Shown: piece after piece, positions 1 through 64,000 of the stretch
Position numbering within the stretch: position 1 is the first letter of the stretch
Layout of the letters: each line of letters opens with the position of its first letter
Assembly: GCA_030706745.1 (NCBI GenBank)
Contig: JAUZNX010000006.1
Coordinates: forward strand, 140,998 to 204,997
DNA length: 64,000 nucleotides
DNA from: Bacteroidota bacterium
GTDB taxonomy: Bacteria > Bacteroidota > Ignavibacteria > Palsa-1295
Reading direction: 5' to 3'
Position numbers and translations under genes: made by a program
The notes under the pieces: generated by a model
Database searches by the model: none
Seen by the model: the letters and a program-made list of their open reading frames with translations, nothing else
What the model was told of the DNA's origin: nothing

Positions 1-1
1 G

Positions 2-658
2 ATCATTATCGAGCCCATCCAGGCCGAAGGTGGCGATCACCACTTTTCGCCCGCATTCTTCCAATCGTTGCGCGAACTTGCGGACGAGAACGAAGCCATG
101 CTGATTTTCGACGAAGTGCAGACCGGCATCGGACTGACTGGGAAAATGTGGGCGCATGAGCACTTTGTCAAACCTGATCTCATGAGCTTTGGCAAAAAGA
201 CGCAAGTATGCGGATTCCTTGCCTCGAACCGCGTGGACGAGGTCCACGACAATGTCTTCCAACGCTCGAGCCGGTTGAACTCGACGTTCGGAGGCAACTT
301 GGTCGATATGCTCCGCTGCAAACGCTATCTCGAAATCATCACTGAAGAGAAACTTGTCGAGCATGCGGCGATCGAAGGCGAATTCCTGCTCGAAGAGGTC
401 GAGAAACTTGGGATGGAATTCCCCGAACTCGTTTCCGAAGCCCGCGGCCGCGGCCTGATGTGCGCGTTCGATCTGGCCGAAGCGCAAATGCGCGACCTCC
501 TAAAGGCGAAATGCTTCGAGGAAGGTCTGATTCTGATCGGCGCGGGCGACCGCTCAATTCGCTTCCGTCCGCCGCTGAACATCACACGCGAAGAACTTCA
601 GATCGGACTCAATATCATTCGGGAGCAACTCAAGGAGTTGAGTCTTAGAGATTACTAA
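2..658 (+). CDS. Class III pyridoxal-phosphate aminotransferase, C-terminal part (L-lysine 6-aminotransferase-like); 5' end lies outside the window
   Basis: The frame is open from nt 2. It translates to IIEPIQAEGG...LIFDEVQTGIGLTGKMWAHEHF...FGKKTQVCG, the class III aminotransferase signature around the PLP lysine. Stop at 658. Confidence 0.8.
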   Translation: MIIEPIQAEGGDHHFSPAFFQSLRELADENEAMLIFDEVQTGIGLTGKMWAHEHFVKPDLMSFGKKTQVCGFLASNRVDEVHDNVFQRSSRLNSTFGGNLVDMLRCKRYLEIITEEKLVEHAAIEGEFLLEEVEKLGMEFPELVSEARGRGLMCAFDLAEAQMRDLLKAKCFEEGLILIGAGDRSIRFRPPLNITREELQIGLNIIREQLKELSLRDY

Positions 659-678
659 CCAGAGAACAGACTCGCCCC

Positions 679-1803
679 TTGCCAATTACCATTTCGCCCG
701 ACGATTACTCCGCCTGGATGCGACTCCGCTTCCCGGAGTTGAATAAAGCTATCGATGATGGCCCCGCGCTCGGTGCCATCCACGCGCTCGCGGAAGAATC
801 CGTTCGTGCCTGCAGCGCAATTTCTCACGTGTGCAAGCAGGAGCGCGAGCGATTCACCTATATCTCGATGATTCACAGCTCGCTCTATCGGCACGAGCGA
901 GCTGTGCCATCGGAGGAACTGAAGCTGGCCGTGGGAAAAGTAGAATCTGTGATGATTCCGCTTGCCGCCTCGCTTGGGGTCGAGCACCGTTTCCTGGCGT
1001 TCTTCTATCTGTTGCACAATCCCAAAGTGAATGGCCTCCACGCCCAATTCCGTCCGGGACCGGGCGAGGCTGCTTTCGCGAACATCAACCGCGAAGGGAC
1101 CAAGTACTTCCAAAGTGCTGCGCTTCAATTACTCGAAGCGCACAAACGACTCTCGTCGGGATCCAAAGACGTCCTCGAACTTCTCCATAGCGCCACAGCC
1201 GACTTCGAGCGCATTGTAACATTGAACCGTGAACTGGCGCAGACGCTCGACCGCGATGAATTCAAAGCATTGACCGAGTACTTCCAGACCGTCGTGGTCC
1301 AGGGCCGCACGTTGCGCGGAGTGAATGCTGGCGACCAACCGTGGTCCTATATCATCGATCTCCTGCTTGGAGTGAATCTCAAGCACGTATTCGAGATTGC
1401 GTTCGATCGGAAGTATCCGCCAGAGGTCCAAACGGTAGCGGATGCCATCATCCACGAGTTCAATCACGGCGATTATCTTAGACGTAATTATCTGCTGCCG
1501 GAAGACTACGCGAAGCTCGAGGAAACCGAAGCCTTGTTTGCCAATGGAGCCCCAAACATCATTGCCGCAGTTGCATCGGGCGACAGCGAAATCCTGAGCG
1601 CCTTGCGCGATGTCGCCCAGACCTATCTCATGACATCGAATACGCATCTTGGTCTGGCCCGGAAGTTTGTCCCGGTCGATCCGGAAAGCCACACACAGAT
1701 TGGCTCTTCGGGGACGAATATTCAGAAATTCTTGAAGGATGGGCTGATTGATGAACGGGCACGCACCCTCGCCGTTGTGGAGCGGCTGAGGGATCAAGGT
1801 TGA
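679..1803 (+). CDS. Hypothetical protein of 374 aa with no recognisable motifs. Start uncertain: TTG at 679, first ATG at 718.
   Basis: Long ORF following the aminotransferase on the same strand, with codon usage like its neighbours. Confidence 0.5.
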   Translation: MPITISPDDYSAWMRLRFPELNKAIDDGPALGAIHALAEESVRACSAISHVCKQERERFTYISMIHSSLYRHERAVPSEELKLAVGKVESVMIPLAASLGVEHRFLAFFYLLHNPKVNGLHAQFRPGPGEAAFANINREGTKYFQSAALQLLEAHKRLSSGSKDVLELLHSATADFERIVTLNRELAQTLDRDEFKALTEYFQTVVVQGRTLRGVNAGDQPWSYIIDLLLGVNLKHVFEIAFDRKYPPEVQTVADAIIHEFNHGDYLRRNYLLPEDYAKLEETEALFANGAPNIIAAVASGDSEILSALRDVAQTYLMTSNTHLGLARKFVPVDPESHTQIGSSGTNIQKFLKDGLIDERARTLAVVERLRDQG

Positions 1804-1920
1804 GGGATGAAGGGTCGGATCCCACCCCTGTCCTTCAACCCATCATCCTTCAAACCTGCCCCGGAAACCCAACAATAAAATATTCGTTGAAACGTCAGTC
1901 GTCTATTCGTCGTCCAAATT

Positions 1921-3753
1921 ATGAAGCTCTTATTACGCTATCTTCGCGGATACCGCAAGCTCGTCCTACTGACGCTTGGCTTGGCGGCGGTCAATACACT
2001 GTTTTCGCTCGTCGATCCAATGATCTTCGCGCGGATTCTGGATAATTACGTCAAAAAGTTCGAGGCGCTCTCCTCCTCCGAATTCTTTGGGGGCGTGGGA
2101 CCGCTGATCCTGCTCATGATGGGCGCCGCGTTTGTCTCGCGAGTGGCCAAGAATTTTCAGGACTATTATACCAACGTCCTGACGCAGCGGCTCGGAGTCC
2201 AGATCTATAGCGAAGGCGTCGAGCATTCGCTCAAGCTGCCGTATCAGGTTTTCGAAGACCAACGAAGCGGTGAGACACTCGGGAAATTGCAGAAAGTTCG
2301 AACAGATACCGAGAAGGTTATCCAATCTGCAGTTGGCTTTGTGTTCACGACGCTCATCGGCGTTCTGTTCGTCATTGGCTATTCATTCTATGTTCACTGG
2401 AGCATTGTTCCGGCCTACTTCTTCGGAATGGCGGTGATCGGTTACATGAGTTGGGTACTCGGAAAGAAGATCAAGGCCATCCAAAAGAAGATTGTAACTC
2501 AGACAACCGCGCTTGCCGGATCCACGACAGAATCGCTCCGCAATATCGAGCTTGTCAAGAGTCTTGGACTTGCCGATCAGGAAATCCGCCGGTTGAACTC
2601 GACGACGGACAAGATTCTGCAGCTCGAACTTCAAAAGGTGAAGTATATCCGGCGCCTTAGCTTCCTGCAAGGGACTGTTGTGAACGGTCTGCGCAATGGC
2701 ATTCTGTTCCTCATGCTGTTTCTCGTGTTCACCCACGCGATCACGTATGGGCAGTTTTTCGCGCTGTACATTTATTCGTTCTTCATTTTCAGTCCGCTGC
2801 AGGAGCTTGGAAATATCATCAATACATTCCGAGAAGCCGAAGCATCACTTAGCATATTCGAAGACTTGCTGAAAATGCCAATCGAGAAAAAGCCGGAGAA
2901 GCCCGCAGCAATCGGCACGATTCAGAGTCTGGCATTCGACGAAGTCTCCTTCAAGCATCTCTCTTCCTCCAACTTCGCGCTCTCCAATATATCGTTTGAG
3001 ACTCGGCGGGGTGAGACCATTGCATTCGTCGGACCATCCGGAGCTGGCAAGACCACGCTGGTGAAGCTACTCGTCGGACTGTATCCACCGCAGGCAGGTC
3101 GAATCCTTTACAATGGAATTTCCGGGACGGATATCGACTTCGACGAACTCCGCGAGCGGATGGGAATGGTCACGCAGGATACGCAGCTCTTCAGCGGGAC
3201 CATCCGCGAGAACCTCAGATTCGTCCGGCCTGATGCGACGGATGCCGAGTGCATGGACGTGCTACAAAAAGCTTCCTGTCAAGGTCTGCTTGCCCGCGCG
3301 CCGGAGGGATTAGACACGGTGATCGGCGAAGGCGGCGTAAAAGTCTCAGGTGGTGAAAAGCAGCGACTCTCTATTGCGCGCGCCTTGCTCCGACAGCCGA
3401 ACCTGCTTGTGTTTGACGAGGCGACGTCTTCGCTCGATTCACTGACCGAAGAAGAGATCACGGAGACGATTCGCGAGGTTTCGAGCCGGACCGATCTCAT
3501 TACCGTCATGATCGCACACCGGCTTTCGACCATCATGCATGCCGACCGGATCTTCGTGCTCGAACGAGGCCAGATCGTCGAGTCGGGCCATCACGCCGAC
3601 TTGCTCGCGCTCAAAGGACTTTACTATGCCATGTGGCGTCAGCAGATTGGGGAGAGACATGCCCTCCATCCTGCGGGTGCGACTGTGACAGGTAATGGCA
3701 AGTTAATTACCGCGACTGGACGAGTCGAGCCGGTTAGCGCTGTTGCCCGCTAA
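1921..3753 (+). CDS. ABC transporter, fused permease/ATP-binding protein (MsbA/exporter type)
   Basis: N-terminal TM region, Walker A GPSGAGKTT, ABC signature LSGGEKQRLSIARAL, Walker B LLVFDEATSSLD. ATG at 1921. Confidence 0.9.
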   Translation: MKLLLRYLRGYRKLVLLTLGLAAVNTLFSLVDPMIFARILDNYVKKFEALSSSEFFGGVGPLILLMMGAAFVSRVAKNFQDYYTNVLTQRLGVQIYSEGVEHSLKLPYQVFEDQRSGETLGKLQKVRTDTEKVIQSAVGFVFTTLIGVLFVIGYSFYVHWSIVPAYFFGMAVIGYMSWVLGKKIKAIQKKIVTQTTALAGSTTESLRNIELVKSLGLADQEIRRLNSTTDKILQLELQKVKYIRRLSFLQGTVVNGLRNGILFLMLFLVFTHAITYGQFFALYIYSFFIFSPLQELGNIINTFREAEASLSIFEDLLKMPIEKKPEKPAAIGTIQSLAFDEVSFKHLSSSNFALSNISFETRRGETIAFVGPSGAGKTTLVKLLVGLYPPQAGRILYNGISGTDIDFDELRERMGMVTQDTQLFSGTIRENLRFVRPDATDAECMDVLQKASCQGLLARAPEGLDTVIGEGGVKVSGGEKQRLSIARALLRQPNLLVFDEATSSLDSLTEEEITETIREVSSRTDLITVMIAHRLSTIMHADRIFVLERGQIVESGHHADLLALKGLYYAMWRQQIGERHALHPAGATVTGNGKLITATGRVEPVSAVAR

Positions 3754-3755
3754 GT

Positions 3756-4646
3756 CTACTCCGACACGAATACCTTCACCAACGCGCCTTCCATGTGGAT
3801 GAAATAGAGTCCAGACGGGAGGCGCGGGATAGTCGCTGAAGTCTCTCCCACTGCAATTGACTGCTCGGTGATCCTCACACCGAGGGGTGTGAATACTTCG
3901 AGAGTTCTCGGATTCGGAGAGGATGCGAAAGCGCATTCGATGGAGCCGCCCAAGGAGCGAATGGATAAACTCCTTAATTGAGTCACCTCTCGCACTGCGG
4001 ACGTACCATTTGTAAGATGAGTGGGAGGGAAGATTCCAGAAAGGTCGGCGGAGTAGGTGCCAAGGAGTGTCGATTTGTGGCCGTCACCTGGACCGATGTG
4101 ATGGCAATACCTCTTCTCACATTGAAGACTTAGCATCTGCCCTACGCCGAGTTGTGGACATTGAATCGATGCGCTGTCGTAGGTGAGACCAAAAAGGAAT
4201 GCGCTGCCAGAATAGCTCCAATCTGCGTGATACTGAAAACTCTCCCCAGAGGAGTCAACGCTAAACTGAAGTGTGCGAATGCTATCGCTATTTGGAGCGA
4301 AGACAATCCACACTCTAAAATCTTCTCCTCCAGAGTCAAACTCGCCCGAGTAACCAATTTGGCGCTGGTACCGTAGCGTATCTCCACGGATAACTAGGCT
4401 GGCACCCTTGAGTGTAGTGTCGACAGTAACGCCTATTCCTACTAGCACAGAGTCAGCAACCCACGGGTCAGCTTCGTAGCACTGGCCAGTCGTCGAGTTA
4501 AATCCGACATGCAACAGTTGTTGCTCAACCAGGAACGTGCCACGCAGTGTGAATGGCAGCTTCCACGGACATTTCCCGCTGTCCACCGGCGTTGCCCGAA
4601 GGCTGGTTGTCATACAGAGGATCGCGATTGTCGATAGTATCCACAT
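3756..4646 (-). CDS. Secreted protein with T9SS-type C-terminal sorting domain (function unknown)
   Basis: N-terminal signal-like segment. C-terminus ...LPSGLYFIHMEGALVKVFVSE matches the Por/T9SS CTD pattern. Confidence 0.55.
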   Translation of the reverse strand: MWILSTIAILCMTTSLRATPVDSGKCPWKLPFTLRGTFLVEQQLLHVGFNSTTGQCYEADPWVADSVLVGIGVTVDTTLKGASLVIRGDTLRYQRQIGYSGEFDSGGEDFRVWIVFAPNSDSIRTLQFSVDSSGESFQYHADWSYSGSAFLFGLTYDSASIQCPQLGVGQMLSLQCEKRYCHHIGPGDGHKSTLLGTYSADLSGIFPPTHLTNGTSAVREVTQLRSLSIRSLGGSIECAFASSPNPRTLEVFTPLGVRITEQSIAVGETSATIPRLPSGLYFIHMEGALVKVFVSE

Positions 4647-4736
4647 GTAATCGTAGTTTGAATTTTGTATTCAAACCAACCAGTGACTCTCCGAATTCGG
4701 AGGGCACTCGGAATAGCCCTTTGCCATCACCACCGC

Positions 4737-5723
4737 CTACGTCAGCGGATTCGAATGCAGGAATGTCTCCTCGCCTTCATCGAGTCGGGTTAGCTCGCTC
4801 TTGATGTGCTCGAATGCGTCCTCTGGGGTATCACTGAAGTGAACGAGATTCAGATCGCTTCGAGAGATCATTCCGAATTCAGCAAGTTTATCGAAGTTCA
4901 CGATTTGCTGCCAATAATCCTGACCGTAAACGACGATCGGCATCTTCTTGCGAATCTTGCCGGTTTGGATCAGGGTGAGGAGTTCGAAGAGTTCGTCCAT
5001 CGTGCCGAACCCACCGGGGAAAATAACGAGGGCTTTACCGAGATATGCAAACCAAAATTTGCGCATGAAGAAATAGTGGAATTCGAAGTTCAGCTCATCG
5101 GTAATGTAACTGTTCGGCATTTGCTCGAAGGGCAACGCGATGTTGAACCCGATGGACTTCCCCCCGCCCAGCGTTGCGCCCCGGTTAGCTGCTTCCATGA
5201 TGCCGGGTCCGCCGCCGGAGCAAATGACATATCGTTGTTTAAAGGAGTGCGTCTTGATGGTCTCCACATTGACGTAAGGAATTTGCTCCTTCACCTGCGC
5301 GGCCGCAATCTGACCTTTTGCCACCTGCGCTCGCTCATAATTTTGCGCGGCTTTGGTGATGGACCACTCCGTGAGAAGGCGCGCCAGCTCGGATGCCTCG
5401 ACGTAATACCGTGAAAAATCGCTGTGCATCTTGGCGCGCCGCATCGCCTCATCGAGTTCGGTCTCGACATCGGGCGACATCGAGTTCGTTTGCTGGGCAA
5501 GCGAGCGAGCATTCTCAAGTTGGTGAATCTCCGCATCGACTTCTTCGGGCGACTGAATGCGGGCAGAGCCAAAGAATACAATAGTATCCCGCACGCGTGC
5601 ATGCGAGAGCCGCATGCGCGGCTCGACATACTCCGAAAGCATGCGAATGATGCGAGCTTCAGGGCTCGTCAGGAAGGATTCGTTTAAGTATGCCTTTTCG
5701 GCGCGTTGTTTGACGGCTGACAC
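4737..5723 (-). CDS. LOG family protein (cytokinin riboside 5'-monophosphate phosphoribohydrolase / lysine decarboxylase-like, long form)
   Basis: GGGPGIMEA...PGGFGTMDELFE motifs of the TIGR00730/LOG family. GTG start at 5723 confirmed by reverse-complementing the printed sequence. Confidence 0.8.
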   Translation of the reverse strand: MSAVKQRAEKAYLNESFLTSPEARIIRMLSEYVEPRMRLSHARVRDTIVFFGSARIQSPEEVDAEIHQLENARSLAQQTNSMSPDVETELDEAMRRAKMHSDFSRYYVEASELARLLTEWSITKAAQNYERAQVAKGQIAAAQVKEQIPYVNVETIKTHSFKQRYVICSGGGPGIMEAANRGATLGGGKSIGFNIALPFEQMPNSYITDELNFEFHYFFMRKFWFAYLGKALVIFPGGFGTMDELFELLTLIQTGKIRKKMPIVVYGQDYWQQIVNFDKLAEFGMISRSDLNLVHFSDTPEDAFEHIKSELTRLDEGEETFLHSNPLT

Positions 5724-5731
5724 AGTTTTAG

Positions 5732-5763
5732 GTGCTAAGTGCTAAGTGCTGAGTGCTAAGTGC
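5732..5763. repeat. Heptanucleotide tandem repeat (GTGCTAA/GTGCTGA, about 4.6 copies) 8 nt upstream of the LOG gene start
   Basis: Read directly: gtgctaagtgctaagtgctgagtgctaagtgc. Confidence 0.9.
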
Positions 5764-5808
5764 GATGTACTCGTCATTGAATAACCATCCGGATGCAAGA
5801 TTCATTTG

Positions 5809-6327
5809 TTACCAAAGGATGGCCATGGAAACAGAAAGGCCAACAATGGCCTGCGCCACAAGCGCATCGCGGGCGATCAAGGCCGATCGAGGTCGGAGAA
5901 GCCCAATGGGTGTCCAGTACGCCCAGCTAATTTGATGGCTCTGCAGGCCATTATAGACCCTGTTCTCCCATGAGCCATGCGAAGGAGGATTGAGCGCATA
6001 AGCCCAACCATAATATCCGAGATCGTCGCCCCAGGTCCACCAAATTAGATTGAATGCGATCGCCGAACTCAGACCACATGTCTTGTACAAAAAATATGTG
6101 ATCGCGGCCTGCGCCACGCTCTGAATGCCATGATAGACCCACGCAATATTGTGCAACTGCCGGACATCGAGATTGAAGCCGACATAATCGAGCAATGAAA
6201 ACGCAAGTGACGAGCCAATTACATATTCGATCCGTTGCACGCGCAAGCGATCCTGGGCTCGGGTGCTGGAAGCAAGGAGCAGAAGGCAAATAGCCATGAG
6301 AAGAAAGAGGCGCAGACAATTCACCAA
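5809..6327 (-). CDS. Small secreted/membrane protein, paralog 1 of a tandem array of four (unknown family; WWTWGDDLGYYGW motif; C-terminal ...SMAILW)
   Basis: Signal-peptide-like N-terminus then AQD. About 75% identical to paralog 4. TTG start inferred. Confidence 0.6.
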   Translation of the reverse strand: MVNCLRLFLLMAICLLLLASSTRAQDRLRVQRIEYVIGSSLAFSLLDYVGFNLDVRQLHNIAWVYHGIQSVAQAAITYFLYKTCGLSSAIAFNLIWWTWGDDLGYYGWAYALNPPSHGSWENRVYNGLQSHQISWAYWTPIGLLRPRSALIARDALVAQAIVGLSVSMAILW

Positions 6328-6851
6328 AGGAATGCCAATGAAATTGAAAACCCGACGATTGCCTGAGCAACAATCGTGCTCCGTGCGATGGAACTTCCTT
6401 TTGGTCGCACCATTCCAATTGGTGTCCAGGATGCCCAGCTGATTTCGGGATTATTCCGCAAGCCGTTATCGGTCCGATTGAGCCATGGCGATGGCAAATT
6501 AAGCGCATCAGCCCAACCATAAAATGCCAGATCATCTCCCCATGTCCACCAAGTCAAATCGAAGGCGAGTGCCGCAGGCAGGCCGCAGGTCCGATACAGA
6601 AAATAATTAATGGCCACACCAAGAGAACTTTGCAGAATATGATAGACCATCAACCCCGAACTTCCGTTATCAAAGTTGAAGACGGTTCGTCCGCCGCTAT
6701 ATGCAAGAAAATCGAACAATGAAAATGCCGCCGTCGCGCCAATCACATATTCGAACCGTTGCGCACGCAAGCTATCCTGGGCTCGCACCACCTGGCCCGA
6801 GGCAATTCCAACGAGGAGAACACTAAGAACCAATTGTCGAACGGTCACCAT
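6321..6851 (-). CDS. Small secreted/membrane protein, paralog 2 (start refined to the internal ATG giving MVTVRQLVLSVLLVGIASG...)
   Basis: Same conserved blocks: WWTWGDDLAFYGW, WTPIGMVRP, C-terminal ...LAFLW. Its start abuts the stop of paralog 3. Confidence 0.6.
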   Translation of the reverse strand: MVTVRQLVLSVLLVGIASGQVVRAQDSLRAQRFEYVIGATAAFSLFDFLAYSGGRTVFNFDNGSSGLMVYHILQSSLGVAINYFLYRTCGLPAALAFDLTWWTWGDDLAFYGWADALNLPSPWLNRTDNGLRNNPEISWASWTPIGMVRPKGSSIARSTIVAQAIVGFSISLAFLW

Positions 6852-7351
6852 AAGATACTCATGGAAAGTGCAAATCCGACCGCCGCCTGACCATACAACG
6901 CGTCGCGTGGGATGATGCTGTTGGGAGGCCTCATGAGCCCGATCGGAGTCCACCCTGCCCAGCGAATCGCATTATCACGCAAGTTATTATCGAGGTTTCG
7001 ATTCGGCCATGGAGCGGCCGGATTAATTCCGAGCTGATATCCATAAAAAGCGAGATCGTCGCCCCAGGTCCACCAGACAAGATTGAACGCGATTGCCGAG
7101 TTCAGACCACAGGTCTTATACAAGAAGTAGGAAATTGCCGCTTGTGCTACAAGTTGTAGACTCCGGTAGACCACTTTGCTATTACCCGGGTGATTGTAGA
7201 TGTCGAGATTCCAGCCCAGATAATCAGCAAGCGCAAACGTCAGTGAGGCACCGACGACATACTCGATCCGCTGAACACGCGTGCTATCCTGCGCCTGCAC
7301 GTCGGTCGCCAGAAGCATTGTGAGGACGACTGGTATGATGATCGTTCTCAT
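6845..7351 (-). CDS. Small secreted/membrane protein, paralog 3 (start refined to ATG giving MRTIIIPVVLTMLLATDVQAQD...)
   Basis: Same conserved blocks. ATG at 7349–7351 confirmed on the printed sequence. Confidence 0.6.
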   Translation of the reverse strand: MRTIIIPVVLTMLLATDVQAQDSTRVQRIEYVVGASLTFALADYLGWNLDIYNHPGNSKVVYRSLQLVAQAAISYFLYKTCGLNSAIAFNLVWWTWGDDLAFYGYQLGINPAAPWPNRNLDNNLRDNAIRWAGWTPIGLMRPPNSIIPRDALYGQAAVGFALSMSILW

Positions 7352-7356
7352 AGGCT

Positions 7357-7875
7357 TCACCAGAGAATTGCCATTGAAACGGAGAATCCAACCATCGCTT
7401 GCGCAATCAAAGCATCGCGGGCGATGAGGCTGCCTGGCGGGCGCAACACACCGATGGGTGTCCAACTGGCCCACGTAATGTGATTACTTCGAAGACCATT
7501 TCCCTCCCGGTTCTCCCAAACCCCAACGCTTTGCTTCCCGGGATTGAGCGCATTCGCCCAGCCATAATAACCGAGATCATCGCCCCATGTCCACCAAATC
7601 AAATTGAATGCGATCGTCGATGGTAAGCCAAATTTTTCGTAGAGTAAATAGCTCATTCCGGCCTGTACTGAGGATTCTATGAGTCGATACCATATCGGCG
7701 CGTGACCGTTTACATTATCGACGCGAGCGAGACTATACCCGACATAATCGGCAAGCGAGAATGCGACTGATGCGCCAATGACATATCCTAAACGTGCGAA
7801 GCGCGCACTATCCTGGGCCCGCGATGGCGAGCCGAAACACAAGAGAACGAGTAGGATAACTTCAAACGACCGCAT
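7357..7875 (-). CDS. Small secreted/membrane protein, paralog 4
   Basis: MRSFEVILLVLLCFGSPSRAQD signal, same conserved blocks, C-terminal ...SMAILW. Confidence 0.6.
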   Translation of the reverse strand: MRSFEVILLVLLCFGSPSRAQDSARFARLGYVIGASVAFSLADYVGYSLARVDNVNGHAPIWYRLIESSVQAGMSYLLYEKFGLPSTIAFNLIWWTWGDDLGYYGWANALNPGKQSVGVWENREGNGLRSNHITWASWTPIGVLRPPGSLIARDALIAQAMVGFSVSMAILW

Positions 7876-7999
7876 ATTATGTCAGTACCGCGCTTCCTGC
7901 ATCGACCACTACTTTGATCGCTGCTCGTTCGGAGAAGCCATAGCGGAAGCCTCTCCTGAAGAAGTGAATAGAACCCCATGAGGAAGGATCGAGCATGCG

Positions 8000-9634
8000 C
8001 TATCGAATGATTTGAACTGCTCGGGTCTGAATGGAGCCACAAGCATGTACCGTAACAAAATAGGTCCCGCCAAACAGTTTGCTCAAATCAATATTTGTTG
8101 CGTGGTCGCCAGTGGATTGCTCGACGGCATTTATGTGCTGGGCTGGGATTCCAAGAATGTTTGTGACTTCAATTGACACGGTCGAATGATCGCACGGAAT
8201 GGAATAGTGGAGCTCGGCCGAAGATCCTTCCGCATTCAGGATGGCACTGAGAACGAAATCGTTTTGGCGCTGTAGTGGGGTGCTTGCCACGCCGGCCTGA
8301 GGGGCAAGCTTCAATACCCAGGCATCGTTGCCACCATGATTGCCAGACACGTCGCCATCGTTAGAGGATGTGTGCCCTGCAATCATATAGCCTCCATCAT
8401 TTGTGGGAATGATACAATGAAGCCATTCATAGCCACTTCCACCAAGTCGCTGCTGCCACAACAGATTACCGCTCGAATCAACTTGCATGAGCCAACCGTC
8501 AAAGCCACCATGTTGTCCGACAGCATCCGTGTCGTTGCTCAGACCGCAAATGGTGTATGAGCCATCTCGATTTTGGACGATGGACCAGAGAGCATCGACC
8601 AGTGTCCCGCCAAAGCATCGTTGCCATTGAATATTTCCGGCGGAGTCGAGCTTGAGAAACCAGCCATCCTTTGAGCCATGATTGCCAGATACATCGAAAT
8701 CATCCGACATAGCCATCCCCCCAACTGCATAGCCACCATCAGAAGTCTGAATGATGCAATTGCCCCAGTCGTTCGCGGAGCCACCATACTGTCGTTGCCA
8801 CTGGATCAACCCGCCATTATCGAGCTTACACACCCAGAGATTATAGAATGTATCTTGGCGGGGATATCCCCCCACATCACCATCGGTCGAATTCGTAAGC
8901 CCGGTCACGGCAAATCCACCATCGCGGGTCGGGATGATCGCCTGAAAGAAGTCCCGAGCAGATCCTCCGAGATAGCGTTGCCAATTGGCTGCGCCATTCG
9001 GAGCGTTGAGTTTTACCACCCAACCGTCATCATTCTGGCTGGCGCCACCGTGGTGCGCGCCCGTCTCCGGTGTCGCTGACCGGTTGTACCCGGCAAAAAC
9101 AAGCGAGCGATCCGCCTGCTCGACAATGCCCTCAGCAGCATCTTCATTCGGGCCGCCAAATACTTTCGACATCTCAATGGCACCGGTATCATCGAGCACG
9201 ATGATCCAGGCATCGCCACATCCATTGTTCATGGGCACGTCGCCATCGCTCGACTCCGCCCGAATCGCCACGGCGTACCCGCCATCTCTGGTCTGGATGA
9301 TCTGATATGCCTCTTCATTCTGCGTTCCACCGTAGCATTTTTGCCATTCCAGGTTGCCGCTGGCATCCATTTTCACCACGTAGGCGTCCTCATTTGGGCC
9401 AGTGTGATGGCGAGGAAGATCATTGGATAGGGAATACCCGCATGCCGCGTATCCTCCATCGCGGGTTTGGATAATGGAGAAGAAATAGTCATCGCTGATC
9501 GATCCAAAGCACTTTTGCCATTGAATGCTTGGCTGCGCATGGGAAAGCTTCGGCAGCAACAGCATCGCAAGACCAAGAATCGCAAAACTCAGAATTGCCC
9601 GGATAAGAGGCGTTCGAGAGAGTAAGACCATCAC
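8000..9634 (-). CDS. Secreted repeat protein (about 9 copies of an approximately 55-aa SBBP-like beta-propeller unit: ...TRDGGYA...GxSxSxDGDVxGNHGGxDGWVVKL...WQ+) with T9SS C-terminal sorting domain
   Basis: Signal peptide. Internal periodicity visible in the translation. C-terminal ...GGTYFVTVHACGSIQTRAVQIIR. Confidence 0.6.
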   Translation of the reverse strand: MMVLLSRTPLIRAILSFAILGLAMLLLPKLSHAQPSIQWQKCFGSISDDYFFSIIQTRDGGYAACGYSLSNDLPRHHTGPNEDAYVVKMDASGNLEWQKCYGGTQNEEAYQIIQTRDGGYAVAIRAESSDGDVPMNNGCGDAWIIVLDDTGAIEMSKVFGGPNEDAAEGIVEQADRSLVFAGYNRSATPETGAHHGGASQNDDGWVVKLNAPNGAANWQRYLGGSARDFFQAIIPTRDGGFAVTGLTNSTDGDVGGYPRQDTFYNLWVCKLDNGGLIQWQRQYGGSANDWGNCIIQTSDGGYAVGGMAMSDDFDVSGNHGSKDGWFLKLDSAGNIQWQRCFGGTLVDALWSIVQNRDGSYTICGLSNDTDAVGQHGGFDGWLMQVDSSGNLLWQQRLGGSGYEWLHCIIPTNDGGYMIAGHTSSNDGDVSGNHGGNDAWVLKLAPQAGVASTPLQRQNDFVLSAILNAEGSSAELHYSIPCDHSTVSIEVTNILGIPAQHINAVEQSTGDHATNIDLSKLFGGTYFVTVHACGSIQTRAVQIIR

Positions 9635-9971
9635 CCGTTAGGAGTAGCTCGATGAATTTTGCGTTGCTTCAAACGATGAGAACTTACCATGATGGGTACA
9701 AATTCCGCTATTAAATCGACTTCATTTCGCGTGCGAGGTGTAATTCCATCCCTGGTCTAGTGTTACTTATAGTACAGGCATGCGTAATTGTCTGTAAGGT
9801 TTTGCATCAGATTCATCCGCTATGGCGCTTAGAATGGCACAATGGTTGATTTTAGGAAACATAAGGACGGTTTTGGTGGAAGGCTGAGTTTCAAGTCGTA
9901 ATTTCGAAGTGGAATGCGGGACCATACAGGTCCTTCGCCACACAAGTTTAGCTGCTGTTAGGAGAAACATT

Positions 9972-12587
9972 ATGCCAGAAGGCAATTTTTCAAATCGAGT
10001 TCAGGACGTCATTCGGCTGTCGCGCGAAGAAGCGATCCGGCTAGGCCATGATTACATCGGCACGGAGCACCTGCTCCTCGGGATTATTCGGGAGGGCGAA
10101 GGGATCGCGGTCAAGATCCTCCGCAATCTCGGGGCCGACCTTTATAAGATCAAGAAGGCGATCGAGGATACCGTTCGGTCATCCGGATCGACGCTCACGA
10201 TCGGCAATATCCCGCTGACCAAGCAGGCTGAGAAGGTGCTGAAGATCACCTATCTCGAAGCCAAACTGTACAAGAGCGATGTCATCGGCACCGAGCACCT
10301 GCTGCTGTCGCTGTTGCGCGATGAGGATAATATTGCCGCGCAAATCCTGAATCAGTTTACGGTCACCTACGATGCCGTACGTGCCGAGCTTGATAATATC
10401 ATCTCGGGCCGCCCAACATCACCGCCAAAAACCGCCGCGGCAGACGCGACGAAAAAGCCCGAGCGGACGAAAACGCCCGTGCTCGATAACTTCGGTCGCG
10501 ACCTGACCAAAATGGCTGCGGACGACAAACTCGACCCCATTGTGGGCCGAGAGAAGGAGATCGAGCGCGTGAGCCAGGTGCTCTCACGCCGCAAGAAAAA
10601 TAATCCGGTGCTTATTGGCGAGCCAGGCGTTGGCAAAACCGCAATCGCGGAAGGCCTGGCGCTGCGCATCGTTCAGAAGAAGGTCCCGCGCATTCTTTAC
10701 GAGAAGCGCGTGGTCACCCTCGATCTGGCTGCACTCGTGGCCGGCACAAAGTACCGCGGTCAGTTCGAAGAGCGTATGAAGGCTGTGATGAACGAGCTTG
10801 AAAAAGCGAAAGACGTCATTCTCTTCATCGATGAGCTTCATACAATCGTTGGCGCCGGTGGCGCTTCGGGTTCGCTCGATGCTTCGAACATGTTCAAGCC
10901 GGCGCTGGCCCGTGGCGACATCCAGTGCATTGGCGCGACGACGTTAGACGAGTACCGCCAGTACATCGAAAAGGATGGTGCTCTCGACCGACGCTTCCAG
11001 AAGATCATTGTCGATCCGCCGACTGTCGAGCAGACGATCACGATCCTGAATAACATCAAGCTGAAGTATGAGCAGCACCATAGCGTGCATTACTCGGAGA
11101 AGGCGATCGAGCAAGCTGTAAAACTTTCCGACCGCTATATCACGGACCGTTTCCTGCCCGATAAGGCCATTGACGTGCTCGATGAAGCCGGCAGCCGCGT
11201 GCATCTGGCAAATGTTCATGCGCCGAAGAATATTGAGGAGCTGGAGAAGAAGATCGAAGAGGTCAAGACCGAAAAGAATCTTGTCGTCAAGACCCAGAAC
11301 TTCGAAGAAGCGGCTCGCTTGCGCGATCTTGAAAAGAAGTATCAGCAAGATCTCGAATTGGCTGTTTCCCAGTGGGAGGCCGAGACGGGCGCACAGGTCT
11401 ACGAAGTCAGCGAAGAGGACATTGCAGATGTCGTCGCAATGATGACGGGTATCCCGGTTAACAAGGTTGCCGAAGGTGAAACCTCGAAGTTGCTCAACAT
11501 GATGGAGTCCCTGCGTGGCTCTGTCGTTGGTCAGGACGAGGCCATCGAGAAGTTGACGAAGGCAATCCGCCGGGCTCGCGCCGGACTCAAAGATCCGAAT
11601 CGGCCCATCGGCAGCTTTATCTTCCTTGGCCCTACGGGCGTGGGAAAAACCGAGCTCGCGAAAGTGCTCGCGCGGTATCTCTTCGATACCGATGATGCAC
11701 TGGTGCGCATTGACATGTCGGAATACATGGAGAAATTCTCCGTGAGCCGATTGGTCGGCGCGCCTCCAGGATACGTCGGGTACGAAGAAGGCGGCCAACT
11801 GACCGAGAAGGTCCGTCGCAAACCGTATTCGGTCGTACTCTTGGACGAGATCGAGAAAGCGCATCCAGATGTGTTCAACATCCTGCTGCAAGTACTCGAT
11901 GATGGCCAACTTACCGATTCGCTCGGTCGCCGCGTCGATTTCAAGAACACGATCATCATCATGACGTCGAACGTCGGCACCAAGGACATTAAGAAGCAGG
12001 CCCGCATCGGATTTGGGGAGTCTGCCGGCGGCGATGAACATACGAAGATGAAGGACCAGGTCGATGAGTCCATGAAGCGACTCTTCAATCCGGAATTCCT
12101 CAATCGTATCGACGACACGATTGTCTTCCGTCACCTCGAGAAGGACGATATCAAGCTGATCATCAAGATCTCGCTCGGCAAGTTGCTCAAGCGGGTGCAT
12201 GAGATGGGCGTTGAGGTCGAACTGACCGATAAGGCGCTGGACTTCCTCTCCGAGAAAGGATATGACAAGACATTCGGCGCGCGCCCACTCAAGCGCGCAA
12301 TGCAGAAATTTGTCGAAGACCCAATCGCCGAGGAAATTCTGAAGGGGACGGTCAAGGATGGTACACTCGTCAAGGTCGATGTCGCGGCTAACGGAGCAGA
12401 GTTGCTGTTTACGATCGAGACGAAGGCGGGTGTCGGACCGGACGCACAGCCCGTTTCCCTTCCAACGGCCTCGATCGATGAAGTGATGAAGGAAGCCGGC
12501 ATCACGACGGCCCCACCAGAAGAAGAAGCGCACCACGAAGCGCACACGGATTCTGGCGGCGATCATCCAGAACCAGCAGAGGTATAA
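9972..12587 (+). CDS. clpC: ATP-dependent Clp protease ATP-binding subunit ClpC
   Basis: Two Clp_N repeats, AAA-1 [12 protein letters not shown]-like linker, AAA-2 GPTGVGKTE, ClpB D2-small domain. ATG at 9972 preceded by AGGAGA. Confidence 0.9.
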
Positions 12588-12591
12588 ATAG

Positions 12592-12625
12592 AAAGGCCGG
12601 GTCTTTGACCCGGCCTTTTCATTTC
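12592..12625 (+). terminator. Rho-independent terminator after clpC
   Basis: aaaGGCCGGGTctttgACCCGGCCtttt: 8-bp GC stem, 5-nt loop, T-run. Confidence 0.85.
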
Positions 12626-12651
12626 AACACAGCTTTGCTGTTGCCTGAGAG

Positions 12652-13839
12652 TTAGGCTGCTTCCAGCACTCCGCCAGAGGCAACCTTCGTGTTCGATATA
12701 AGGTCGCGCTCACCTAAGTTTACGCCACCGAAGAAGCGCGCGCGGTTGTAGGCATCGAGGTTCTTATTGCAGACGATCTGGAAGCAGGTCGAATTACCTT
12801 GCTTCGCAATATCGACCGACCAGGCCAGGAAGATCTCCCAGCAACGGAACCACCACTCGCCATACTTGGCAAGAATTTCTGCTTTGTGCGATTGCCAGTT
12901 GTTGTACCACTTCTGGATCGTGAGTGAGTAATGGATACCAACATTTTCGACCGAGTGAATTTCGAAGCCGGCACCTTCGAGGCGCTTGACAACAAAACTG
13001 AGCGGGCAACTCGCGTCAGCACCAGGGAAGATATACTCTCCCATAAATCCGCCCCACACGAGCGACTCCTGATGATATCCGGCGCGAAGTCCGGCGATCT
13101 GAAGATAAAAAAGCCCGTCGTCTTTCAATAGTCCGGCAATCTGCCTCATGAAGCGCTGGAAATATTTAACGCCCACGTGCTCGGCCATTTCGAGGCATGA
13201 GATCTTATCGAACTTGTCCTGCGGGATCGAGCGGTAGTCCATGCGGTGAACGCGAGCATGACTCTTGACACCCCAACGCTCGATTTGATCGTTCGCGTAG
13301 TCCGCGCCCTTTTGCGCAATCGTGATACCGGTCGAGTCCGTCCCGTAATACTTGGCAGAATGTGCGACGAGCGTTCCCCATCCGCAGCCAATATCAAGGT
13401 GGCGCTCGCCTTTCTTCATCTGCAATTTTTGGCAGACGAGGTTCATCTTCTGGTCCTGCGCCGTCTCCAAGTCCTCGAGACCCGTCTTGAAAAAGCCAGA
13501 CGTATAGACCATACGGTCACCTAAAAATCCAGCGAAGAAATCATTGCCGCGATCGTAGTGATCCCGTATCACCCGCTCATCCTGCGCCTTCGAGTGGATG
13601 GTGACCTGGGGTATGAACTTCGAGAACAGAAATTTCAGATGGTGCTGCGTGTATTTGTAATTGAAAAAGAACGTTCGGTTCTGGATGATCTCCTGCACCG
13701 AGCATTTGAGATCCACACGCCCGTTCATGTAGTCCTCGATGAATGTCGTGATCGGAATCTTGACACCGTTCTGATAGCGCGACTTCACGCTCTGATCCTT
13801 GACGGAAACGACGTCCGTGATATTCTTGATTTGCTGCAT
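12652..13839 (-). CDS. cfa: Cyclopropane-fatty-acyl-phospholipid synthase family SAM-dependent methyltransferase
   Basis: LDIGCGWGTL SAM-binding motif and overall CMAS-family (PF02353) layout, 395 aa. Confidence 0.8.
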   Translation of the reverse strand: MQQIKNITDVVSVKDQSVKSRYQNGVKIPITTFIEDYMNGRVDLKCSVQEIIQNRTFFFNYKYTQHHLKFLFSKFIPQVTIHSKAQDERVIRDHYDRGNDFFAGFLGDRMVYTSGFFKTGLEDLETAQDQKMNLVCQKLQMKKGERHLDIGCGWGTLVAHSAKYYGTDSTGITIAQKGADYANDQIERWGVKSHARVHRMDYRSIPQDKFDKISCLEMAEHVGVKYFQRFMRQIAGLLKDDGLFYLQIAGLRAGYHQESLVWGGFMGEYIFPGADASCPLSFVVKRLEGAGFEIHSVENVGIHYSLTIQKWYNNWQSHKAEILAKYGEWWFRCWEIFLAWSVDIAKQGNSTCFQIVCNKNLDAYNRARFFGGVNLGERDLISNTKVASGGVLEAA

Positions 13840-13944
13840 ATTGTTGAAATAGACGATGGAAACTTGAGTAGGCGGGACTCTGACGAAACGGACCGGAACA
13901 GGCGTGTCCGGGCTCTAGGAGTACGAGCAATCAGGGGGAATCGT

Positions 13945-14421
13945 TCACTTCTCCCCCGCAACCTTCGGCAAAGCCTGGTACTCCTCGGTGGAGCGGACGA
14001 TCGAGTCGATATATTCGAAAAGCTGTTCCGGATGGTAAGTATTTGGATGCAACCCTTGAATCGAGCCTTGCCACGTTATCGTGTGGTCCAGCGTATCGGC
14101 CTGGATGCGAAGCGAGTGGTGCAGCGTGTCGGTCTCGCTGGTATGGGTAAATTTGGCGGGCATTTGGTAGAAATGGAGCACCAGCGCCTTGTTCAGGATC
14201 AACAACTGCTGGCCCGGATCGAGTGTGATATTTGTCTGCGCGTAGTGGCCCGGCGCGATCTCCTTTTTGTAGTATCCTTCATACGTGTTCAGCTCGCTTT
14301 TGCCGGGATACGAGCACCGGATATCGACGTGGATGATATTCGTCGCCGTTTTCTCGCTTTTGAAATTAACAACGCATGAAGAGGCACACAGGGCAAGTGA
14401 CAAAACCAAGAGTGATTTCAT
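13945..14421 (-). CDS. Lipoprotein, hypothetical (start refined to MKSLLVLSLALCASSC...)
   Basis: Lipobox LCASSC. ATG confirmed. Stop of the upstream gene is 2 nt away, so they are co-transcribed. Confidence 0.6.
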   Translation of the reverse strand: MKSLLVLSLALCASSCVVNFKSEKTATNIIHVDIRCSYPGKSELNTYEGYYKKEIAPGHYAQTNITLDPGQQLLILNKALVLHFYQMPAKFTHTSETDTLHHSLRIQADTLDHTITWQGSIQGLHPNTYHPEQLFEYIDSIVRSTEEYQALPKVAGEK

Positions 14422-14423
14422 AG

Positions 14424-15743
14424 CTATTTGTTTATATCCAGTCTCATTCCGCAGGCATGACCGTAGGAATCGTAATTCTCGCCGAGAGCACCAAATCCAT
14501 AGGAATAGACGGCAATGGGAGACACGCAATTCACAACATGGCGACCAGCTTCCACTAATAGTGGTACGACACTCAGTTTGTCAGCTATTCGTGTATGCTT
14601 GACGTTTGGGCCAATCTTCCGGCCATCGACGCGGATCGAACTGAACGCGGAGTCGGGGGCCACAATATTGAGGTAATGATACCACTGACCTGTGCCGACG
14701 GAGGTCGTCGCTACTTCTTTGATAAACCGGTCGTTCGGCACTACGATCAGCATAAACGGATCGCCAATTTTGATGCTGTCTGCATTTGCACTCGTCGAGT
14801 ACTGCGCCACAAGCACTGGCTTCGAAGCCTGAATTTCTGCATCCGAATGAAGTGTGTCGATTTCGCAATATCCTCCCTTCTGCAAACTCGCCACGCGGGC
14901 GCCATTGAGAACGACCTCTGTTGAGTCCTCCCGCGCAATGACACGCACGACAGAATAGGTCTTGCCTTCGAACTTCGTCACGATAAATTCCTTTCCCCAA
15001 TCGTTGGCCGGCGGCTCCTCTTCGAGCAGCATATCGCAGAACTGCACGTCATTCGGCACTTGCGCGCATCGATGGCCGGTGAAGAAGGCGATGGGCTTGC
15101 TGGCTGTCACGATTGTTCCAGTCAGGTCACTATGCGCCGAATCGCCCGCGCCTTGTGATTGGAAGACTTCGCCACGGTTCAGCACAAACATGATCGTCCT
15201 TCCGGCAGGCTCGCCATCACGCGTCGTGGCAGTCAGATGGGCCGTCACGAGTGTATTGTCCTCGGTTGCGATAATTTCTGCCTGAGAAGTGAAAGTCGGA
15301 TAGCCTTGAGACATCAACGAGGCATAACCTGCTACGATATATTCCTTCCCAAGCATTGACGTTGGAATCGCCACATAGCTATCGGTGCTCGCCTTGCGAT
15401 GACTCACGGCCGTGAGTGTTATATCGTGATCGCACGTGACGTGAATGGACTTGCGCTCGACCTGCCCGCTGGAAGTGATAACGATCGACGAATCGATCTC
15501 AACGGGAATTTCCGCTCCATACTCGACCGAAAACGGGATCTTCCCTGTGTCGTTCATCAGCTGGATTGTGCCGGTCGTCCGCGAGTCAGACGTGATATGA
15601 AGGGTCAGCTCAATGGCGGTACCCTGCTCGTAAATGGCATTGGCCGGAAAGCAAATCCAGAAATCGCGGCCTTGATAGCCCTGCCCAAAAGCAGAGGCGG
15701 CGATACAAGTCAGGAAACAGGCGAGGATTATGCGTTGGATCAT
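14424..15743 (-). CDS. Secreted protein, possibly with an IgGFc-binding-protein N-terminal-like domain (tentative)
   Basis: Signal peptide MIQRIILACFLTCIAASAFGQ. C-terminal ...VYSYGFGALGENYDSYGHACGMRL resembles that family. Domain call is from memory only. Confidence 0.4.
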   Translation of the reverse strand: MIQRIILACFLTCIAASAFGQGYQGRDFWICFPANAIYEQGTAIELTLHITSDSRTTGTIQLMNDTGKIPFSVEYGAEIPVEIDSSIVITSSGQVERKSIHVTCDHDITLTAVSHRKASTDSYVAIPTSMLGKEYIVAGYASLMSQGYPTFTSQAEIIATEDNTLVTAHLTATTRDGEPAGRTIMFVLNRGEVFQSQGAGDSAHSDLTGTIVTASKPIAFFTGHRCAQVPNDVQFCDMLLEEEPPANDWGKEFIVTKFEGKTYSVVRVIAREDSTEVVLNGARVASLQKGGYCEIDTLHSDAEIQASKPVLVAQYSTSANADSIKIGDPFMLIVVPNDRFIKEVATTSVGTGQWYHYLNIVAPDSAFSSIRVDGRKIGPNVKHTRIADKLSVVPLLVEAGRHVVNCVSPIAVYSYGFGALGENYDSYGHACGMRLDINK

Positions 15744-15807
15744 TTGGCTGCGAATTTACGTGTAACATTCTCCCGGTTTCGAAGTTCTTATCATCGACAA
15801 GTAATTC

Positions 15808-17973
15808 GTGAGCACCCAACCCTACGTTATTCTGAGCGCAGTGAAGCATCGCTTGCCCTTCGGGGAGCGGTCCTTTAGGATTCGCTCTGTTCAGAAGAAG
15901 CTTTGCGTTGCACTCTTACTATTTGTGGTTTTGTCCTCCCTTGCCAATGCCCAGCCGCAGGAAAATCTCTGGCAAAAGCTTGCGACGTTCCCGCATAAGA
16001 TCTTCACGATTCAGTTTCTCGATATGCCAGGTCCTCCACGCATCGGGTTTGTGGGCGCAGATAGTATGGTCTATCGCACCACGAATGGCGGCGAAACCTG
16101 GCTGCCAACGGTGGCCTCCGATTACGGTTTCGATGCATCCGATTTCGCATTCAAAGATTCGCTCACTGGGTGGTTCTCCAATTGGTCATCGACTGGCGCT
16201 CCGTACTTCAAGACAACCGATGGCGGAGTGACGTGGTCCGCTCAGACCGCTCCGACCGCCTACTGCTCCTCGATATGTTATCGGCCAAAGCAAAATCTTC
16301 TCTTCCTATCTGTATGGCCCGTTCAGGGAATCAAACACTCGTGCCTATCTACCGATGAAGGTCTCACGTGGAGCGTGTTCGCGACCGATCCTCCACTCAA
16401 TGGCTACGCCTTCCTGAACGACGATAGTGGTATTGTTACACACTATCACGATCCCGGTTACTTGCGAACGACGGATGGCGGTTTGACCTGGACAGGCGTC
16501 CTTCGTGGCGGCAATGACGAGACCTGGCAACCCCTTGCTGATACCGTGCACCAACTCGTTTGGGCCGCATCGGAGAACCATCAGACCCTCAATGTCTCCT
16601 CGGATGGCGGACTGAACTTCGTCAGCTTGCTCCCGGGTCGCAAGTTCTGGACCACCGGCACGATGCGCGAGAGCCCCTGTGGTGCGCTCTTCGTCGAAGC
16701 AAACAATGACCCCAACAGTACGAGCAGCGGCATACTTCGATCGGACGACGGTGGCCAAACATGGCCGCCCGTCACAGATCGGCGCGGAAACATCGGACCG
16801 TCCGAAGAAAATGACACGCGATTTTATGTACGCGGCAGCTACATTTACGCGCCCGGTGAAGATGCCGCCGCAACGACCTTCACGTTGTGGCGATACATTG
16901 GAGACTCGACTGAGTATGATGGCGGGCACTTCGATCGTCCGCTGGCAGCATCGCATCGGATTGAGATCAATGGTTTACAGTGCGGCCCGACCGATTCTAC
17001 GTTCTTCATTCGTTATCTGAATGATTGTGTACCGGCCGTATTCGACTCGGCGAGAATCGAGCCACCATCGCGATTTCGTCTGGTACTTCGGGATACACTG
17101 CCCTACCCGATCAGTGGCGATTATCCGATTATTATCGAGCACGATCCGCTATTCCACACACCGGATACCGGGACGCTCTACCTCGCGTACCATTCGCACG
17201 GTGTAGCATATTACGACACCGTACGAATCACTGGCAACGTCGCCGGCAATCGCTTGCTACCCCACCTGACACTGCTCGCCAATGGCAATCCATCAGCACA
17301 AGTCAAAGCTGGTGATACTGTGTTGCTCACGCTGCGTCTGCTCGATTCCATCTCCGGCTCAACCGGACTCGATTCGATTCTGATGCAGACTTCATTCGAT
17401 AGCACGATGCTCGAGCTTGCTCCTGGCCCTGACGTCATGCCACCATTCTCGATCTTACGCGAATCGCACACACTTGGGAGCGAAACGCTCGTCGTGCGGC
17501 ACCCGCACGGGGAAGATTTGCCCGCAGGTACTGACATCGCGCGCATACCCTACCGGACATATCTCACGATAGGCCGCGAAGCAATTTACTCCGCCGATCA
17601 AATTCGTTTTAATGATACGCTCTTCGATGATTGCGTTGCAGCGGCATCCATCACGAATTCCCCATTTGACATCACCATCCTTGGCTGCGGCGATTCGACA
17701 CTCCGGGCTTTCATGCAAGGCGAGCCGCTGATTCAGATCCTGCGCGTCCAGAGTGGCAGCGAACCATCGATTGATCTGCATGCATCGCGAGATTTTGACG
17801 CAGAAGTTGTCGTCTTTACCGAACTGGGAATTCCAGTGAGAACGATTCCAATGTCGTTACTTTCTGGCGATCAGGCGGTGAGTCTTGAGGGATTGCCGAG
17901 CGGATTCTATATGATTGGAGTTCAATACCATGGGCGCTCCATTGCGCGAAGCAGAGTCGTTGTAGTTCGGTAG
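15808..17973 (+). CDS. BNR/Asp-box (Ycf48/sialidase-like) repeat protein with T9SS C-terminal sorting domain. 5' end uncertain: GTG at 15808, alternative GTG near 15841.
   Basis: Repeated TTNGGETW / TTDGGVTW / STDEGLTWS / TTDGGLTW / SSDGGLNF / SDDGGQTW boxes. C-terminal ...GLPSGFYMIGVQYHGRSIARSRVVVVR. Confidence 0.7.
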   Translation: MSTQPYVILSAVKHRLPFGERSFRIRSVQKKLCVALLLFVVLSSLANAQPQENLWQKLATFPHKIFTIQFLDMPGPPRIGFVGADSMVYRTTNGGETWLPTVASDYGFDASDFAFKDSLTGWFSNWSSTGAPYFKTTDGGVTWSAQTAPTAYCSSICYRPKQNLLFLSVWPVQGIKHSCLSTDEGLTWSVFATDPPLNGYAFLNDDSGIVTHYHDPGYLRTTDGGLTWTGVLRGGNDETWQPLADTVHQLVWAASENHQTLNVSSDGGLNFVSLLPGRKFWTTGTMRESPCGALFVEANNDPNSTSSGILRSDDGGQTWPPVTDRRGNIGPSEENDTRFYVRGSYIYAPGEDAAATTFTLWRYIGDSTEYDGGHFDRPLAASHRIEINGLQCGPTDSTFFIRYLNDCVPAVFDSARIEPPSRFRLVLRDTLPYPISGDYPIIIEHDPLFHTPDTGTLYLAYHSHGVAYYDTVRITGNVAGNRLLPHLTLLANGNPSAQVKAGDTVLLTLRLLDSISGSTGLDSILMQTSFDSTMLELAPGPDVMPPFSILRESHTLGSETLVVRHPHGEDLPAGTDIARIPYRTYLTIGREAIYSADQIRFNDTLFDDCVAAASITNSPFDITILGCGDSTLRAFMQGEPLIQILRVQSGSEPSIDLHASRDFDAEVVVFTELGIPVRTIPMSLLSGDQAVSLEGLPSGFYMIGVQYHGRSIARSRVVVVR

Positions 17974-17982
17974 CGTCTTTCT

Positions 17983-18795
17983 TCAGAGATATACGGACGC
18001 ACCCTTTGGAATAACACCCGTCAGCACTCCATAAATATAAGCTGCACCTAAACTTATGGCAAGGGAAAGCGCCATCAGACAAAAGTAGGCGACTGTTGTA
18101 GTCACAAACCGGAGAAAGAGGGCCACACCGCGATCGGCATAAACACGCCTCATGGCAACAAACAGATAGATCAGAAATGCAGTGAGTCCGGCGATCGTCA
18201 AATCGCCAGAATCGAGTGACACACCAGGAGCAAACACTATCAAAGCCAGGGAACACACGTAATAGGAGAATATGATGTGCTCCACATAGAGCCTCCTGCG
18301 GCCATAAAGGATTTTGAGGCTCAAAGCAAGGAGTGGTGCGGAAAAAATCAGAATTGTATAGGGCGCAATCTCGGTGACATAAGTTAGGATTGCCACTCCA
18401 TTCTGTCGCGCATGTGTTGCGTTGCTGGTGTTCACAGCAAGATTGAGGACTCCGGAGTGTGATGGGAGCGGTCGCTGAATCTTTTCCTTTGCCATCGAAC
18501 CGAAGAACAAGAAGAATACGATGCCTATCAGAAGATAGAGGCGCAACGGCTTCATGTAGCGTTGCCGCCGGCCTGCAGTATACTCCTTCATCAAAAACCC
18601 GGGCCGGAAGAGTGCAGGAACCGTGCGGACGAGCTTCGAATCAAGTTCGACAAACTCGCGCGATAGCTCCCTCAGATAATGCTTGACCGTTGGCAGCGCT
18701 GGCTCCATCTCCTCACCGCACGCCGGACAATACGTGCCCGATGATGCCACGCCGCAATCGGGACAAACCCTGACCTCAATCACTTCCATGTTCAT
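17983..18795 (-). CDS. DUF3667-like membrane protein with N-terminal zinc ribbon
   Basis: CPDCG...CPACG at the N-terminus followed by multiple TM segments. Confidence 0.55.
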   Translation of the reverse strand: MNMEVIEVRVCPDCGVASSGTYCPACGEEMEPALPTVKHYLRELSREFVELDSKLVRTVPALFRPGFLMKEYTAGRRQRYMKPLRLYLLIGIVFFLFFGSMAKEKIQRPLPSHSGVLNLAVNTSNATHARQNGVAILTYVTEIAPYTILIFSAPLLALSLKILYGRRRLYVEHIIFSYYVCSLALIVFAPGVSLDSGDLTIAGLTAFLIYLFVAMRRVYADRGVALFLRFVTTTVAYFCLMALSLAISLGAAYIYGVLTGVIPKGASVYL

Positions 18796-18829
18796 TCTAC
18801 AAAGATACCACCGTAACTAAAGCCCGCCG

Positions 18830-19579
18830 TCATCGCACTCCATTCATCCGTCGAAAGATTTGATCGGCAACATCCTTCGGTGCGCTCATCAGATTCGCTG
18901 CCATCCCAACCGCAATCTCCATTTTGTCTTCGGACATCCCCTTGATCGCAGCTTCCGCTACGTCCATTGCAGGAATGCCGCGGTCGGTTTGTCCGCGCCT
19001 GGCACGCGCACCACGATCGAGTTCGGTATCGACCGTCGGCGGGATGATCTCGAATACCTTGATACCGGTCGGCTGTAATTGATGCCGAAGTGAGATGGTG
19101 TACGAGTGGATCGCAGCCTTCGTCGCGCAATAGATCGGCATGGAGGCGATGGGGATAAAACCGAGACCCGAAGAGACATTGCAGATCGCCGCGTTCTGTT
19201 GCTTTAACAAGTGCGGCATGAGTCCTGCGGTGAGATAGACTGCACCCTCGAAATTGATTCGGAATTCGTTGTCACCTTCGTCGAGTGCCGGAATGCCACG
19301 CTTAAGATCGATCTCGCGCTGGATGCCGGCGTTGTTGATGAGGATGTTCACGCCTTCCGAGCGTGCCCAATCGGCGAGTGATGTCCGCTCCGATGCATCC
19401 GAAATATCGCTGACTTTCGTCAACAGTTCTGGTATAGCAACCTTCGCCTCCATGAGCTTTGCATCCCGCCTGCCACTGACGAGCACTGTGTTGGACGCGG
19501 CAACAAATGCGCGCGCCATCGCCAGGCCGATGCCCGTCGCGCCACCAGTAATGAGAATGGTATTGCCGGAGAGATTCAT
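18830..19579 (-). CDS. SDR family oxidoreductase
   Basis: TGGATGIG glycine motif and YxxxK catalytic motif (YCATKAA), 249 aa. Confidence 0.85.
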   Translation of the reverse strand: MNLSGNTILITGGATGIGLAMARAFVAASNTVLVSGRRDAKLMEAKVAIPELLTKVSDISDASERTSLADWARSEGVNILINNAGIQREIDLKRGIPALDEGDNEFRINFEGAVYLTAGLMPHLLKQQNAAICNVSSGLGFIPIASMPIYCATKAAIHSYTISLRHQLQPTGIKVFEIIPPTVDTELDRGARARRGQTDRGIPAMDVAEAAIKGMSEDKMEIAVGMAANLMSAPKDVADQIFRRMNGVR

Positions 19580-19671
19580 GTGTAAACGTGATTGATTGCA
19601 CCCAAACGACCCGACAAATTAACAGGTGCCGTGCACGGGGATGCCAGGCCTCCCCCAGTGGTCATCCTCCA

Positions 19672-20280
19672 TTATGTCCTGACAAATTCTGTAAGTAGTG
19701 AATAATTGCCATCATCTGCCGCGTGAAGGGCTTCGATGTATCGGTCGCGGGTTTCGCTCATTCGAGAGAGCGATTCGCTTCCCCAGGTAAATGGCGCTTG
19801 GCCATATTGCATGAGCAGAAGCTCCGTCAGCTCGCGCGCATGCCGGCCGTTTCCATTTTTGAAGTAATGGACTTTTACGATGCGATGATGAAACTCCGCA
19901 CCAAGCCGGTTCCATTCTGCTTGCGTTTTGGGTCTCGCGTGCTGCAATCGATACCGGAAGTCAGCAAGGATGTTCTCTGTTGCAGTAGCTATGATGTAGT
20001 AATCGGCAAATTTTTCATTCTGAAGCTGAACAATTCGGCGTTTGCCAGCCCATTTCCACACATCTCCGTACATTCGTTTATGCAGACGCTCCATGAATGC
20101 AGTTGTTAATAGGTCGCCATGCTTGCGAGCCCTCGACCACGCTCGGGACATGACGATATTCTGAAATTCCACCTCGTTGAGTTGCGACTGAGTTGCGATG
20201 TTCTTTGGGATCAGATCGCTCTCGTCGTTCGGGTCAATTGGTGTGGCACCTTCGGAATAATCGAATATCATTTCACCCAC
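19672..20280 (-). CDS. Fic-domain protein, 'mobile mystery protein B' type
   Basis: Fic motif HYFKNGNGRHAREL, about 200 aa. Immediately downstream of, and overlapping, the HTH partner. Confidence 0.7.
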   Translation of the reverse strand: MGEMIFDYSEGATPIDPNDESDLIPKNIATQSQLNEVEFQNIVMSRAWSRARKHGDLLTTAFMERLHKRMYGDVWKWAGKRRIVQLQNEKFADYYIIATATENILADFRYRLQHARPKTQAEWNRLGAEFHHRIVKVHYFKNGNGRHARELTELLLMQYGQAPFTWGSESLSRMSETRDRYIEALHAADDGNYSLLTEFVRT

Positions 20281-20723
20281 CTCCAGATCAGGCGCGGGTT
20301 ATTTTCGAGTTTGAGAATAAGCTCCTCTCGTGAGCCACTGACTTCAACCGATTGACCTTCGAGGTCCATTGATTGGTCGACGCCCTTCATCATTGCATCC
20401 GCTGCTTGCTCTGCGGCCTTGTGAAGTGTTTCTTCCAGCGGGCGCTTCGGAACGATCGCATAGACGAATAGGCAATCGAGCGTTTCCGCCGCACTTTGGA
20501 GCGAGGCAAGCGTAATGCTCCGATCGGCCTCTCTTTTCTCGATACGCTCGATTGCTTGAGGCGTCACTCCAATCCTATCTGCCAACGTTCGGAGCGGCAT
20601 CCCCAATGATTGACGAATGGCATGAAGCCATCCCCTCGCAGGGGCAGCGATCGTGGGGAAACTACCTACATTAAGGAGTACTTCGTCGAGTTGCTTTCTT
20701 TGAATCCTTTTACTCATTCGCAT
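20268..20723 (-). CDS. HTH (XRE-like) protein, 'mobile mystery protein A' type
   Basis: LRTLADRIGVTPQAIERIEK helix-turn-helix. Overlaps the Fic partner by 13 nt. Confidence 0.6.
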   Translation of the reverse strand: MRMSKRIQRKQLDEVLLNVGSFPTIAAPARGWLHAIRQSLGMPLRTLADRIGVTPQAIERIEKREADRSITLASLQSAAETLDCLFVYAIVPKRPLEETLHKAAEQAADAMMKGVDQSMDLEGQSVEVSGSREELILKLENNPRLIWRWVK

Positions 20724-20914
20724 ATCAACCCATATGTTTAAGTAACGATTCCTATTAACAACCTATATGTTGATTCTCACTAAGTGTCTTTCAACGTATA
20801 CGTAGAAGGCTTTGATAATCCAATTAACACCATCAAGCTTACAGCGCAAATTTATGAATGTCCACTGCCAGAACAATAAACTTATCCACAAACTGAGCCT
20901 TACTATATATTTTT

Positions 20915-21087
20915 ATGATGTCGTTGCAACACCGTGACCATCGAACAACGTTGTAATAGATGGAAGGGGTACTCTCGATTTATCGAGTTATTTCTGTGGG
21001 ACATTCGCCCGTTACTGGGGTCCAGTCAATTGAAATAGAACGGATCGGGATTTCACCTTTTGTTTGGAGTTCATTGACAATTGAAAT
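20915..21087 (+). promoter_or_regulatory. Conserved ~175-nt leader element, copy A (upstream of sdhA), preceded by the TATA-like box tatatat at about 20903–20909
   Basis: 88–95% identical to the reverse complement of 34204–34379. Contains two direct CAATTGAAAT repeats 51 nt apart. Confidence 0.7.
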
Positions 21088-21278
21088 ACCCTCATACCTC
21101 GCATTTAGCGGCCAATTGGATGCCCTGAACGAGATTGCTTCGTCGGCCTTCGGCCTCCCCGCAATGACGGCTTCAGAAAAACATCGCGTTCGTGTCGTAT
21201 TTTTGCAGGACAAAGGCGTTCTCCAAACGCAACCAGGGTTGCGTTCACCTCTGTTTGAAGGCGCGACGAAAGGAATTA

Positions 21279-23048
21279 ATGACACATCAATTCGACGTAA
21301 TCATAGTAGGCGCGGGCGGTGCAGGGCTTCGCGCGGCGGTGGAAATTCCTGCTGGCTACACGTGCGCGGTGCTGACGAAAGTGCATCCGCTCCGCTCGCA
21401 TACCGGCGCGGCCCAAGGCGGCGTCTGCGCTGCGCTGGGCAATCAGGAAGAGGATAATCCTGAGTGGCACGCATACGATACCGTCAAAGGCTCTGATTAT
21501 CTCGGCGATCAGGATGCAATCGAAACGATGTGCAACGATGCACCGCGCGCTGTGATCGAGTTGGAGCATATGGGCATGCCATTCTCTCGAACTGAGGAAG
21601 GCAAGATTGCGCAACGCAAGTTCGGCGGTCATACCCGTCCGACCGATCCGAACGATCCGGACTCAAAGCGAGTCGCAGTCATGCGCGCGTGCTACTCCGC
21701 GGACCGGACTGGCCATGTGATGCTACACACGCTCTATGAGAACTGCCTCAAGAACAATGTCAACTTCTTCAGCGAGTTTTTTGCGACGGAGTTGCTCTAT
21801 GAGAACGGCGTCTGCTCGGGCGTCATCGCAATCGAAATTCTGACCGGCGCGATTCATACCTTCCATGCAAAGGCTGTGATGTTCGCCACCGGCGGCGATG
21901 GCCGCATCTGGCGCATCACCTCGAACGCCCACGTCGGCACCGGCGATGGTTTCATGCTGACCTACAACGCAGGTCTGCCACTTGAAGACATGGAATTTAT
22001 GCAATTCCATCCGACGGGATTGTGGAAGCTTGGCATTCTGGTGAGCGAAGCAGCTCGCGGCGAAGGCGGTATCCTTCGCAATAAAGATGGTGAGCGTTTC
22101 ATGGAGCGCTACGCGCCGACCGTGAAAGATTTGGCTCCGCGCGACATGGTTTCGCGCGCAATCATTCAGGAGATTCGCGAAGGCCGCGGCATCAAGGGCT
22201 CCGATGGCACATTTTACATTGACCTCGATCTGACCCATTTGCCGGCATCGGTCATCAACGAGAAGCTTCCGGAAATCACTGGATTTGCGCGGACCTATCT
22301 TGGCGTCGAACCGACGACTGAAGGCGTGCCGATCCAGCCGACCGCGCACTATGCGATGGGCGGAATTCCGACTGACGTTGATGGTCAGGTGCGCAGCAAC
22401 AGCGGCGATGGCCTTGCGCGTGGATTCTATGCTGCGGGCGAGTGCGCTTGCGTTAGCGTTCATGGTGCGAATCGACTCGGCACGAATTCGCTGCTTGATA
22501 TCATCGTCTTTGGACGTCGAGGCGGTAAGGCAATTGCGAATTACCTGAAGGCTGGCGCGGAGTATGCGAAACTCCCGGCAACGGCCGGCGAGTGGACCCG
22601 CTCGAAGATCGATGAGATCAAGTCGCGCGCAACCGGCGAGAAACCCGCGCCAATCCGCACCGAATTGCAGCAGATCATGATGGATGACTGCGGTATTTTC
22701 CGCACCGCTAAAGGCTTAGAGAGCGTTCGTGATAAGATCGTCGGTCTTCGCGAACGATATTCTCGCGTCGTGATCGATGACAAGGGTATGCAATTCAATA
22801 CCGATCTGCTCGAAGCGATCGAGCTTGGCAACTTACTCGATACAGCTAACGTGGTTGTCAATTGCGCGTTAAATCGCGAGGAAACACGCGGTGGTCATGC
22901 CCGAGAGGACTTCCCTGAGCGAGACGATAAGAATTGGATGAAGCATACATTTGCCTCCAAGGGAAATCAGTCGGGCTTTGCGGCCCCAACCCTCGAATAC
23001 CGGCCTGTCGCTGTGACGAAGTACAAGCCAAAGAAACGCGTCTATTAG
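21279..23048 (+). CDS. sdhA: Succinate dehydrogenase/fumarate reductase flavoprotein subunit (SdhA/FrdA family); no sdhB/sdhC adjacent
   Basis: FAD-binding VIIVGAGGAGLRAA, RSHTGAAQGG, HYAMGGIPTD, 589 aa. ATG at 21279 after AAGGAA. Confidence 0.85.
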   Translation: MTHQFDVIIVGAGGAGLRAAVEIPAGYTCAVLTKVHPLRSHTGAAQGGVCAALGNQEEDNPEWHAYDTVKGSDYLGDQDAIETMCNDAPRAVIELEHMGMPFSRTEEGKIAQRKFGGHTRPTDPNDPDSKRVAVMRACYSADRTGHVMLHTLYENCLKNNVNFFSEFFATELLYENGVCSGVIAIEILTGAIHTFHAKAVMFATGGDGRIWRITSNAHVGTGDGFMLTYNAGLPLEDMEFMQFHPTGLWKLGILVSEAARGEGGILRNKDGERFMERYAPTVKDLAPRDMVSRAIIQEIREGRGIKGSDGTFYIDLDLTHLPASVINEKLPEITGFARTYLGVEPTTEGVPIQPTAHYAMGGIPTDVDGQVRSNSGDGLARGFYAAGECACVSVHGANRLGTNSLLDIIVFGRRGGKAIANYLKAGAEYAKLPATAGEWTRSKIDEIKSRATGEKPAPIRTELQQIMMDDCGIFRTAKGLESVRDKIVGLRERYSRVVIDDKGMQFNTDLLEAIELGNLLDTANVVVNCALNREETRGGHAREDFPERDDKNWMKHTFASKGNQSGFAAPTLEYRPVAVTKYKPKKRVY

Positions 23049-23194
23049 TAGTGGATAGTTGATAGTGGGTAGTGGACAGTTGAAATGCACAGAGTGGAGA
23101 TTGATCGATGAGAAGCGGATGCTGCCAATAGTATGGGCACTATCCATTTTCCTCTATTCACTATCCACTATTATCTACCCACTATCATCTACTG
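23048..23194. repeat. Long imperfect inverted repeat built from GTGGATAGT-type units (hairpin), copy 1
   Basis: Left arm gtagtggatagttgatagtgggtagtggacagttg pairs with right arm cactatccactattatctacccactatcatctactg. Related in sequence to 41350–41466. Confidence 0.7.
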
Positions 23195-23829
23195 CGCAGA
23201 ACATGCCGCGTGAGGCGGGATTTCTGTTTGCAGCGAACGGTCAAGCGTCACTGGTGAAGAGCAATGATATCAATCGCGGATTCTTCACGAACCCGACGAT
23301 CGAGCACTTCTACTATAGCTTTGAGACCAATGGTGTGCAGTCGCTCTCGATCTTTCTCGAGCATATTAATGAAACTCGAAATTGGAGCGGCATTTGGACT
23401 GATGCGCAAATACTCGGTGGCTCCAAGAACTTTCCAGCGAGCGTATCAGAGAATCTCCAGGTGACCGTGATCGGTTTGGAGACAAATCGGACGCTCATCA
23501 CGGCATCCGATTTTCGTCTCGGTGCTGGATTTGGATTGGGCTTCGGTCTCGGTGGTGCATCAGCGGATGTCACACACGATACGACAAATATTACCGACAC
23601 ACACACATCGGAGACTGCATGGCAGGCGCTCCTAATGGCCGCGTCACTCCGGGCGCGTTACACGATTTGGACTGGTGGCAAATATGAAATCGCGATTGTC
23701 GCGTTGGGTCGAGTATGGTACTTTCCTTATATCGGCCCTATCGGCAGTGCAAGTCGTTCATATAACGGCCCCGGCTTGCGTACCCTAAGTGAATATGGCT
23801 ATCTGGCCGGTCTTGCGTTCGGATTCTGA
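23119..23829 (+). CDS. Putative outer-membrane beta-barrel protein. Start uncertain: ATG at 23119 gives a signal peptide; alternative ATG at 23203 sits just after the hairpin.
   Basis: Gly-rich strands (GAGFGLGFGLGG), C-terminal ...GLAFGF ending in F. Confidence 0.5.
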   Translation: MLPIVWALSIFLYSLSTIIYPLSSTAQNMPREAGFLFAANGQASLVKSNDINRGFFTNPTIEHFYYSFETNGVQSLSIFLEHINETRNWSGIWTDAQILGGSKNFPASVSENLQVTVIGLETNRTLITASDFRLGAGFGLGFGLGGASADVTHDTTNITDTHTSETAWQALLMAASLRARYTIWTGGKYEIAIVALGRVWYFPYIGPIGSASRSYNGPGLRTLSEYGYLAGLAFGF

Positions 23830-26800
23830 GGCGTTCAGCACAATACAGGCTTCACCGCTCAAGAATTTGCAGTCCGGACAATGCTTGAGATTACGGTCCA
23901 GATCGATGAGATCCGTCACCATTTCGTTCTGTCGAATCCGCTCGATCATCGCGTCACACTCGACCTCCAGTCCGATGAAATCTTCAGGAGTAAAGGAGAA
24001 TTCCAAGGCTTCGCCTCGGTCAGTATAGAAGAGAATTGACTTTATGCACGACTCTTCGGGATACATGAGATGGACGAGATATGCATAGAAACGCAGCTGA
24101 AATTTGTGGCGCTCTCGGTTGGCGCGATCGCGTTCTTTATTATGACTATGTTCCGTTTTGTAATCCAGGATGGTCCAAATGCCATCCGCATCGCGATACA
24201 GCCGGTCAATGATACCATAGAATGTATTACCACTTGGCACCTGGGTCTGCAAAGAATACTCTGTACGAACATCGCTTGCAGCGATGACTTTCAAAGCCAG
24301 CGGTGAATCGATAACATTCTGAATGTGGCGCAGTGCCTCGTGCCGCAGCTTCGATTGTTCGCGAGTATCCAACACACCAAGCGAGAAGAATACGGTGCTT
24401 AACTCACGGTCCACTTTGGCGGCGTTCACCGTTCGACCCGTAACGAGGGAATCGATCGAGGCGAGCACTCTATGAACGATCTGGCCCAGCAATGATCCGC
24501 GAACCGTCTCGGAGAGAAGATCCGCTTCAAGATCGTAAGCAAGTCTCGGCTCTTCCGGAAGCCCGAGAGCATATGACAGATGATACTTCGTCGGACATTC
24601 CCGGAATCTGAGGAATTGTGTTGCACTATACCGTGAGGTGCTTCGCTCAATCGTGATCGGCGAAAGATGGAACGGCCCAAGTTCATCGGGAGCCTCAACG
24701 GTCGTGTCACGCCGAGCAAGGGGAATATCACTCTCGGTTCGCAACAAGGGTATCGCAAACTTGATAAAAGTCTCCGATCGTTCGCGGCGGTTGGAATCGT
24801 ACCGAGTTACTCGCTCTTCAAGCGGAATGGTGCTACATGACTCATCAAAAACCGCGGGCAATGCCGCACCCGCCCACGCCAACCAACTATCTTTCGGCGA
24901 ATTCATTGGCAGTGTGGAAGAGAGAATCAAATGGTCGCGAGCACGCGTCATTGCAACATAGAAGATACGCTTCTCCTCGGCGATGGTCCGAGCGTGAAAT
25001 TCTTCGCGTATGATTTCGGCGATAAGCGGCTGTCGCTCGGCATCGGAGAAACGGATATGGAGCCCAATTTCGGGATCCAGCATTCCGCGTGAATCGAACT
25101 GAAAGCGCTTCTGAAGAAAGGGAATGACTACGATCGGAAATTCCAAACCTTTCGCGGCATGGACGGTCATGATCCGAACTGCATCTGTCACGCCGGCCGA
25201 ATCGGCCTGCGACTCTTTTTCGTCTTCATCGATCAGATACTGAATGCGTTCGACAAAATCGAACAGGCTCGAAAACCCTCCGGCATCGGATGCGCGAGCC
25301 ATGCCTAGGAATTTCTCGAGGTTCGCAATCTTTTGGCGGCCATCGGCACCCGCCGCAAGCGTAGCGAACATTCCTGTCTCGGAGTATATTTTCTCGAGTA
25401 GGAACGCGGCACCGGTTCGGCCAGCAATCGCAAGATTTGCTTCAAGTAGCTCAAGCGCATGCAACAAATATGGTTTCGGAGCTTGCGAGCAGTAGCGGCG
25501 AAGTTTATCCCAGAAGCTGAGCGCAACGCCCTCCTGATGCTTTGCACTGTGAAGTGCAATCTGAAACAGATCGACATCGCTGAGCGCGAAGAATGGAGAG
25601 CGCAGGATGGCGATCAGTGCAATATCATTGTTTGGCGAAATCAAAAAAGAAAGGTAGCTGGTCGCATCGAGTATTTCCTGTTGGAGAAAGAATCCAGCGC
25701 CCTTCGAGACTACGAACGGAATTCCCAATGCATGAAGCGATCGCTCGATCAACGGAAGATTAGTCCGGGATCGCAACAAGATTGCCACATCGCCATATCG
25801 AGCTTCGCGCAGGTTGCCGTTCTCTTCGATCTGATATCGAGTATTGCCGACAATCACAGCGATTTTTCGAGCAATGAGTTCGGATTCTGCGGCATCCTCG
25901 GAGATAGAGTCTTCCCCCTCGACGCCTTCCCCAAGCGATGATTTTGAGGGCCTTACTGGACAGATCCACTCCACCCCTCCGGCAGTTTCGACGACGCGAC
26001 CAAAGATCAGTTCTGAGTATGCCACCTCATGCCTGGCCGCGAACGGCATCGTGGCTGGCTGCATCAGCGTGTGAAATAGCTTATTGATTGTGGCCAGAGG
26101 TCGCGATGCCATCCGAAAGGATTCACCGAGTTGAATGCGGCCCCGCTCCTCTTCGGGACTGAGCGAAAGTGTGATCGACTCCGCGAGTGCATCTCCGGAA
26201 AGTACTTGCCCGGAAATCTTCGATTCGGTCTCGTGAAAGACAGCCACATCGGCATTTCGGAAGCCATAGATCGACTGCTTTGGGTCGCCAACGATCATGA
26301 GGTTCGTATGTGCACTGAAATTCTCTGTGAGAAGTCGTGCAAGCTCGAATTGCGAAGCGTCTGTATCTTGAAACTCATCAATCATAATGAACCGGAACTG
26401 GCGGCTCAGCTCCTCGCGAATCCGCGGCTCTTCGAGCAGACGATGAAACCGCTGAATCAGATCATTGAAATCGAGAAGTCCGTATGCGGATTTGTCTGCA
26501 GTATATTCTATTGCGACTTGATCGGCAAGGGTCGTCGCGCTTCGCATGAGCGAGATGTACGCCCGATGCTCGCGGAGCCAATCTTCCTCAGATGCAGGAA
26601 TGGACTCCAGTAGGGATTTATGTCGCTGGATGTATGCAACAAACTCCTCGCGCTCTGCTACGAGGTCAGGAGATACATTTTTGAGATCGATGCGTTGCGA
26701 ATGAATCGTGCCTGCGTTGGTCATCATCTTTTTGGCCAATGCGGCGAATGCGAACACTACTGCAAATGGCTCCCTGGCCTTGAGATACGCCTCGAAATAT

Positions 26801-27570
26801 GGCACAACTTCCTTGCCTAATTTTCCGGTCTTCACGTTTGCGTAAAGATCCGAGATCAAATCTCTGGCGGATTGAGGATATTGCAGAAGCGTTTCAGCCT
26901 TCTCGCGCCACGAGGAGAGGATGGTATCATCAGTCAACACCAGCAGCTTCAAACGAAGGGCATTCGTGCGAGCAGGATTTGCGAGTAACGTGCGAACCAG
27001 TTGGCTCACTTCCTTTCGACCGAGCGCGCGGAAGAGGTGCAACACCGGCGGCTCTTCTGGCTGCTCGTAAGCCTCATCGAGCAGTGAGTAAAATGTGCGC
27101 TCGATTACCTCTTCCCGCAAGAGCCGCTCATCCGCCCCTTCAATGATAGAAAAGCTGGCATCGACATTTGCCTCAACCGGATAGGAGCGGAGCATCCGAG
27201 ATGCAAAGCTGTGGATCGTTCCGATGAACGCGCTGGGAAGGGTATCTCGCAATCGTGTCAGACGGGACCGTCGATCACTCACTCGCGGAAGTGCTGCGAT
27301 TCGCTCATTGACCTCGCCAAGGATCTTCTTTCGGAGCTCCGCTCCGGCATTTTCCGTAAAGGTAATCGCAACGACATTTTGGGCCTGGAGGTCCGGGGCG
27401 GTTTCGAACAGATTGACATACCGTTCGACGAGCACGCGCGTCTTACCTGAACCGGCATTCGCCGTAATGGCAAGATGTCGCTCAGTACTCAGGGCTTTTT
27501 GTTGTGTGGGAGTTAGCTGGAGCACGATGTAGTTACAAGACTGCAATGCGAATGAGTCCCGAAGAGACAT
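23785..27570 (-). CDS. UvrD/Rep-type helicase fused to a C-terminal PD-(D/E)XK (RecB/AddAB/Cas4-like) nuclease domain with a Cys cluster
   Basis: Walker A ANAGSGKTR, helicase motifs (MIDEFQDTD, VGDPKQSIY, TVHAAKGLEF, FYVAMTRA). C-terminal ...DYKTE...CPDCKFLSGEAC. 1261 aa. Confidence 0.8.
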   Translation of the reverse strand: MSLRDSFALQSCNYIVLQLTPTQQKALSTERHLAITANAGSGKTRVLVERYVNLFETAPDLQAQNVVAITFTENAGAELRKKILGEVNERIAALPRVSDRRSRLTRLRDTLPSAFIGTIHSFASRMLRSYPVEANVDASFSIIEGADERLLREEVIERTFYSLLDEAYEQPEEPPVLHLFRALGRKEVSQLVRTLLANPARTNALRLKLLVLTDDTILSSWREKAETLLQYPQSARDLISDLYANVKTGKLGKEVVPYFEAYLKAREPFAVVFAFAALAKKMMTNAGTIHSQRIDLKNVSPDLVAEREEFVAYIQRHKSLLESIPASEEDWLREHRAYISLMRSATTLADQVAIEYTADKSAYGLLDFNDLIQRFHRLLEEPRIREELSRQFRFIMIDEFQDTDASQFELARLLTENFSAHTNLMIVGDPKQSIYGFRNADVAVFHETESKISGQVLSGDALAESITLSLSPEEERGRIQLGESFRMASRPLATINKLFHTLMQPATMPFAARHEVAYSELIFGRVVETAGGVEWICPVRPSKSSLGEGVEGEDSISEDAAESELIARKIAVIVGNTRYQIEENGNLREARYGDVAILLRSRTNLPLIERSLHALGIPFVVSKGAGFFLQQEILDATSYLSFLISPNNDIALIAILRSPFFALSDVDLFQIALHSAKHQEGVALSFWDKLRRYCSQAPKPYLLHALELLEANLAIAGRTGAAFLLEKIYSETGMFATLAAGADGRQKIANLEKFLGMARASDAGGFSSLFDFVERIQYLIDEDEKESQADSAGVTDAVRIMTVHAAKGLEFPIVVIPFLQKRFQFDSRGMLDPEIGLHIRFSDAERQPLIAEIIREEFHARTIAEEKRIFYVAMTRARDHLILSSTLPMNSPKDSWLAWAGAALPAVFDESCSTIPLEERVTRYDSNRRERSETFIKFAIPLLRTESDIPLARRDTTVEAPDELGPFHLSPITIERSTSRYSATQFLRFRECPTKYHLSYALGLPEEPRLAYDLEADLLSETVRGSLLGQIVHRVLASIDSLVTGRTVNAAKVDRELSTVFFSLGVLDTREQSKLRHEALRHIQNVIDSPLALKVIAASDVRTEYSLQTQVPSGNTFYGIIDRLYRDADGIWTILDYKTEHSHNKERDRANRERHKFQLRFYAYLVHLMYPEESCIKSILFYTDRGEALEFSFTPEDFIGLEVECDAMIERIRQNEMVTDLIDLDRNLKHCPDCKFLSGEACIVLNASESERKTGQIAIFT

Positions 27571-29114
27571 TTCTCGGCCAAGTTCTGATGCCTCGGCTCA
27601 ATGCCGAGGCATTTGCGGAGGACAGTGCTTATCGCGAACGAATATTCCGCCTCGTGCGTGAAAACAAGGCTGGCGGGTTTTGCATGTTCGGCAGCCAAGC
27701 AGAATCCGTCGCGAATGCTGTAACGGTACTACAAAATGAGGCTGGGCATCGGACACATCTCGATGGGACACCGAAGTCCTTGATCTTTTCAGCCGACTGT
27801 GAATTTGGCCTGCCCATGCGGTTCGAGTGTGGGACCGAATTCCCAGATGCGATGGCAATCGCCAAAGCCGGCGAACCAGGACTCGCGTATCAAGTTGGAC
27901 AGGCGATAGCCAACGAAATGCGGGCGCTCGGACTTTCCTGGAATTTTGCGCCAGTTGCGGACGTAAATTCGAATCCGGATAACCCGATCATCAATACGCG
28001 CTCATTCGGAGATAATCCCGAGACAGTCTCAACGTTCGCTCTTCCGTTTATGCTTGGTCTGCAATCCGAGCACGTGAATGCAACAGCAAAGCACTTTCCC
28101 GGCCATGGTGACACATCCGTGGATTCGCATCGTGCGTTACCGGTGATTCTGGATGGTGTTTCGCGCTTTGAGAAAATCGAGCTACCACCATTCAGATCAA
28201 TGATCCAGCATGGGGTCAAGTCGATCATGACAGGTCATCTTGCGACGCCAGAGTTTGCACGAGTACTTGGTGCGCAACCCAATGAATGCGAATTGCCCGC
28301 TACCATTTCAAGACTCCTGACAACGGAGTTGCTCCGTAATCGACTTGGATTTGATGGGGTCATTGTTACGGACGCATTGGAGATGCGTGCCATTAGAGCT
28401 TCTTTTGATGATGGCGAAGCCACCGTGAAAGCATTTCTCGCCGGGGCAGACATCATCCTGATGCCACCAGAACCTGAAATTGCATTCGATGCATTACTGC
28501 AAGCCACGAATCACGCAAGGATCACGAGCGGACATATCCTCGCACGAATATCGCGGATCCGTTCGCTGAAGACATTTGCCGGCAATCCCGCACCAAATCT
28601 CGAACGACTGAGCCACCTGGAAAGCGAGAATAAATCGCTCGCGACCGAAATAGCACGCCGCGCAATCGAATTGACTGGCAAAGCGGAAATGCGTTCAAGA
28701 TCGCTCATCGTCTTGATCGACAATGGAGCCAAAGCCATTCAAAGAAGTGAAGAATTCATCGCAGGTGTAAGAAGCCTCTTTGACAGTATCAAGACTGTTG
28801 TAGCCAGTTCCGGCGAAATTCCAATATTGAATGAAGATACGGTGCTGGCCGTCTTTCATCGGGCTCGCGGTTACATCGATTCTACTGCAACCGAATGGTC
28901 CGTCCCACGTATGATGCGCAGCATAGGCGCAACGCTCGCGGAGCACGGGCCAGGATTTGCCGGGCTTATTTTGTTTGGAGATCCGTATCTCGATCGGCAT
29001 TTTGCACCCTTAGGCGAACACGCGCCTCACTTTATTCTAAAAGCATTTAGTGAATCGTCGGCTTCCATCGAAGCAGCAACAGAGACACTTCGGAACATTC
29101 GCAACGTACAATGA
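27546..29114 (+). CDS. Glycoside hydrolase family 3 protein (NagZ-like beta-N-acetylhexosaminidase domain)
   Basis: KHFPGHGDTSVDSH catalytic motif. ATG at 27546; its start region overlaps the divergent helicase start. Confidence 0.8.
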   Translation: MRMSPEETFLGQVLMPRLNAEAFAEDSAYRERIFRLVRENKAGGFCMFGSQAESVANAVTVLQNEAGHRTHLDGTPKSLIFSADCEFGLPMRFECGTEFPDAMAIAKAGEPGLAYQVGQAIANEMRALGLSWNFAPVADVNSNPDNPIINTRSFGDNPETVSTFALPFMLGLQSEHVNATAKHFPGHGDTSVDSHRALPVILDGVSRFEKIELPPFRSMIQHGVKSIMTGHLATPEFARVLGAQPNECELPATISRLLTTELLRNRLGFDGVIVTDALEMRAIRASFDDGEATVKAFLAGADIILMPPEPEIAFDALLQATNHARITSGHILARISRIRSLKTFAGNPAPNLERLSHLESENKSLATEIARRAIELTGKAEMRSRSLIVLIDNGAKAIQRSEEFIAGVRSLFDSIKTVVASSGEIPILNEDTVLAVFHRARGYIDSTATEWSVPRMMRSIGATLAEHGPGFAGLILFGDPYLDRHFAPLGEHAPHFILKAFSESSASIEAATETLRNIRNVQ

Positions 29115-29650
29115 GAATCGCGATCTTTCTTGCCGCTTGCTTTCTTGTCTCATGCTCGAGCAAGACCGTGACCCGGACATCGAATGACCAGACATCACGC
29201 ACAAGCACTGCCGCTGCCAAGGCTCCGTTTAAGTTCAGCTTTCGGATTAGCGGTAGTGGACTTGAGAACAAGCCTTATGATATGCTCCTCATGGACACAA
29301 ATCATATGATGGGTGTCCATACCACCAAGCGTGGAAAGGACGGAAAGTTTCACACGATAAATGCACTCGCTCAACTGGAGCCAGCCGATTTCGATACGTT
29401 ACAACAACTGATTATTAAGGGCAGACTCTATGCCATAGACTCGGCCGACGTAACACAGGTTTGCCCGGAGGATGAGCTCTATCAAATGGATATTGTCCCG
29501 CTTGCGGAGATCAAGCCAGTTCGATTAGATTTCAGTGCCTGTGCAGCCGATTATAACCTTCTGCTGCAACCAGAACGCACCTATTTCCGCAGAATCATCG
29601 ACTGGTTCGAGCGAATAAGGGTTAAGTATCGTCCCGAACAACCAGAATAA
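29111..29650 (+). CDS. Lipoprotein, hypothetical
   Basis: Lipobox LVSCSS. ATGA overlap with the GH3 gene stop. Confidence 0.6.
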   Translation: MRIAIFLAACFLVSCSSKTVTRTSNDQTSRTSTAAAKAPFKFSFRISGSGLENKPYDMLLMDTNHMMGVHTTKRGKDGKFHTINALAQLEPADFDTLQQLIIKGRLYAIDSADVTQVCPEDELYQMDIVPLAEIKPVRLDFSACAADYNLLLQPERTYFRRIIDWFERIRVKYRPEQPE

Positions 29651-29665
29651 GGAAAGCCGGAAACG

Positions 29666-29881
29666 CTAATTGTTCTGATACTCGCCAAGTGCCACTCCAC
29701 TTGGATATTCGAGGCCTAACTCGTGGTAGAGATCGGCGAGATTGCGAGTATTGTAATCTTTACGGGTGATCTTCTTGCCAGTTCGAGAAAGCCGGTTCAG
29801 TTCACGGACCTTATCATCTTGTGCGCGCTCGAACCCATCGGCAAGCGCACGCTCCATCTTATCTTTTAGTGATTCTCCCAT
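29666..29881 (-). CDS. Small hypothetical protein (71 aa)
   Basis: ORF only, downstream of and co-oriented with the NtrC-like gene. Confidence 0.35.
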   Translation of the reverse strand: MGESLKDKMERALADGFERAQDDKVRELNRLSRTGKKITRKDYNTRNLADLYHELGLEYPSGVALGEYQNN

Positions 29882-30005
29882 TCGTTTTGCTTAGAGTGAG
29901 GTAGTCGCGCAGGGCGGACCAAATACTGTTTTGAAAGAACAGGAACGCAACGCACAGGGCTGCGCGAAGGTTCGTGATTTTTTGTTGAGCAGATGGCTGC
30001 TGCGC

Positions 30006-31592
30006 TTACAACATATCATCATCTTCAAGATCGACATCGCTCACATCTTTCAAATCCGGCGCTACGGTTTCAATGCCCTTGCTATCCTTTGTCAGGCCGA
30101 ATTTTCGCATTTTGGTGTAGAGATGCGAACGTTGGATGTCAAGGGCTTCGGCCGTTCGGCTGATGTTATAATTATGTTCGCGAAGCTTCTCCTCGATGAA
30201 TACTTTCTCCGCCCGATCTTTAAATTCCTGAAATGTCGGAGCCTGCATCGCGCCATCAAGAGGATGGTCCTCATCCATCAAGGCATAATCGCGCTCAACC
30301 GATTCGATCCGCCGCCGGTCGATTGGGGTGAGAATTACGCTCTTTTCTAATTCATTGGATGGTGCGTCGACTCGTTGCGATTCTGATTCACGACCATCTG
30401 CCGAGTATTCGGACATTGAGAACGCTAGCCCAAGGCGCTCGACATCTTCCACACGAACGATATCGCCTGGGACGAGGATCACAATCCGTTCGACGATATT
30501 GCGCAGCTCACGAATATTGCCGCTGAATGGGAGTTGTGTGAGTAACCGCATGGCGCCCTCATCGAAACGGACAGATTTTCGCGGCATCTCTCCGGTAAAT
30601 TCTTCACCGAACGCACGGACGAGCAGCGGAATATCTTCGCGCCGCTCCCGCAATGGTGGAACATGTATTGGAATGACATTCAGGCGATGATATAAATCTT
30701 CACGAAAGCGGCCTTGCCGAATTTCTTCTGGCAAGTTCTTATTCGTTGCCGCGAGGATCCGGACGTTTACAGGTATTGGGCGGCTTGAGGAACTGCCAAC
30801 ACGTTCTAATCTGCCTTCTTCAATGACGCGAAGCATCTTGGCTTGGGCGTCCATCGACATATCGCCGATCTCGTCCAGGAACAATGTTCCGAGATCGGCT
30901 TGCTCAAATTTTCCAATGCGCTGAGCTGCTGCCCCAGTGAACGATCCCTTCTCGTGGCCGAACAACTCACTCTCGATCAAATCCTTCGGAATTGCCGCAC
31001 AGTTCACCTCGACGAACGGCTTGTCCACTCGCTTGGATGCACGATGGATGGCTCTTGCGACAAGCTCCTTACCCGTACCGTTTTCTCCCGTGACAAGTAC
31101 CCTCGCATCTGTCGGGGCGACACGCTCGATGATTGCCCGAATGTTCCGCATCGCCTGTGAGGTGCCCAGCATGCGCTCCTTGCCCTTGAGGCGTTCGCGC
31201 ATGACGCGATTCTCACTAACAAGTTGCTTCTTCTCGGTCGCGTTTCGAACGAGCAAGAGCAAGCGCTGACGATCCGGTGGTTTTTCGAGGAAATCGAATG
31301 CGCCAAGTTTAGTCGCTTCGACAGCCGTCTCAATATTTCCATGACCAGAGATCATGATAACCGGCACATCGGGCCTGATTTCTTTCAGTTTCTCCAGGCA
31401 CTCAATGCCATCCATGCCAGGCATTTTGACATCCAAGAGAATGCAGTCGATCGGCGTATCGGAATTCTGGGCAAATTTCAGCCCTTCGATGCCGCTCTCG
31501 GCAGTCGAAACTTGGTGATGCTCATACTCGAAGATCATCGCGAGAGTATCGCGAATTCCAGCCTCGTCGTCGATTATCAGAATGTGAGCCAT
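30006..31592 (-). CDS. Sigma-54-dependent response regulator (NtrC/Fis family)
   Basis: Receiver domain (D...LLDVKMPGMDG), AAA+ sigma-54 interaction domain (GENGTGKELVARAIH, GAFTGA-like), C-terminal Fis-type HTH. Confidence 0.9.
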   Translation of the reverse strand: MAHILIIDDEAGIRDTLAMIFEYEHHQVSTAESGIEGLKFAQNSDTPIDCILLDVKMPGMDGIECLEKLKEIRPDVPVIMISGHGNIETAVEATKLGAFDFLEKPPDRQRLLLLVRNATEKKQLVSENRVMRERLKGKERMLGTSQAMRNIRAIIERVAPTDARVLVTGENGTGKELVARAIHRASKRVDKPFVEVNCAAIPKDLIESELFGHEKGSFTGAAAQRIGKFEQADLGTLFLDEIGDMSMDAQAKMLRVIEEGRLERVGSSSSRPIPVNVRILAATNKNLPEEIRQGRFREDLYHRLNVIPIHVPPLRERREDIPLLVRAFGEEFTGEMPRKSVRFDEGAMRLLTQLPFSGNIRELRNIVERIVILVPGDIVRVEDVERLGLAFSMSEYSADGRESESQRVDAPSNELEKSVILTPIDRRRIESVERDYALMDEDHPLDGAMQAPTFQEFKDRAEKVFIEEKLREHNYNISRTAEALDIQRSHLYTKMRKFGLTKDSKGIETVAPDLKDVSDVDLEDDDML

Positions 31593-32014
31593 ACAACTGT
31601 ACTAATACGTGGACATCTCCGAAGGTTTCTTCTCAATATCTTTCACGAGGGCAGATTGATGCGATAGACGTCTAATCCCAAATCTGCAAAATAGTGTATC
31701 AAAATGAGACGGCTCAACAAGCACCGATTAACCTAAATCACCTATTTTCTAAATGCAATCTGTTTTTTGTGTTTGAGCTCTTGCGTTTCATAGGTGACTC
31801 ATGTATTTTAGTGCTGAGACAATTGTGTCTCCTTAGTTTAGTTACCAGGGAATGTGGGCTTTTGCCAGCTCCTTCCCATTTGAAGACAGTTAGTTTGCCA
31901 CAATTAAGAGAAATAAGCCATGTTTGGACGCCCCGAAGTATCTATTGCCCGCGTATTCGTTGAAGTTGTATCCCTGCTGAGTGCCCTCGTCGTACTATCG
32001 GCGATCGTTCTCCG

Positions 32015-33013
32015 CTAAGATTCCTGCTGAAGCAGGTTCCAAAGCTTCCGGATCAGTACATCAATATTAAAGCCCGTAACGGCGCTAATGACAAGTGGTT
32101 TCCGCTTGTCTATTGGAGCACGCGCGAGCGTTTCATGCTCATCTTCACCAATTGCATCGCCCTTGGTGATGGCGATGATTGATGGCCTTTTCAGGAGCAG
32201 AGGATCATAACGCTTCAACTCATTCCGCAGGATTTTGTAGGCGGTCTTCGGATCGTGCTCCGAAGACATCCCGTCCAGCAGAAACAGCAGGACGCGGCTC
32301 CGCTCGATGTGACGCAGGAATTGCATGCCGAGGCCTTTGCCTTCGCTCGCGCCTTCAATCAGGCCGGGAATATCCGCCATGACGAAAGACTTATGCTCTT
32401 CCGGCGCTCTAACAATGCCCAAATTCGGCACCAGCGTTGTGAAAGGATAGTCCGCGATCTTTGGCCGCGCTGCCGAAATGCGTGAAATCAGCGTGGACTT
32501 TCCAGCATTCGGGAAGCCCACCAAGGCAACGTCTGCTAACAATTTCAGCTCGAGTTCGACCTCAAGAGCCTCACCCGGCTTTCCGTTGGTCTGTTTGCGC
32601 GGTGCTTGGTTCGTCGGCGATTTGAACGCCCAGTTCCCCATTCCGCCTTTGCCGCCTTTCGCAACGAGTATGCGTTGATGAGACTCAGTCAGATCAGCAA
32701 GCACCCGATCGGTACCAGCTTCGCGGGCTATTGTCCCGACTGGCATGCGTAGCACAAGGTCCTCGCCATTGCGGCCCGTGCAATTGCTACCGCCTCCCTT
32801 GGCACCATCTTCAGCTTCATGCTCCCGCTTATATCGGAAGTCGAGAAGCGTCGAAAATTGTGGATCGGCCTCGAAATATACGTCCCCACCCTTGCCGCCA
32901 TTGCCGCCATCGGGACCGCCCTTAGGCACATATTTCTCCCGACGCCAGGAGATGACACCATCGCCACCCTTACCGGCTCCGATTCGAATTTTCGCTTCGT
33001 CTATGAATTGCAT
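32015..33013 (-). CDS. obg: GTPase Obg/CgtA
   Basis: Obg fold N-terminus with GGxGGxGG runs, G-domain GFPNAGKST...DIPGLIEGA. Confidence 0.9.
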   Translation of the reverse strand: MQFIDEAKIRIGAGKGGDGVISWRREKYVPKGGPDGGNGGKGGDVYFEADPQFSTLLDFRYKREHEAEDGAKGGGSNCTGRNGEDLVLRMPVGTIAREAGTDRVLADLTESHQRILVAKGGKGGMGNWAFKSPTNQAPRKQTNGKPGEALEVELELKLLADVALVGFPNAGKSTLISRISAARPKIADYPFTTLVPNLGIVRAPEEHKSFVMADIPGLIEGASEGKGLGMQFLRHIERSRVLLFLLDGMSSEHDPKTAYKILRNELKRYDPLLLKRPSIIAITKGDAIGEDEHETLARAPIDKRKPLVISAVTGFNIDVLIRKLWNLLQQES

Positions 33014-33084
33014 TGGACCCTCAACGCATGCGGGCGATAGAAAGTCCGGCTGTCATGCATTGCGCGAAAATGATACCCAGACTG

Positions 33085-33486
33085 CTATACTCCTGGTGAG
33101 CCGCCTTCAGGCTTATCTTCACCGAATCGAATTCTGAACTCTTGCTTCCACTCGGTTTTGTTGCGCTTCCACTCTTCTTTGGCTTGCTGACGTTCCTCGG
33201 GCGACATCTTCGCCCACTTGCGCCAGTCATGTGATGATGGTCCGCAACTTGGGCCGCAGTCCCATCCCCAGTTCCAGTTCTTGTCCGAACCCTTCCAATG
33301 CCGCTTGTGCCACGGCTTCCACCAACCACGACGCGGACCGCGAATTCCAACTAGCACACGGGACAGCACAACCAGTCCAACCGCCTGCCAGTAGTTCAGG
33401 AATGGACCATGAAAGAGATCTGGAATGAGCGCATTCCAAAGCAGCATCGCGAGCAGCCCGAGAATCGCAAGTGCGAATATAAACAT
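33085..33486 (-). CDS. Small membrane protein with Trp/Lys-rich C-terminal tail, downstream of the ECF sigma gene (possible regulatory partner; not a classical anti-sigma)
   Basis: One or two TM segments, then ...WWKPWHKRHWKGSDKNWNWGWDCGPSCGP... Lies 71 nt after the sigma gene on the same strand. Confidence 0.45.
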   Translation of the reverse strand: MFIFALAILGLLAMLLWNALIPDLFHGPFLNYWQAVGLVVLSRVLVGIRGPRRGWWKPWHKRHWKGSDKNWNWGWDCGPSCGPSSHDWRKWAKMSPEERQQAKEEWKRNKTEWKQEFRIRFGEDKPEGGSPGV

Positions 33487-33557
33487 TATTACCTCACCAT
33501 TTTGGATAGACTACCCTGCCCCTTCAAGGCGGGTGCATCGACTATGATGCGGGGTGG

Positions 33558-34118
33558 TTAACCCTCATCGAATTCCAACTGATACTTCGCCAGCCGCTTC
33601 CGAAGAAACTGAACAGCCCGGTGCTTCCGCGCCAAGAGCGTGTTCAGATTTTCTCCAGTCGCTTCGGAAATTTCGCGGAAACTGACGCCTTCCATCTCGT
33701 TCATCACGAAGATCTCGCGTTGCTTCGCCGGCATCTCGGCCAGCGCATCGATAAACGCTTCGTAGGCGTCGCTCGCTGCGAGATCGCTCAGCGCATTGCT
33801 CGTCGATCGCGCCGTCCGCTCGATCTCCGGTGTAATCCGCTCGGTTTTGTGCTTGCGGTACCAGTCGATGATCCGGTTTCGCGCAGCCCTGGCAAGCCAG
33901 GCGCCGGCGTCCTCGATGATCATGTCCGGACTCCCGACCGCGTTCGATGAGCGCAGAAGGCTCAGGAACACGTCCTGCACGATGTCCTCGGCAGTTTCGA
34001 GATCTCGCACGCGTGATGACACAAATCGGACGAGCGACTGCCGGGCAGCCTCGAGCCGTTTCGAGCCCTCAGCCTTACCCAGTCCCTTGATATCGCTAAG
34101 CGTCAGTTCCGCTGTCAT
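33558..34118 (-). CDS. RNA polymerase sigma-70 factor, ECF subfamily
   Basis: Region 2 DIVQDVFLSL...IIDWYRK and region 4 REIFVMNEMEGVSFREISEATGENLNTLLARKHRA. Confidence 0.85.
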   Translation of the reverse strand: MTAELTLSDIKGLGKAEGSKRLEAARQSLVRFVSSRVRDLETAEDIVQDVFLSLLRSSNAVGSPDMIIEDAGAWLARAARNRIIDWYRKHKTERITPEIERTARSTSNALSDLAASDAYEAFIDALAEMPAKQREIFVMNEMEGVSFREISEATGENLNTLLARKHRAVQFLRKRLAKYQLEFDEG

Positions 34119-34203
34119 TGTTATGGTGATTGACGTCTATGGACGTGAAAAATTGCTCGTTTGTTTCAGGTCTCGGTGTGGAGCATGCTTCAGCTTGCCC
34201 CAA

Positions 34204-34379
34204 ATTTCAATTGTCAATGAACTCCAAACGAAAGGTAGAATCCCGATTCGGTCTGTTTCAATTGACTGGACCCCAGTAACGGGCGAATGTCCCACTGAAA
34301 CAAACACTACAAATCGAGAGGCCCCCCTTCACCCCATATATAACAAGGTTCGAGGGTCCAGGTGTTGCAATGACATCAT
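34204..34379 (-). promoter_or_regulatory. Conserved ~175-nt leader element, copy B (upstream of the ECF sigma gene), preceded on the minus strand by TATAAT. An extra partial 34-nt copy lies at 34451–34484.
   Basis: Reverse complement aligns base-for-base with 20915–21087. Same CAATTGAAA direct repeats. Confidence 0.7.
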
Positions 34380-34762
34380 CTAATTATATACTTTAGCTCA
34401 TTTTGTGTATAAGCTTATTATTCTTTCACATCACATTCATCATTACGGAAGAGCCCCCCTTCCATCTATTACAACGTTGTTCGACCCATCCGGCATCGCA
34501 TATTTTCGATGAATTCTGCAAATAATCGTTGGGACCAATCGACAAGCTCCCGCCGGTCCCCGCCTCGGAGAGGCGGCGCTGTGTAGCGCGGCGCGGAAGC
34601 GCCGTGAAGCGCCACCCCGCCGCGCCGGGCGCTCCACCACCACCCGCCCAACACACCCGCACTCCCGCCGTGCGTGGGGAAGTGCCCGCTTCTACGCTCC
34701 AGAAATTCCTGCATGCGCAGCTTTTTGCCGTAAGTTTGCTATGACTGTACGAAAGGAGAATC

Positions 34763-36652
34763 ATGTACCTCTCTAATATTAAGCTCTGGAATTTCCGAAA
34801 GTACGGACGCGCGGGTCAAGAGTCAACGCTCGATCTTCGGAACCCCCACTTGAGTCTCGACTTCTCGAATGGGCTCAATGTTCTGATCGGTGAGAACGAC
34901 TCGGGGAAATCAGCTATCATTGATGCAATTAAGCTCACGCTCAAGACGCAAAGCTACGAGTGGTTGAGAATTGAGCGAGAGGATTTTTTCAATGACTCCG
35001 CCAAGCTGAGAATAGAATTAGAGTTCGACGGTTTTAAGGACATCGAAGCAAAGAACTTTACTAAATGGTTAGGATGGAAAGAGAAGACTACCGAGACCGG
35101 GTCTAAGGAGAAGGTGCCATACTTGCGCTTGGTTTACGAGGTACAGCGCAAACTGGAGGAGGGAAGAATATTACCATCTGACGTGAGGGCTGGCGTCGAT
35201 GACGAGTGTTATCTTCTCGATGCCGGCGCAAAAGAATACCTGAAAGTCACTTACCTCAAGCCATTGCGCGATGCCGAGAGCGACTTGACCCCAAAGAGGA
35301 ATTCAAGACTGTCACAAATTCTTGCGAGCCACGAGGCTTTTAAGGGCAAAGAAACAACTCATTTTTTGGTCCGTCTTTTCGAGAGATTCAATGATTCCAT
35401 CCTTGGATATTTTGAAGGCGTGGACGTTGGGACTGACGGTAGCGAAGCGCCATCCCAGGATCAAGAAGGTAAGAAGCTGAAGGACAAAGTCGATAGTCTG
35501 CTCAGTGAGATGTACGATGAATCGAAAGAATCTAACTTTGATGTAACTTCGAAGAAGGAAGTAAAGGAGATTCTTGAGAAGCTCGAGTTGAGCTTGAAAA
35601 ATGACTTGAACCCTGGGCTCGGCACCCTGAACCGACTTTTTGTTTCTTCTGAATTGCTTCACCTTGAGAAGAAGGATTGGACTGGGCTACGCCTCGGCCT
35701 CATCGAAGAACTCGAAGCTCACCTTCATCCTCAGGCTCAAATGCGTATCATTGCGGCACTCCGAGAGATAAGCGGTACTCAACTGATTCTCACCACGCAC
35801 AGTCCGAATATTGGTTCAAAGGTCAAGTTAAAAGAATTGATCTTGTGTAGTGGCGACAATGTCTTTCCGATGAAGGATGGTTGCACCAGACTCAAAAGCC
35901 CCGACTACACATTTCTTGAGAGATTTCTCGACGCAACGAAAGCAAATCTATTTTTCGCGAAAGGAGTCATCCTTGTCGAAGGGTGGGCAGAGGAAATTCT
36001 GATTCCGGCTCTCGCCAAGGCCATTGATTGCGACCTTACGAAGAAGGGTGTTTCCGTCGTTAATGTCGGGAACCTCGCCTTCTTGCGATATTCCAGCATC
36101 TTTCAAAGGCAGGCTCCTCCCCCCATGGAGATGCCTGTGGCCGTCGTAACCGACCTCGACATTATGCCTGAGGATGAAGGTGCTGACGCAGAAAGTAAAA
36201 CAACAACCAAGAAGGCGAAGTACGATGGCGTACCAGTAAAAACATTCGTCTCCCCGCATTGGACCTTGGAGTACTGTATTGCAAGATCGACTAAACTCCG
36301 AAGGACATTCTACAAGGCAATCTTGGAGGCATTGCGTGAGAAAAAGGAGGATGAAGGAATGAGCGAGACCGGATTGGCAGAATATGTCACGGCAATTACG
36401 AATATAGACGTGCACTTCAATGGTTGGAGTAAGAGTGAAGCTGAGATAGCCAGTTCGATCTATTCTCAAATTTTGGGAGAAGCCAAGGTGCTGGAATTGG
36501 CCAGGGGCAAGATTTCGAAGACTATCATTGCCCAGCATTTCGCCAAGCTCCTGGATGAAGGGGCAGTTGCGAAGACTGATATCGAGACCGACACTAATAT
36601 TTCTTATCTCATCGATGCCATAAAGTATGCCTGCCGCGTTAGTAGTCACTAA
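34763..36652 (+). CDS. gajA: OLD-family ATP-dependent endonuclease, Gabija GajA-like (ABC-type ATPase + TOPRIM)
   Basis: N-terminal IKLWNFRKY...GENDSGKSAIIDAI (Walker A), LIEELEAHLHPQAQ (Walker B/H-loop), TOPRIM GVILVEGWAEEILIPALA. Strong SD AAAGGAGA before ATG 34763. GC lower than its surroundings. Confidence 0.8.
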   Translation: MYLSNIKLWNFRKYGRAGQESTLDLRNPHLSLDFSNGLNVLIGENDSGKSAIIDAIKLTLKTQSYEWLRIEREDFFNDSAKLRIELEFDGFKDIEAKNFTKWLGWKEKTTETGSKEKVPYLRLVYEVQRKLEEGRILPSDVRAGVDDECYLLDAGAKEYLKVTYLKPLRDAESDLTPKRNSRLSQILASHEAFKGKETTHFLVRLFERFNDSILGYFEGVDVGTDGSEAPSQDQEGKKLKDKVDSLLSEMYDESKESNFDVTSKKEVKEILEKLELSLKNDLNPGLGTLNRLFVSSELLHLEKKDWTGLRLGLIEELEAHLHPQAQMRIIAALREISGTQLILTTHSPNIGSKVKLKELILCSGDNVFPMKDGCTRLKSPDYTFLERFLDATKANLFFAKGVILVEGWAEEILIPALAKAIDCDLTKKGVSVVNVGNLAFLRYSSIFQRQAPPPMEMPVAVVTDLDIMPEDEGADAESKTTTKKAKYDGVPVKTFVSPHWTLEYCIARSTKLRRTFYKAILEALREKKEDEGMSETGLAEYVTAITNIDVHFNGWSKSEAEIASSIYSQILGEAKVLELARGKISKTIIAQHFAKLLDEGAVAKTDIETDTNISYLIDAIKYACRVSSH

Positions 36653-38651
36653 CGGTGACATCGAATACGCCGAGGGTATTCTGTTGCCCGCCGGCATGAC
36701 GTTCGATGATGAACGTCGGGCCTTCATTCGCAATTTTGAAACCATAGACCTTCAGGCCGTTCCAGGAAGTGGCAAGACAACAGCGCTCCTTGCCAAACTG
36801 CTGATTATCGAGAAGCATCTGCCTCTGAATGACGGATCTGGGGTCCTGGTACTTTCGCACACAAACGCAGCAGTGGATGAGATCAAGAATGCAATTGGCA
36901 TCCACTGTCCGAAGCTATTCGCGTATCCTAACTACGTCGGCACAATACAGAGCTTCACAGATAAATTCCTTGCAATACCCTACGGACACAACTGTCTCGG
37001 AGTTAGATTTGACCGTGTCGATTCAGAAGCTTTTTCGGAGAGGCTTTGGAAGAACTTCCGTCTCGTGCAACAACGCGAAGATTTCGGAAGTCTCGGGAAG
37101 TGGTTCTATGGCATGCACATTGCGACCGCGAAAGAAATCGCCGGAGAGAATAAGCCAGAGGTTAGGCGCCTCTGCAATGCGTTGATCGAAGCGCACGTGA
37201 AAAATATTCGTTACGACTACAACGAGGAATGCTTTAGGAATGGGATTGATGGTAAAGCGCTCCTGAAGTCGAAGACCAATCCAAAATTTAATGCACTGCT
37301 GGCGATTACTCAAGAAACTTTCGCCGAGGGTTATCTTTCGTTTGATTACGCCTATATCCTTGCCAAGCATTATCTCATTCTTGTCCCTGAGCTTACCCCA
37401 ATTGTGAGAAAGCGATTCCCATACGTCTTCGTTGATGAGATGCAAGATATGGATCCCCACCAATACACCTTGTTAGAGACGCTTTTTGCACCTTCGGGGC
37501 CTCATCAACCCATTTATCAAAGGATCGGAGACAAGAACCAAGCGATATACGAGGGGCTTACCGGGGAGATTTGGCAGGATCGAGCGCCTGATCGAATACT
37601 CTCCCTAAAAGGGTCATATCGCTTGAGCAGTCAAGTCGCAAAAGTCGTGCAGCCATTCGCCCTCACTCCTATAGCAATAGATGGGCGGCGGGAGCTTCGT
37701 GTGCCAATTAAGCCTTGCTTGTTGGTTTATACCGAGCCTTCGCACGTGATTAATGAGTACATCCGAATTATCCGAACGCATGTCGACTCCGGGGCTATTC
37801 CATCCAATACAGCAAATGGGTTCCATGCAATCTGTTGGGTGACGAAAGAGAAAGAGACGGAAACGACACTCTCTAGATACTTTGCTGATTTCAAGCGTGT
37901 CAAACAAGAGTCAGGTTCAAATTATTATTGCCTTAGGGCTTACTTCGATGCGATGGATCCGGTAAGTCAGTGCGTGAGAGCAATACGTAGTCATCTCATC
38001 AACGCCATTCTGAAGGTGTTACGACTTGAAGATATACGCGATGAGAACAATAGATACTATACGCAAGCGCGCTTTCTTCGCCAATTGAATCAACTTGACC
38101 TCACGCGAGATACAAAATATTCGGACGAATTTAATTTTCAGCTCTTTCAATGGTGCAGTGCGGTGGCAAACGGGAAGACTACTGAGGCCCTGAGGGACCT
38201 GCGCATCTTCCTTCCTAATCTGTTGGGCTGGCTTGACAAGACTCTTACGAAAGCGGACGCGATCACATTTGTCAATGCAGACTCAGCATCGAGTCAATCG
38301 GTTGGGGAGAATACCTCCGAAAGTCGAGATGTAAACGTTGCCATCGAGCCATCGGGAGACATTAGGATTGAAGTGTCAAACGTTCACGCAGTAAAGGGAC
38401 ACACGCACACAGCAACGTTGTACATGGAGTCCTTTTACCAGAAAATGTATGAGTCATCCAGACTCCCCGGACCTTTCCTGAATGGCAGTGCTAAGATCAA
38501 AGGAACGTACCAGAATGAAACCGCAAGGTTGCTCTACGTAGGTTTCTCGCGTCCGACGCATCTGCTTTGCTTCGCGGTTCACAAGGAGCGATTTGAAGCT
38601 CATTTAAGTGCGATTGACAGAGATATTTGGGAAATCGTGGAGGTATCGTGA
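36627..38651 (+). CDS. gajB: UvrD-like superfamily-1 helicase, Gabija GajB-like. Alternative start ATG at 36696.
   Basis: Walker A AVPGSGKTTAL. Motif II VFVDEMQDMD. IGDKNQAIY, SYRLSSQV, VHAVKGHTHTATL, LYVGFSRPTHLL match the GajB/UvrD motif set. Overlaps gajA by 26 nt. Confidence 0.8.
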   Translation: MPAALVVTNGDIEYAEGILLPAGMTFDDERRAFIRNFETIDLQAVPGSGKTTALLAKLLIIEKHLPLNDGSGVLVLSHTNAAVDEIKNAIGIHCPKLFAYPNYVGTIQSFTDKFLAIPYGHNCLGVRFDRVDSEAFSERLWKNFRLVQQREDFGSLGKWFYGMHIATAKEIAGENKPEVRRLCNALIEAHVKNIRYDYNEECFRNGIDGKALLKSKTNPKFNALLAITQETFAEGYLSFDYAYILAKHYLILVPELTPIVRKRFPYVFVDEMQDMDPHQYTLLETLFAPSGPHQPIYQRIGDKNQAIYEGLTGEIWQDRAPDRILSLKGSYRLSSQVAKVVQPFALTPIAIDGRRELRVPIKPCLLVYTEPSHVINEYIRIIRTHVDSGAIPSNTANGFHAICWVTKEKETETTLSRYFADFKRVKQESGSNYYCLRAYFDAMDPVSQCVRAIRSHLINAILKVLRLEDIRDENNRYYTQARFLRQLNQLDLTRDTKYSDEFNFQLFQWCSAVANGKTTEALRDLRIFLPNLLGWLDKTLTKADAITFVNADSASSQSVGENTSESRDVNVAIEPSGDIRIEVSNVHAVKGHTHTATLYMESFYQKMYESSRLPGPFLNGSAKIKGTYQNETARLLYVGFSRPTHLLCFAVHKERFEAHLSAIDRDIWEIVEVS

Positions 38652-38660
38652 GGTGTGGGT

Positions 38661-38781
38661 AACTCGCGCTCAGGGTCGAGCGTCGCGGGGCTGGCGGGTC
38701 TTTGGAGCCTCAGCCATGCCCATGGTTGCTCATTGCAACGCTAGCAAACGAACAGGGTGGTGCTACCGGGAGTTCGGGCGC
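38661..38781. repeat. Direct repeat R1 (~120 nt) immediately after the gajB stop
   Basis: aactcgcgc..cgcggggctggcgggtctttggagcctcagccatgcc ... gctcattgcaacgctagcaaacgaacagggtggtgctaccgggagttcgggcgc repeated at 40398–40542. Confidence 0.85.
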
Positions 38782-38809
38782 GTGGAGGCAAGTAGGGTGT
38801 AGCTCGTCT

Positions 38810-40096
38810 CTACGTGATGCTTCCAGCGGGATAGAGCGCGGGAAAGATATACGGGACTGCTTTGATCGGAAAAGTTAGCCGAAGCGCGCCAAGCGGAGTG
38901 AGTGAAGTGACAAGTTCCAGTTTGGTGAGAGCCTGCGTAATTCTCCTTGCGGAGCGATCCGATGTACCAGTCAGCCTGGCTACCTCGCTTCGCGGAAGTT
39001 CTCCTCTTAAGAAAATCTCCGTAAGAAGATATTTCGCGCTCGTGTCGAGCACTCCTTGCAACGCAAGAAGTTCGACATATTGCGTAAGACGATCGAGCAT
39101 CGCGTTGGTCTCGAGCAGACCAGACATAAAGTTCACTTGATCGATTGCAACATCGAGCAAAAAATCGACGAAGTCATCCAGTCCGCGTTGCGAGAGATTG
39201 CCGCGTCCATCATAATTGTTGTAACGGGGTGCATCTGCGGCCTCCAGTGCTTTATAGTATTCCTCCCTTTTCCGCGCAATACCGCGGGAGAGCGACCACA
39301 GCCCATTACTATCCAGATCTGCCCTCATAAAATAGAGGTGCGTAAAAAGCCTGACAACCCGTCCATTCCCATCTAAGAAGGGATGGATCCACGCGAGTCG
39401 GTGATGTGCTGCAATAGCGGCGATAATTCTCTTCACGGAGCCGAGAGGAGTTGGAGAATAGACTTCGTGAAATCGCTCCATGAACTGAGGGATCGAGGAG
39501 TGCTGCGGCGGAACATGCTTGCCGACTTGCACATCATCCCGTCTAAATTTGCCTGGCACGACTTTCAGCACGTTGCCGGCAGTCGCACGGACTAATTTGA
39601 ATTCTTCCGGGAGCTTATCGTAAAAGCTTTTGTGCATGCTCAGGAGAAACTCCGGTGACGCAACATCGACATCTGAAGAATCTCGTAGCTCTCGCTCAAA
39701 CTGTTCCTGCACCTCGATATGTGCTCGCCCTTCAATCTGCAACGCCTTCTTGCGAGGCTCCGCAGAGTAATCGTTCTTTTGTGCGCGCTCGAGGTCCAAT
39801 GGATGCGTGACATTTCCCTCGATGAGATTGGAATAATAGCTATTCATCAGCCGAAGGAGCTGAGAGGTCTGACGCTGGGTGATGGGATGGAGTTTGCCCG
39901 AAAGCTGTTGCGATCGTTTGAGGAGTTCAACCGCTTTCTCTTCGAGACTTGGGCGGGCGGGCCACATCGGCTCCATTTGAGAGATTCCGCTGTACATGGG
40001 CATCACAGCCTTCCGGGCCACTGATTTCCCATTTAGCTTGGCACTTTTGGCCGACTTATTGGCCGACTTATTGGCCGACTTATTGGCCGACTTCAT
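38810..40096 (-). CDS. Fic family protein (Fic domain + C-terminal winged-helix) with a KSAN-repeat N-terminus encoded by a 12-nt tandem repeat. Alternative starts at internal Met residues (MPMYSG...).
   Basis: Fic motif HPFLDGNGRVVRL. ATG at 40096 confirmed. 428 aa. Confidence 0.8.
   Translation of the reverse strand: MKSANKSANKSANKSAKSAKLNGKSVARKAVMPMYSGISQMEPMWPARPSLEEKAVELLKRSQQLSGKLHPITQRQTSQLLRLMNSYYSNLIEGNVTHPLDLERAQKNDYSAEPRKKALQIEGRAHIEVQEQFERELRDSSDVDVASPEFLLSMHKSFYDKLPEEFKLVRATAGNVLKVVPGKFRRDDVQVGKHVPPQHSSIPQFMERFHEVYSPTPLGSVKRIIAAIAAHHRLAWIHPFLDGNGRVVRLFTHLYFMRADLDSNGLWSLSRGIARKREEYYKALEAADAPRYNNYDGRGNLSQRGLDDFVDFLLDVAIDQVNFMSGLLETNAMLDRLTQYVELLALQGVLDTSAKYLLTEIFLRGELPRSEVARLTGTSDRSARRITQALTKLELVTSLTPLGALRLTFPIKAVPYIFPALYPAGSIT
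40047..40093. repeat. 12-nt tandem repeat (TTGGCCGACTTA, about 4 copies) lying in-frame in the first codons of the Fic gene
   Basis: Read directly. Encodes (KSAN)n. Confidence 0.9.
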
Positions 40097-40232
40097 AATA
40101 AGTTATAATCCTCATAAATTAGCAAGATTAGCCGAATACGAACAGGAAACTTCAATCCCGGCAATCGAATTCCCGAGAAGTTGGACCGTTATTTTGGCCG
40201 AGTTGTGAGGTGGACCTTTGAGTGGATCTAAA

Positions 40233-40285
40233 GGACATAAACCATTGGAACTCTATTACGTTTGGCTTTGCCAAACGTAATAGAG
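40233..40285. repeat. Perfect palindrome: 25-bp stem with 3-nt loop (ccattggaactctattacgtttggc ttt gccaaacgtaatagagttccaatgg)
   Basis: Read directly, no mismatches. Confidence 0.9.
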
Positions 40286-40299
40286 TTCCAATGGTAGCA

Positions 40300-40335
40300 G
40301 AAGCACATGCAAGCGGCTGTTCGCTTAAGCGAACA
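40300..40335. repeat. Perfect 36-nt palindrome (gcaagcggctgttcgctt|aagcgaacagccgcttgc)
   Basis: Read directly, no mismatches. 14 nt downstream of the first palindrome. Confidence 0.9.
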
Positions 40336-40397
40336 GCCGCTTGCAGCAAAGTGATTCCAGCTTAGGGAATAGCGAAGAGTGAAACTTCTCAGTGTTC

Positions 40398-40542
40398 GCG
40401 TGGGCCGAACTCGCGCCCCGGGTCACATCGGCGCGGGGGCTGGCGGGTCTTTGGAGCCTCAGCCATGCCACCAATAGCATGATAGGTCATCCCTAATTGC
40501 TCATTGCAACGCTGGCAAACGAACAGGGTGGTGCTACCGGGA
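40398..40542. repeat. Direct repeat R2 (~145 nt, with an approximately 22-nt internal insertion relative to R1), 50 nt upstream of the AbrB-like gene
   Basis: Same sequence blocks as R1. Confidence 0.85.
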
Positions 40543-40591
40543 GTTCGGGCGCCTTCAACGAATGTGGTCTCGCTCGTGTTATGGAATCACT

Positions 40592-40810
40592 ATGGACCGC
40601 ATTGATTTTGAAGGCACGGTAGAGGGCGATGGCATCATCCGCATCCCCGCTGAGTATAAGCGCGAGCTTGTGAAGGGCGAGACGGTGCATGTATCGCTCT
40701 CCGTTGGTAAGCGCCGCACCCGCCTTGTCGATCGTATGATCAATCATCCCGTTCCCGTCGATGAGTTCACACCCTTGACGCGCGAAGAGATATACGACCG
40801 TACGATTTGA
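40592..40810 (+). CDS. AbrB/MazE/SpoVT-fold (swapped-hairpin) DNA-binding protein, orphan
   Basis: MDRIDFEGTVEGDGIIRIPAEYKRELVKGETVHVSL resembles the AbrB/MazE N-terminal domain. About 72 aa from the internal ATG. Confidence 0.55.
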   Translation: MDRIDFEGTVEGDGIIRIPAEYKRELVKGETVHVSLSVGKRRTRLVDRMINHPVPVDEFTPLTREEIYDRTI

Positions 40811-41081
40811 TCTTCCTCGACTCTACTCCGAAGACATGCAGAATGGCATGCGCATCCGCAATCGGATGACCGTTCGGAATCCGTTTGCGTAGTCCTGTGC
40901 GCTTCTGCGCGCAAGCTAAAGCATGCGCTACACTGGAATTATTGCGCCCAATCCCCCGTTTCCCGCCAGTTCAAAAAGTTTACATAACAGCTCCAACGAG
41001 GAGCAAGCTGTCCGGCGGCTTTGATAGCGCGAGGTTCCGGGCAGATGTTCAATTTCACGGCGCTATACGACATTACTTATA

Positions 41082-41349
<268 letters not shown>

Positions 41350-41351
<2 letters not shown>

Positions 41352-41466
41352 TGGATAGTTGATAGTGGAGAGTGGATAGTTCTACTCGTCTGCTATCTTC
41401 TTTGTGGCATGGCCGCATGAACGGCCCTGCACACTATCCACTTTCCACTATACACTATCCACTATA
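41350..41466 (+). promoter_or_regulatory. rpsO–pnp intergenic long hairpin (about 31-bp imperfect stem of GTGGATAGT-type units, about 54-nt loop containing a GGCCG/CGGCC sub-hairpin) ending at the pnp ATG
   Basis: Left arm agtggatagttgatagtggagagtggatagtt pairs with right arm cactatccactttccactatacactatccactata. Confidence 0.7.
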
Positions 41467-43728
41467 ATGAAATACGACGTACAGTACGGCAACGGCAAAT
41501 CGATGCAGTTCGATGTAGGCCGGTATGCCAAGCAATCGAACGGATCCGTGATGGTCCGTCTCGGCGACACGATGTCGCTGGTCAACGCAGTCGCCGCCGA
41601 AAAGGAAAAAGAAGGCATTGACTTTATGCCGCTGCAGGTAGAATTCCGCGAGCGCGCGGCTGCCGCCGGCAAGATTCCGGGAGGCTACTTCAAGCGCGAA
41701 GCCCGCCCAACCGAGAAAGAAATTCTCTCCGCCCGTCAGATCGATCGTCCGATCCGCCCGATGTTCCCGAAGGACTGGCGCGTCGAGACGCAGATCGTCG
41801 CGACCATCTTCTGTTCCGATCAGGAGCACGATGCCGACACGATCACCGCAACTGCGGCCTCGCTTGCGCTGCTCATCTCCGACATTCCATTCGAAGAGCC
41901 GGTCGCGGAAGTACGCATTGCACGCGTCAACGGCCAGATCATCATCGATCCGACCTACACCGAACTTCAAACGGCTGACTACGAGTTCGTCGTCGCCGGG
42001 ACGAAGGATTCGATCCTGATGGTTGAAGGCGAGTCGCACGAGATCAGCGAGACCGAGTTTATCGAAGCGCTCCGCGCCGGCTCGAACGCCGTTCGTGAAC
42101 TCTGCATCGGTCAGGAGCGCATCGTCAAAGAGTGTGGCCTCGCAAAGCCGAAGCGCATCAAGGACGAGCACATCATGGACCCGGCGCTCATCGCGCAGGT
42201 CGAAGCCCTTGCCGCGCCAAAGCTGCGCGAGCTTGCCAAGACTGTGCTCGCAAAGGAAGAACGCTCACTGCAAACGCACTCGGCCCGTGACGCAACACGC
42301 AAGGCACTCACCGAGACTGTCGGCGAGTTGCAGTTCGAGCACATCCGCGGCGATGTCGATCATATCCTGTATGACATCGAGAAGCGTGAGATGCGTAATA
42401 TGATCCTGGATAACAACCATCGTCTCGATGGACGTAACTCCACGCAAATTCGTCCGATCGAGTGCGAAGTTGCCGTTCTGCCACGCGTGCATGGCTCTGC
42501 TGTCTTCCAACGCGGTGAGACGCAATCGCTGACAAGCTGCACGCTTGGCACCAAGCGCGACGAGCAGAACATCGAGGGTCTCTTCCCCGAGACGACCAAG
42601 CGGTTCATGCTGCATTACAATTTCCCGCCGTATTCCGTCGGTGAGGTTGGACGTTACAGCGGAACCGGTCGCCGCGAAATCGGCCACGGCAATCTCGCCG
42701 AGCGCGCGATCAAGTTGCTGCTTCCGACCGTCGAAGAATTTCCATATACGCTCCGTATCGTGAGCGATATTCTCGAAAGCAACGGATCGAGTTCCATGGC
42801 GACGGTTTGCGCCGGCACGCTGGCACTCTTCGATGCTGGTGTACCGCTGAAGAAGCCCGTGAGCGGCATTGCGATGGGCCTCATCAAGGAAGGTGATCGC
42901 GTCGCGATCCTTTCGGACATTCTCGGTAACGAGGATCATCTTGGCGACATGGACTTCAAAGTCTGCGGCACGCGTGATGGTATCACCGCCTGCCAGATGG
43001 ATATGAAGATCAAGGGCATCGACTTCGATCTGCTCGAGAAGGCGCTGATGCAAGCGCGCGATGGCCGCTTGCACATTCTCGGCAAGATGGCGGAGGCTCT
43101 CTCGGGACCGAAATCCGAGCTCTCGCAATACGCGCCGCGTCTCACGACAGTCAAGGTGCCGGTCGATTGTATCGGACTCGTCATCGGACCTGGTGGCAAG
43201 ACGATCCGCCAGATTCAGGCCGATGCTGGCGTCGAGATCAACATCGAGGAAGATGGAACGGTCACGATCGCTGCGCTTTCGGGCGAGGCGTCGGATCGCG
43301 CAAAGCAGTTTATTATGGCGCTCGTCGCGGAGCCGGAAGAAGGCGGGACCTACTCCGGTCGCGTCACCCAGGTCCGCGAAGGACTGGGTGCGATCGTCGA
43401 ATTCCTTCCCAAGAAGGAAGGCTTGCTCCATATTTCGGAGATCGATTACCAGCGCGTCGAGAACGTCTCGGATGTCATCCAGGTGGGTGATGTCTTTGAC
43501 GTAAAGCTCATCGCTGTCAAGCCCGACGGCAAGTTCTCGCTGTCGCGCAAGGCGTTGCTTCCGGTACCGGAAGGCTACGAGGAGCGTCCACGTGAGCGCC
43601 GCGAAGGCGGCGGCGACCGCGGTGGTTACGGCGACCGACGCGGTGGCGGCGATCGTCGTGGCGGCGGAGATCGCGGCGGCGACCGGCGCAATGGAGGTGG
43701 CGGCGGATTCCGCGACCGAAGGAATTAA
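41467..43728 (+). CDS. pnp: Polyribonucleotide nucleotidyltransferase (PNPase) with RGG/RGD-rich C-terminal tail
   Basis: Two RNase PH domains, KH and S1 domains. ATG 41467 confirmed. Tail ...GGGDRGGYGDRRGGGDRRGGGDRGGDRRNGGGGGFRDRRN. Confidence 0.95.
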   Translation: MKYDVQYGNGKSMQFDVGRYAKQSNGSVMVRLGDTMSLVNAVAAEKEKEGIDFMPLQVEFRERAAAAGKIPGGYFKREARPTEKEILSARQIDRPIRPMFPKDWRVETQIVATIFCSDQEHDADTITATAASLALLISDIPFEEPVAEVRIARVNGQIIIDPTYTELQTADYEFVVAGTKDSILMVEGESHEISETEFIEALRAGSNAVRELCIGQERIVKECGLAKPKRIKDEHIMDPALIAQVEALAAPKLRELAKTVLAKEERSLQTHSARDATRKALTETVGELQFEHIRGDVDHILYDIEKREMRNMILDNNHRLDGRNSTQIRPIECEVAVLPRVHGSAVFQRGETQSLTSCTLGTKRDEQNIEGLFPETTKRFMLHYNFPPYSVGEVGRYSGTGRREIGHGNLAERAIKLLLPTVEEFPYTLRIVSDILESNGSSSMATVCAGTLALFDAGVPLKKPVSGIAMGLIKEGDRVAILSDILGNEDHLGDMDFKVCGTRDGITACQMDMKIKGIDFDLLEKALMQARDGRLHILGKMAEALSGPKSELSQYAPRLTTVKVPVDCIGLVIGPGGKTIRQIQADAGVEINIEEDGTVTIAALSGEASDRAKQFIMALVAEPEEGGTYSGRVTQVREGLGAIVEFLPKKEGLLHISEIDYQRVENVSDVIQVGDVFDVKLIAVKPDGKFSLSRKALLPVPEGYEERPRERREGGGDRGGYGDRRGGGDRRGGGDRGGDRRNGGGGGFRDRRN

Positions 43729-43746
43729 GCGAACGCGCTGAATTTC

Positions 43747-43785
43747 AAAACCCCTCTTCCATTCGAAGAGGGGTTTTTATTTTTG
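43747..43785. terminator. Rho-independent (potentially bidirectional) terminator after pnp
   Basis: aaaaCCCCTCTTCcattcGAAGAGGGGtttttatttt. Confidence 0.85.
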
Positions 43786-43807
43786 CTACTGGCTGAATCG
43801 TATATTT

Positions 43808-44572
43808 GTGGTCATGAGCTACTGGTCATCAGAAGTTGCCGCCGATTTCTACGCCAAGGGCAGGCCGTATTTCCATCCATCCGTTGTCGCACAAGTTGCA
43901 GAGTTTCTGAAGGATCATGTTCCCTTCAACAATGCGCTGGATGTGGGATGCGGAACAGGCCTCTCTTCACGAGCCCTTCAGCAAGTCGCTTCACAGGTTC
44001 GAGGGATTGACACCTCACCTGAAATGTTGCGCCACGTGCCCACGGCACCACACCTTGCTTTCGCGCAAGCTCCGGGCGAGGCCATTCCGTTCGAGGATAA
44101 CTCGTTCGATCTCATTACACTTGCGCAGTCGTTTCACTGGCTCGATCGAGCGAAATTCTTCAGCGAAGCAAGACGGGTACTCAAGAGCCGTGGCTGGATC
44201 GTTGTGTACGATAACTACTTCTCCGCGATGATGCAGGAAAAACCTGACTTTCAGCCTTGGTTTGCAGAATATCTATCTCGTTTTCCGACACCTCCACGAC
44301 CAAGAGTCCAATTCACACCTGAGGACGCGAATGCGGAGGGTTTTGACTTCGTGCATAAATCGATGCACGAGGAATGGCCGGAGTTTACTAAAGAATCATT
44401 GACAGCCTACCTGCTCACACAGAGCAACATCAGCGCCGCGATGGAGCGAGGCGAGCCGCTTGAATCGATTACCGATTGGATGGGCTCTGAATTATCGAGG
44501 TTTATCCCTGAAAGTGGCAGCGTTCATATTGGATTCGGAAGTCCGATTTGGTATCTACGCAAAGTCAGCTAA
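43808..44572 (+). CDS. Class I SAM-dependent methyltransferase
   Basis: LDVGCGTGLSSRAL motif I. Confidence 0.75.
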   Translation: MVMSYWSSEVAADFYAKGRPYFHPSVVAQVAEFLKDHVPFNNALDVGCGTGLSSRALQQVASQVRGIDTSPEMLRHVPTAPHLAFAQAPGEAIPFEDNSFDLITLAQSFHWLDRAKFFSEARRVLKSRGWIVVYDNYFSAMMQEKPDFQPWFAEYLSRFPTPPRPRVQFTPEDANAEGFDFVHKSMHEEWPEFTKESLTAYLLTQSNISAAMERGEPLESITDWMGSELSRFIPESGSVHIGFGSPIWYLRKVS

Positions 44573-45233
44573 CGTGTTGAGTCTCCCGCCGAAAGAGTCG
44601 ATACGAATATATCACCGTGCTAATGACAAGCACAATCAATGTACCAAATGCGATGAAGAAGCTAATGGATTGAAACACGAGCGAGAGAACAATTCCCAAC
44701 AAAGATCCACGTACCCACCACTTACCTGCGAAGGCATGCGTCCGCCGCCAGTTCTCTTCACTATCGAGCGTCCAAGGTAAGCGAATGCCTATAAGATAAT
44801 TCTGCTTCAACTTCGGCATCAAGAAGCCCAGCATACAAAAGAGCACCAGCAGACCAATCCCGATGAATGGCATCGCATCGAACGTCGGATTCAGCGTCGT
44901 CGCGAGCATGCGACCAAACACACACGTAAGAAACGCGGCAATTGCGAACCGTATCCAGCGATAGGCCGGCAAGGAAGCCGCGATGTTCGCTTGCTTCGGA
45001 TCGATGCGCGGAATGAAGTAAAGCAGAATCGCAACGAGCAGGTTGATGCCGGGCAGGATCAGCAACTCTATAGGAATGCCGTAACGGTTCACAATCCCGT
45101 GCGAGTCGACGTGCATCGGCACTTGTGCCGGAAGTGATGGCCAGATGATTACGAAGACAACAAACGGCAAAAGAACGACCAGGGCAGTCGGCCACTCGCG
45201 GCGGAAGAGAGAACTGGGATTTGTGGGATTCAT
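44565..45233 (-). CDS. SdpI/YhfL-family (DUF1648 + SdpI) membrane protein
   Basis: Polytopic protein; GIRLPWTLDSEENWRRTHAFAGKWW matches the SdpI-family core. Confidence 0.6.
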   Translation of the reverse strand: MNPTNPSSLFRREWPTALVVLLPFVVFVIIWPSLPAQVPMHVDSHGIVNRYGIPIELLILPGINLLVAILLYFIPRIDPKQANIAASLPAYRWIRFAIAAFLTCVFGRMLATTLNPTFDAMPFIGIGLLVLFCMLGFLMPKLKQNYLIGIRLPWTLDSEENWRRTHAFAGKWWVRGSLLGIVLSLVFQSISFFIAFGTLIVLVISTVIYSYRLFRRETQHVS

Positions 45234-45266
45234 GGTAAGAATCGGCAGACAAAACCAGGTAGTGCG

Positions 45267-45506
45267 CTACGACACTGCTTCCATCTCACGCGTGTGCAGA
45301 ATCTCATGTCCGGTAAACGGCCGAACATCCGCTCGTTCCAGTGTCAGCACATCGATGGTCTTGCCTCCGGCGGTCATAAATTCTACTTCAAATGCCTTCC
45401 CATCAGCATAAACCCCGACTACCGTGCCAATATCACCGCGCGCAAGTCCCAGATCGTCGATGTCATGCTCGAGAACGACAAGATCATGTTCTTTAATCAT
45501 CTTCAA
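45267..45506 (-). CDS. DUF4926-like small protein
   Basis: 79 aa; VVLEHDIDDLGLARGDIGTVVGVYADGKAFEVEF pattern. Confidence 0.5.
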   Translation of the reverse strand: MKMIKEHDLVVLEHDIDDLGLARGDIGTVVGVYADGKAFEVEFMTAGGKTIDVLTLERADVRPFTGHEILHTREMEAVS

Positions 45507-45515
45507 TGGTCCCTA

Positions 45516-45847
45516 TTATAAAGGATAAGCCGAGATTAGGCGTGGTATGGTTCCACCACGGTCGATCATCCAGATGGTCCTCAAAGACAGTGGCAACCCG
45601 TTGGGAGTCCGAAGTCGCCCTTCCACGACAAATTTCATCCCGTGTACGGTTTCGGATGATTGAGTCACGGGATTTTCCTGTGCTACTTGAAGGAGTGCTT
45701 GTCTCAACTCATCCAGGCGTTCGACGCTAAATCCACGGGAAAAGAATACAACAGCCTTCTCCTTACCTTCGGCATGAGTGGTTGAAAGGAGATACTCTGT
45801 TAGCTTTGAGTCGGCAACAACTGCCCGCTCCACATTCGGCAGCTTCA

Positions 45848-45848
<1 letters not shown>
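45516..45848 (-). CDS. DUF6883-like protein (start refined to MKLPNVERAVVADSKLTEYLLS...)
   Basis: Usual partner of DUF4926 genes. Its ATG overlaps the gyrB stop (TGATG). Confidence 0.45.
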
Positions 45849-47881
<2,033 letters not shown>

Positions 47882-48148
47882 TCAAAAATCCGTGAATAAC
47901 CGTATTTGAATCCCTCGGATCAGGGGCTGCGCGCAACGATGGTTGCGCTCTACTCCGAGGTGCCCAATATGAACGCCAAAATCGCTCGAAATGCACCTAA
48001 AAACAGCGATTTTTGGCTGTTGAGAGAACACAAAATATGGGGGTAAGAGTCCCCTTTATGAGGGTTGCGGACATAAGATTTCTTGAGGGTGTAACTTTCC
48101 GAATTATCTGAGGTTCTTATTACAACTTAACCAATCTGGAAACACCCA

Positions 48149-48967
48149 ATGAAGTCATTCCTGGTGGTCCTTTCGGCATTCGCGGCTCTCAGCTTCCTCT
48201 CGTGCCGGACTCAAACGCTGGCGCCGGATACGGGGATGGCGACGGTCAAGGGTATCGTTTCGCTGGCTAATGCCTATGATTCGTACACGCCGCCCTACAG
48301 CGGCGTGCAAATCTCTTTCGAAGGCACTGCGATCTCTACCATCACGAATGATAGCGGAATATTCCAACTTAATGGAGTACCGGAAGGCACCTACAACGTC
48401 CGATTTTCCAAAAACGGGTACGGAGAGGTTCGATGGATTGGAAAAATGATCGAGGGGGGTGGCAATTCGACGATTTACCTGAACGGACCACAGGATCCGT
48501 ATTACAGGAATCCAACACTTTATAAACAACCGGAATTGGTACTGAGCCTTCACTCCGCATACGTGGTGGATACAACAATCATGGGGTACGGCCACAGCTA
48601 TCTCATCTTGCGAGGAGGATATGGGGGAAGCACGCCTATTACCATGGGCGGAATAGCCGTATACATCTCGCACTCATCAGACGTCTCTTCGAGTTTGGGA
48701 CACTACTCTGCGTATTACTACCATTACTATCCAGGGGCCCAAAACTTGTACGATACAACTTCCATGACCTTTTGGGAGCCAATCGACCTTCTGACAATCA
48801 AGAGCGAAGGGTTTCAATCAGGTGATTCTGTTTACATAGCAGTTTATGGCGCACCCATCGTTGGAGCGAGCCCACCAAATGATTATTACGATCCAGCAAC
48901 TCGCAAGTACGTTCTCACGTCTCTCAACCAAACTCCATCGCCCGTTCTCGGATTCAAGGTTCCGTAG
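48149..48967 (+). CDS. Lipoprotein with CarboxypepD_reg-like domain
   Basis: Lipobox LSC. GIFQLNGVPEGTYNVRFSKNGYGE. Confidence 0.55.
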   Translation: MKSFLVVLSAFAALSFLSCRTQTLAPDTGMATVKGIVSLANAYDSYTPPYSGVQISFEGTAISTITNDSGIFQLNGVPEGTYNVRFSKNGYGEVRWIGKMIEGGGNSTIYLNGPQDPYYRNPTLYKQPELVLSLHSAYVVDTTIMGYGHSYLILRGGYGGSTPITMGGIAVYISHSSDVSSSLGHYSAYYYHYYPGAQNLYDTTSMTFWEPIDLLTIKSEGFQSGDSVYIAVYGAPIVGASPPNDYYDPATRKYVLTSLNQTPSPVLGFKVP

Positions 48968-49042
48968 CAGAAGCAATATGCGTGAGCGCGATGGCCGACG
49001 GCGAACTTGTGACGCGGAGCTTCGTCAACGAATAGGTAATCC

Positions 49043-50140
49043 GTGATTACCGATAGTGGTGAGAGCCATAAGCCCCGAGTCCGCGAACTCATCCTCCGCT
49101 TTGGATGGAATTCGACCTGCTACCAACTGCTGAATCCGGGCTTTGAGTATTGGTTCAGCGAGCGGCATGTGGCTGTCGTCGGGTACGTCCAATTCTCGGG
49201 CACACGGATCGTTGGCGGCGCACCGGTCTGTGCCGATGACGTAATTAACGATGTCGTGCAAGAATTCGAAGCCGATGCCCGCTCGCATGGACTTCGCGTT
49301 TGCTACTTCGCAAGCGAAGCGCGGCTTGAACGCGAGATCGCCAGCAAGCCCGGCTATTCGGTGTTGCTCCTGGGTGCCCAGCCGGTTTGGCGACCGGCGG
49401 AGTTGGCGCGCGAGATGGAGGAGAAGCGCTCGCTCCGCACACAGTTGCACCGCGCGTGGAATAAGGGCGTGATAGTCGAGCGATGGAACGCAGACAAGGC
49501 AACCGACCATCCTGGTCTGCATGCGCTCCTGCACGATTGGCTCGAAACGCGTGGGCTTCCCAGCCTCCATTTCCTCGTGGAGCCGGAAACGCTCTCGAAT
49601 CTCTCTGATCGCCGACTCTTCGTTGCCTTTCGCGGCACGGAGTTGCTTGGTTTCCTGAATATCTCGCCGGTACCCGAGCGCAATGGCTGGCTCGTCGAGC
49701 AGTTCGTCCGTTCGCCAAACGCTCCGAACGGGACGGTCGAGTTGATGCTGCACACCGCAGCCGAACAACTCGCCGAGGATGGGTTCGACTACTTGACACT
49801 CGGACTTTCGCCGCTCATTCCCTTTGGTGGATATCTGCCGGAGGCTCCGCCCGCTTTCATTCGTTTCTTACTTCGCTGGGCTCGCGCTCACGGCAAGCGA
49901 TTCTATGATTTCGAGGGCCTGGAATTCTTCAAGGCAAAGTTCGAGCCCGAGAGCTGGGAGCCGATCTATGCGATCGCGAACGAGCCGAGATTCTCCGTAC
50001 GCACGCTGTACTCGATCGCATGTGCCTTCACGCGCGGCAGACCAATCCGGACGGTGTTCGAGGGATTCCTGCGAGCAGCGAGGCAGGAGCTTTCGTGGTT
50101 GCGCCGCAAGGCGAAGTCCGTTAATCGCGTCCCCACATGA
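49043..50140 (+). CDS. DUF2156 / phosphatidylglycerol lysyltransferase C-terminal-domain protein (MprF C-terminal-like)
   Basis: ...RFYDFEGLEFFKAKFEPE motif. GTG start. Confidence 0.6.
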   Translation: MITDSGESHKPRVRELILRFGWNSTCYQLLNPGFEYWFSERHVAVVGYVQFSGTRIVGGAPVCADDVINDVVQEFEADARSHGLRVCYFASEARLEREIASKPGYSVLLLGAQPVWRPAELAREMEEKRSLRTQLHRAWNKGVIVERWNADKATDHPGLHALLHDWLETRGLPSLHFLVEPETLSNLSDRRLFVAFRGTELLGFLNISPVPERNGWLVEQFVRSPNAPNGTVELMLHTAAEQLAEDGFDYLTLGLSPLIPFGGYLPEAPPAFIRFLLRWARAHGKRFYDFEGLEFFKAKFEPESWEPIYAIANEPRFSVRTLYSIACAFTRGRPIRTVFEGFLRAARQELSWLRRKAKSVNRVPT

Positions 50141-51389
50141 CGTTGTCGATGACACCGTTCGTCACGTCCATCTTCTTTCCGCCGGTCTGCATATGAGTTG
50201 TAACGTAGAACGTCCCGGAAACGCGGCGGGTCACAGTATCGAATGCAGTAATCGTGACGGAGCCAGGTCCGCCACTCATGGTCGAGTAAAAATCAAGACC
50301 TGCGCTGTACTCAAAGTAGGCTGTGCCTGGCCGAGGAGGCCAGGCGACTGGGAACGTGCCGACTCGCGGGGAGGTGATCCAAATTCTAAGAACTTGCCGC
50401 GACGAATCATTTTGAACGCTCTCAAGCTGGAGTCGATCGACAGGAGGGATGTACTCTGATATGAAAAAGTTTTTGGGACCATCCTGCTGAATGGTTAGAG
50501 GACCGGCGTTCGCGGTATATAGTCCCTGACCAAACAATCCGACGTTAAAACAGACATTGGTGAATGACCCCTTGACCGTATCGAACACGCTAAGACCGCC
50601 CGCATCCTGGAGCACCATCGAATACGTGCCAGAAATTGTATTATGCACCGTATCGAATGAAGTTATCGTAAACGAGCCGCCCGGCAGCGAAAAAAATTCT
50701 TTAGAGTCCTTCATAAGTTGAGCGTATGCACCATTATCGTCGCCATACGTCGTCAGCGTATAGGTCGATGGCATGAGGTTGTTCAACCGGACCCAAAAGG
50801 CCAAGTGGACATCTCCGGTGAGGTTATACTGCGTGCGCGAATAATCGAGGCCGAGTTGCATCCGGTCTCCGGGACTGCCATTGAAGAGGAAATGGGAAAA
50901 GGTGGCTGTAGCGGTACAAAACATCGGGACCGTACCCCGATCGAAGGCTTCGCCATTGACCGTGATATTAAATGCGCCGAGCCCACCTGACAGTGGCGAT
51001 ACGGTGTCCACGATCGTGATAATGCTCGTGGCAGAATCCCGCCTGCTGCCGGTTGAATCGATATAGACCGCGCGCAGCGTATGCTTCCCCACTGTGGTGA
51101 ACGTATAGGAGACGGAATCGGTGTTGGTGCGGACAACTTGCGCCAAATCGAAGCTCCATGCAATCGAATAGCGCTTCGGCAGCGATGGACTTGACGAGAG
51201 GGTAAAGTGTGCGAGCGTGCGGATTGTCGCCGTTGATGAATCGGGCAAGATCTTGAGAGCGCGTCGCGTAGTATCGGCCTTCGATGCACCACCAGACCCT
51301 CCCGGTGCGGATGGGTTGGATGAACAGGCCATCATGCCTCCCAAGGACATGACCAAGAGGATGCGTAATGGATTAAGACGAAACAACAT
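50121..51389 (-). CDS. Lipoprotein, hypothetical, paralog A (repeated ...ITxFDTVxxxxSGTF... modules)
   Basis: Lipobox MMACSS. FTITSFDTVHNTISGTY and VTITAFDTVTRRVSGTF modules. Confidence 0.55.
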   Translation of the reverse strand: MLFRLNPLRILLVMSLGGMMACSSNPSAPGGSGGASKADTTRRALKILPDSSTATIRTLAHFTLSSSPSLPKRYSIAWSFDLAQVVRTNTDSVSYTFTTVGKHTLRAVYIDSTGSRRDSATSIITIVDTVSPLSGGLGAFNITVNGEAFDRGTVPMFCTATATFSHFLFNGSPGDRMQLGLDYSRTQYNLTGDVHLAFWVRLNNLMPSTYTLTTYGDDNGAYAQLMKDSKEFFSLPGGSFTITSFDTVHNTISGTYSMVLQDAGGLSVFDTVKGSFTNVCFNVGLFGQGLYTANAGPLTIQQDGPKNFFISEYIPPVDRLQLESVQNDSSRQVLRIWITSPRVGTFPVAWPPRPGTAYFEYSAGLDFYSTMSGGPGSVTITAFDTVTRRVSGTFYVTTHMQTGGKKMDVTNGVIDNVMWGRD

Positions 51390-51475
51390 GGTGCAAATAT
51401 ACTGCGATTTTACATTCAATGCATCCAAATGTGTGTTCTTATCTATTATATGAGCATCCGCAAAGAAACCGAAAT

Positions 51476-52018
51476 ATGAGACTCTACGAGAAGCAGGAAT
51501 TCGAAGACATACGCGGCAACGAATTTGAAGGCGCGACCTTCAGGCAATGCGAACTCATCGGCACCGATGCCCGCGATGCGAAATTCATCGGCTGCACATT
51601 CGAAGGTTCTACATTGAGTTCTGTGAAAGTTGATGGCGCCGTTATTCAGGCACACTTCGTCAATTCGAAGATCGAGGGCATCAATTTCTTCACAGCCAAG
51701 CGGGAGTTGCTTTTGCTCTCATTTACAAACTGTCTGATTCGATATTCTTCGTTCGCAGAGCTTAAACTCAAGAAGATCAAGATCAACGGCTGTACGCTAC
51801 AATTCGTCGATTTTGCGGACGCCGATTTGACAGAAGCGAACTTTGAGAATTCAAGCTTCGAAGACTGCACGTTTCGAAATACCAACCTCACGAAGGCCGA
51901 CTTCCGCACGGCACGCGGCTATTCCGTCGATCCGCGCATTAACACGATCAAGGGTGCCCACTTCGATCTGCCCGAAGTGCTGGGATTGCTCGATGCATTC
52001 GATATTGAAATCGGCTAA
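51476..52018 (+). CDS. Pentapeptide-repeat protein (Qnr/MfpA-like fold)
   Basis: Runs of A(D/N)LxxA/F pentapeptides: FEGATFRQCELIGTDARDAKFIGCTFEGSTL... ADFRTARGYS. Confidence 0.75.
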   Translation: MRLYEKQEFEDIRGNEFEGATFRQCELIGTDARDAKFIGCTFEGSTLSSVKVDGAVIQAHFVNSKIEGINFFTAKRELLLLSFTNCLIRYSSFAELKLKKIKINGCTLQFVDFADADLTEANFENSSFEDCTFRNTNLTKADFRTARGYSVDPRINTIKGAHFDLPEVLGLLDAFDIEIG

Positions 52019-52025
52019 GACGTCA

Positions 52026-53006
52026 TTAGGGGATGAACCACTGAAGGTTATTGATACTGCCGTTTGTCGTTGAAACAGTACGGCCGGTACGGGTATCCGT
52101 CCCGGAGAACGAGAAGGTCGCGGAAATCCGGCGAGTCACGGTATCGAATGATGTGATGTTGAGTGTCCCCATATTTCCTCGCACTTGCAGCATGACCGAT
52201 GCCTGCTGATCGAACTCGACGTTCGCCGTGCCGGCGGTTGTTCCTTGTGCGAATGGAAACAAACCAACCTTGGGGTCCTTAACTTGCATCTGTAGGGTTC
52301 GGTAGACCGGAGGATTACCCTCGACAGCATCCAGCGAGAGTCCGTTCGTCTCGGTCATTGAGATGGATATTTGATCGGGATGATAGCCCTGCGCATCAAC
52401 AATGGCGGAAATACTTCCTTGCCCGAATGTCCCATTACTGATCCCGACATCGTTAAAAGCACCGATAATGGTATCGATTTCCGATGGATTGAAGTTCGGC
52501 GAAGCCGTGAAGCGGAATGTCCCCGAGACCAGATTCATCACGGTATCGAACTTGGTGATCGTGAATGTCCCATCCGCGCGTGAGTTGTAGTCCTGCATTG
52601 CCGAGTCGATTGTGATCGACACTCCGTCCGGGCTGTTCCTTGGCATCACCGGATATGATTTCACGACCGCCCCGGAAATCGGGATATCAATGTTCGTTGT
52701 CACAGTTGTGGCATAGAGCGATGCGGGAGTATATTGAAGCTGAATGAACAATGAATTCCCTCCCGGCTGACCCGATATGCTCGTGTTGGAATATGTAGCG
52801 ATTGCACCGTACGTCGCCGCAGAGTTGGTCCGGTAGATCGTATCATGTCCGACAATCACCCGAAAGGCTGCCGGACCCGACAGCTGATTGTTCTTTGTCG
52901 AATCCGGACTATTGTTTGTCGAACTGCCAGACGGAGAGTTGCTATTGCTGCAACCCATGACGGCAACACAAAGAACGAGAAGATTAAACCGAAACTGTGC
53001 GATCAT
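52026..53006 (-). CDS. Lipoprotein, hypothetical, paralog B of 50121–51389
   Basis: Lipobox VMGCSNS. FTITKFDTVMNLVSGTF and LNITSFDTVTRRISATF modules. Confidence 0.55.
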   Translation of the reverse strand: MIAQFRFNLLVLCVAVMGCSNSNSPSGSSTNNSPDSTKNNQLSGPAAFRVIVGHDTIYRTNSAATYGAIATYSNTSISGQPGGNSLFIQLQYTPASLYATTVTTNIDIPISGAVVKSYPVMPRNSPDGVSITIDSAMQDYNSRADGTFTITKFDTVMNLVSGTFRFTASPNFNPSEIDTIIGAFNDVGISNGTFGQGSISAIVDAQGYHPDQISISMTETNGLSLDAVEGNPPVYRTLQMQVKDPKVGLFPFAQGTTAGTANVEFDQQASVMLQVRGNMGTLNITSFDTVTRRISATFSFSGTDTRTGRTVSTTNGSINNLQWFIP

Positions 53007-53064
53007 GATCTGTTGAAACGTTGCGAAGTTAGGTCCGCAAATATACAACATCTCACCACATAAC

Positions 53065-54720
53065 CTAATGTTCTGCTCTGATTACTCGTGACTGAGCGAT
53101 CGCATCTTCCAGCGTCGCATGGATATTCTCCTCGCCAATGAGTTCGAGTAGTCCCGCTCGTTGGGACGCAACGAGTGGTTGGGCATGAAGTTCTGTAATG
53201 AGCAATGTGGAATGGTGCACCATCGCGCGATGATGAAGATCTCTCAACACTTTAAGGCCGCTCGCATCGACAGCCAGAACATCCGCCATACGAAGGACGA
53301 GCACGCGAGGGAAGGCATGTAGCGAGTTGATCGTCTCGGCGAATTGCTCAGCCGCACCGAAAAATAGCGCGCCGCTCACATCGAAGATCATCACGCCATC
53401 TGGCAGAGGCAATTTCGCTGGTCGAATTGCATCCGTTTCGCTTTGCGGCTCTTCGATCTCGCTCGTAAATGGCCGAACGTTCGTGACCTGCGCCATGCGG
53501 TGCATAAACAAAAACGCCGCGAGCACCATCCCAACTTCCACGGCGACCGTGAGATCGACAAGCACCGTAAGAAAAAAAGTCGCCAGCAGTACGGCAAGAT
53601 CGCTCTTCGGTGCGCGGAACACCTCGACGAATGCGTGCCACTCGCTCATGTTGTATGCCACGACGACGAGAATCGCCGCGAGCACGGCCAACGGTATTGT
53701 CGAAGCCAGTTGCCCAAGCAACAGCATGATGAGTAGCAATGTGATCGCGTGGATGATCCCGGCGATCGGCGTGCGACCACCCGAACGAACGTTGGTTGCG
53801 GTCCGCGCGATGGCGCCCGTTGCCGGTATTCCTCCGAAGGCGGCGGACCCTATGTTCGCGATGCCCTGAGCAATCAATTCCATGTTCGACCGGTGTTTCG
53901 AACCGATCATGCCATCGGCTACCACAGCCGAAAGCAACGACTCGACGGCAGCGAGGATCGCGACGGTGAAGATGGACGGAGTCAGCTCCCGAATCGCAGC
54001 CAATGTCACGTGCGGCATGTGCGGGTGCGGCAGCATAGTTGGGATGGCTCCGAACCGCGAGCCGATCGTCTCGATCGGGATGTGAAACAGCGATACAACT
54101 CCGGTCGAAATCACCAGAGCAACGAACGGCGACGGGATCGTCTTGTTGATGCGCGGCCACAACACAATAATCAGCAGCGTCAGGAGCGCAATCCCGACCG
54201 CATAGAAGTTCACGGAGCCGAAGCTGGAAAGATAAAGTGCCCACTTCGCCAGAAAGTGTGCTGGCGGATTGTCGAATCGGACGCCAAGAAAATCCGGAAT
54301 CTCCGACGTGAAAATGATCACCGCGATACCGCTCGTGAACCCGATTATGACGGGCGCGGGGATAAACTTGATCGCGGTTCCGAGTTTTGCCAGACCAAAG
54401 ATAACCAGAACGATCCCGGCAAGAAACGTTGTGATTATGAGACCATCGATGCCATACTTCTGGACAATGCCATAGACGATGATGACGAACGCGCCAGTCG
54501 GCCCGCCAATTTGGACACGGCTCCCACCGAGCGCGGAGATAATGAACCCCGCCACGACGGCGGTAATGAGCCCCTTATCGGGAGTCACTCCACTCGCGAT
54601 AGCGAACGCAATCGCAAGAGGAAGGGCAACGACGCCAACGATTACTCCGGCGCCCAGATCGCGGCCGAAGGCCTTACGGTCGTAGCCGGAAAGAGTGGTA
54701 AAAAGTTTTGGTACGAACAC
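53065..54720 (-). CDS. SulP family inorganic anion transporter with C-terminal STAS domain
   Basis: Sulfate transporter core plus STAS (…VLVLRMADVLAVDASGLKVL…). Confidence 0.9.
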   Translation of the reverse strand: MFVPKLFTTLSGYDRKAFGRDLGAGVIVGVVALPLAIAFAIASGVTPDKGLITAVVAGFIISALGGSRVQIGGPTGAFVIIVYGIVQKYGIDGLIITTFLAGIVLVIFGLAKLGTAIKFIPAPVIIGFTSGIAVIIFTSEIPDFLGVRFDNPPAHFLAKWALYLSSFGSVNFYAVGIALLTLLIIVLWPRINKTIPSPFVALVISTGVVSLFHIPIETIGSRFGAIPTMLPHPHMPHVTLAAIRELTPSIFTVAILAAVESLLSAVVADGMIGSKHRSNMELIAQGIANIGSAAFGGIPATGAIARTATNVRSGGRTPIAGIIHAITLLLIMLLLGQLASTIPLAVLAAILVVVAYNMSEWHAFVEVFRAPKSDLAVLLATFFLTVLVDLTVAVEVGMVLAAFLFMHRMAQVTNVRPFTSEIEEPQSETDAIRPAKLPLPDGVMIFDVSGALFFGAAEQFAETINSLHAFPRVLVLRMADVLAVDASGLKVLRDLHHRAMVHHSTLLITELHAQPLVASQRAGLLELIGEENIHATLEDAIAQSRVIRAEH

Positions 54721-54898
54721 TGCGGGAGGATTTCGACATTAATTGGTTCGGCGCACCGTAAACTCAAAATAGTTGTTTGCAATTCCGAATCGAGAATTGT
54801 TTTCCACTGAATTCTTGATTCCAGGGAAATTATTCCATGATTCCGTTGGATGTTTCGATGTATGTATCTCTACCAGCATTAAGTATGGCGAACTCGCG

Positions 54899-55639
54899 AT
54901 GAAACTGCTTCTTTCTGTTCCCATCGTTCTTCTGCTCGCATTCTCTTTCACGGGATGCTCCGATCCGGTAACGCCGACCACCATCCGTGATACGACGTAC
55001 ATTTCTGTTCCGACCGGCCCGGCGCTTGTGCGATTCGTTTCTATGTATCCGGATGGAAGGAGTGCTTTCGTTCTCAAGCTTACATCGAACCCCGACGATC
55101 CTGGTTTTGTGAGTACTGGTTCTGGCACACAGCCCTATTACCTGCCACTGGTTCCGGATTCGGATGCTCGTTACTACGTATTCTTCAATAGCCAACTCGT
55201 TGATAGTATTGTGCTCTCGGGGAAACAACTGCCCGATGCCAGTATCAATACTTTTGCACTTTCCTGGCGCATATCCTCGAACGGAAATCCCAGCATTAAT
55301 ACCAACGGTGGCGTCAACAACGATTCACTCAAATGGAAACCGATTCCAAGAGGCTATGCACGTATCCGGTTCATCAATGGCGTTGACTATTTGAGTTCGA
55401 TGAGTCTCGCACTCGACAATGTTTCAAATCCATTGGATACGATCCCGTTTAGCGAATTAAGTGGATACGCCGATGTACCGGCTGGCAAGCATCAGTTACT
55501 TGTCATTCCCACCGGCTTTACGCAAGTCCTTTCTTCTTACAACGAAATCCTTGATTCCGGTGGTTATTACACGGCTCGGTATGTGGGCATCCATGGAGAT
55601 GCGACCAATCCAGATCATTTAGTTGTGGACGCCGAGTAA
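54899..55639 (+). CDS. Lipoprotein, hypothetical
   Basis: MKLLLSVPIVLLLAFSFTGCSD lipobox. ATG 54899 confirmed. Confidence 0.5.
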   Translation: MKLLLSVPIVLLLAFSFTGCSDPVTPTTIRDTTYISVPTGPALVRFVSMYPDGRSAFVLKLTSNPDDPGFVSTGSGTQPYYLPLVPDSDARYYVFFNSQLVDSIVLSGKQLPDASINTFALSWRISSNGNPSINTNGGVNNDSLKWKPIPRGYARIRFINGVDYLSSMSLALDNVSNPLDTIPFSELSGYADVPAGKHQLLVIPTGFTQVLSSYNEILDSGGYYTARYVGIHGDATNPDHLVVDAE

Positions 55640-55641
55640 CC

Positions 55642-56913
55642 GTGAAATACTCCCGGTTTATCGCTGCTCGATATCTGACCGCAGAGCGGAGACATGGCCA
55701 GAGTGCGAGCAACAAGTCGGAAGACCGGGCCGAGCACCGATTTGTCTCGACGATTGTGCTCATCGCGGCCGCTGGTGTCGCACTCGGAGTAGCTGCACTC
55801 GTCGTCACACTTTCGATTCTCTCCGGATTTGAAAAGACCTTGACGAATAATGTGCTCGGCTTTACATCCGATGTCGAGATCAGCTCATACGGGAATCGAC
55901 CGTTACCCGATTTTCCCGGCACGACCCGTTTTCTTACGCAACGGGTGCCTGAGATTCGATCGATGGTGCCCTTCGTCGAACGCGAAGCGATCTTGCGTTC
56001 ACCGCATGGTGTGGCCGGTATTATTTTGCGTGGGCTTCCGCTTTCCGATACAGCGGCTCTTGTGCGACATCGCATTGTCCGAGGACATGACTTCGCCTCC
56101 ACAACTCCCGATTCCCTTCCGCCAATCCTGATCAGCATCGGCCTTGCGAGCGACCTCCATATCGATACCGGCAAGACACTTGCGGCCATCCGGATGAATG
56201 AACGGCTCCGTTCGCGGGAAGATATTCTTGCCAATCTCCGAAAATTTCGTGTCGTTGGTATTTACTCGACCGGCATGACGCAATATGATAATTCTGTGGC
56301 CTTCACAACTCTTCCGGCCGCGCAGGCTTTCAATGGTCTGAGCATGACGCAGGTGACCGGATATGATATTCGCACTGCATCCATCGCGGATGCGAATCCT
56401 GTCACACGGAAGATCAACCGGGTACTCCGATATCCCTACTTCGCGCGGAGCGTGTATGATGTTTATCCAACCATTTTCGCGTGGATCGATCTGCAAAAGA
56501 AGCCGATCCCGATTATTCTCGGGCTTATCATCTTAGTGGCAACATTCAATGTGGTTTCCACACTTTTACTCATTGTGATCGAAAAGACACACTCGATCGG
56601 AGTACTGAAAACTCTTGGGGCCACGATGGGCGGAATTGCTCGCATCTTCGTCACGGAGGGAATGACGATCGCTATCTTCGGGACGCTCATCGGCGACCTG
56701 ATCGCGTTTGTTCTCTGTACGCTCGAAGCACATTATCACTTCTTCAAGCTTCGCGCCGAGATTTACTTCATGTCGTCCGTTCCAGTCTCGATCGAGTGGC
56801 AGCACTATGCGATCGTATCTGGGATCGCTCTCGCGCTGGCGCTGGCGGCCTGCCTGATACCATCAAGAATTGCCGCTCGGATGCAGCCGCTCGACGCCCT
56901 CCGGTTTGCATGA
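55642..56913 (+). CDS. FtsX-like ABC transporter permease, LolC/E family
   Basis: N-terminal TM, MacB-like periplasmic domain, C-terminal 3-TM FtsX domain. FIAARYL start typical of LolC/E. Confidence 0.75.
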   Translation: MKYSRFIAARYLTAERRHGQSASNKSEDRAEHRFVSTIVLIAAAGVALGVAALVVTLSILSGFEKTLTNNVLGFTSDVEISSYGNRPLPDFPGTTRFLTQRVPEIRSMVPFVEREAILRSPHGVAGIILRGLPLSDTAALVRHRIVRGHDFASTTPDSLPPILISIGLASDLHIDTGKTLAAIRMNERLRSREDILANLRKFRVVGIYSTGMTQYDNSVAFTTLPAAQAFNGLSMTQVTGYDIRTASIADANPVTRKINRVLRYPYFARSVYDVYPTIFAWIDLQKKPIPIILGLIILVATFNVVSTLLLIVIEKTHSIGVLKTLGATMGGIARIFVTEGMTIAIFGTLIGDLIAFVLCTLEAHYHFFKLRAEIYFMSSVPVSIEWQHYAIVSGIALALALAACLIPSRIAARMQPLDALRFA

Positions 56914-57311
56914 TACCCATTTCTGTTGCCGTCGGTCTCCTCCTAAGGGATGGCTGTGTCCTCATGGGCGAACGTCGTCCCGACAAAATTTACGGATTGC
57001 ATTGGGAATTCCCTGGAGGAAAACTCGAAGTCGGAGAGACCGCGCTGGACGCACTTCGAAGAGAACTCTCGGAAGAACTGGCGATTCATATCACCGATGC
57101 GCAGGAATGGCTGCGGGAGACTGCCACTTATTCGAATGGCTTGACCTACGACATTCATTATTACCTGGTCCGGGGATGGACCGGAACGATGGAAAATTGC
57201 GAGTTCAATAAAATCCAATGGGTGTCAAATGAGGCGCTTCCTACGTTGTTGCACTTGAGTGGCAACAAGAACATCCTCGACCGCCTCACGCACGAAGGCA
57301 TTCCGGCGTAG
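56910..57311 (+). CDS. mutT: NUDIX hydrolase, MutT-like (8-oxo-dGTP diphosphatase)
   Basis: Nudix box GGKLEVGETALDALRRELSEELA. ATGA overlap with the upstream stop. Confidence 0.75.
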   Translation: MIPISVAVGLLLRDGCVLMGERRPDKIYGLHWEFPGGKLEVGETALDALRRELSEELAIHITDAQEWLRETATYSNGLTYDIHYYLVRGWTGTMENCEFNKIQWVSNEALPTLLHLSGNKNILDRLTHEGIPA

Positions 57312-58191
57312 CATCGTACCTCGATTACTTGCCTGGCATTCTGCGAACAAACGCAGCTTTATCTGGCGCGGAGTGAAGCGATCGCCATACATCGTGCTCG
57401 TGAGTGAATTCATGCTCCAGCAAACGGGCACAACACACGTTGATCGCAGATTGCCAATCTTCCTCAAGCAGTTTCCGTCCGTGAAGTCGCTCGCGAATGC
57501 GACACCAGCCCAAGTATTGCGAGCATGGCAAGGGCTCGGCTATAACCGTCGTGCACTCTATTTGCATCGCGCCGCGAAGGCATTGGCTGCGCTACGCACG
57601 TTTCCTAAATCGCTTGAAGCGTTACAGAAGCTACCCGGCGTTGGACAATATACAGCCAGTGCTGTCCTGGCATTTGCGTACAATGCGGATATGCCTGTCA
57701 TCGATGTGAATGTCGAACGAGTGCTCTCTCGGCTCTGGAAGAAGATGCCGAACAACCGGACGACCTTGCCAAAGAAAGATCTGTACGAATTTGATGCGTC
57801 GGTCTTGCCAAAGGGTCAGTCCTCCGCGTGGCACGAGGCACTGATGGATTTGGGTGCTACCATCTGTACAAAGAATGCACCAAAGTGCCTGGAGTGTCCG
57901 CTCCGTCGCTCCTGCCCATCGGTTACGATGGAGCATTCGTCTCAGAAGTCCGCTCGTTCCGAGCCACATTATTTTGGAGAACCGAGACGCATATGGCGAG
58001 GCCGCGTGCTGCGGACTATTGCGAACGCGGATGGGGTTGCGACGCGCACTCTTACATCAACCATGGAGAAGCGATTCGAGATTGAAGGCGCTGGTTTCGC
58101 CCCCTTTATCAAACAACTGGTCAAGACGCTCGTCGCTGAACAATTCATTCACGAAAGCGCTGATGGCACGCTCATACTTGCAAATGAATAA
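57259..58191 (+). CDS. mutY: A/G-specific adenine DNA glycosylase (MutY/endonuclease III HhH-GPD family; no C-terminal MutT-like domain evident)
   Basis: LLAWH...YIVLVSEFMLQQT...GLGYNRRA...LPGVGQYTA and 4Fe-4S cluster CTKNAPKCLECPLRRSC. Confidence 0.75.
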   Translation: MATRTSSTASRTKAFRRSIVPRLLAWHSANKRSFIWRGVKRSPYIVLVSEFMLQQTGTTHVDRRLPIFLKQFPSVKSLANATPAQVLRAWQGLGYNRRALYLHRAAKALAALRTFPKSLEALQKLPGVGQYTASAVLAFAYNADMPVIDVNVERVLSRLWKKMPNNRTTLPKKDLYEFDASVLPKGQSSAWHEALMDLGATICTKNAPKCLECPLRRSCPSVTMEHSSQKSARSEPHYFGEPRRIWRGRVLRTIANADGVATRTLTSTMEKRFEIEGAGFAPFIKQLVKTLVAEQFIHESADGTLILANE

Positions 58192-58813
58192 ACTGCCAGA
58201 GCCATGGCGCTCAGTCTACACCGAACGACAATCGGCTATTCTGCAACGTCTACTGGACTTCTCGGATGTTCCCCCCGATCAGTATTTTTACGAACTTGCC
58301 TTTTGTATTCTTACACCACAATCGAGTGCAGCAAATGCCGAGGCAACAATAGCCGAACTTGTCCGGGATCACTTTCTTGAACGTGGGTTCGATCCGATGA
58401 GCTATTTGCGAGATGCGAAGCATTATATCCGCTTTCATAATGTGAAAGCGAAGCGCTTGCTCGAGATTCGCGAGCGCTTTCCAGATTTGCTGCCCTACTT
58501 GCTCGATCAAACCGCAACGCCTGAGGCAAAGCGTGAGATCGTCTTAGCCAGCGTGAAGGGACTCGGCATGAAGGAAGCCTCGCATTTTCTCCGCAACATC
58601 GGCGTACGCGGACTCGCCATTCTCGACCGGCATATCTTCAAGCATCTGACCCGACTTGGTGTAATCAATGAGATTCCGATGAGCGGCCCGACGAAGAAAC
58701 GCTATCTGGAGATCGAAAGGCTATGGCACGAGTATGCGAAACGCATCGACATCTCGCTCGATGAGTTGGACCTGCTGTTTTGGAGCATGGAAACGGGCGA
58801 GATCAGAAAATAA
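58184..58813 (+). CDS. ogg: 8-oxoguanine DNA glycosylase/AP lyase, Ogg2 (archaeal-type) family
   Basis: HhH-GPD motif VKGLGMKEASHFLRNIG...ILDRHI. 208 aa from ATG 58184, which overlaps the mutY stop. Confidence 0.7.
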   Translation: MNKLPEPWRSVYTERQSAILQRLLDFSDVPPDQYFYELAFCILTPQSSAANAEATIAELVRDHFLERGFDPMSYLRDAKHYIRFHNVKAKRLLEIRERFPDLLPYLLDQTATPEAKREIVLASVKGLGMKEASHFLRNIGVRGLAILDRHIFKHLTRLGVINEIPMSGPTKKRYLEIERLWHEYAKRIDISLDELDLLFWSMETGEIRK

Positions 58814-58858
58814 CTCGGGTCAGAGAATGACCTGCAATCGGAATCGGTTAGCCTCGGA

Positions 58859-59386
58859 ATGGCTATACTGACCACGTCTCCACGACTCACGCTTCGCTCG
58901 CTCGAGCGCGAAGACATCCCACATTCGGTGGATATGTGGTGCGATGCGGAAACGATGCGATATATGGGTGGCCCACGAGAGAGAACAAAACTGCTGGCCT
59001 ATATTGATGATCTTCTCACGCATGAAGACGCAACTGACATTCACACCCCGAACCAATTCTGGACAGCGATCCAAACTCATACAAACGAATACATCGGAGA
59101 TTTTGGGTTGATTCAAAAAGAAGTAGATGGGGCTGTGGAAACGGAGTTGGTCTACTTGGTTGCGAAGCACCATTGGGGTAACGGCTACGCGACTGAAGGC
59201 GCTCGAGCATTGGCAGACTATGCGTTTGCCGTTGCAGGACTCTCGCGACTTGTCTCGCTTGTCGATCCCGAGCATATCGCCTCTCAACGCGTCGCCGAAA
59301 AAGTTGGCATGACCTTCGAACGTGAGACAGTACGCTCTAATGGTCGCACCATGCGAATCTATAGCATATTGAACGAATCGGTATAG
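58859..59386 (+). CDS. GNAT family N-acetyltransferase (RimJ/RimL-like)
   Basis: LRSLEREDIP...HWGNGYATE motifs. Confidence 0.75.
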   Translation: MAILTTSPRLTLRSLEREDIPHSVDMWCDAETMRYMGGPRERTKLLAYIDDLLTHEDATDIHTPNQFWTAIQTHTNEYIGDFGLIQKEVDGAVETELVYLVAKHHWGNGYATEGARALADYAFAVAGLSRLVSLVDPEHIASQRVAEKVGMTFERETVRSNGRTMRIYSILNESV

Positions 59387-59403
59387 AGCGGAACCGGTCT
59401 GAC

Positions 59404-60414
59404 TTACCTTTGAAAGGGAGTAACACGGTCTGAGAAATCCGGCCGGTAGTAGTCCTGACTCTCGAACTCCTGCGCCCAGCCATTTTCGATTCCGAACTCA
59501 TCCAGCATGTCGAGCACTTTGTCATATTCGCGCTCGCGAATGCGGCGATTGAGCAACAGGAGCGATTCAAATTTCTCGGCGTTCTCGTCGGACACCTTGT
59601 TCGTCGGATAGTACTGCGACATCACCGAAAGAGTCACGCCGGGAGACAACTCACTCGATATGAACTCAAACGATTCACGCGTCCCGGCAAGGTCGTTTGG
59701 TAAGACAAGATGGCGAATAATCAATCCGCGCTCGACCAATCCATCATCTCCCATCACCAGCGTACTGCCCATTTGCCGATACATCTCCCGCAACGCCGCC
59801 CGTGAATGCTTCGCATATTCCTTCACGCCGGAGTATGTATACCCCATCTCGTCCTCGGAGTACTTCAGATCCGGCAGATAAACGTCGACGATTCCATCGA
59901 GTATACGGAGCACCTCGACGGAATCATAGCAGTTGGTATTGTAAATGATTGGCAGATGGAGTCCAAGCTTACATGCTTCAAAAATCCCTTCGACCATTTG
60001 CGGCACAAAATGAGTCGGCGAGACAAAGCCGATGGCATGACAATGATGCACGTCCTGCAACTCGATCATCATCTCGGCAAGCCGCTGAACCGTCACTTCG
60101 TTTTTGCGCTCTTCTTTCCAGCGTTGGCTGATCTCATAGTTCTGGCAATAGGAGCATTTGAGATTACAATTCCCGAAAAAGATATTGCCGACTCCGCGCG
60201 TACCGACCAGCGCCGGCTCTTCGCCAAAGTGCGGACAATAGGATGAGACGATCGGCAGGCGCGCCGAGTAGCATCGTGAGATCTCACCTTCGAGCCGGTT
60301 GACATGACAATCAAGCGGACAGATATTGCACGATTCGAGCATACCAACAAGCTGCTCCGCCCGGCGGGCAAGCTCGCCAGATTCGAACAGTCTGCGATAC
60401 GGAGCGATATACAT
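59404..60414 (-). CDS. Radical SAM protein (PflX-like pyruvate formate-lyase activating enzyme family)
   Basis: CNLKCSYCQN CxxxCxxC cluster motif. Confidence 0.8.
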   Translation of the reverse strand: MYIAPYRRLFESGELARRAEQLVGMLESCNICPLDCHVNRLEGEISRCYSARLPIVSSYCPHFGEEPALVGTRGVGNIFFGNCNLKCSYCQNYEISQRWKEERKNEVTVQRLAEMMIELQDVHHCHAIGFVSPTHFVPQMVEGIFEACKLGLHLPIIYNTNCYDSVEVLRILDGIVDVYLPDLKYSEDEMGYTYSGVKEYAKHSRAALREMYRQMGSTLVMGDDGLVERGLIIRHLVLPNDLAGTRESFEFISSELSPGVTLSVMSQYYPTNKVSDENAEKFESLLLLNRRIREREYDKVLDMLDEFGIENGWAQEFESQDYYRPDFSDRVTPFQR

Positions 60415-60517
60415 GACGACAGAGCCTATAGGTCATTCGAAACCGGAATGTTCCTCAGACTCGTTACTCGTTGCTCAGATGAGATCATCGATGATCTCAT
60501 CTTTACTCGTTACTGGA

Positions 60518-60991
60518 ATGCAATACTGGCTCTTAAAATCCGACGCTGAATCGTACTCGATCGACGACCTGAAACGCGACAAGACGACCGCCTGGACGGG
60601 CGTGCGCAATTACCAGGCCCGCAACTACATGCGGGACCAGATGAAGCCGGGCGACATGGCGCTGTTCTATCACTCGAATATGGGTAGCGGCAGTAATGCC
60701 TCTCGACCGGGCATCGTCGGTATTTGTGAGATTGCGAGCACGTCAATCCCCGACGAGACTGCCTTCGACCCGAAGGACTCCCACTTCGATCCCAAAGCGA
60801 CTGAGGCGAATCCGATCTGGTGCGCCGTCGAGGTGAAGTACGTCAAACACCTGAAGGAACCGATCTCGATCGACGAGCTTCGAAAGACTAAGGGACTCGA
60901 GAAGATGGTCATCCTCCAAAAAGGCTCGCGGCTTTCGATCACACCGGTGACCGAGAAGGAATGGAAGATCATAGAACCTAGATTACGCTGA
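60518..60991 (+). CDS. EVE (PUA-like) domain protein
   Basis: MQYWLLKSDAESYSIDDLKRDKTTAWTGVRNYQARNYMRD is the EVE-domain signature. Confidence 0.7.
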   Translation: MQYWLLKSDAESYSIDDLKRDKTTAWTGVRNYQARNYMRDQMKPGDMALFYHSNMGSGSNASRPGIVGICEIASTSIPDETAFDPKDSHFDPKATEANPIWCAVEVKYVKHLKEPISIDELRKTKGLEKMVILQKGSRLSITPVTEKEWKIIEPRLR

Positions 60992-61028
60992 TTTGGCGGA
61001 TTGCGCAGATAGATTCTTCAGATTGTAT

Positions 61029-62108
61029 CTATTTCCTCTGCGCCATCCGCTTCATCTCCAGTAACACCCGCTCCATATCCTCCGGCAGAGGCGCTGACCA
61101 CTCCATCCGCTCGCCGGTCGTGGGATGATTCAGGCGTAGCGACCGAGCATGTAATGCCTGACGGGGAAAGTCCGACAAGAGATGCTCGATTTTCGACTTC
61201 CACTGCGGAATATCCTGCCGCATGACATTCATCGCTCGGCCACCGTATGTCACGTCCCCAAACACCGGATGCCCGATATGCTGCATGTGAACACGGATCT
61301 GGTGCGTGCGGCCTGTCTGCAAGCGGAGCTCGACGAGAGAGAATCCAAGATACTCCTCGAGGACGGCATAGTCGGTAATTGCGATCTTGCCGCCTCCCCC
61401 CTCCTTCTCTTTTAGATAGAGTGGAGCTTCATTAATTACCGCAAAGCGCTTTCGGTCGCGTGGGTGCCGGCCAATCAACGTCTCGATACGGCCCGCGCGC
61501 TCCTTGAAGATACCCCAGACGATCGCGTTATATGTCCGCTGTGCGGTGTGCAAAAAAAACTGCCGCGCAAGGTTACGATGCGCCTCTTCTGTCTTTGCAA
61601 CTACGAGCAAGCCCGACGTGTCCTTGTCCAACCGATGCACGATCCCGGGCCGCTCGGGCTCGCTCGATGGATACCCCTTGCGAAATTCCTTAATATGATG
61701 CAGCAGTGCATTGACCAAGGTACCGGTTGCATGCCCATGTGCCGGATGCACGACCATGCCTGCGGGCTTATTGATAATCAGCAGCGTTTCATCTTCGAAA
61801 ATAATATCGAGCGCGATGTCCTCCGCCTCGGCCTGCATGGGCGGTGGCCGGGGAATCGTAATCTGAAACAAATCACCGCCTCGGACCTTGTACGAAGGCT
61901 TGTCTAAGACTTGTCCATTGACAAGAACTGCTCCCGCCGCAATCGCGCTTTGAATCTTGCTCCGCGAACTGTTCGCGATCTGTCGGGAAAGATACTGATC
62001 GACGCGCTCGGGATGTTCGCCCCTCGGAGCAGCAATCTCGATCGTTCGCGATGTCGAAGGTAGACTTGAGCGATACTCGTCCGAAGGAATTCCTTCGGTG
62101 GCATTCAT
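61029..62108 (-). CDS. rluD: RluA-family pseudouridine synthase (RluD-like, with S4 domain)
   Basis: HRLDKDTSGLLVVAKT catalytic motif. S4-like N-terminus. Confidence 0.85.
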   Translation of the reverse strand: MNATEGIPSDEYRSSLPSTSRTIEIAAPRGEHPERVDQYLSRQIANSSRSKIQSAIAAGAVLVNGQVLDKPSYKVRGGDLFQITIPRPPPMQAEAEDIALDIIFEDETLLIINKPAGMVVHPAHGHATGTLVNALLHHIKEFRKGYPSSEPERPGIVHRLDKDTSGLLVVAKTEEAHRNLARQFFLHTAQRTYNAIVWGIFKERAGRIETLIGRHPRDRKRFAVINEAPLYLKEKEGGGGKIAITDYAVLEEYLGFSLVELRLQTGRTHQIRVHMQHIGHPVFGDVTYGGRAMNVMRQDIPQWKSKIEHLLSDFPRQALHARSLRLNHPTTGERMEWSAPLPEDMERVLLEMKRMAQRK

Positions 62109-62728
62109 GGCGCGGAAGACTCAGCGGCCTCGGAGTGTGATTCTCTGGCCTCAGGTTCATTAGGTTTCGATTCCATCGGGAGCGGCTCGCCTTCAGCAAC
62201 AATTGATTCCGGTTGCGAAGGTTTATGGCGCATGAGCAGAAGGATCAGGAGCCCAACACCAATCGTGACCGATGAGTCGGCGACGTTAAAAACAGGAAAC
62301 CAGTTGCGGTGATAGCCGAAGTCAACAAAATCGACCACGCGACCATAAAAGAGTGATTGCTCGTGATAGATAACACCATAGAAGACGCGGTCAATCAGAT
62401 TGCCTACAGCACCACCCAGAATGAGCGCAAGCGCGACGCGCTCGCTTGTGCGCAACCGTTCCAGATTGTGCTTCAAATACCAGAGGATCGCAATGGAGGC
62501 AACGATGGAAAATACCGCGAAGACAACCTTAAACCCAGGAATGCTAATGCCAAACGCGATACCAGCATTCTCGATATAGGTAATCCGAACGATATCGTCA
62601 ATAAACGGAATCGAGCTTCCATACCGCATTCCCGGGAATGGGAGTACACTCCACGGCGAACCCTTCACGAGCAGCTTCGTCAGCTGATCGAAAATAACGA
62701 CGATAACTGTGATCCAGAGAACGGCCAT
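62105..62728 (-). CDS. lspA: Lipoprotein signal peptidase II
   Basis: ...FNVADSSVTIGV... Four TM segments. ATGA overlap with rluD. Confidence 0.85.
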   Translation of the reverse strand: MAVLWITVIVVIFDQLTKLLVKGSPWSVLPFPGMRYGSSIPFIDDIVRITYIENAGIAFGISIPGFKVVFAVFSIVASIAILWYLKHNLERLRTSERVALALILGGAVGNLIDRVFYGVIYHEQSLFYGRVVDFVDFGYHRNWFPVFNVADSSVTIGVGLLILLLMRHKPSQPESIVAEGEPLPMESKPNEPEARESHSEAAESSAP

Positions 62729-62809
62729 GTGTCAGTACGAATGCCAAGTCAGTCAGGGCCAAGCACCGAAATGAAAAAGGTCAGGACTTGGTGTAAACGC
62801 ACAAATCCC

Positions 62810-63793
62810 TTATTCGATATTCGCTGCGGGCTCTTCCATTTCGCGCTGACCGCTTTCGGCAGGACGACGTGTGTTTGTGCGGTTCTTGCAGTCCACATGC
62901 TTCTGCGTGATCGGCACTGCCTGGAGGCGTTGCTTCTCGATCAGGCCGCCGCAAATGACGCAAATCCCGTACGTTCCACGGTCGATGCGTTCGATGGCCT
63001 CGTCAAGCTTCTTGATGTAGTCGCTTGTCCGTTGCGCGTGAAGAAAGGTCTTTTCCCGCTCGATGGCATCCGTACCTTGTTCGGCCGTGTGCAACGAATA
63101 CGTCTGATTGTCAGCTTCAAACTCGCCGGATGTGTCGAGAATATTCTGACTCAGAATATCAAATTCTTCGCGCGCCTCGAGCTGTTGCTCAAGGATTAGC
63201 TTGCGAAATTGATCGAGGTCCTTCGTACTGTAGCGTTCCTTCGCGGTGGCGAGAATCTCGGCATCGTCCGCACGAAGTCGCATGGCCGGGGCAGACTTCG
63301 TCGCTGGCTGGACAAGTCCACCGCCTGGTGCAATTTCTTTTGGGGTCACTTTTGATGTTGGCATTCCTGAATTTCTGTTCTTGCTTTTGGCGTTACCTTT
63401 GGCTCCGCCCATTACTGGCGGAACTGCGCCGTTCGAGCGCACCGCCGTCTTGATCGCGGCCGGACTAGCGGCCTTGGCAACTACTCTCTTGGCAATTTTC
63501 GAACCCGCGCCGGCTTTTGATGGGGGTTTTGGAGCAGTTTTTTTGCTCACACTTGTTTTACCGCGACTTGCGATCGTTGCGACTTTCCGCGAAACAGCCT
63601 TAATCACCTTCTTTACGACTGTTTTCGCCGAAGATTTCTTCGATGTGGCAGTGACGGACCGGGAAGCCTTCGAAGCTCCTTTCGGCATTGCCTTCATCGT
63701 TGGTTTCGCGGCCTTCGCCTTGATAGCCCGTTTGACGGGCTTCGCCGCAGGTTTCGCGGCTTGTCCCCGTTTCAGTTTGCTCGATTTCGCCAT
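62810..63793 (-). CDS. DksA/TraR-family zinc-finger protein with about 150-aa Lys/Ala-rich histone-H1-like N-terminal extension
   Basis: C-terminal GTYGICVICGG...KHVDC. N-terminal AKPAAKPVKRAIKAKAAKP... low-complexity basic repeats. Confidence 0.65.
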   Translation of the reverse strand: MAKSSKLKRGQAAKPAAKPVKRAIKAKAAKPTMKAMPKGASKASRSVTATSKKSSAKTVVKKVIKAVSRKVATIASRGKTSVSKKTAPKPPSKAGAGSKIAKRVVAKAASPAAIKTAVRSNGAVPPVMGGAKGNAKSKNRNSGMPTSKVTPKEIAPGGGLVQPATKSAPAMRLRADDAEILATAKERYSTKDLDQFRKLILEQQLEAREEFDILSQNILDTSGEFEADNQTYSLHTAEQGTDAIEREKTFLHAQRTSDYIKKLDEAIERIDRGTYGICVICGGLIEKQRLQAVPITQKHVDCKNRTNTRRPAESGQREMEEPAANIE

Positions 63794-64000
63794 AGAATTG
63801 TAGAAAACGGTCGTTTTTTAAAACGGATGAGTCAAAACACACGGGTGCCCGAAAGAATCCGAAATACTGAGGTCAAAATTGGTGGAATGCTTCATCAATA
63901 TCAGAGACTTGATAGATCCACCCCGCTCGAAGCATCCAACTCTCGCGCCGAGAAAGGTAGGCAGAGTAATCGCTCGGTGGCTTCTCACCTTCGAGTCTTG

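What the first reader, a model, noticed from the sequence alone, without database searches (positions are those of the whole stretch)
38661..40542. Fic gene cassette bracketed by ~120–145-nt direct repeats immediately downstream of Gabija
R1 (38661–38781) starts within 10 nt of the gajB stop. R2 (40398–40542) ends 50 nt before an AbrB-fold gene. Between them lie only the minus-strand Fic gene, its 12-nt tandem repeat and two perfect palindromes. The repeats share long identical blocks (ggggctggcgggtctttggagcctcagccatgcc and gctcattgcaacgct.gcaaacgaacagggtggtgctaccgggagttcgggcgc) with a single 22-nt indel, and neither copy keeps an ORF. Three readings are possible. (a) They are attL/attR-like scars of a site-specific insertion of the Fic cassette into the leader of the AbrB-like gene. 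(b) They are a repeated promoter/terminator unit, in which case R1 would drive antisense transcription across Fic. (c) They are a novel small RNA present in two copies.
Basis: seen in the sequence. Interest (0 to 1): 0.7.

Follow-up and report, generated by a model that had tools for sequence, protein, structure and literature searches.

The report
Orphan gene-tail repeats flanking Fic
The two ~130-160-nt repeats around the Fic defence gene are left-over copies of the conserved tail of a small "four-helix-bundle" gene that normally sits beside rpsO at a defence-gene hotspot, so they record recombination at that hotspot and are not a Fic insertion scar or a known small RNA.

Summary
The repeats are real. 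R1 is 38653-38781 and R2 is 40394-40552. They share a 34-nt block (100%) and a 56-nt block (98%) around a centre of 5 nt in R1 and 27 nt in R2. There are only two copies in 64 kb.

R is the 3' module of a "four-helix-bundle suffix" gene (4HBS; TIGR04258, 23S-rRNA-IVP/Avd-like), read on the minus strand. It comprises the last ~6 codons, the stop codon and ~100-130 nt of conserved non-coding sequence. Related Kapaibacteria carry an intact 4HBS gene with one R directly after its stop codon (nhmmer E 1e-14 to 1e-15), next to rpsO or next to pyrD.

The ECF-sigma to rpsO interval is a defence hotspot with changing cargo: Gabija, SoFic and VapB/ΔVapC here; PDC-S31 or a TIR-like gene elsewhere. In this genome the 4HBS ORF is gone and two orphan tails remain.

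R2 is the positional orthologue and R1 a paralogue. Their cores are near identical (89/91) but their outer arms are old (25/41), a mosaic typical of recombination or gene conversion.

R evolves more slowly than synonymous sites, so it is probably functional in its native context. It has no Rfam match, no stable fold and no covariation. Interest is moderate.

The parts
38653..38781 (-). R1: orphan copy of the 4HBS 3' module (paralogous copy). Its outer end is truncated at the gajB stop codon.
   Evidence: Direct repeat with R2. nhmmer against the sequence downstream of 4HBS in L043 gives E 1.8e-15 and in L041 E 4e-14. BLAST 38653-38781 = L041rc 2427-2541. CM hit 127.6 bits.
38763..38792 (-). 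Relic of the last ~10 codons plus the stop codon of a 4HBS ORF (minus strand: ...LLASTRPNSR*). 38763-38781 lies inside R1 and 38782-38792 is R1's right flank.
   Evidence: 25/27 nt match to the 3' end of the L005 4HBS gene (...RLATRANSR*) (0 of 300 shuffles reach the score). The closest 4HBS proteins end in RANSR. Extension further into the CDS is not significant.
38721..38725 (.). Centre of R1 (CATGG), resembling the CATG found at this position in L041.
   Evidence: Alignments.
38810..40096 (-). Fic-domain gene (SoFic-like single-gene defence candidate). Its stop codon lies 28 nt from R1.
   Evidence: Pfam Fic 3.8e-16. PADLOC SoFic 8.4e-36. Homologues sit in unrelated contexts without R.
40047..40093 (-). 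12-nt tandem repeat, coding (KSAN)x4 at the Fic N-terminus.
40241..40345 (.). Two perfect palindromes (40241-40295 and 40308-40345) between R2 and the Fic promoter region. The first scores as a minus-strand terminator.
40394..40552 (-). R2: orphan copy of the 4HBS 3' module (positional orthologue of the rpsO-side R). Its outer end is complete and it retains the stop plus ~6 codons (40534-40552).
   Evidence: BLAST 40394-40469 and 40510-40554 = L041rc 2421-2494 and 2499-2543. Its outer arm matches L041 at 35/41 but R1 at only 25/41. CM hit 125.6 bits.
40470..40496 (.). 27-nt centre specific to R2 (a derived insertion or replacement).
40592..40810 (+). 72-aa AbrB-like (unverified) putative VapB antitoxin. 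It occupies the place of the 4HBS ORF.
   Evidence: Called gene. No family match.
40808..40893 (+). Internally deleted PIN/VapC remnant (LIFLDST... fused out of frame to ...YSEDMQNGMRIRNRMTVRNPFA*).
   Evidence: Read from the sequence. No Pfam hit on the fragments. The assignment rests on general knowledge of PIN termini.
40916..41351 (+). Conserved right frame of the hotspot: rpsO upstream region and rpsO (41082-41351). In L041 and L005 this region abuts the 4HBS promoter.
   Evidence: 90% identity to L041rc 3149-3585. 88% identity to L005 from 40954.
34610..34682 (.). Conserved left-junction piece of the cargo slot, upstream of gajA.
   Evidence: 86% identity to L041rc 129-201, which there abuts the 224-aa cargo gene.
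34763..38651 (+). Gabija operon (gajA 34763-36652, gajB 36627-38651), the cargo between the left junction and R1.

Best explanation
R1 and R2 are two orphan copies of the 3' module of a 'four-helix-bundle suffix' gene (4HBS; TIGR04258 + TIGR02436, Pfam 23S_rRNA_IVP, the Avd-like fold family).

What the module is. It is read on the window's minus strand. It consists of the last ~6 codons and stop codon of the gene, followed by ~100-130 nt of conserved non-coding sequence. That sequence has two near-invariant arms and a centre of variable length.

Native context. In sister Kapaibacteria an intact 4HBS gene with a single R lies directly beside rpsO. It forms the fixed right edge of a cargo slot between the ECF-sigma gene and rpsO, and the content of that slot changes from genome to genome and is defence-related. 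A second 4HBS-R locus lies downstream of pyrD.

What happened here. The 4HBS ORF is no longer present. At R2, the positional orthologue, its place is taken by vapB-ΔvapC. At R1, a paralogous copy, its place is taken by the SoFic-like gene.

Inferred origin. The duplication arose by homology-driven recombination between 4HBS-R modules, the process that brought SoFic into the island. Later gene conversion or a crossover inside R homogenised the core.

Inferred function, weakly supported. In its native context R is a sequence-specific cis element at the 3' end of the 4HBS transcription unit, either a protein-binding site or a transcript-end signal. The orphan copies are relics. They could still act as a substrate for deleting or exchanging the Fic segment.
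For: Shown:
- Full-length R homologues start inside the last codons of 4HBS genes and run ~100-120 nt downstream. This holds in L041/L042 (beside rpsO) and in L043/L044 (beside pyrD): nhmmer E 4e-14 and 1.8e-15. A weaker copy follows the L045 4HBS gene (E 7.5e-5).
- The gene is TIGR04258 (3.5e-21).
- The closest relative, L005 (PNPase 93% identical), has obg, ECF sigma, rpsO and pnp in the same order but different cargo. It has a 4HBS gene whose last codons match the 3' end of R at 25/27 nt.
- The right frame of the window (40916-41350) is 90% identical to the sequence that abuts the 4HBS promoter in L041. The left-junction piece 34610-34682 is also shared. The 4HBS unit has therefore been replaced exactly at R2.
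- No 4HBS body is detectable in the window.
- The cargo genes are defence genes: GajA, GajB and SoFic here, PDC-S31 in L005, a TIR-like gene in L041.
- The non-coding part of R is 81-86% identical between lineages, against ~70% at four-fold degenerate sites of the adjacent CDS.
- R1 and R2 form a mosaic. The core is 89/91 identical and the outer arm 25/41 (Fisher p = 6e-8). R2's outer arm is closer to L041 (35/41) than to R1. R1 keeps the ancestral-like centre and more of the coding relic.
- R is not a widespread repeat.
Against: - Only four independent R sequences (plus one weak) could be collected.
- L005 has a 4HBS gene but only the first ~27 nt of R, and L046 has a 4HBS gene with no R. R is therefore dispensable for the gene.
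- The CDS relic beyond the last ~6-10 codons is not statistically supported, so 'ORF replaced' rests on position and flanking homology.
- The order of events (duplication, replacement, conversion) cannot be reconstructed.
- A 22-nt centre difference inside an otherwise identical core is awkward for a single gene-conversion tract.
- No experiment or expression data bear on function.
Confidence: 0.6

Rival explanations
1. R is a dedicated site-specific recombination site, attC/att-like. Defence cassettes would be inserted next to 4HBS-R by a recombinase encoded elsewhere, and R1 and R2 would be the sites bounding the SoFic cassette.
For: - R has conserved arms with a centre of variable length.
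- It has short terminal inverted repeats with AAC...GTT polarity: CGAACTC...GAGTTCG, 8 bp in R2.
- Homology among all lineages ends sharply right after GCGCGAGTT.
- Variable defence cargo begins just beyond R in three haplotypes.
- In L005 another 39-nt repeat pair brackets a minus-strand cargo gene at the same place.
Against: - No integrase was found in the interval or among 10 integrase-sized ORFs in the window.
- The core sites do not fit RYYYAAC/GTTRRRY.
- There is no attC-like long imperfect hairpin, and folding z-scores are about 0.
- In L041 the successive cargo genes are not separated by R copies.
- R is co-inherited with 4HBS at two different loci and down to 81% protein identity, as expected for a gene's own flank.
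- The R1/R2 mosaic is not what clean site-specific products look like.
Confidence: 0.12
2. R encodes a functional RNA, either a 3'-UTR-derived sRNA or a cis-regulatory RNA of the 4HBS transcript. It would be present here as two expressed orphan genes on the minus strand.
For: - The non-coding sequence is more conserved than synonymous sites.
- Its position immediately after a stop codon is typical of 3'-UTR elements.
- The related Avd proteins are known, from general knowledge, to work with RNA that starts at the 3' end of avd.
Against: - There is no Rfam match, even at E <= 10.
- MFE z-scores range from -1.5 to +0.6 on both strands in four sequences.
- RNAalifold finds 0 compensatory pairs, and the shuffle and slide controls show no covariation signal.
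- No terminator is predicted in R.
- The orphan copies lack an upstream gene or a predicted promoter.
Confidence: 0.1
3. R is a small non-autonomous mobile element (MITE-like) that inserted into the 3' end of 4HBS genes and elsewhere. R1 and R2 would be two independent insertions.
For: - R is 125-160 bp long with 6-8-bp terminal inverted repeats, GAACTC/GAGTTC.
- It supplies the last codons and the stop of the ORF, while more distant 4HBS proteins have different tails.
- In L041 and R2 a CGCGAAC heptamer recurs at both ends.
Against: - Only two copies occur in 64 kb, and none elsewhere in ~200 kb of related loci except directly after 4HBS.
- There are no true matches to R 20-mers in 185,579 species genomes or in JGI metagenomes; the only genome hits are two chance Streptomyces matches.
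- The inverted repeats are degenerate in R1 and L041.
- L045 has the post-stop part of R without the terminal repeat.
- No transposase is nearby.
Confidence: 0.08
4. R is a repeated promoter/terminator unit acting on the + strand. R2 would drive the AbrB-like gene and R1 would drive antisense transcription across Fic.
For: R2 ends 39 nt upstream of the AbrB-like start codon and R1 faces the 3' end of Fic.
Against: - No sigma-70-like promoter or terminator is predicted in R.
- By eye there is no Bacteroidota -33/-7 (TTTG / TAnnTTTG) pair, whereas the 4HBS promoter shows a clear TATTTTTG box.
Confidence: 0.1

Closest known systems
Core defence hotspots flanked by conserved genes (for example the cDHS of Pseudomonas aeruginosa, PMC10250203; E. 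coli defence-island hotspots, PMC10121019)
   Same: A slot between conserved housekeeping genes (ECF sigma/obg on one side, rpsO/pnp on the other). Its cargo differs between close relatives and is rich in defence systems (Gabija, SoFic, PDC-S31, a TIR-like gene). No mobility genes lie in the slot, and exchange is most simply explained by recombination in the conserved flanks.
   Different: Here one edge of the slot is not a housekeeping gene. It is a small, extremely conserved 4HBS gene with its own conserved non-coding tail. That tail is duplicated and orphaned inside the island, so it subdivides the island into sub-slots.
Integron attC sites / CALIN arrays (clusters of attC sites lacking an integrase)
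   Same: Direct repeats of ~60-140 nt bound single cargo genes. Their ends are conserved and their centre is variable, with AAC...GTT terminal inverted repeats. Two sites lie within 2 kb without an adjacent integrase, and the cargo is toxin-antitoxin and defence genes.
   Different: The core sites do not fit RYYYAAC/GTTRRRY. There is no long imperfect hairpin or extrahelical-base architecture and no stable fold. The element is the co-inherited tail of one particular gene, and its internal blocks are the best-conserved part, not the most variable.
23S-rRNA-IVP / Avd-type four-helix-bundle genes embedded in defence loci (cas loci: PMC3936711; DGR avd followed by the template repeat: PMC10053308 and general knowledge)
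   Same: A small four-helix-bundle gene sits among defence genes. As with avd and its template repeat (TR), a ~120-nt conserved element begins at the very 3' end of the gene, and a second copy of that element lies nearby.
   Different: There is no reverse transcriptase. The second copy is not inside a target ORF. R1 and R2 differ by one A/G plus indels, not by adenine-specific substitutions. The gene carries the TIGR04258 suffix domain, which has not been linked to DGRs.
attL/attR of integrative islands
   Same: Long direct repeats flank an inserted segment, and a single-copy state exists in relatives.
   Different: There is no integrase and no tRNA or tmRNA target. The single-copy state carries the 4HBS gene, not an empty gajB-R-vapB site. 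The copies are mosaics with old outer arms.

Membership tests
3' module of four-helix-bundle-suffix (TIGR04258) genes (family defined here) | Sequence homology to the segment that begins in the last ~6 codons of a 4HBS gene and runs ~100-130 nt downstream | tested here: met
   nhmmer R1 against L043 gives E 1.8e-15 and against L041 E 4e-14; R2 gives 2e-10. Family HMM and CM hits. Gene identity TIGR04258 at 3.5e-21.
3' module of four-helix-bundle-suffix (TIGR04258) genes (family defined here) | An intact 4HBS ORF immediately upstream (in the sense orientation) | tested here: not met
   No 4HBS coding sequence is detectable in the window (tblastn; nhmmer with whole units). Only the stop plus ~6-10 codons remain. 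The window copies are therefore orphans.
Integron attC / CALIN | Core sites R'' = RYYYAAC and R' = GTTRRRY | tested here: not met
   In sense orientation R'' is GCSCGAAC. R' is GTTCGGC (R2), GTTACCC (R1), GTGCCGC (L041) or GTTCGAG (L043). These were read, and the fourth base of R' is not a purine in most copies.
Integron attC / CALIN | A long imperfect hairpin (R and L boxes paired, extrahelical bases) giving a stable single-strand fold | tested here: not met
   Only 5-8 bp of terminal pairing. MFE z-scores range from -1.5 to +0.6 on both strands for four sequences.
Integron attC / CALIN | An integron integrase nearby, or at least two sites in an array | tested here: inconclusive
   The two sites are 1.7 kb apart. 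No tyrosine recombinase was found among the genes of the interval or among 10 integrase-sized ORFs of the window. The rest of the genome was not seen.
attL/attR of an integrative element | An integrase or recombinase encoded in or beside the bracketed segment | tested here: not met
   Only Fic lies between the repeats. The neighbouring genes are Gabija, a VapB-like gene, rpsO and pnp.
attL/attR of an integrative element | An empty site with one copy in relatives, and repeats that travel with the cargo | tested here: not met
   The single-copy loci carry 4HBS, not a gajB-R-vapB site. Fic homologues elsewhere have no R.
MITE-like element | Many dispersed copies with terminal inverted repeats and target-site duplications | tested here: not met
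   Two copies in 64 kb and none in related loci except after 4HBS. 20-mers are absent from the species-genome and metagenome collections apart from two chance Streptomyces hits. The inverted repeats are 5-8 bp and degenerate. No consistent target-site duplication. The whole source genome could not be read.
Structured non-coding RNA (any Rfam family, or a new one) | A match to a curated covariance model | tested here: not met
   No hit at gathering thresholds in the window and none on R at E <= 10.
Structured non-coding RNA (any Rfam family, or a new one) | A fold more stable than shuffles, with covarying base pairs | tested here: inconclusive
   z-scores are about 0. There are 0 compensatory pairs and the controls are flat. 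Only four distinct sequences were available, so power is low.
DGR template/variable repeat pair | A reverse transcriptase nearby, the variable repeat at the 3' end of a target ORF, and adenine-specific mismatches | tested here: not met
   No RT among the annotated neighbours. Both copies are intergenic. The core differs by one A/G plus indels.
Core-gene-flanked defence hotspot | Conserved flanking genes with cargo that varies between relatives | tested here: met
   The window, L005 and L041 share the sigma and/or rpsO frames with three different cargo sets.
Core-gene-flanked defence hotspot | Cargo enriched in defence systems | tested here: met
   PADLOC: GajA 2e-215, GajB 7e-201, SoFic 8e-36, PDC-S31 1.7e-46, TIR effector 1.2e-9.

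The most novel reading that the evidence does not exclude
4HBS-R modules are dedicated docking points for defence genes. R would be the cis site of an undescribed cassette-exchange mechanism. The mechanism would use either a recombinase acting in trans or the nucleic-acid-binding Avd-like 4HBS protein itself. It would be unrelated in sequence to integron attC/attI sites but analogous in logic, and it would explain why this extremely conserved small gene family is scattered through defence loci in many phyla.
Probability: 0.1. Interest if true: 0.8.

Novelty: new variant of a known kind. Interest (0 to 1): 0.45.

Why it matters
Four-helix-bundle (23S-rRNA-IVP/Avd-like) genes are among the most conserved and most widely scattered small genes of unknown function. 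The search here returned 8000 relatives, and the 120 best listed are at least 66% identical across phyla. They have been noted inside cas loci (PMC3936711).

Three results suggest what to examine next. The subfamily studied here carries a selectively constrained non-coding tail. The gene-plus-tail unit marks the edge of a defence-gene slot beside rpsO. Orphan tails subdivide the island in this genome.

If the tail proves to be a protein-binding or recombination site, it would link this enigmatic gene family to the assembly of defence islands. If it does not, the finding is still useful as a worked case of how direct repeats around a defence gene arise from recombination between copies of a conserved module and not from a transposon or integrase.

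Tried and rejected
1. Known RNA or tRNA target. Rfam at gathering thresholds and at E <= 10, and ARAGORN, found nothing on R. The only hits were spurious miRNA matches on the palindromes.
2. Generic repeat. A 20-mer from the 56-nt block found only two chance Streptomyces hits with no flank similarity in 185,579 species genomes. A 20-mer from the 34-nt block found 0 hits in JGI metagenomes. Plasmid and phage blastn found nothing, and a viral-contig scan found 0.
3. The motif CTACCGGGAGTTCGSGCGCG gave 28 metagenome hits. All are unrelated, mostly YREF(A/G)R coding sequence in high-GC genomes.
4. I suspected that in L005 the end and the start of R are contiguous, a circular permutation that would mark an empty site. 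Shuffle tests gave p of 0.2-0.5, so I dropped the idea.
5. A 4HBS coding relic beyond the last ~6-10 codons next to R1 or R2 is not significant, and the controls score equally well.
6. Similarity between R and the L005 repeat pair X1/X2 is not significant apart from the 27-nt motif.
7. Coding potential of R. All six frames are interrupted, there is no Pfam match, and the centre indels are not multiples of three.
8. Integrase search. None was found among the interval genes or 10 mid-size ORFs.
9. More 4HBS loci from viral contigs and plasmids. Only one distant hit came from each, with no R found next to the viral-contig hit (the plasmid hit's flanks were not fetched).
10. DGR reading (an Avd-like gene followed by a TR-like repeat). 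Rejected: there is no RT, no target ORF and no adenine-specific pattern.
11. AbrB fold of the downstream gene. It could not be verified by sequence.
Full report
**1. The observation**

The window contains two direct repeats on the + strand around the minus-strand Fic gene (38810-40096).
- A 34-nt block is identical in both copies (38687-38720 = 40436-40469).
- A 56-nt block differs at one base (38726-38781 = 40497-40552).
- The blocks are separated by 5 nt in R1 and 27 nt in R2, and are preceded by a weaker ~28-nt left arm.
- Each block occurs exactly twice in 64 kb, with none expected in shuffles. blastn with short words and nhmmer find no third copy.

- R2's coordinates are 10 nt off at the right end.
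- The 12-nt tandem repeat is part of the Fic ORF, encoding (KSAN)x4.
- The distance from R2 to the downstream gene is 39 nt.
- The AbrB fold of that gene could not be verified. A broken PIN gene follows it.

**2. Context**

The window comes from a Kapaibacteria-like MAG, GCA_030706525.1, contig JAUZOI010000007.1. The gene order is:
- obg, a 133-aa gene and an ECF sigma factor, all on the minus strand;
- gajA and gajB (PADLOC E 2e-215 and 7e-201);
- R1;
- Fic (PADLOC SoFic 8e-36);
- two perfect palindromes;
- R2;
- a 72-aa VapB-like gene and a PIN remnant;
- rpsO and pnp.

There is no tRNA, no Rfam family and no integrase in or near the interval.

**3. R is not a common repeat**

- Exact 20-mers from the two blocks are absent from 185,579 species genomes, apart from two chance Streptomyces hits, and from the JGI metagenome collection.
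- Plasmid, phage and viral-contig searches are empty.
- A 20-mer shared with a relative gave 28 metagenome hits. All are unrelated, mostly coding sequence for a YREF(A/G)R peptide in high-GC genomes.

**4. The orthologous locus is polymorphic**

The closest relative found is L005 (GCA_017882165.1), with PNPase 93% identical. It has the same obg/ECF-sigma and rpsO/pnp frames. Between them it carries a DUF2971 gene (PADLOC PDC-S31, 1.7e-46), a 224-aa gene and a 186-aa gene. Homology to the window stops near 34444-34480 and resumes at 40954.

The only island sequence shared with L005 is a 27-nt stretch (25/27 identical). In the window it covers the right end of R1 plus 6 nt of flank. In L005 it covers the last codons and stop codon of the 186-aa gene on the minus strand.

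**5. Identity of R**

The 186-aa gene is a 'four helix bundle suffix domain' protein: TIGR04258 at 3.5e-21, TIGR02436, Pfam 23S_rRNA_IVP. I call it 4HBS. The family is very large and conserved. The search returned 8000 relatives, and the 120 best listed are at least 66% identical across phyla. The three closest members all end in ...RANSR*, while more distant ones have other tails.

Contigs carrying the two closest homologues settle the question.
- In L041/L042 the order is rpsO, 4HBS, R, a 145-aa gene, a 310-aa TIR-like gene, then a 224-aa gene.
- In L043/L044 the order is pyrD, 4HBS, R, a 334-aa gene, then a 186-aa gene.
- In both, a full-length homologue of R begins inside the last ~6 codons of 4HBS and continues ~100-120 nt downstream: nhmmer E 4e-14 and 1.8e-15.
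- A weaker copy follows the 4HBS gene of L045, also next to pyrD (E 7.5e-5).
- L046 has a 4HBS gene without R.

R is therefore the 3' module of this gene, read on the window's minus strand. The window itself holds no 4HBS coding sequence. Only the stop codon and ~6 codons (R2) or ~10 codons (R1) survive, and anything further is not significant.

**6. Anatomy and constraint**

In sense orientation the module reads as follows:
- GCGCSCGAACTCCCGGTAG, the coding tail with the stop codon;
- a conserved post-stop block, CCACCNTGTTCG...;
- a centre that varies from 0 to about 35 extra nt;
- a near-invariant block, GGCATGGCTGA..CTCCAAAGACCCGCC...CCCCGCG;
- an outer arm ending in GACCYNGAGCGCGAGTT, after which all lineages diverge.

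The non-coding part is 81-86% identical between lineages, while four-fold degenerate sites of the adjacent CDS are ~70% identical. That points to purifying selection.

The constraint looks sequence-specific and not structural.
- MFE z-scores lie between -1.5 and +0.6 on both strands.
- RNAalifold finds no compensatory pair on either strand, and the pair-count controls are flat.
- A covariance model finds only the four known copies in 204 kb.
- With only four sequences, the structural tests have little power.

The 5' side of the gene is also strongly conserved. It has palindromic TCTATAGA repeats and a Bacteroidota-type -7 box, TATTTTTG. The conserved unit is thus ~0.75 kb.

**7. What happened in this genome**

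- The window's right frame (40916-41350) is 90% identical to the sequence that abuts the 4HBS promoter in L041.
- R2, including its outermost bases, aligns with L041's R.
- A left-junction piece upstream of gajA (34610-34682) matches the far end of L041's cargo.

So R2 is the positional orthologue of the rpsO-side R. The 4HBS promoter and ORF have been replaced by vapB-ΔvapC, and Gabija occupies the cargo slot.

R1 is a second copy. Where the ORF should be stands the SoFic-like gene, whose stop codon is 28 nt from R1.

The two copies are a mosaic.
- Their core is 89/91 identical, but the outer arm is only 25/41 (Fisher p = 6e-8).
- In the outer arm R2 is closer to L041 (35/41) than to R1.
- R1 keeps the ancestral-looking centre and more of the coding relic. 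R2 keeps the complete outer end and has a derived 27-nt centre.

Neither copy is simply a copy of the other. I infer two R alleles of different age or origin whose cores were homogenised by gene conversion, or by a crossover inside R, when the Fic segment was recombined in. Fic did not bring R as its own att site: homologues at 69-71% nucleotide identity (72-74% protein identity) sit in four unrelated contexts without R.

**8. Mechanism, with levels of support**

Shown:
- R is homologous to the 4HBS tail.
- The interval is a polymorphic defence slot.
- The 4HBS gene is absent here.
- R evolves more slowly than synonymous sites.
- R1 and R2 form a mosaic.

Inferred, moderate support:
- The duplication arose by homologous recombination between 4HBS-R modules.
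- The orphan copies are relics that can still mediate deletion or exchange of the Fic segment.

Inferred, weak support:
- In its native setting R is a sequence-specific cis element at the 3' end of the 4HBS unit.

The rivals are each weaker, for the reasons given in their entries: a site-specific attC-like site, an RNA gene, a MITE, and a + strand promoter/terminator unit. The attC-like reading is the most interesting of these. It keeps some probability for four reasons: the arms are conserved and the centre is variable; the termini have AAC...GTT polarity; the homology break after GAGTT is sharp; and L005 has an analogous 39-nt repeat pair around a cargo gene at the same place.

**9. Comparison with known systems**

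The locus behaves like a core-gene-flanked defence hotspot (PMC10250203, PMC10121019). The unusual feature is that a small conserved gene with a constrained tail forms the edge and, in orphaned form, an internal divider.

It fails the defining tests for integron attC sites, for attL/attR of an integrative element, for MITEs and for DGR repeat pairs. It matches no Rfam family.

Four-helix-bundle (IVP) genes have been reported inside cas loci (PMC3936711). I found no paper on the suffix-domain subfamily or on a conserved element downstream of it.

**10. Verdict**

The repeats are orphan copies of an undescribed conserved gene tail at a defence hotspot. Interest is moderate: the mechanism that produced them is probably ordinary recombination, but the element and its link to an enigmatic, very widespread gene family are new and testable.

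Noticed in passing
window 5809-7875 (minus strand): Four tandem ~520-bp paralogous units (copies starting near 5987, 6496, 7020 and 7541; 67-83% identical) give a row of ORFs of 172-210 aa. Their function was not examined (families D1/D2).
   Followed up: no
window 41351-41468 and 23138-23188: The rpsO-pnp intergenic region holds a 37-nt CACTATCCACT-type repeat (41432-41468) with an inverted partner at 41351-41381, probably the pnp leader hairpin. An 89%-identical copy of the 37-mer, itself tandemly repeated, lies at 23138-23188 far from pnp (family D4).
   Followed up: no
L041 480-545, L043 700-770, L005 9366-9440, L045 3935-4003, L046 680-742: All five 4HBS genes share a highly conserved upstream region. 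It has three or four palindromic TCTATAGA / ATTCTATAGAAT repeats, then a Bacteroidota-type -7 box (TATTTTTG) about 10 nt before the ATG. It looks like an operator array.
   Followed up: partly
window 40808-40893: A PIN/VapC remnant. An N-terminal LIFLDST... is fused out of frame to a C-terminal ...YSEDMQNGMRIRNRMTVRNPFA*, so the toxin of the VapB-like/VapC pair is internally deleted while the antitoxin-like ORF is intact.
   Followed up: partly
L005 7964-8002 and 8764-8802: A 39-nt direct repeat (79% identical) brackets the minus-strand 224-aa cargo gene in the sister genome, at the position equivalent to R1/Fic/R2. The second copy abuts the truncated R motif. It has no significant similarity to R.
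   Followed up: partly
L041 1250-2634: The third haplotype of the rpsO slot carries a 145-aa gene plus a 310-aa gene with a TIR-like or nucleoside-deoxyribosyltransferase-like domain (PADLOC TIR effector 1.2e-9; Pfam Nuc_deoxyrib_tr 6e-7). This may be an unclassified two-gene defence system.
   Followed up: partly
L041 vs L005 4HBS CDS: The 4HBS proteins are 97% identical, yet four-fold degenerate sites are only 72% identical. This indicates very strong purifying selection on a protein of unknown function.
   Followed up: no
window 34426-34764 (minus) and 34520-34700: The GC-rich 300-nt stretch upstream of gajA contains a 112-aa ORF with no family match. Part of it (34610-34682) is conserved in L041 at the other end of that genome's cargo. 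It is probably a non-coding junction sequence and not a gene.
   Followed up: partly

Follow-up and report, generated by a model that had tools for sequence, protein, structure and literature searches.

Our analyses indicate that the 12-nt tandem repeat found at the 5' end of a Fic gene, in a stretch of 64,000 nt of DNA from a Bacteroidota bacterium (hereafter the window), is probably the promoter-proximal half of a two-part operator, likely bound by the winged helix of the Fic protein itself and mediating negative autoregulation. This operator would be built of head-to-tail 12-bp sites sharing the core TCGGCCAA, and the winged-helix domain at the C-terminus of the adjacent Fic gene product would be its most likely binder, with the negative autoregulation of a potentially toxic AMPylase or defence gene as the outcome. 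Fic molecules would occupy the units cooperatively, and the distal and proximal clusters of units may communicate across the promoter, either via a repression loop or by sandwiching the RNA polymerase. A higher number of units would make repression tighter or more cooperative. The gain and loss of units by slippage occur on evolutionary time scales and would tune the array. Such an operator would explain why a perfect 12-nt repeat is found at the start of a Fic gene.

The initial annotation had described an in-frame 12-nt repeat of about four copies at the 5' end of the Fic gene, and both Tandem Repeats Finder (TRF) and exact searches confirmed it (see the table below). TRF reported a period-12 tandem repeat at positions 40043-40093 (4.3 copies, 97% matches, score 95), which is the top-scoring tandem array of the entire window, and the exact search located TTGGCCGACTTA at 40047, 40059, and 40071, followed by TTGGCCGACTTC at 40083. 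On the minus strand, ATG (40096-40094) is followed by three AAG TCG GCC AAT units, one AAG TCG GCC AAA unit, and a degenerate fifth unit, the array being in frame with the 428-aa Fic ORF (MKSANKSANKSANKSAKSAKLNG...). Four in-register copies are far beyond chance, because the single 12-mers with up to two mismatches found in shuffled windows (about 3.8 per window) are scattered. Upstream of the gene, the distal cluster stands 99-111 nt before the first proximal unit, and relatives possess a clean pair at the equivalent place. A degenerate middle pair, whose counterpart in relatives is a recurrent GGCTAAT-like pair, occupies an AT-rich stretch that is the probable promoter region of the Fic gene. 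Scanning positions 38600-41100 with the sigma-70 consensus revealed no minus-strand promoter upstream of Fic, although this consensus may not fit the host lineage.

Features of the Fic locus and its surroundings in the window
Feature	Position	Strand	Basis
Fic ORF, 428 aa, predicted class II Fic enzyme with C-terminal winged helix	38810..40096	-	Pfam, PADLOC, AF2, Foldseek
Fic catalytic motif HPFLDGNGRVVR, residues 238-249	39350..39385	-	Invariant columns in homologues
Inhibitory-helix motif S-N-L-I-E-G, residues 89-94, fitting (S/T)xxxE(G/N)	39815..39832	-	Motif definition in PMC9755527
Codons of the predicted wHTH recognition helix, residues 380-392, DRSARRITQALTK	38921..38959	-	
Proximal array, four 12-nt direct-repeat units (AAGTCGGCCAAT three times, then AAGTCGGCCAAA), core TCGGCCAA	40046..40093	-	TRF, exact search, alignment with relatives
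Proximal array as codons 2-17, KSAN KSAN KSAN KSAK, given use of ATG 40096	40046..40093	-	
Degenerate fifth unit AGTGCCAAGCTA, 3' edge of the array	40034..40045	-	Sequence reading; indel in the TRF result
Distal cluster, AACTCGGCCAAA and degenerate second unit ATAACGGTCCA, in non-coding DNA	40182..40205	-	
Degenerate middle pair TTCGGCTAAT / CTTGCTAAT, within AT-rich DNA immediately before ATG 40096	40118..40136	-	Sequence reading; one-mismatch core match at -159
ATG opening the 428-aa ORF, immediately 5' of the array	40094..40096	-	
Alternative family-typical starts M32 (40001-40003) and M34 (39995-39997), MPMYSGISQMEP	39995..40003	-	
Gabija defence system, GajA (34763-36652) and GajB (36627-38651), adjoining the Fic cassette	34763..38651	+	Profile searches including PADLOC
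Left copy of the ~120-nt direct repeat flanking the Fic cassette	38661..38781	+	
Right copy of the ~120-nt direct repeat, with a 22-nt insertion	40408..40552	+	

Comparison across the Fic family indicates that the repeat unit is selected as DNA and not as peptide, because the TCGGCCAA unit occurs in all three reading frames as well as in non-coding DNA. It is read as K-S-A-K in the window and in three other loci (L001, L002, L019), as S-R-P-N in another three (L009, L012, L013), and as T-G-Q-M in L015. In L033 and L017 it is non-coding, the array being placed directly before the ATG; the same holds for L094, where in-frame stops are followed by GGAGGT-N5-ATG, and for L025/L036. Relatives carry TCGGCCAA units at exact 12-nt spacing and, about 100 nt further upstream, a second and non-coding cluster. 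When pairs of C[GC]GCCAA separated by no more than 30 nt were sought in 90 loci (~550 kb), those at Fic 5' ends were always 12 nt apart, and the sole pair located elsewhere, in L036, had a 14-nt spacing.

The same comparison shows that an operator-like architecture, with two clusters in the same orientation and a period of exactly 12 bp, is conserved upstream of the Fic family in several phyla. In a sample of 140 non-identical loci from several phyla, exact repeats with a period of 12 and a length of 9 nt or more were present within 350 nt upstream in 87 loci (128 repeats), compared with 1, 0, 0, and 3 such repeats in control regions and with only 9 upstream repeats for all other periods between 8 and 16. 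The core matched the gene strand 430 times and the opposite strand 17 times, with spacings of 12 nt (210 times), 24 nt (15 times), and 36 nt (3 times). As expected of an operator, the motif keeps the same position and orientation ahead of orthologous genes and is absent from the control regions. The literature that we searched contained nothing relevant on arrays of 12-bp or direct repeats preceding Fic genes. The gaps separating the two putative half-operators (57, 68, 77-80, 87-92, 98-101, and 109 bp) show a cluster-to-cluster distance quantised by the DNA helical repeat, with a Rayleigh R of 0.70 at 10.75 bp. This phasing holds after dereplication to 13 lineages sharing less than 60% identity (R 0.73, a value reached by 17 of 5000 jittered nulls) and is consistent with an action on duplex DNA.

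The initial annotation had proposed that the array is a candidate contingency (phase-variable) locus. On such a reading, frequent slipped-strand changes in copy number within populations would vary the (KSAN)n tail or the spacing between promoter and start and, hence, Fic activity or expression between cells. We consider this unlikely. The array does contain three perfect units and one near-perfect unit, and the comparison among strains that had been called for did reveal differences in unit number between near-identical alleles: L009/L010 (2 units) and L012 (3 units) differ by exactly one AAGTCGGCCAAA proximal unit at 98.7% gene identity, and L086 (3 proximal units) differs from L088 (4 units) at 95.8% identity. 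Unit number extends from 2 in a cluster up to 21 per locus in the family, with 2-4 units in the proximal array of the window's clade. The locus therefore shares with contingency loci a repeat tract in the 5' coding end or promoter and a repeat number that differs among related strains, but not polymorphism within a strain or population (at the consensus level) or ON/OFF switching by frameshift. The unit of 12 nt is a multiple of 3, so that frame switching is impossible, and L009 and L012 both retain an intact ORF although they are one unit apart, as had been anticipated for changes in copy number. All four contigs or MAGs of the source organism (consensus assemblies, counted by exact protein) encode an identical 428-aa protein and therefore have the same copy number. 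Likewise, four independent assemblies of one allele (L003/L004/L005/L011) display a single copy number, arrays are identical in L027/L106-108 and in other multiply assembled alleles, and, among about 12 pairs of near-identical but not identical alleles, only 2 show a one-unit difference. A metagenome scan retrieved one further close relative only (L091, 73%) and no other allele of the window Fic gene, and an exact protein look-up found neither variants with 1, 2, 4, or 5 KSAN units nor the forms starting at M32 or M34, in a collection that also lacks the actual 428-aa protein. Phase variation of the Fic array is thus unsupported, because the four assemblies of the source organism encode the same protein, and a role as a rapid switch appears unlikely. 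What had looked like a contingency tract is a conserved cis-element that also recurs non-tandemly, and its sequence, orientation, period, and phased second cluster are kept across phyla, which is the signature of a binding site rather than of neutral slippage. Compared with classical contingency loci, a tract of four 12-mers is also short.

A second alternative is that selection has acted on (KSAN)n at the protein level, favouring a disordered and basic tail at the N-terminus that might, for instance, confer non-specific affinity to nucleic acids, the DNA repeat being simply its encoding. The ambiguity of the start codon pointed out in the initial annotation is real: the internal MPMYSG start exists and is the family-typical one (in most members the start precedes the conserved QMEP by about 10 residues), whereas an ATG or GTG at the place of ATG 40096 relative to the array is kept across the close clade (L001, L002, L003, L006, L008, L009, L013, L019). 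In this clade the array is always preceded by ATG/GTG and the frame continues uninterrupted to the Fic core; in L001 and L091, the array-opening ATG is the last canonical start before the conserved Tyr; L009, L013, and P0006 keep the peptide sequence of their MKK(S/A)... N-termini although the DNA has changed; and residues 1-28 of the 428-aa ORF are predicted to be disordered. Since the proximal array lies downstream of a conserved ATG in the window's clade, its bases probably also encode this Lys/Ser/Ala-rich tail, in a case of dual-use sequence. The tail may well be translated in this clade, but it cannot explain the conservation of the unit. The three frames of one DNA unit yield unrelated peptides (KSAK, SRPN, and TGQM), the unit lies outside any ORF in L094, L033, L017, and L025/L036, extra copies occur in the non-coding DNA ~100 nt upstream, and most family members lack the tail altogether. 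We accordingly rejected KSAN as a selected peptide repeat, given its occurrences in three frames and in non-coding DNA, and a repeat maintained for its peptide alone appears very improbable.

We also see little chance that the element operates at the RNA level, with units in the mRNA leader or early coding region controlling translation or stability as sites for RNA-binding proteins or through GGCC:GGCC pairings. The proximal array of the window's clade is probably transcribed, being downstream of the AT-rich putative promoter and of the ATG, and the core reads as quasi-palindromic (TCGGCCAA versus TTGGCCGA), such that copies could pair mutually. However, the 10.75-bp ladder of cluster spacing is a property of double-stranded DNA, the variant cores of other clades (CGGAAT, CCCGCAA, ATCGGCA) are not self-complementary, and in Bacteroidia the proximal array is probably not transcribed, as it appears to precede a TAnnTTTG-like box situated near the ATG. 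Rfam (gathering thresholds) and tRNA/tmRNA scans of the whole window gave no match, hence neither a known RNA family nor a tRNA-type att site.

The operator reading finds its candidate binder in the product of the gene itself. The Fic ORF matches Pfam PF02661 (E 3.8e-16) and, over residues 55-399, the PADLOC SoFic profile PDLC03963 (E 8.4e-36), a single-gene system model. It contains the HxFx(D/E)GNGRxxR catalytic motif, with columns invariant in 53 homologues, and S89 and E93 of the inhibitory helix are invariant in the homologue alignment. These motifs identify it as a predicted class II protein, because the inhibitory helix precedes the Fic core within a single chain. Its putative activity is AMPylation. 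The AF2 model (pLDDT 89.7) possesses a C-terminal wHTH (helices 354-392, strands 405-407), and the top full-length PDB matches in Foldseek (380-404 aligned columns) are SoFic 3EQX, CccR 7XUX, and CbFic2 8CIL; the modelled structure thus shows the Fic protein as a full-length homologue of CccR and SoFic.

The comparison of loci shows, in addition, an apparent code in which the core motif and helix 3 of the Fic protein's own wHTH vary together, an association partly confounded by shared ancestry. Residues 381-385 (RSARR in the window) co-vary with the repeat core across the family: Rx[A/S]RR is associated with CGGCCA in 14 of 15 loci belonging to several subclades (the exception, L109, has CCGGACA), RTAAR with CCGCCAA, Rx[GA]R[D/M/I/L/N/T/V] with ATCGGCA, KTxKx with CGGAA(T/C) in all loci but two (one subclade), and RT[GA][NT]x with CCCGCAA. 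On the basis of the conserved operator-like arrays and of this co-variation, the window Fic protein is the most likely candidate for binding its own promoter. Several observations speak against this reading. The two-fold symmetric Fic dimer has no obvious fit to head-to-tail sites, a 12-bp period corresponds to a non-integral number of helical turns, and the geometry of characterised relatives differs (inverted repeats 26 bp apart for CccR, mixed orientations for SoFic). Another factor, either co-transferring or broadly conserved, could in principle be the binder.

According to profile searches, the Fic gene sits in a defence island beside a Gabija system, within a cassette flanked by a direct repeat. 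RNA folding of this flanking element (~145 nt) was not distinctive (z-score -1.06). Plasmid parC and iteron regions consist of clusters of direct repeats, which in parC flank the promoter. Although the Fic cassette is bracketed by the ~120-nt repeat, is found in many unrelated genomic contexts, and has two direct-repeat clusters around its putative promoter that resemble those plasmid regions, it is most improbable that the arrays serve another DNA transaction, as sites for a host regulator or as the iterons, partition sites, or recombinase arm-type sites of a mobile cassette, since the cassette is accompanied by no recombinase, Rep, or Par gene in the loci that were examined and the arrays are constant in position and orientation relative to the Fic start and co-vary with the Fic wHTH helix.

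A broader proposal, which we advance only tentatively and regard as doubtful in its entirety, is that of a large, multi-phylum SoFic/CccR-like subfamily with a previously undescribed operator, combining autorepression with a DNA scaffold that would set the oligomeric and catalytic state of Fic, as DNA binding does in CbFic2. Its head-to-tail 12-bp units, 2 to 21 in number as tuned by slippage, would form two clusters in helical phase and, in the window's clade, would have been captured into coding sequence, where they would also encode the Lys-rich disordered tail. Toxins, effectors, and single-gene anti-phage systems are coming to light among the winged-helix Fic AMPylases, and the unit sequence, the 12-bp period, the two phased clusters, and the recognition-helix-to-motif code would together define an operator testable across the subfamily. 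The code predicts specificity swaps, which could be used to obtain orthogonal repressor/operator pairs, and the variable number of units offers a natural series relating site multiplicity to the expression of a defence toxin. More generally, what seem to be "in-frame coding repeats" at the start of a gene may in fact be regulatory sites and should be interpreted with caution.

Simple-sequence contingency loci are known in Neisseria, Haemophilus, Helicobacter, and Campylobacter. Like them, the Fic array repeats in tandem at or before the 5' end of a gene for conflict with parasites, and its copy number is changed by slippage; unlike them, it has a 12-nt unit in only 4 copies, corresponds to a conserved and oriented motif for putative protein binding, and does not vary among the four available assemblies, and quantitative tuning would be expected of it, not ON/OFF switching. 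The parC/ParR system of plasmid R1 has two clusters of 11-bp repeats flanking the promoter. For OmpR, PhoB, and PhoP, 11-nt DRu arrays are reported to be bound head-to-tail by these winged-helix proteins (PMC2275107). Both resemble the Fic arrays in their short direct-repeat units of fixed period and variable number, and they combine cooperative binding with autoregulation, parC having in addition two clusters around the promoter. The Fic arrays differ by their period (12 bp instead of 11) and, in the window's clade, by lying within an ATG-initiated ORF; their binder would be an enzyme with a wHTH and not a response regulator or ParR, and no partition or phosphorelay function is implied.

The closest systems are two Fic proteins that bind their own promoters. 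CccR (YPK_0951) of Yersinia pseudotuberculosis is a Fic toxin and autorepressor acting on its own promoter through repeated 10-bp boxes (PMC9755527). It has the same organisation as the window Fic protein, with a class II Fic core and a C-terminal (w)HTH, and is its best full-length structural match (7XUX, TM 0.82 normalised to the target), despite ~18% sequence identity. Its operator comprises two inverted 10-bp boxes placed 26 bp apart near -35/-10 (PMC9755527), in contrast with the strictly head-to-tail 12-bp units of the window family, arranged in two clusters 57-109 bp apart, and CccR is a T6SS effector whereas the window Fic gene is in a defence island. In Shewanella oneidensis, specific binding by the SoFic dimer (SO_4266, mloA) falls in the 100 bp that precede its own start codon (bioRxiv 10.64898/2026.07.09.737422), and our reading of Table S2 of that study finds several copies of ATGTCGAT in this 100-bp fragment. 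The window Fic protein matches the PADLOC SoFic model and shares its fold (3EQX) and the multiple copies of a short upstream motif, at ~16-18% sequence identity. In SoFic these copies have mixed orientations and lack a 12-bp periodicity, and there is no N-terminal tail overlapping repeats. By its profile match and its position beside Gabija, the window Fic can be considered a candidate SoFic-type anti-phage system with a putative protective function.

The array is the strongest in the window by Tandem Repeats Finder and, read on the minus strand, runs ATG (40096-40094), AAG TCG GCC AAT three times, AAG TCG GCC AAA and then a degenerate AGTGCCAAGCTA. The open reading frame that it enters encodes a Fic protein (Pfam PF02661, E 3.8e-16) and matches the SoFic defence model of PADLOC (E 8.4e-36). 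As the array is in register with this frame, the observation of the initial annotation, an in-frame 12-nt repeat at the 5' end of a Fic gene, stands as written.

Features of the Fic cassette and its surroundings in the window
Feature	Coordinates	Strand	Description
Heptamer arrays, second set	23049-23080 / 23138-23192		ATAGTGG
GajA	34763-36652	+	629 aa
GajB	36627-38651	+	674 aa; 26-nt overlap with GajA
Direct repeat, left	38661-38781		~120-nt element
Fic ORF	38810-40096	-	428 aa; begins MKSANKSANKSANKSAKSAKLNGKSVARKAVMPMYSGISQMEP; array in frame
12-nt array	40043-40093		4.3 copies; 97% matches; score 95
Unit copies	40047, 40059, 40071; 40083		exact TTGGCCGACTTA; one mismatch at 40083
Distal copy	40182-40205		AACTCGGCCAAA plus degenerate unit; non-coding
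Palindrome	40241-40295		perfect; 26-nt arms, 3-nt loop; terminator score on minus strand
Palindrome	40308-40345		perfect; 19-nt arms, no loop
Direct repeat, right	40408-40552		~120-nt element; 22-nt insertion
Small ORF	40592-40810	+	72 aa; begins MDRIDFEGTVEGDGIIRIPAEY; AbrB/SpoVT-type antitoxin look
Trailing ~85 nt	40811-40895		translates to DLPRLYSEDMQNGMRIRNRMTVRNPFA and a stop; resembles C-terminal end of PIN/VapC toxin
Heptamer inverted repeat	41348-41380 / 41433-41465		33 nt; ATAGTGG / CACTATC

The initial annotation had gone on to propose a contingency locus, phase-variable through changes in copy number. Its anatomy and the evolutionary change in copy number are borne out: repeat number differs among relatives, by exactly one AAGTCGGCCAAA unit between the loci L009/L010 and L012 (genes 98.7% identical) and by three versus four proximal units between L086 and L088 (95.8% identical), and unit number is labile on the evolutionary scale. 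However, a phase-variable switch is not supported. The exact 428-aa product is common to all four contigs or MAGs of the window organism, several other alleles assembled independently two to four times have identical arrays, of about 12 pairs close to but short of identity, only two show a one-unit difference, and a 12-nt unit makes frameshift impossible. No sign of rapid copy-number variation appeared among the assemblies compared (four for the window organism, plus the other multiply assembled alleles). The window is identical to contig JAUZOI010000007.1 of GCA_030706525.1, a “Bacteroidota bacterium” MAG.

The nearest Fic relatives (72-74% identity) are in MAGs of Candidatus Kapaibacterium, Ignavibacteriota and Bacteroidota, and KSAK-like N-terminal tails occur in the nearest homologues (P0001, MKSAKKSARKSAK..., P0002, P0003, P0007 and P0009). 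At the same location, the DNA of relatives carries two to three (A/T)C(G/C)GCCAA(A) units at exact 12-nt spacing, with extra, usually paired copies ~85-110 nt farther upstream in non-coding sequence. The unit is read as K-S-A-K in the window, L001, L002 and L019, as S-R-P-N or T-R-P-K in L009, L012 and L013, and as T-G-Q-M in L015. In L033 and L017 an ATG directly follows the array; L094 has in-frame stops within the array and then GGAGGT-N5-ATG, and L025/L036, also with in-frame stops, place a variant unit, TCGGCA, ahead of ATG-TAC. The differing frames and the non-coding arrays are not explained by conservation of a peptide; to judge from the sequences, the unit is conserved as DNA.

The same architecture is family-wide. 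For this comparison, 170 Fic-family loci (41-75% identity) were gathered from genome and metagenome collections; they belong to Bacteroidota, Ignavibacteriota/Kapabacteria, Balneolales, Verrucomicrobiales, Desulfobacterota and Chromatiaceae. Among the first 90, C[GC]GCCAA pairs no more than 30 nt apart lay at Fic 5' ends, always with 12-nt spacing, the one pair elsewhere being in L036, at 14 nt. In 140 non-identical loci we counted exact direct repeats of at least 9 nt over the 350 nt preceding the conserved MEP. Period 12 accounted for 128 of them, in 87 loci, and all other periods between 8 and 16 for only 9. The controls had 1 repeat far upstream, none in either of two regions inside the gene and 3 downstream. 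Core matches numbered 430 on the gene strand versus 17 on the other. Units, spaced by 12 (210 times), 24 (15) or 36 nt (3), are grouped into distal and proximal clusters, and their number ranges from 2 in a cluster to 21 in a locus. The 21 units, of AATAACCACCGGAAT type, lie ~250 nt upstream of the Fic gene of L057; other long arrays occur in L037 (~6 units), L066 and L164 (5 in a row each). In L086/L088 and other Bacteroidia, a TAnnTTTG-like box (TACATTTG) directly follows the last proximal unit, ~40 nt upstream of the Fic ATG, and ends ~6 nt ahead of that ATG, a position suggesting that the promoter is occluded and the mRNA nearly leaderless.

The gap from the last distal to the first proximal unit takes values of 57, 68, 77-80, 87-92, 98-101 and 109 bp, with a Rayleigh R of 0.70 at a 10.75-bp period. 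This phasing is kept in 13 lineages dereplicated at <60% identity (R 0.73, reached by 17 of 5000 jittered nulls). Steps of one DNA helical turn point to an interaction, on a single face of the duplex, of proteins at the distal cluster with those at the proximal cluster, or to their joint action there with RNA polymerase; since the spacing follows the helical repeat, we infer action on duplex DNA. Helix 3 of the C-terminal winged helix (RSARR, residues 381-385 in the window) also co-varies with the repeat core, and the pairing of Rx[A/S]RR with CGGCCA is found repeatedly in separate lineages, as an association without phylogeny correction.

Helix 3 residues and the repeat cores accompanying them (phylogeny uncorrected)
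Helix 3	Core	Loci
Rx[A/S]RR	CGGCCA	14 of 15, several subclades; exception L109, CCGGACA
RTAAR	CCGCCAA	
Rx[GA]R[D/M/I/L/N/T/V]	ATCGGCA	
RTAR[S/A]	ACCGG(C/A)AA	5 of 6
KTxKx	CGGAA(T/C)	all except two
RT[GA][NT]x	CCCGCAA	

The AlphaFold model of the window protein is confident (pLDDT 89.7, below 50 only at residues 1-28 and 426-428), and its top full-length PDB matches are SoFic (3EQX), CccR (7XUX; TM 0.82, target-normalised) and CbFic2 (8CIL), characterised Fic proteins with a C-terminal winged helix. The Fic protein itself is the favoured binder because of this structural match and the co-variation. On the best reading, which has moderate probability, the array is a predicted autoregulatory operator, whose head-to-tail units the winged helix would bind, regulating its own gene.

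Translation of the array, from ATG 40096, is likely on sequence grounds. In its favour, an ATG or GTG has been retained immediately 5' of the array throughout the close clade, and the frame from there runs uninterrupted into the core, even though two subclades differ in frame. From that ATG to the conserved Tyr, neither L001 nor L091 offers a canonical start. The promoter-like, AT-rich stretch also precedes ATG 40096, the DNA from the array to the alternative start M32 being GC-rich. Against it, starts typical of the family exist right after the array in the window, L019 (GTG-EFY), L006 (TTG-Y), L009 and L013; most of the family, at ~400-405 aa, starts ~10 residues ahead of the conserved QMEP. 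Translated or not, the units are putative DNA sites; if translated, they would be dual-use sequence, and we somewhat favour an operator array overlapping, in the window clade, the reading frame starting with ATG 40096.

A complete Gabija system (GajA and GajB) directly adjoins the Fic gene, forming with it a small defence island between obgE/an ECF-type sigma factor and rpsO-pnp; the 72-aa ORF, rpsO and pnp lie on the other side. The ~120-nt direct repeat (blocks 98-100% identical, no further copies elsewhere in the window) brackets the 1.6-kb cassette exactly, which suggests that recombination at this repeat inserted or duplicated the cassette between gajB and the 72-aa ORF. The element has mutually complementary ends, and its fold as RNA does not stand out (z-score -1.06). 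Both palindromes sit between the right repeat and the distal unit pair, and the L009/L012 cassettes have different hairpins at their upstream edge; all of them could be REP-like or act as insulating terminators. The 72-aa ORF has no Pfam match and, with its trailing ~85 nt, may be a decayed vapBC module. The heptamer inverted repeat falls in the rpsO-pnp intergenic region and, with the second set at ~23.1 kb, has the look of a hairpin element that recurs in intergenic DNA. In E. coli, this intergenic region contains an RNase III hairpin that autoregulates pnp.

CccR represses its own gene through two 10-bp boxes that it binds in the -35/-10 region, inverted and separated by 26 bp (PMC9755527), and the catalytic state of CbFic2 is under the control of DNA binding (PMC10628234). 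A preprint (bioRxiv 10.64898/2026.07.09.737422) reports specific binding of the SoFic dimer to the 100 bp preceding its own start, without mapping the site. The 300-bp S. oneidensis promoter fragment in the preprint's Table S2 has three direct copies of ATGTCGAT (at -107, -68 and -28) and two inverted ones (at -137 and -57), all within 140 bp upstream, and the palindrome ATGTCGAT-TGA-ATCGACAT falls inside F1, the fragment bound best by SoFic. This palindrome and the ATGTCGAT copies are a candidate SoFic operator, and discussion of the copies as such was not found in the passages of the preprint that were read. Multiple short upstream sites would therefore be common to SoFic and the window family, although the SoFic copies there lack the 12-bp head-to-tail geometry. 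Literature searches found no description of 12-bp arrays upstream of Fic genes. On balance, the geometry is probably new for this kind of autoregulation, which is established in CccR and suspected in SoFic.

Follow-up and report, generated by a model that had tools for sequence, protein, structure and literature searches.

Two long perfect palindromes, here called Pal1 and Pal2, lie upstream of a SoFic-type Fic gene in the window, by which we mean the whole 64-kb stretch of DNA that was analysed. In our reading the palindromes belong to a mobile SoFic unit and have been kept as palindromes within it, whereas for what they do there we can only offer a ranked guess. The explanation that we place first, with a probability of roughly one in three, is that the pair acts as a hairpin insulator, effective in both directions, where the unit ends on its promoter side.

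Both elements were delineated by direct reading of the sequence and with a repeat finder, and neither was assigned to a strand. Pal1 (40241..40295) has the sequence ACCATTGGAACTCTATTACGTTTGGC ttt GCCAAACGTAATAGAGTTCCAATGGT, in which two arms of 26 nt each (40241-40266 and 40270-40295) are 100% complementary and are separated by a 3-nt loop, TTT on the + strand. It contains a core, CGTTTGGC-nnn-GCCAAACG, and outer arms, GGAACT/AGTTCC. Pal2 (40308..40345), the outermost feature of the SoFic upstream region, is a loopless perfect palindrome of 38 nt, TGCAAGCGGCTGTTCGCTT followed directly by AAGCGAACAGCCGCTTGCA, with 100% complementary arms of 19+19 nt (40308-40326 and 40327-40345). The sequence-only reading had reported both palindromes, and they are indeed real and perfect, but it made them too short (a 25-bp stem instead of 26 bp and 36 nt instead of 38 nt), and the span that it gave, 40233-40335, starts 8 nt too early and drops the last 10 nt of Pal2. 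The observation as such was confirmed, and its interpretation was upheld in part.

That palindromes of this length lie far beyond chance, as had been claimed, was borne out: a perfect inverted repeat is expected 1.6e-10 times per 64 kb for 26-bp arms and 2.6e-6 times for 19-bp arms. Pal1 and Pal2 are the strongest two inverted repeats of the entire window, in which the arms of each are unique to their own palindrome even at 3 mismatches (shuffled sequences gave 0.00-0.02 matches). The 136-nt region that contains them has a fold of -81.5 kcal/mol, with a z-score of -12 to -14.5 against shuffles. Counted from the annotated ATG at 40096, Pal1 is 145-199 nt and Pal2 212-249 nt upstream, and both qualify as inverted repeats in the SoFic gene's own upstream region, as is expected of an operator. 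Beyond Pal2, a junction segment of 53 nt (40346..40398, no strand) leads to a direct repeat, R2; this segment matches only itself and showed no homology elsewhere. An assembly artefact is unlikely because four assemblies carry the locus, which is also present in contig JAUZOI010000007.1 of the MAG GCA_030706525.1, and because an independent metagenome contig, L089, has a homologous pair of palindromes.

The gene itself (38810..40096, - strand) encodes a class II Fic protein with the inhibitory motif SNLIEG, the catalytic motif HPFLDGNGRVVR and a C-terminal wHTH region. It matches the Pfam family Fic (3.8e-16) and the PADLOC profile SoFic (8.4e-36, residues 55-399, over nearly the full profile), and its relatives in the PDB are SoFic and FICD. 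Both motifs are invariant in the alignment of homologues and fit the patterns (S/T)xxxE(G/N) and HxFx(D/E)GNGRxxR. By profile and motifs, it is predicted to be a SoFic-type anti-phage defence gene. The conserved core of the protein begins at M41 (MEPM, ATG at 39976), 120 nt inside the annotated ATG. According to published work, SoFic is toxic, acts in abortive infection and binds the promoter of its own gene (PMC12249575; bioRxiv 10.64898/2026.07.09.737422); this binding, by the dimer, is strongest within 100 bp upstream of the start (bioRxiv 10.64898/2026.07.09.737422). In the direction of the + strand, the Gabija genes gajA (34763-36652, + strand) and gajB (36627-38651, + strand) precede the SoFic unit, and a 72-aa ORF (40592-40810) and then rpsO and pnp follow it. 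The gene list with its Pfam families contained no recombinase, transposase, HUH nuclease or protelomerase within 10 kb, and none of these lies inside the 1.6-kb segment bracketed by the direct repeats.

The upstream region also contains boxes with a period of 12 nt. A distal operator-type box (40180..40204, - strand), AACTCGGCCAAAATAACGGTCCAAC on the Fic strand, comprises two TCGGCCAAA units, one of them good and the other degenerate, at a distance of 12 nt and is the fourth copy of the repeat family D1. A proximal 12-mer array (40047..40093, - strand), TAAGTCGGCCAA on the Fic strand, has the same TCGGCCAA box motif; its 47 nt make up three full periods and a partial fourth, with four CGGCCA cores at +7/+19/+31/+43, and contain three overlapping 23-nt copies at a spacing of 12 nt, annotated as N-terminal K-S-A-N repeats. 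The 12-mer repeat of the sequence-only reading thus does not stand apart but belongs to a family-wide array of TCGGCCAAA operator-type boxes. TCGGCCA or CGGCCAA occurred at least twice in the interval -350..+60 of 49-56 out of 78 SoFic-family loci from many phyla and in 0 of the control regions, and the copies are typically paired 12 nt apart. In relatives, the proximal boxes precede the conserved MEPM codon by 38-100 nt and fall into three reading frames or into no ORF at all; some lineages read them in frame 2 (KSAK) and others in frame 0 (SRPN/TRPK). It is hence the DNA that is conserved here, and the K-S-A-N tail of the annotation is probably a by-product of the box motif. Given the published binding of dimeric SoFic to its promoter, within 100 bp of the start (bioRxiv 10.64898/2026.07.09.737422), the TCGGCCAAA boxes, which are conserved across the family, are probably the SoFic auto-operator. 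The role of the family's main operator fits these boxes and not the palindromes.

Compared to the protein of the window, its closest SoFic homologues show identities of 61-75%. A two-palindrome module was found upstream of SoFic in three loci, namely the window, L089 (VFSW01013409.1) and L005 (GCA_044449045.1), whose SoFic proteins are 72-81% identical; the wHTH recognition region of the window protein is nearly identical to that of the other two. In all three, the module is at about the same distance from the ATG, with Pal1 at approximately -140 to -200 and Pal2 at approximately -190 to -250. The flanking genes are Gabija and rpsO in the window, an AAA_15/21 ATPase and a zeta toxin in L089, and an RRM protein and HTH/SMC genes in L005, and the homology between the three loci is limited to the SoFic unit. 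Hence, because the same module stands among unrelated neighbours in L089 and L005, it travels with SoFic and not with the 72-aa ORF. The earlier suggestion of a mobile cassette is in agreement with this finding and with the presence of two direct repeats, R1 and R2, which bracket the gene together with the palindromes.

In L089, the module reads AAATGCATTCGTTGGC ttc GCCAACGAATGCATTT, then ATGGAACTGCATCTCGTTTGGC aaa GCCAAACGAGATGAAGTTCCAT, whereas in L005 it consists of CATTCGTTGGC aaa GCCAACGAATG and a Pal1 that lacks 11 nt of the left inner arm. The L089 homologue of Pal1 (3823-3869) was located by alignment to Pal1 of the window, and the L005 Pal1 (4016-4051) is a degenerate copy. The positional equivalents of Pal2, at 3786-3818 in L089 and at 3979-4003 in L005, are perfect, with arms of 16 bp and 11 bp, respectively. 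A pairwise comparison of Pal1 between the window and L089 showed 18 invariant pairs, 3 pairs changed on both sides, 0 changed on one side and 1 G/A mismatch; the outermost pair is also changed on both sides (+1), but was lost to an alignment offset. As the shuffle control is not significant with two sequences (68/500), this pattern of compensatory change is suggestive. The Pal1 core, CGTTTGGCaaaGCCAAACG, and the outer arms GGAACT/AGTTCC are conserved with L089 in sequence. The sequence of Pal2 in the window differs from that in L089 and L005, yet the symmetry is perfect in all three.

Counted over the five palindromes of the three loci, 93 of the 94 stem pairs are Watson-Crick and 0 are G·U, which indicates that palindrome symmetry is maintained across relatives. 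The full-length symmetry, the double-sided changes and the turnover of the Pal2 sequence argue for selection on a hairpin or dyad and not on two short half-sites. Furthermore, the lack of G·U pairs suggests a need for pairing on both strands, that is, either a function at the DNA level or transcripts from both directions. The module is known from three loci only, and these comparative statistics are thin.

The palindrome module is clade-specific and dispensable. The SoFic protein of L095 is 94% identical to that of L089, but its gene has neither the palindromes nor an obvious replacement hairpin; in L095, the shared part of the upstream region extends no further out than the distal box, and the boxes are kept. 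More distant SoFic relatives have other hairpins or none. We also considered hairpins as a general hallmark of SoFic upstream regions, which was not supported: those of at least 10 bp were found upstream of 17/77 SoFic genes compared to 20/101 ordinary intergenic regions, and there is no enrichment.

If Pal1 and Pal2 are an insulator, transcripts arriving from either direction would form identical hairpins of high stability, with stems of 26 and 19 bp, which may stop or pause RNA polymerase or be cut as double-stranded RNA. With the promoter direction and the transcription start position as we infer them, toxin mRNA would then, wherever the unit lands, come solely from the SoFic promoter, auto-repressed via the TCGGCCAAA boxes, and no transcription would leak across the unit boundary. 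Because SoFic is toxic and binds its own promoter, shielding it from read-through would have an obvious benefit. We rank this explanation first on account of what occupies the equivalent place in other SoFic units. The Geobacter-type unit, found with 83-88% nucleotide identity across at least 8 unrelated contexts, has as its outermost conserved element a canonical terminator, GGGACCagaaTGGTCCCTTTTTT, which is located ~25 nt before the distal boxes and faces SoFic, and L006 and L009 have T-tailed hairpins, GTGTAGCAC...GTGCTACACGCGTTTTT, ~35 nt before their box. Several other observations are consistent with an insulator. The palindromes are linked to SoFic and not to a neighbourhood in three genomic contexts, their structure is kept while the sequence drifts, and near-complete Watson-Crick pairing without G·U would be expected of stems that have to form on both strands. 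In L089 and L005, a co-directional gene, or what is left of one, lies upstream and stops 40-110 nt short of Pal2. As in insulator terminators at the edges of mobile or toxin cassettes, the stable hairpins stand just outside the promoter and operator and show compensatory change.

As terminators, however, the palindromes are not of the classical kind. No proper U-tract follows either palindrome in any of the three loci, and the statement of the sequence-only reading to this effect was essentially right. On the Fic strand, Pal1 is followed only by TTTATGTCCTTT and Pal2 by TGTGCTTCTGCT, the + strand has no T-run tail, and no conserved T-run was found after the palindromes of L089 and L005. The T-richness past the palindromes is weak, yet it is higher in the SoFic direction, and a loose terminator scan takes Pal1 on the Fic strand only once the stem is trimmed. 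Moreover, the only clear terminator of the window (12586-12624) is canonical, with A- and T-tracts. The perfect 26-bp stem is far longer than termination requires, and, unlike intrinsic terminators, the palindromes have stems 2-4 times longer, contain no G·U pairs, stand two in tandem and, in this window, have no gene reading into them. Here they are located between divergent genes, and no annotated unit reads toward SoFic, so that an insulator function in this genome would be inherited rather than in use. A purely structural element would also not require the sequence conservation of the Pal1 core and outer arms. The ordinary frequency of hairpins upstream of SoFic, the lack of palindromes and of an obvious replacement hairpin in L095 and the thin comparison (three loci, a shuffle control short of significance) likewise count against an insulator.

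The sequence conservation in Pal1 brings us to an alternative that we regard as possible but rather doubtful, namely that the palindromes are distal auto-operators. The SoFic dimer would bind them via its two wHTH domains, cooperate with the TCGGCCAAA boxes, for example by looping, and so repress its own promoter. A precedent is CccR, a Fic-HTH protein of Yersinia pseudotuberculosis, which forms dimers whose DNA-binding helices are far apart and which represses its own gene through an operator that is a 46-bp inverted repeat, AGATAATCAT-N26-ATGATAATCT, of the form 10-N26-10 (PMC9755527). As in CccR, an inverted repeat of ~45-55 bp lies upstream of a class II Fic gene whose product has a C-terminal DNA-binding domain, and the distance spanned by the conserved outer hexamers of Pal1, GGAACT/AGTTCC, is 43 bp both in the window and in L089, which resembles the CccR footprint. 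That dimeric SoFic has been reported to bind the DNA of its own promoter (bioRxiv 10.64898/2026.07.09.737422) also speaks for this possibility. Furthermore, the palindrome cores carry inverted GCCAAA(C), the same half-site as the family-wide boxes, and in L089 the box and Pal1 have GCCAAACG in common. The core TTGGC-N3-GCCAA occurs once in the 64-kb window, at the Pal1/Pal2 module, and beyond the window, in ~1 Mb of loci, it was found only at these palindromes and in two chance-level matches. A site that acts at the DNA level would fit the perfect Watson-Crick symmetry as well as the location, which is upstream of the promoter and flanked by divergent genes. Finally, the 11-nt deletion in the L005 Pal1 corresponds to one helical turn and leaves the outer arms in phase.

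A more careful comparison shows where the analogy ends. The CccR operator is symmetric only in its 10-bp ends, whereas Pal1 and Pal2 are fully symmetric over 55 bp and 38 bp, and there are two of them, 145-250 nt upstream and not on the promoter. Two half-sites need neither symmetry over all 55 bp nor compensatory changes at non-conserved positions. The SoFic family already has another conserved cis-element, which is a direct TCGGCCAAA repeat with a period of 12 nt (56/78 loci) and not a palindrome, and the published binding of SoFic is strongest in the first 100 bp and not at -150 to -250. Pal2 of the window is unlike those of L089 and L005 despite the near identity of the wHTH recognition regions, and L095, with its closely similar protein, keeps the boxes without the palindromes. 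Overall, auto-operators would account for the conserved core and outer arms of Pal1 and for the GCCAAA half-site in common with the boxes, but not for Pal2, for the full-length symmetry including the spacer or for L095.

The direct repeat R1 (38655..38781, + strand) occupies the gap that separates the stop codons of gajB (38651) and SoFic (38810), and R2 (40399..40552, + strand), which has a 22-nt insertion relative to R1, lies on the promoter side of the SoFic unit; the two match in blocks of 56 nt at 98% and 34 nt at 100%. They enclose exactly the SoFic gene and the palindromes, with R starting at the gajB stop and ending just before the 72-aa ORF. A third copy was found neither upstream of gajA nor anywhere else in the 64-kb window. 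R1 and R2 were considered as a dispersed repeat and as a structured RNA, which was rejected in view of only two copies in 64 kb and of fold z-scores of -0.9 to +0.8, respectively. An alignment of R with a ~70-nt element that follows the SoFic stop in L089, L095 and L005, or with the element D1 of L002, was unconvincing.

Including R1/R2, direct repeats of 60-360 nt bracket SoFic in 15/76 loci, and a matched comparison found them around 6/42 SoFic genes versus 3/168 control intervals. The downstream copy usually starts 5-120 nt past the SoFic stop. These repeats are locus-specific and of heterogeneous origin: that of L054 comprises the last 31 nt of a tRNA-Phe and 43 nt downstream of it, those of L074 and L032 are the 5' part of the downstream gene (the first 90-120 nt among the examples), those of L005, L052 and L038 are 3' ends of genes, and that of L006 is a whole small gene. 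In L002, a 72-nt element, the D1 of that locus, is present three times, each time after a stop codon, and separates three genes. SoFic units are sharp-ended, and their right end lies 2-6 nt after the stop codon; no terminal inverted repeats were found in the Geobacter-type unit. In the Geobacter MAG L036, the left terminus of the conserved SoFic unit coincides exactly with a loopless perfect palindrome of 48 nt, whose right arm belongs to the unit and whose left arm is an inverted copy; a second perfect palindrome is found 26 nt further out. Similarly, Pal2 is the left-most sequence common to L089 and L005, whose homology begins at its first base.

These ends suggest that the hairpins could be used for, or left by, movement of the cassette: extruded as hairpins or cruciforms at its terminus, they would serve as sites of breakage, recombination or template switching or as junction products of hairpin or snap-back end processing, an explanation that we consider unlikely. 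The sharp ends of the units, the bracketing repeats, the fact that the shared unit ends in Pal2 and the L036 palindrome astride the unit terminus speak for it, and perfect arms without G·U pairs would fit intrastrand, hairpin-templated correction of DNA. However, none of the enzymes that might act on such sites was called within 10 kb, and there are neither terminal inverted repeats nor an R''/R' pair of the attC type. The palindromes are orthologous across proteins that are only 72-81% identical, and hence they are inherited features and not fresh junction scars. A unit without palindromes exists in L095, and the direct repeats are heterogeneous in origin. RAYT-like genes occur only beside the distant Geobacter loci L052 and L032. 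No empty site was found, as an exact look-up of the 72-aa protein returned the same four contigs only, and we found nothing specific in the literature on defence cassettes that are flanked by direct repeats and lack an integrase.

A more elaborate form of this explanation, which we hold to be still less probable, is that the palindromes form the hairpin terminus of a minimal defence cassette that has no recombinase and moves by an undescribed mechanism, with DNA hairpins as part of the insertion or excision chemistry. Such a unit of ~1.5 kb would consist of the terminal hairpins, the operator boxes and the ORF and would end 2-30 nt past the stop. Its movement would leave long target duplications of variable length (60-360 bp), such as the tRNA-Phe 3' end, the start of a downstream gene or, here, the whole intergenic region R between gajB and the vapB-like ORF, and sometimes also perfect junction palindromes, as in L036. 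The hairpins at its end would take part in insertion or excision, for example through hairpin-provoked breaks or template switching.

None of the mobile systems that we compared provides a match. The unit resembles integron cassettes in that a single defence or toxin gene is bounded by repeats that start right after its stop codon (R, the ~70-nt element and D1 of L002), and it resembles attC sites in that the structure of a hairpin is conserved rather than its sequence. Unlike attC sites, the hairpins are perfect, have no extrahelical bases and lie on the 5' and not on the 3' side of the gene; unlike in attC arrays, R has no significant fold, and there is no integron integrase within 10 kb. 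A search for the attC core sites, RYYYAAC-N30-150-GTTRRRY, on either strand of 38601-40620 found no such pair, and we rejected an integron origin. Unlike the ends of IS200/IS605-type or HUH elements, the hairpins are present at one end only, and no transposase was found in the segment or within 10 kb. The targets of protelomerases (TelN/TelK/ResT) are perfect palindromes of 40-56 bp, some of them loopless. Unlike these, Pal1 and Pal2 are at a chromosome-internal site with no protelomerase gene nearby and show no sequence similarity to them.

It is also improbable, to a slightly greater degree, that the module is a selfish or neutral REP- or MITE-like palindrome, which was inserted in the ancestor of the clade and has persisted through self-correcting symmetry with no role for SoFic. 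REP and BIME elements are extragenic palindromes, sometimes in adjacent pairs, usually of 20-40 nt and imperfect and present in many copies, that can stabilise or terminate transcripts and provoke recombination. Pal1 and Pal2 resemble them as an adjacent pair of intergenic palindromes, and related SoFic loci carry REP-like repeats: the hairpins GTGTAGCAC...GTGCTACAC are repeated upstream in L006 and L009 (2-3 copies), and GTACATCGCCCTTnCAGGGC occurs upstream in both L096 and L098. The dispensability of the module and the ordinary frequency of hairpins upstream of SoFic would also fit. However, Pal1 and Pal2 are perfect, 55 and 38 nt long and single-copy in every sequence available: no further copies of them were found in the 64-kb window (3 mismatches allowed), in L005 (10 kb) or in L089 (6.4 kb), nor is TTGGC-N3-GCCAA repeated there. 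The exact palindrome patterns gave 0 matches in genome, metagenome and viral collections, from which the source genome is absent, and blastn searches of plasmids and phages showed no similarity. The refuting observation named in the sequence-only reading, many identical copies, thus did not turn up in this limited material. In addition, the module keeps its distance from the SoFic start in three genomes.

The remaining proposal, that the palindromes are operators of the neighbouring 72-aa ORF, which had been named as an AbrB-fold partner, is very improbable and was rejected on comparative grounds: although the arrangement is divergent and by eye the ORF resembles AbrB/MazE-type antitoxins and is followed by a frame-shifted PIN-like C-terminal remnant, it has no Pfam or PADLOC match, its ATG is separated by R2 from the palindromes, 247-351 nt upstream, the palindromes are inside the R1/R2 bracket that leaves the ORF outside, and L089 and L005 have the palindromes without a homologue of this ORF nearby. 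A known RNA or tRNA element was likewise rejected, since the window contains no tRNA or tmRNA genes and no Rfam match at gathering thresholds, and relaxed E-values gave only sub-threshold matches to generic hairpins (miRNA).

SoFic is a one-gene abortive-infection system whose binding to its own promoter was reported in 2026 and whose control is only now being worked out. Our comparison suggests a layout for its control region, in which the TCGGCCAAA boxes with their 12-nt period are family-wide and, in one clade, an outer pair of perfect palindromes is added. As insulators, the palindromes would show how a toxic defence gene can be kept silent at any place that it reaches by horizontal transfer. 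As operators, they would be the second example, after CccR, of a long-range palindromic operator of a Fic-wHTH protein. Also of note is that sharp-ended SoFic units with long target-derived repeats and no recombinase hint at an unrecognised way in which single defence genes may move.

Direct repeats of TCGGCCAA(A) with a 12-nt period were found in at least two copies upstream of SoFic-family genes, which encode Fic-wHTH anti-phage toxins, in 56 of the 78 loci, and in none of the controls. The loci (numbered L002-L098, with coordinates local to each) span many phyla, and in the window the repeats are located at 40047-40093 and 40180-40204. These repeats are a conserved cis-element of the SoFic-family upstream regions. 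Some proximal copies coincide with N-terminal tails as annotated, and three different frames are used to read them; the others are not part of any ORF. Therefore, the K-S-A-N repeats that form the annotated tail of the window SoFic (38810-40096, minus strand) are probably an annotation by-product of a putative operator array.

The SoFic gene was bracketed by long direct repeats of 60-360 nt in 15 of 76 loci, as against 3 of 168 control intervals. In the window, the two copies are R1 (38655-38781) and R2 (40399-40552); in L054 they occupy 5725-5798 and 7332-7405, and further cases include L074, L032, L069, L006 and L002. These repeats are locus-specific, and they include the 3' end of a tRNA-Phe gene as well as 5' or 3' portions duplicated from adjacent genes. 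The bracketed segments contain no recombinase.

The SoFic unit of the Geobacter type, a segment of about 1.55 kb with 83-88% nucleotide identity, has sharp ends and unrelated flanks (5626-7214 in L036, with equivalents in L024, L045, L055, L059, L051, L052, L032 and L037). Its left end consists of GCAGGGTATCATGCTGAG and a canonical terminator, and its right end falls 2-6 nt past the stop codon. In L036, a Geobacter MAG, two adjoining perfect palindromes mark the left terminus, one with 14-bp arms and a 5-nt loop (5540-5572) and the other a loopless 48-mer (5599-5646). Of the two arms of the 48-mer, the right one belongs to the unit sequence that L024, L045 and L059 share, and the left one repeats it in inverted orientation. 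Directly upstream of two Geobacter units, in L052 (4887-5573) and L032 (about 1400-1560), there are genes or fragments whose N-terminal sequence looks by eye RAYT/IS200-like, of the Y1 transposase type. The 3' end of one gene called by eye in this way is covered by a SoFic-bracketing repeat.

In other lineages too, REP-like repeated hairpins accompany SoFic: GTGTAGCAC...GTGCTACACGCGTTTTT occurs close to the gene in Ignavibacteriota loci, and another, GTACATCGCCCTTnCAGGGC, is present in the upstream regions of L096 and L098; hairpins of this kind lie at 4822-4885 and 6651-6714 in L006 and at -334 to -105 upstream of SoFic in L009. The only clear canonical bidirectional terminator of the window is at 12586-12624 (AAATAGAAAGGCCGGGTC...GACCCGGCCTTTTCATTT), and terminator-like matches overall were at chance level (18 versus 17.5 in shuffles of window 1-20000).

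Lineage-specific elements of about 70 nt, such as TAATTACTCCGGCGGCTTGCAGACCTTGCAGGGCTGGTAATATTTTTTCGCAACGGAGAGCGGGAG, follow immediately on the stop codons of successive genes of the defence or TA-like kind and have the look of a cassette array without attC features. They were located in L089 (3680-3747 and 5273-5340), L095 (1825-1888), L005 (5447-5522 and 9033-9107) and L002 (723-794, 3085-3156 and 4606-4677). A DUF4926 gene also stands ahead of the repeat array in L002; in the window, a small TA-like pair of genes, DUF6883 and DUF4926 (45267-45848, minus strand), is flanked by gyrB on one side and by an SdpI-family gene on the other.

The 72-aa ORF previously called 'AbrB-like' (40592-40810, plus strand) had no match in Pfam or PADLOC. 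It is followed in a different frame (40797-40892, plus strand) by ...YSEDMQNGMRIRNRMTVRNPFA*, which by eye resembles a PIN/VapC toxin's C-terminus, and the two may together represent a decayed vapBC-type module. At the end of the nearby PNPase gene (43591-43728), imperfect tandem repeats encode an arginine/glycine-rich tail, GGDRGGYGDRRGGGDRRGGGDRGGDRRNGGGGGFRDRRN. On the other side, SoFic is directly adjoined by a complete Gabija system (34763-38651), and the two systems make up a small defence island that precedes rpsO-pnp. The Gabija genes gajA (629 aa, PADLOC 2e-215) and gajB (674 aa, PADLOC 6.7e-201) overlap by 26 nt.
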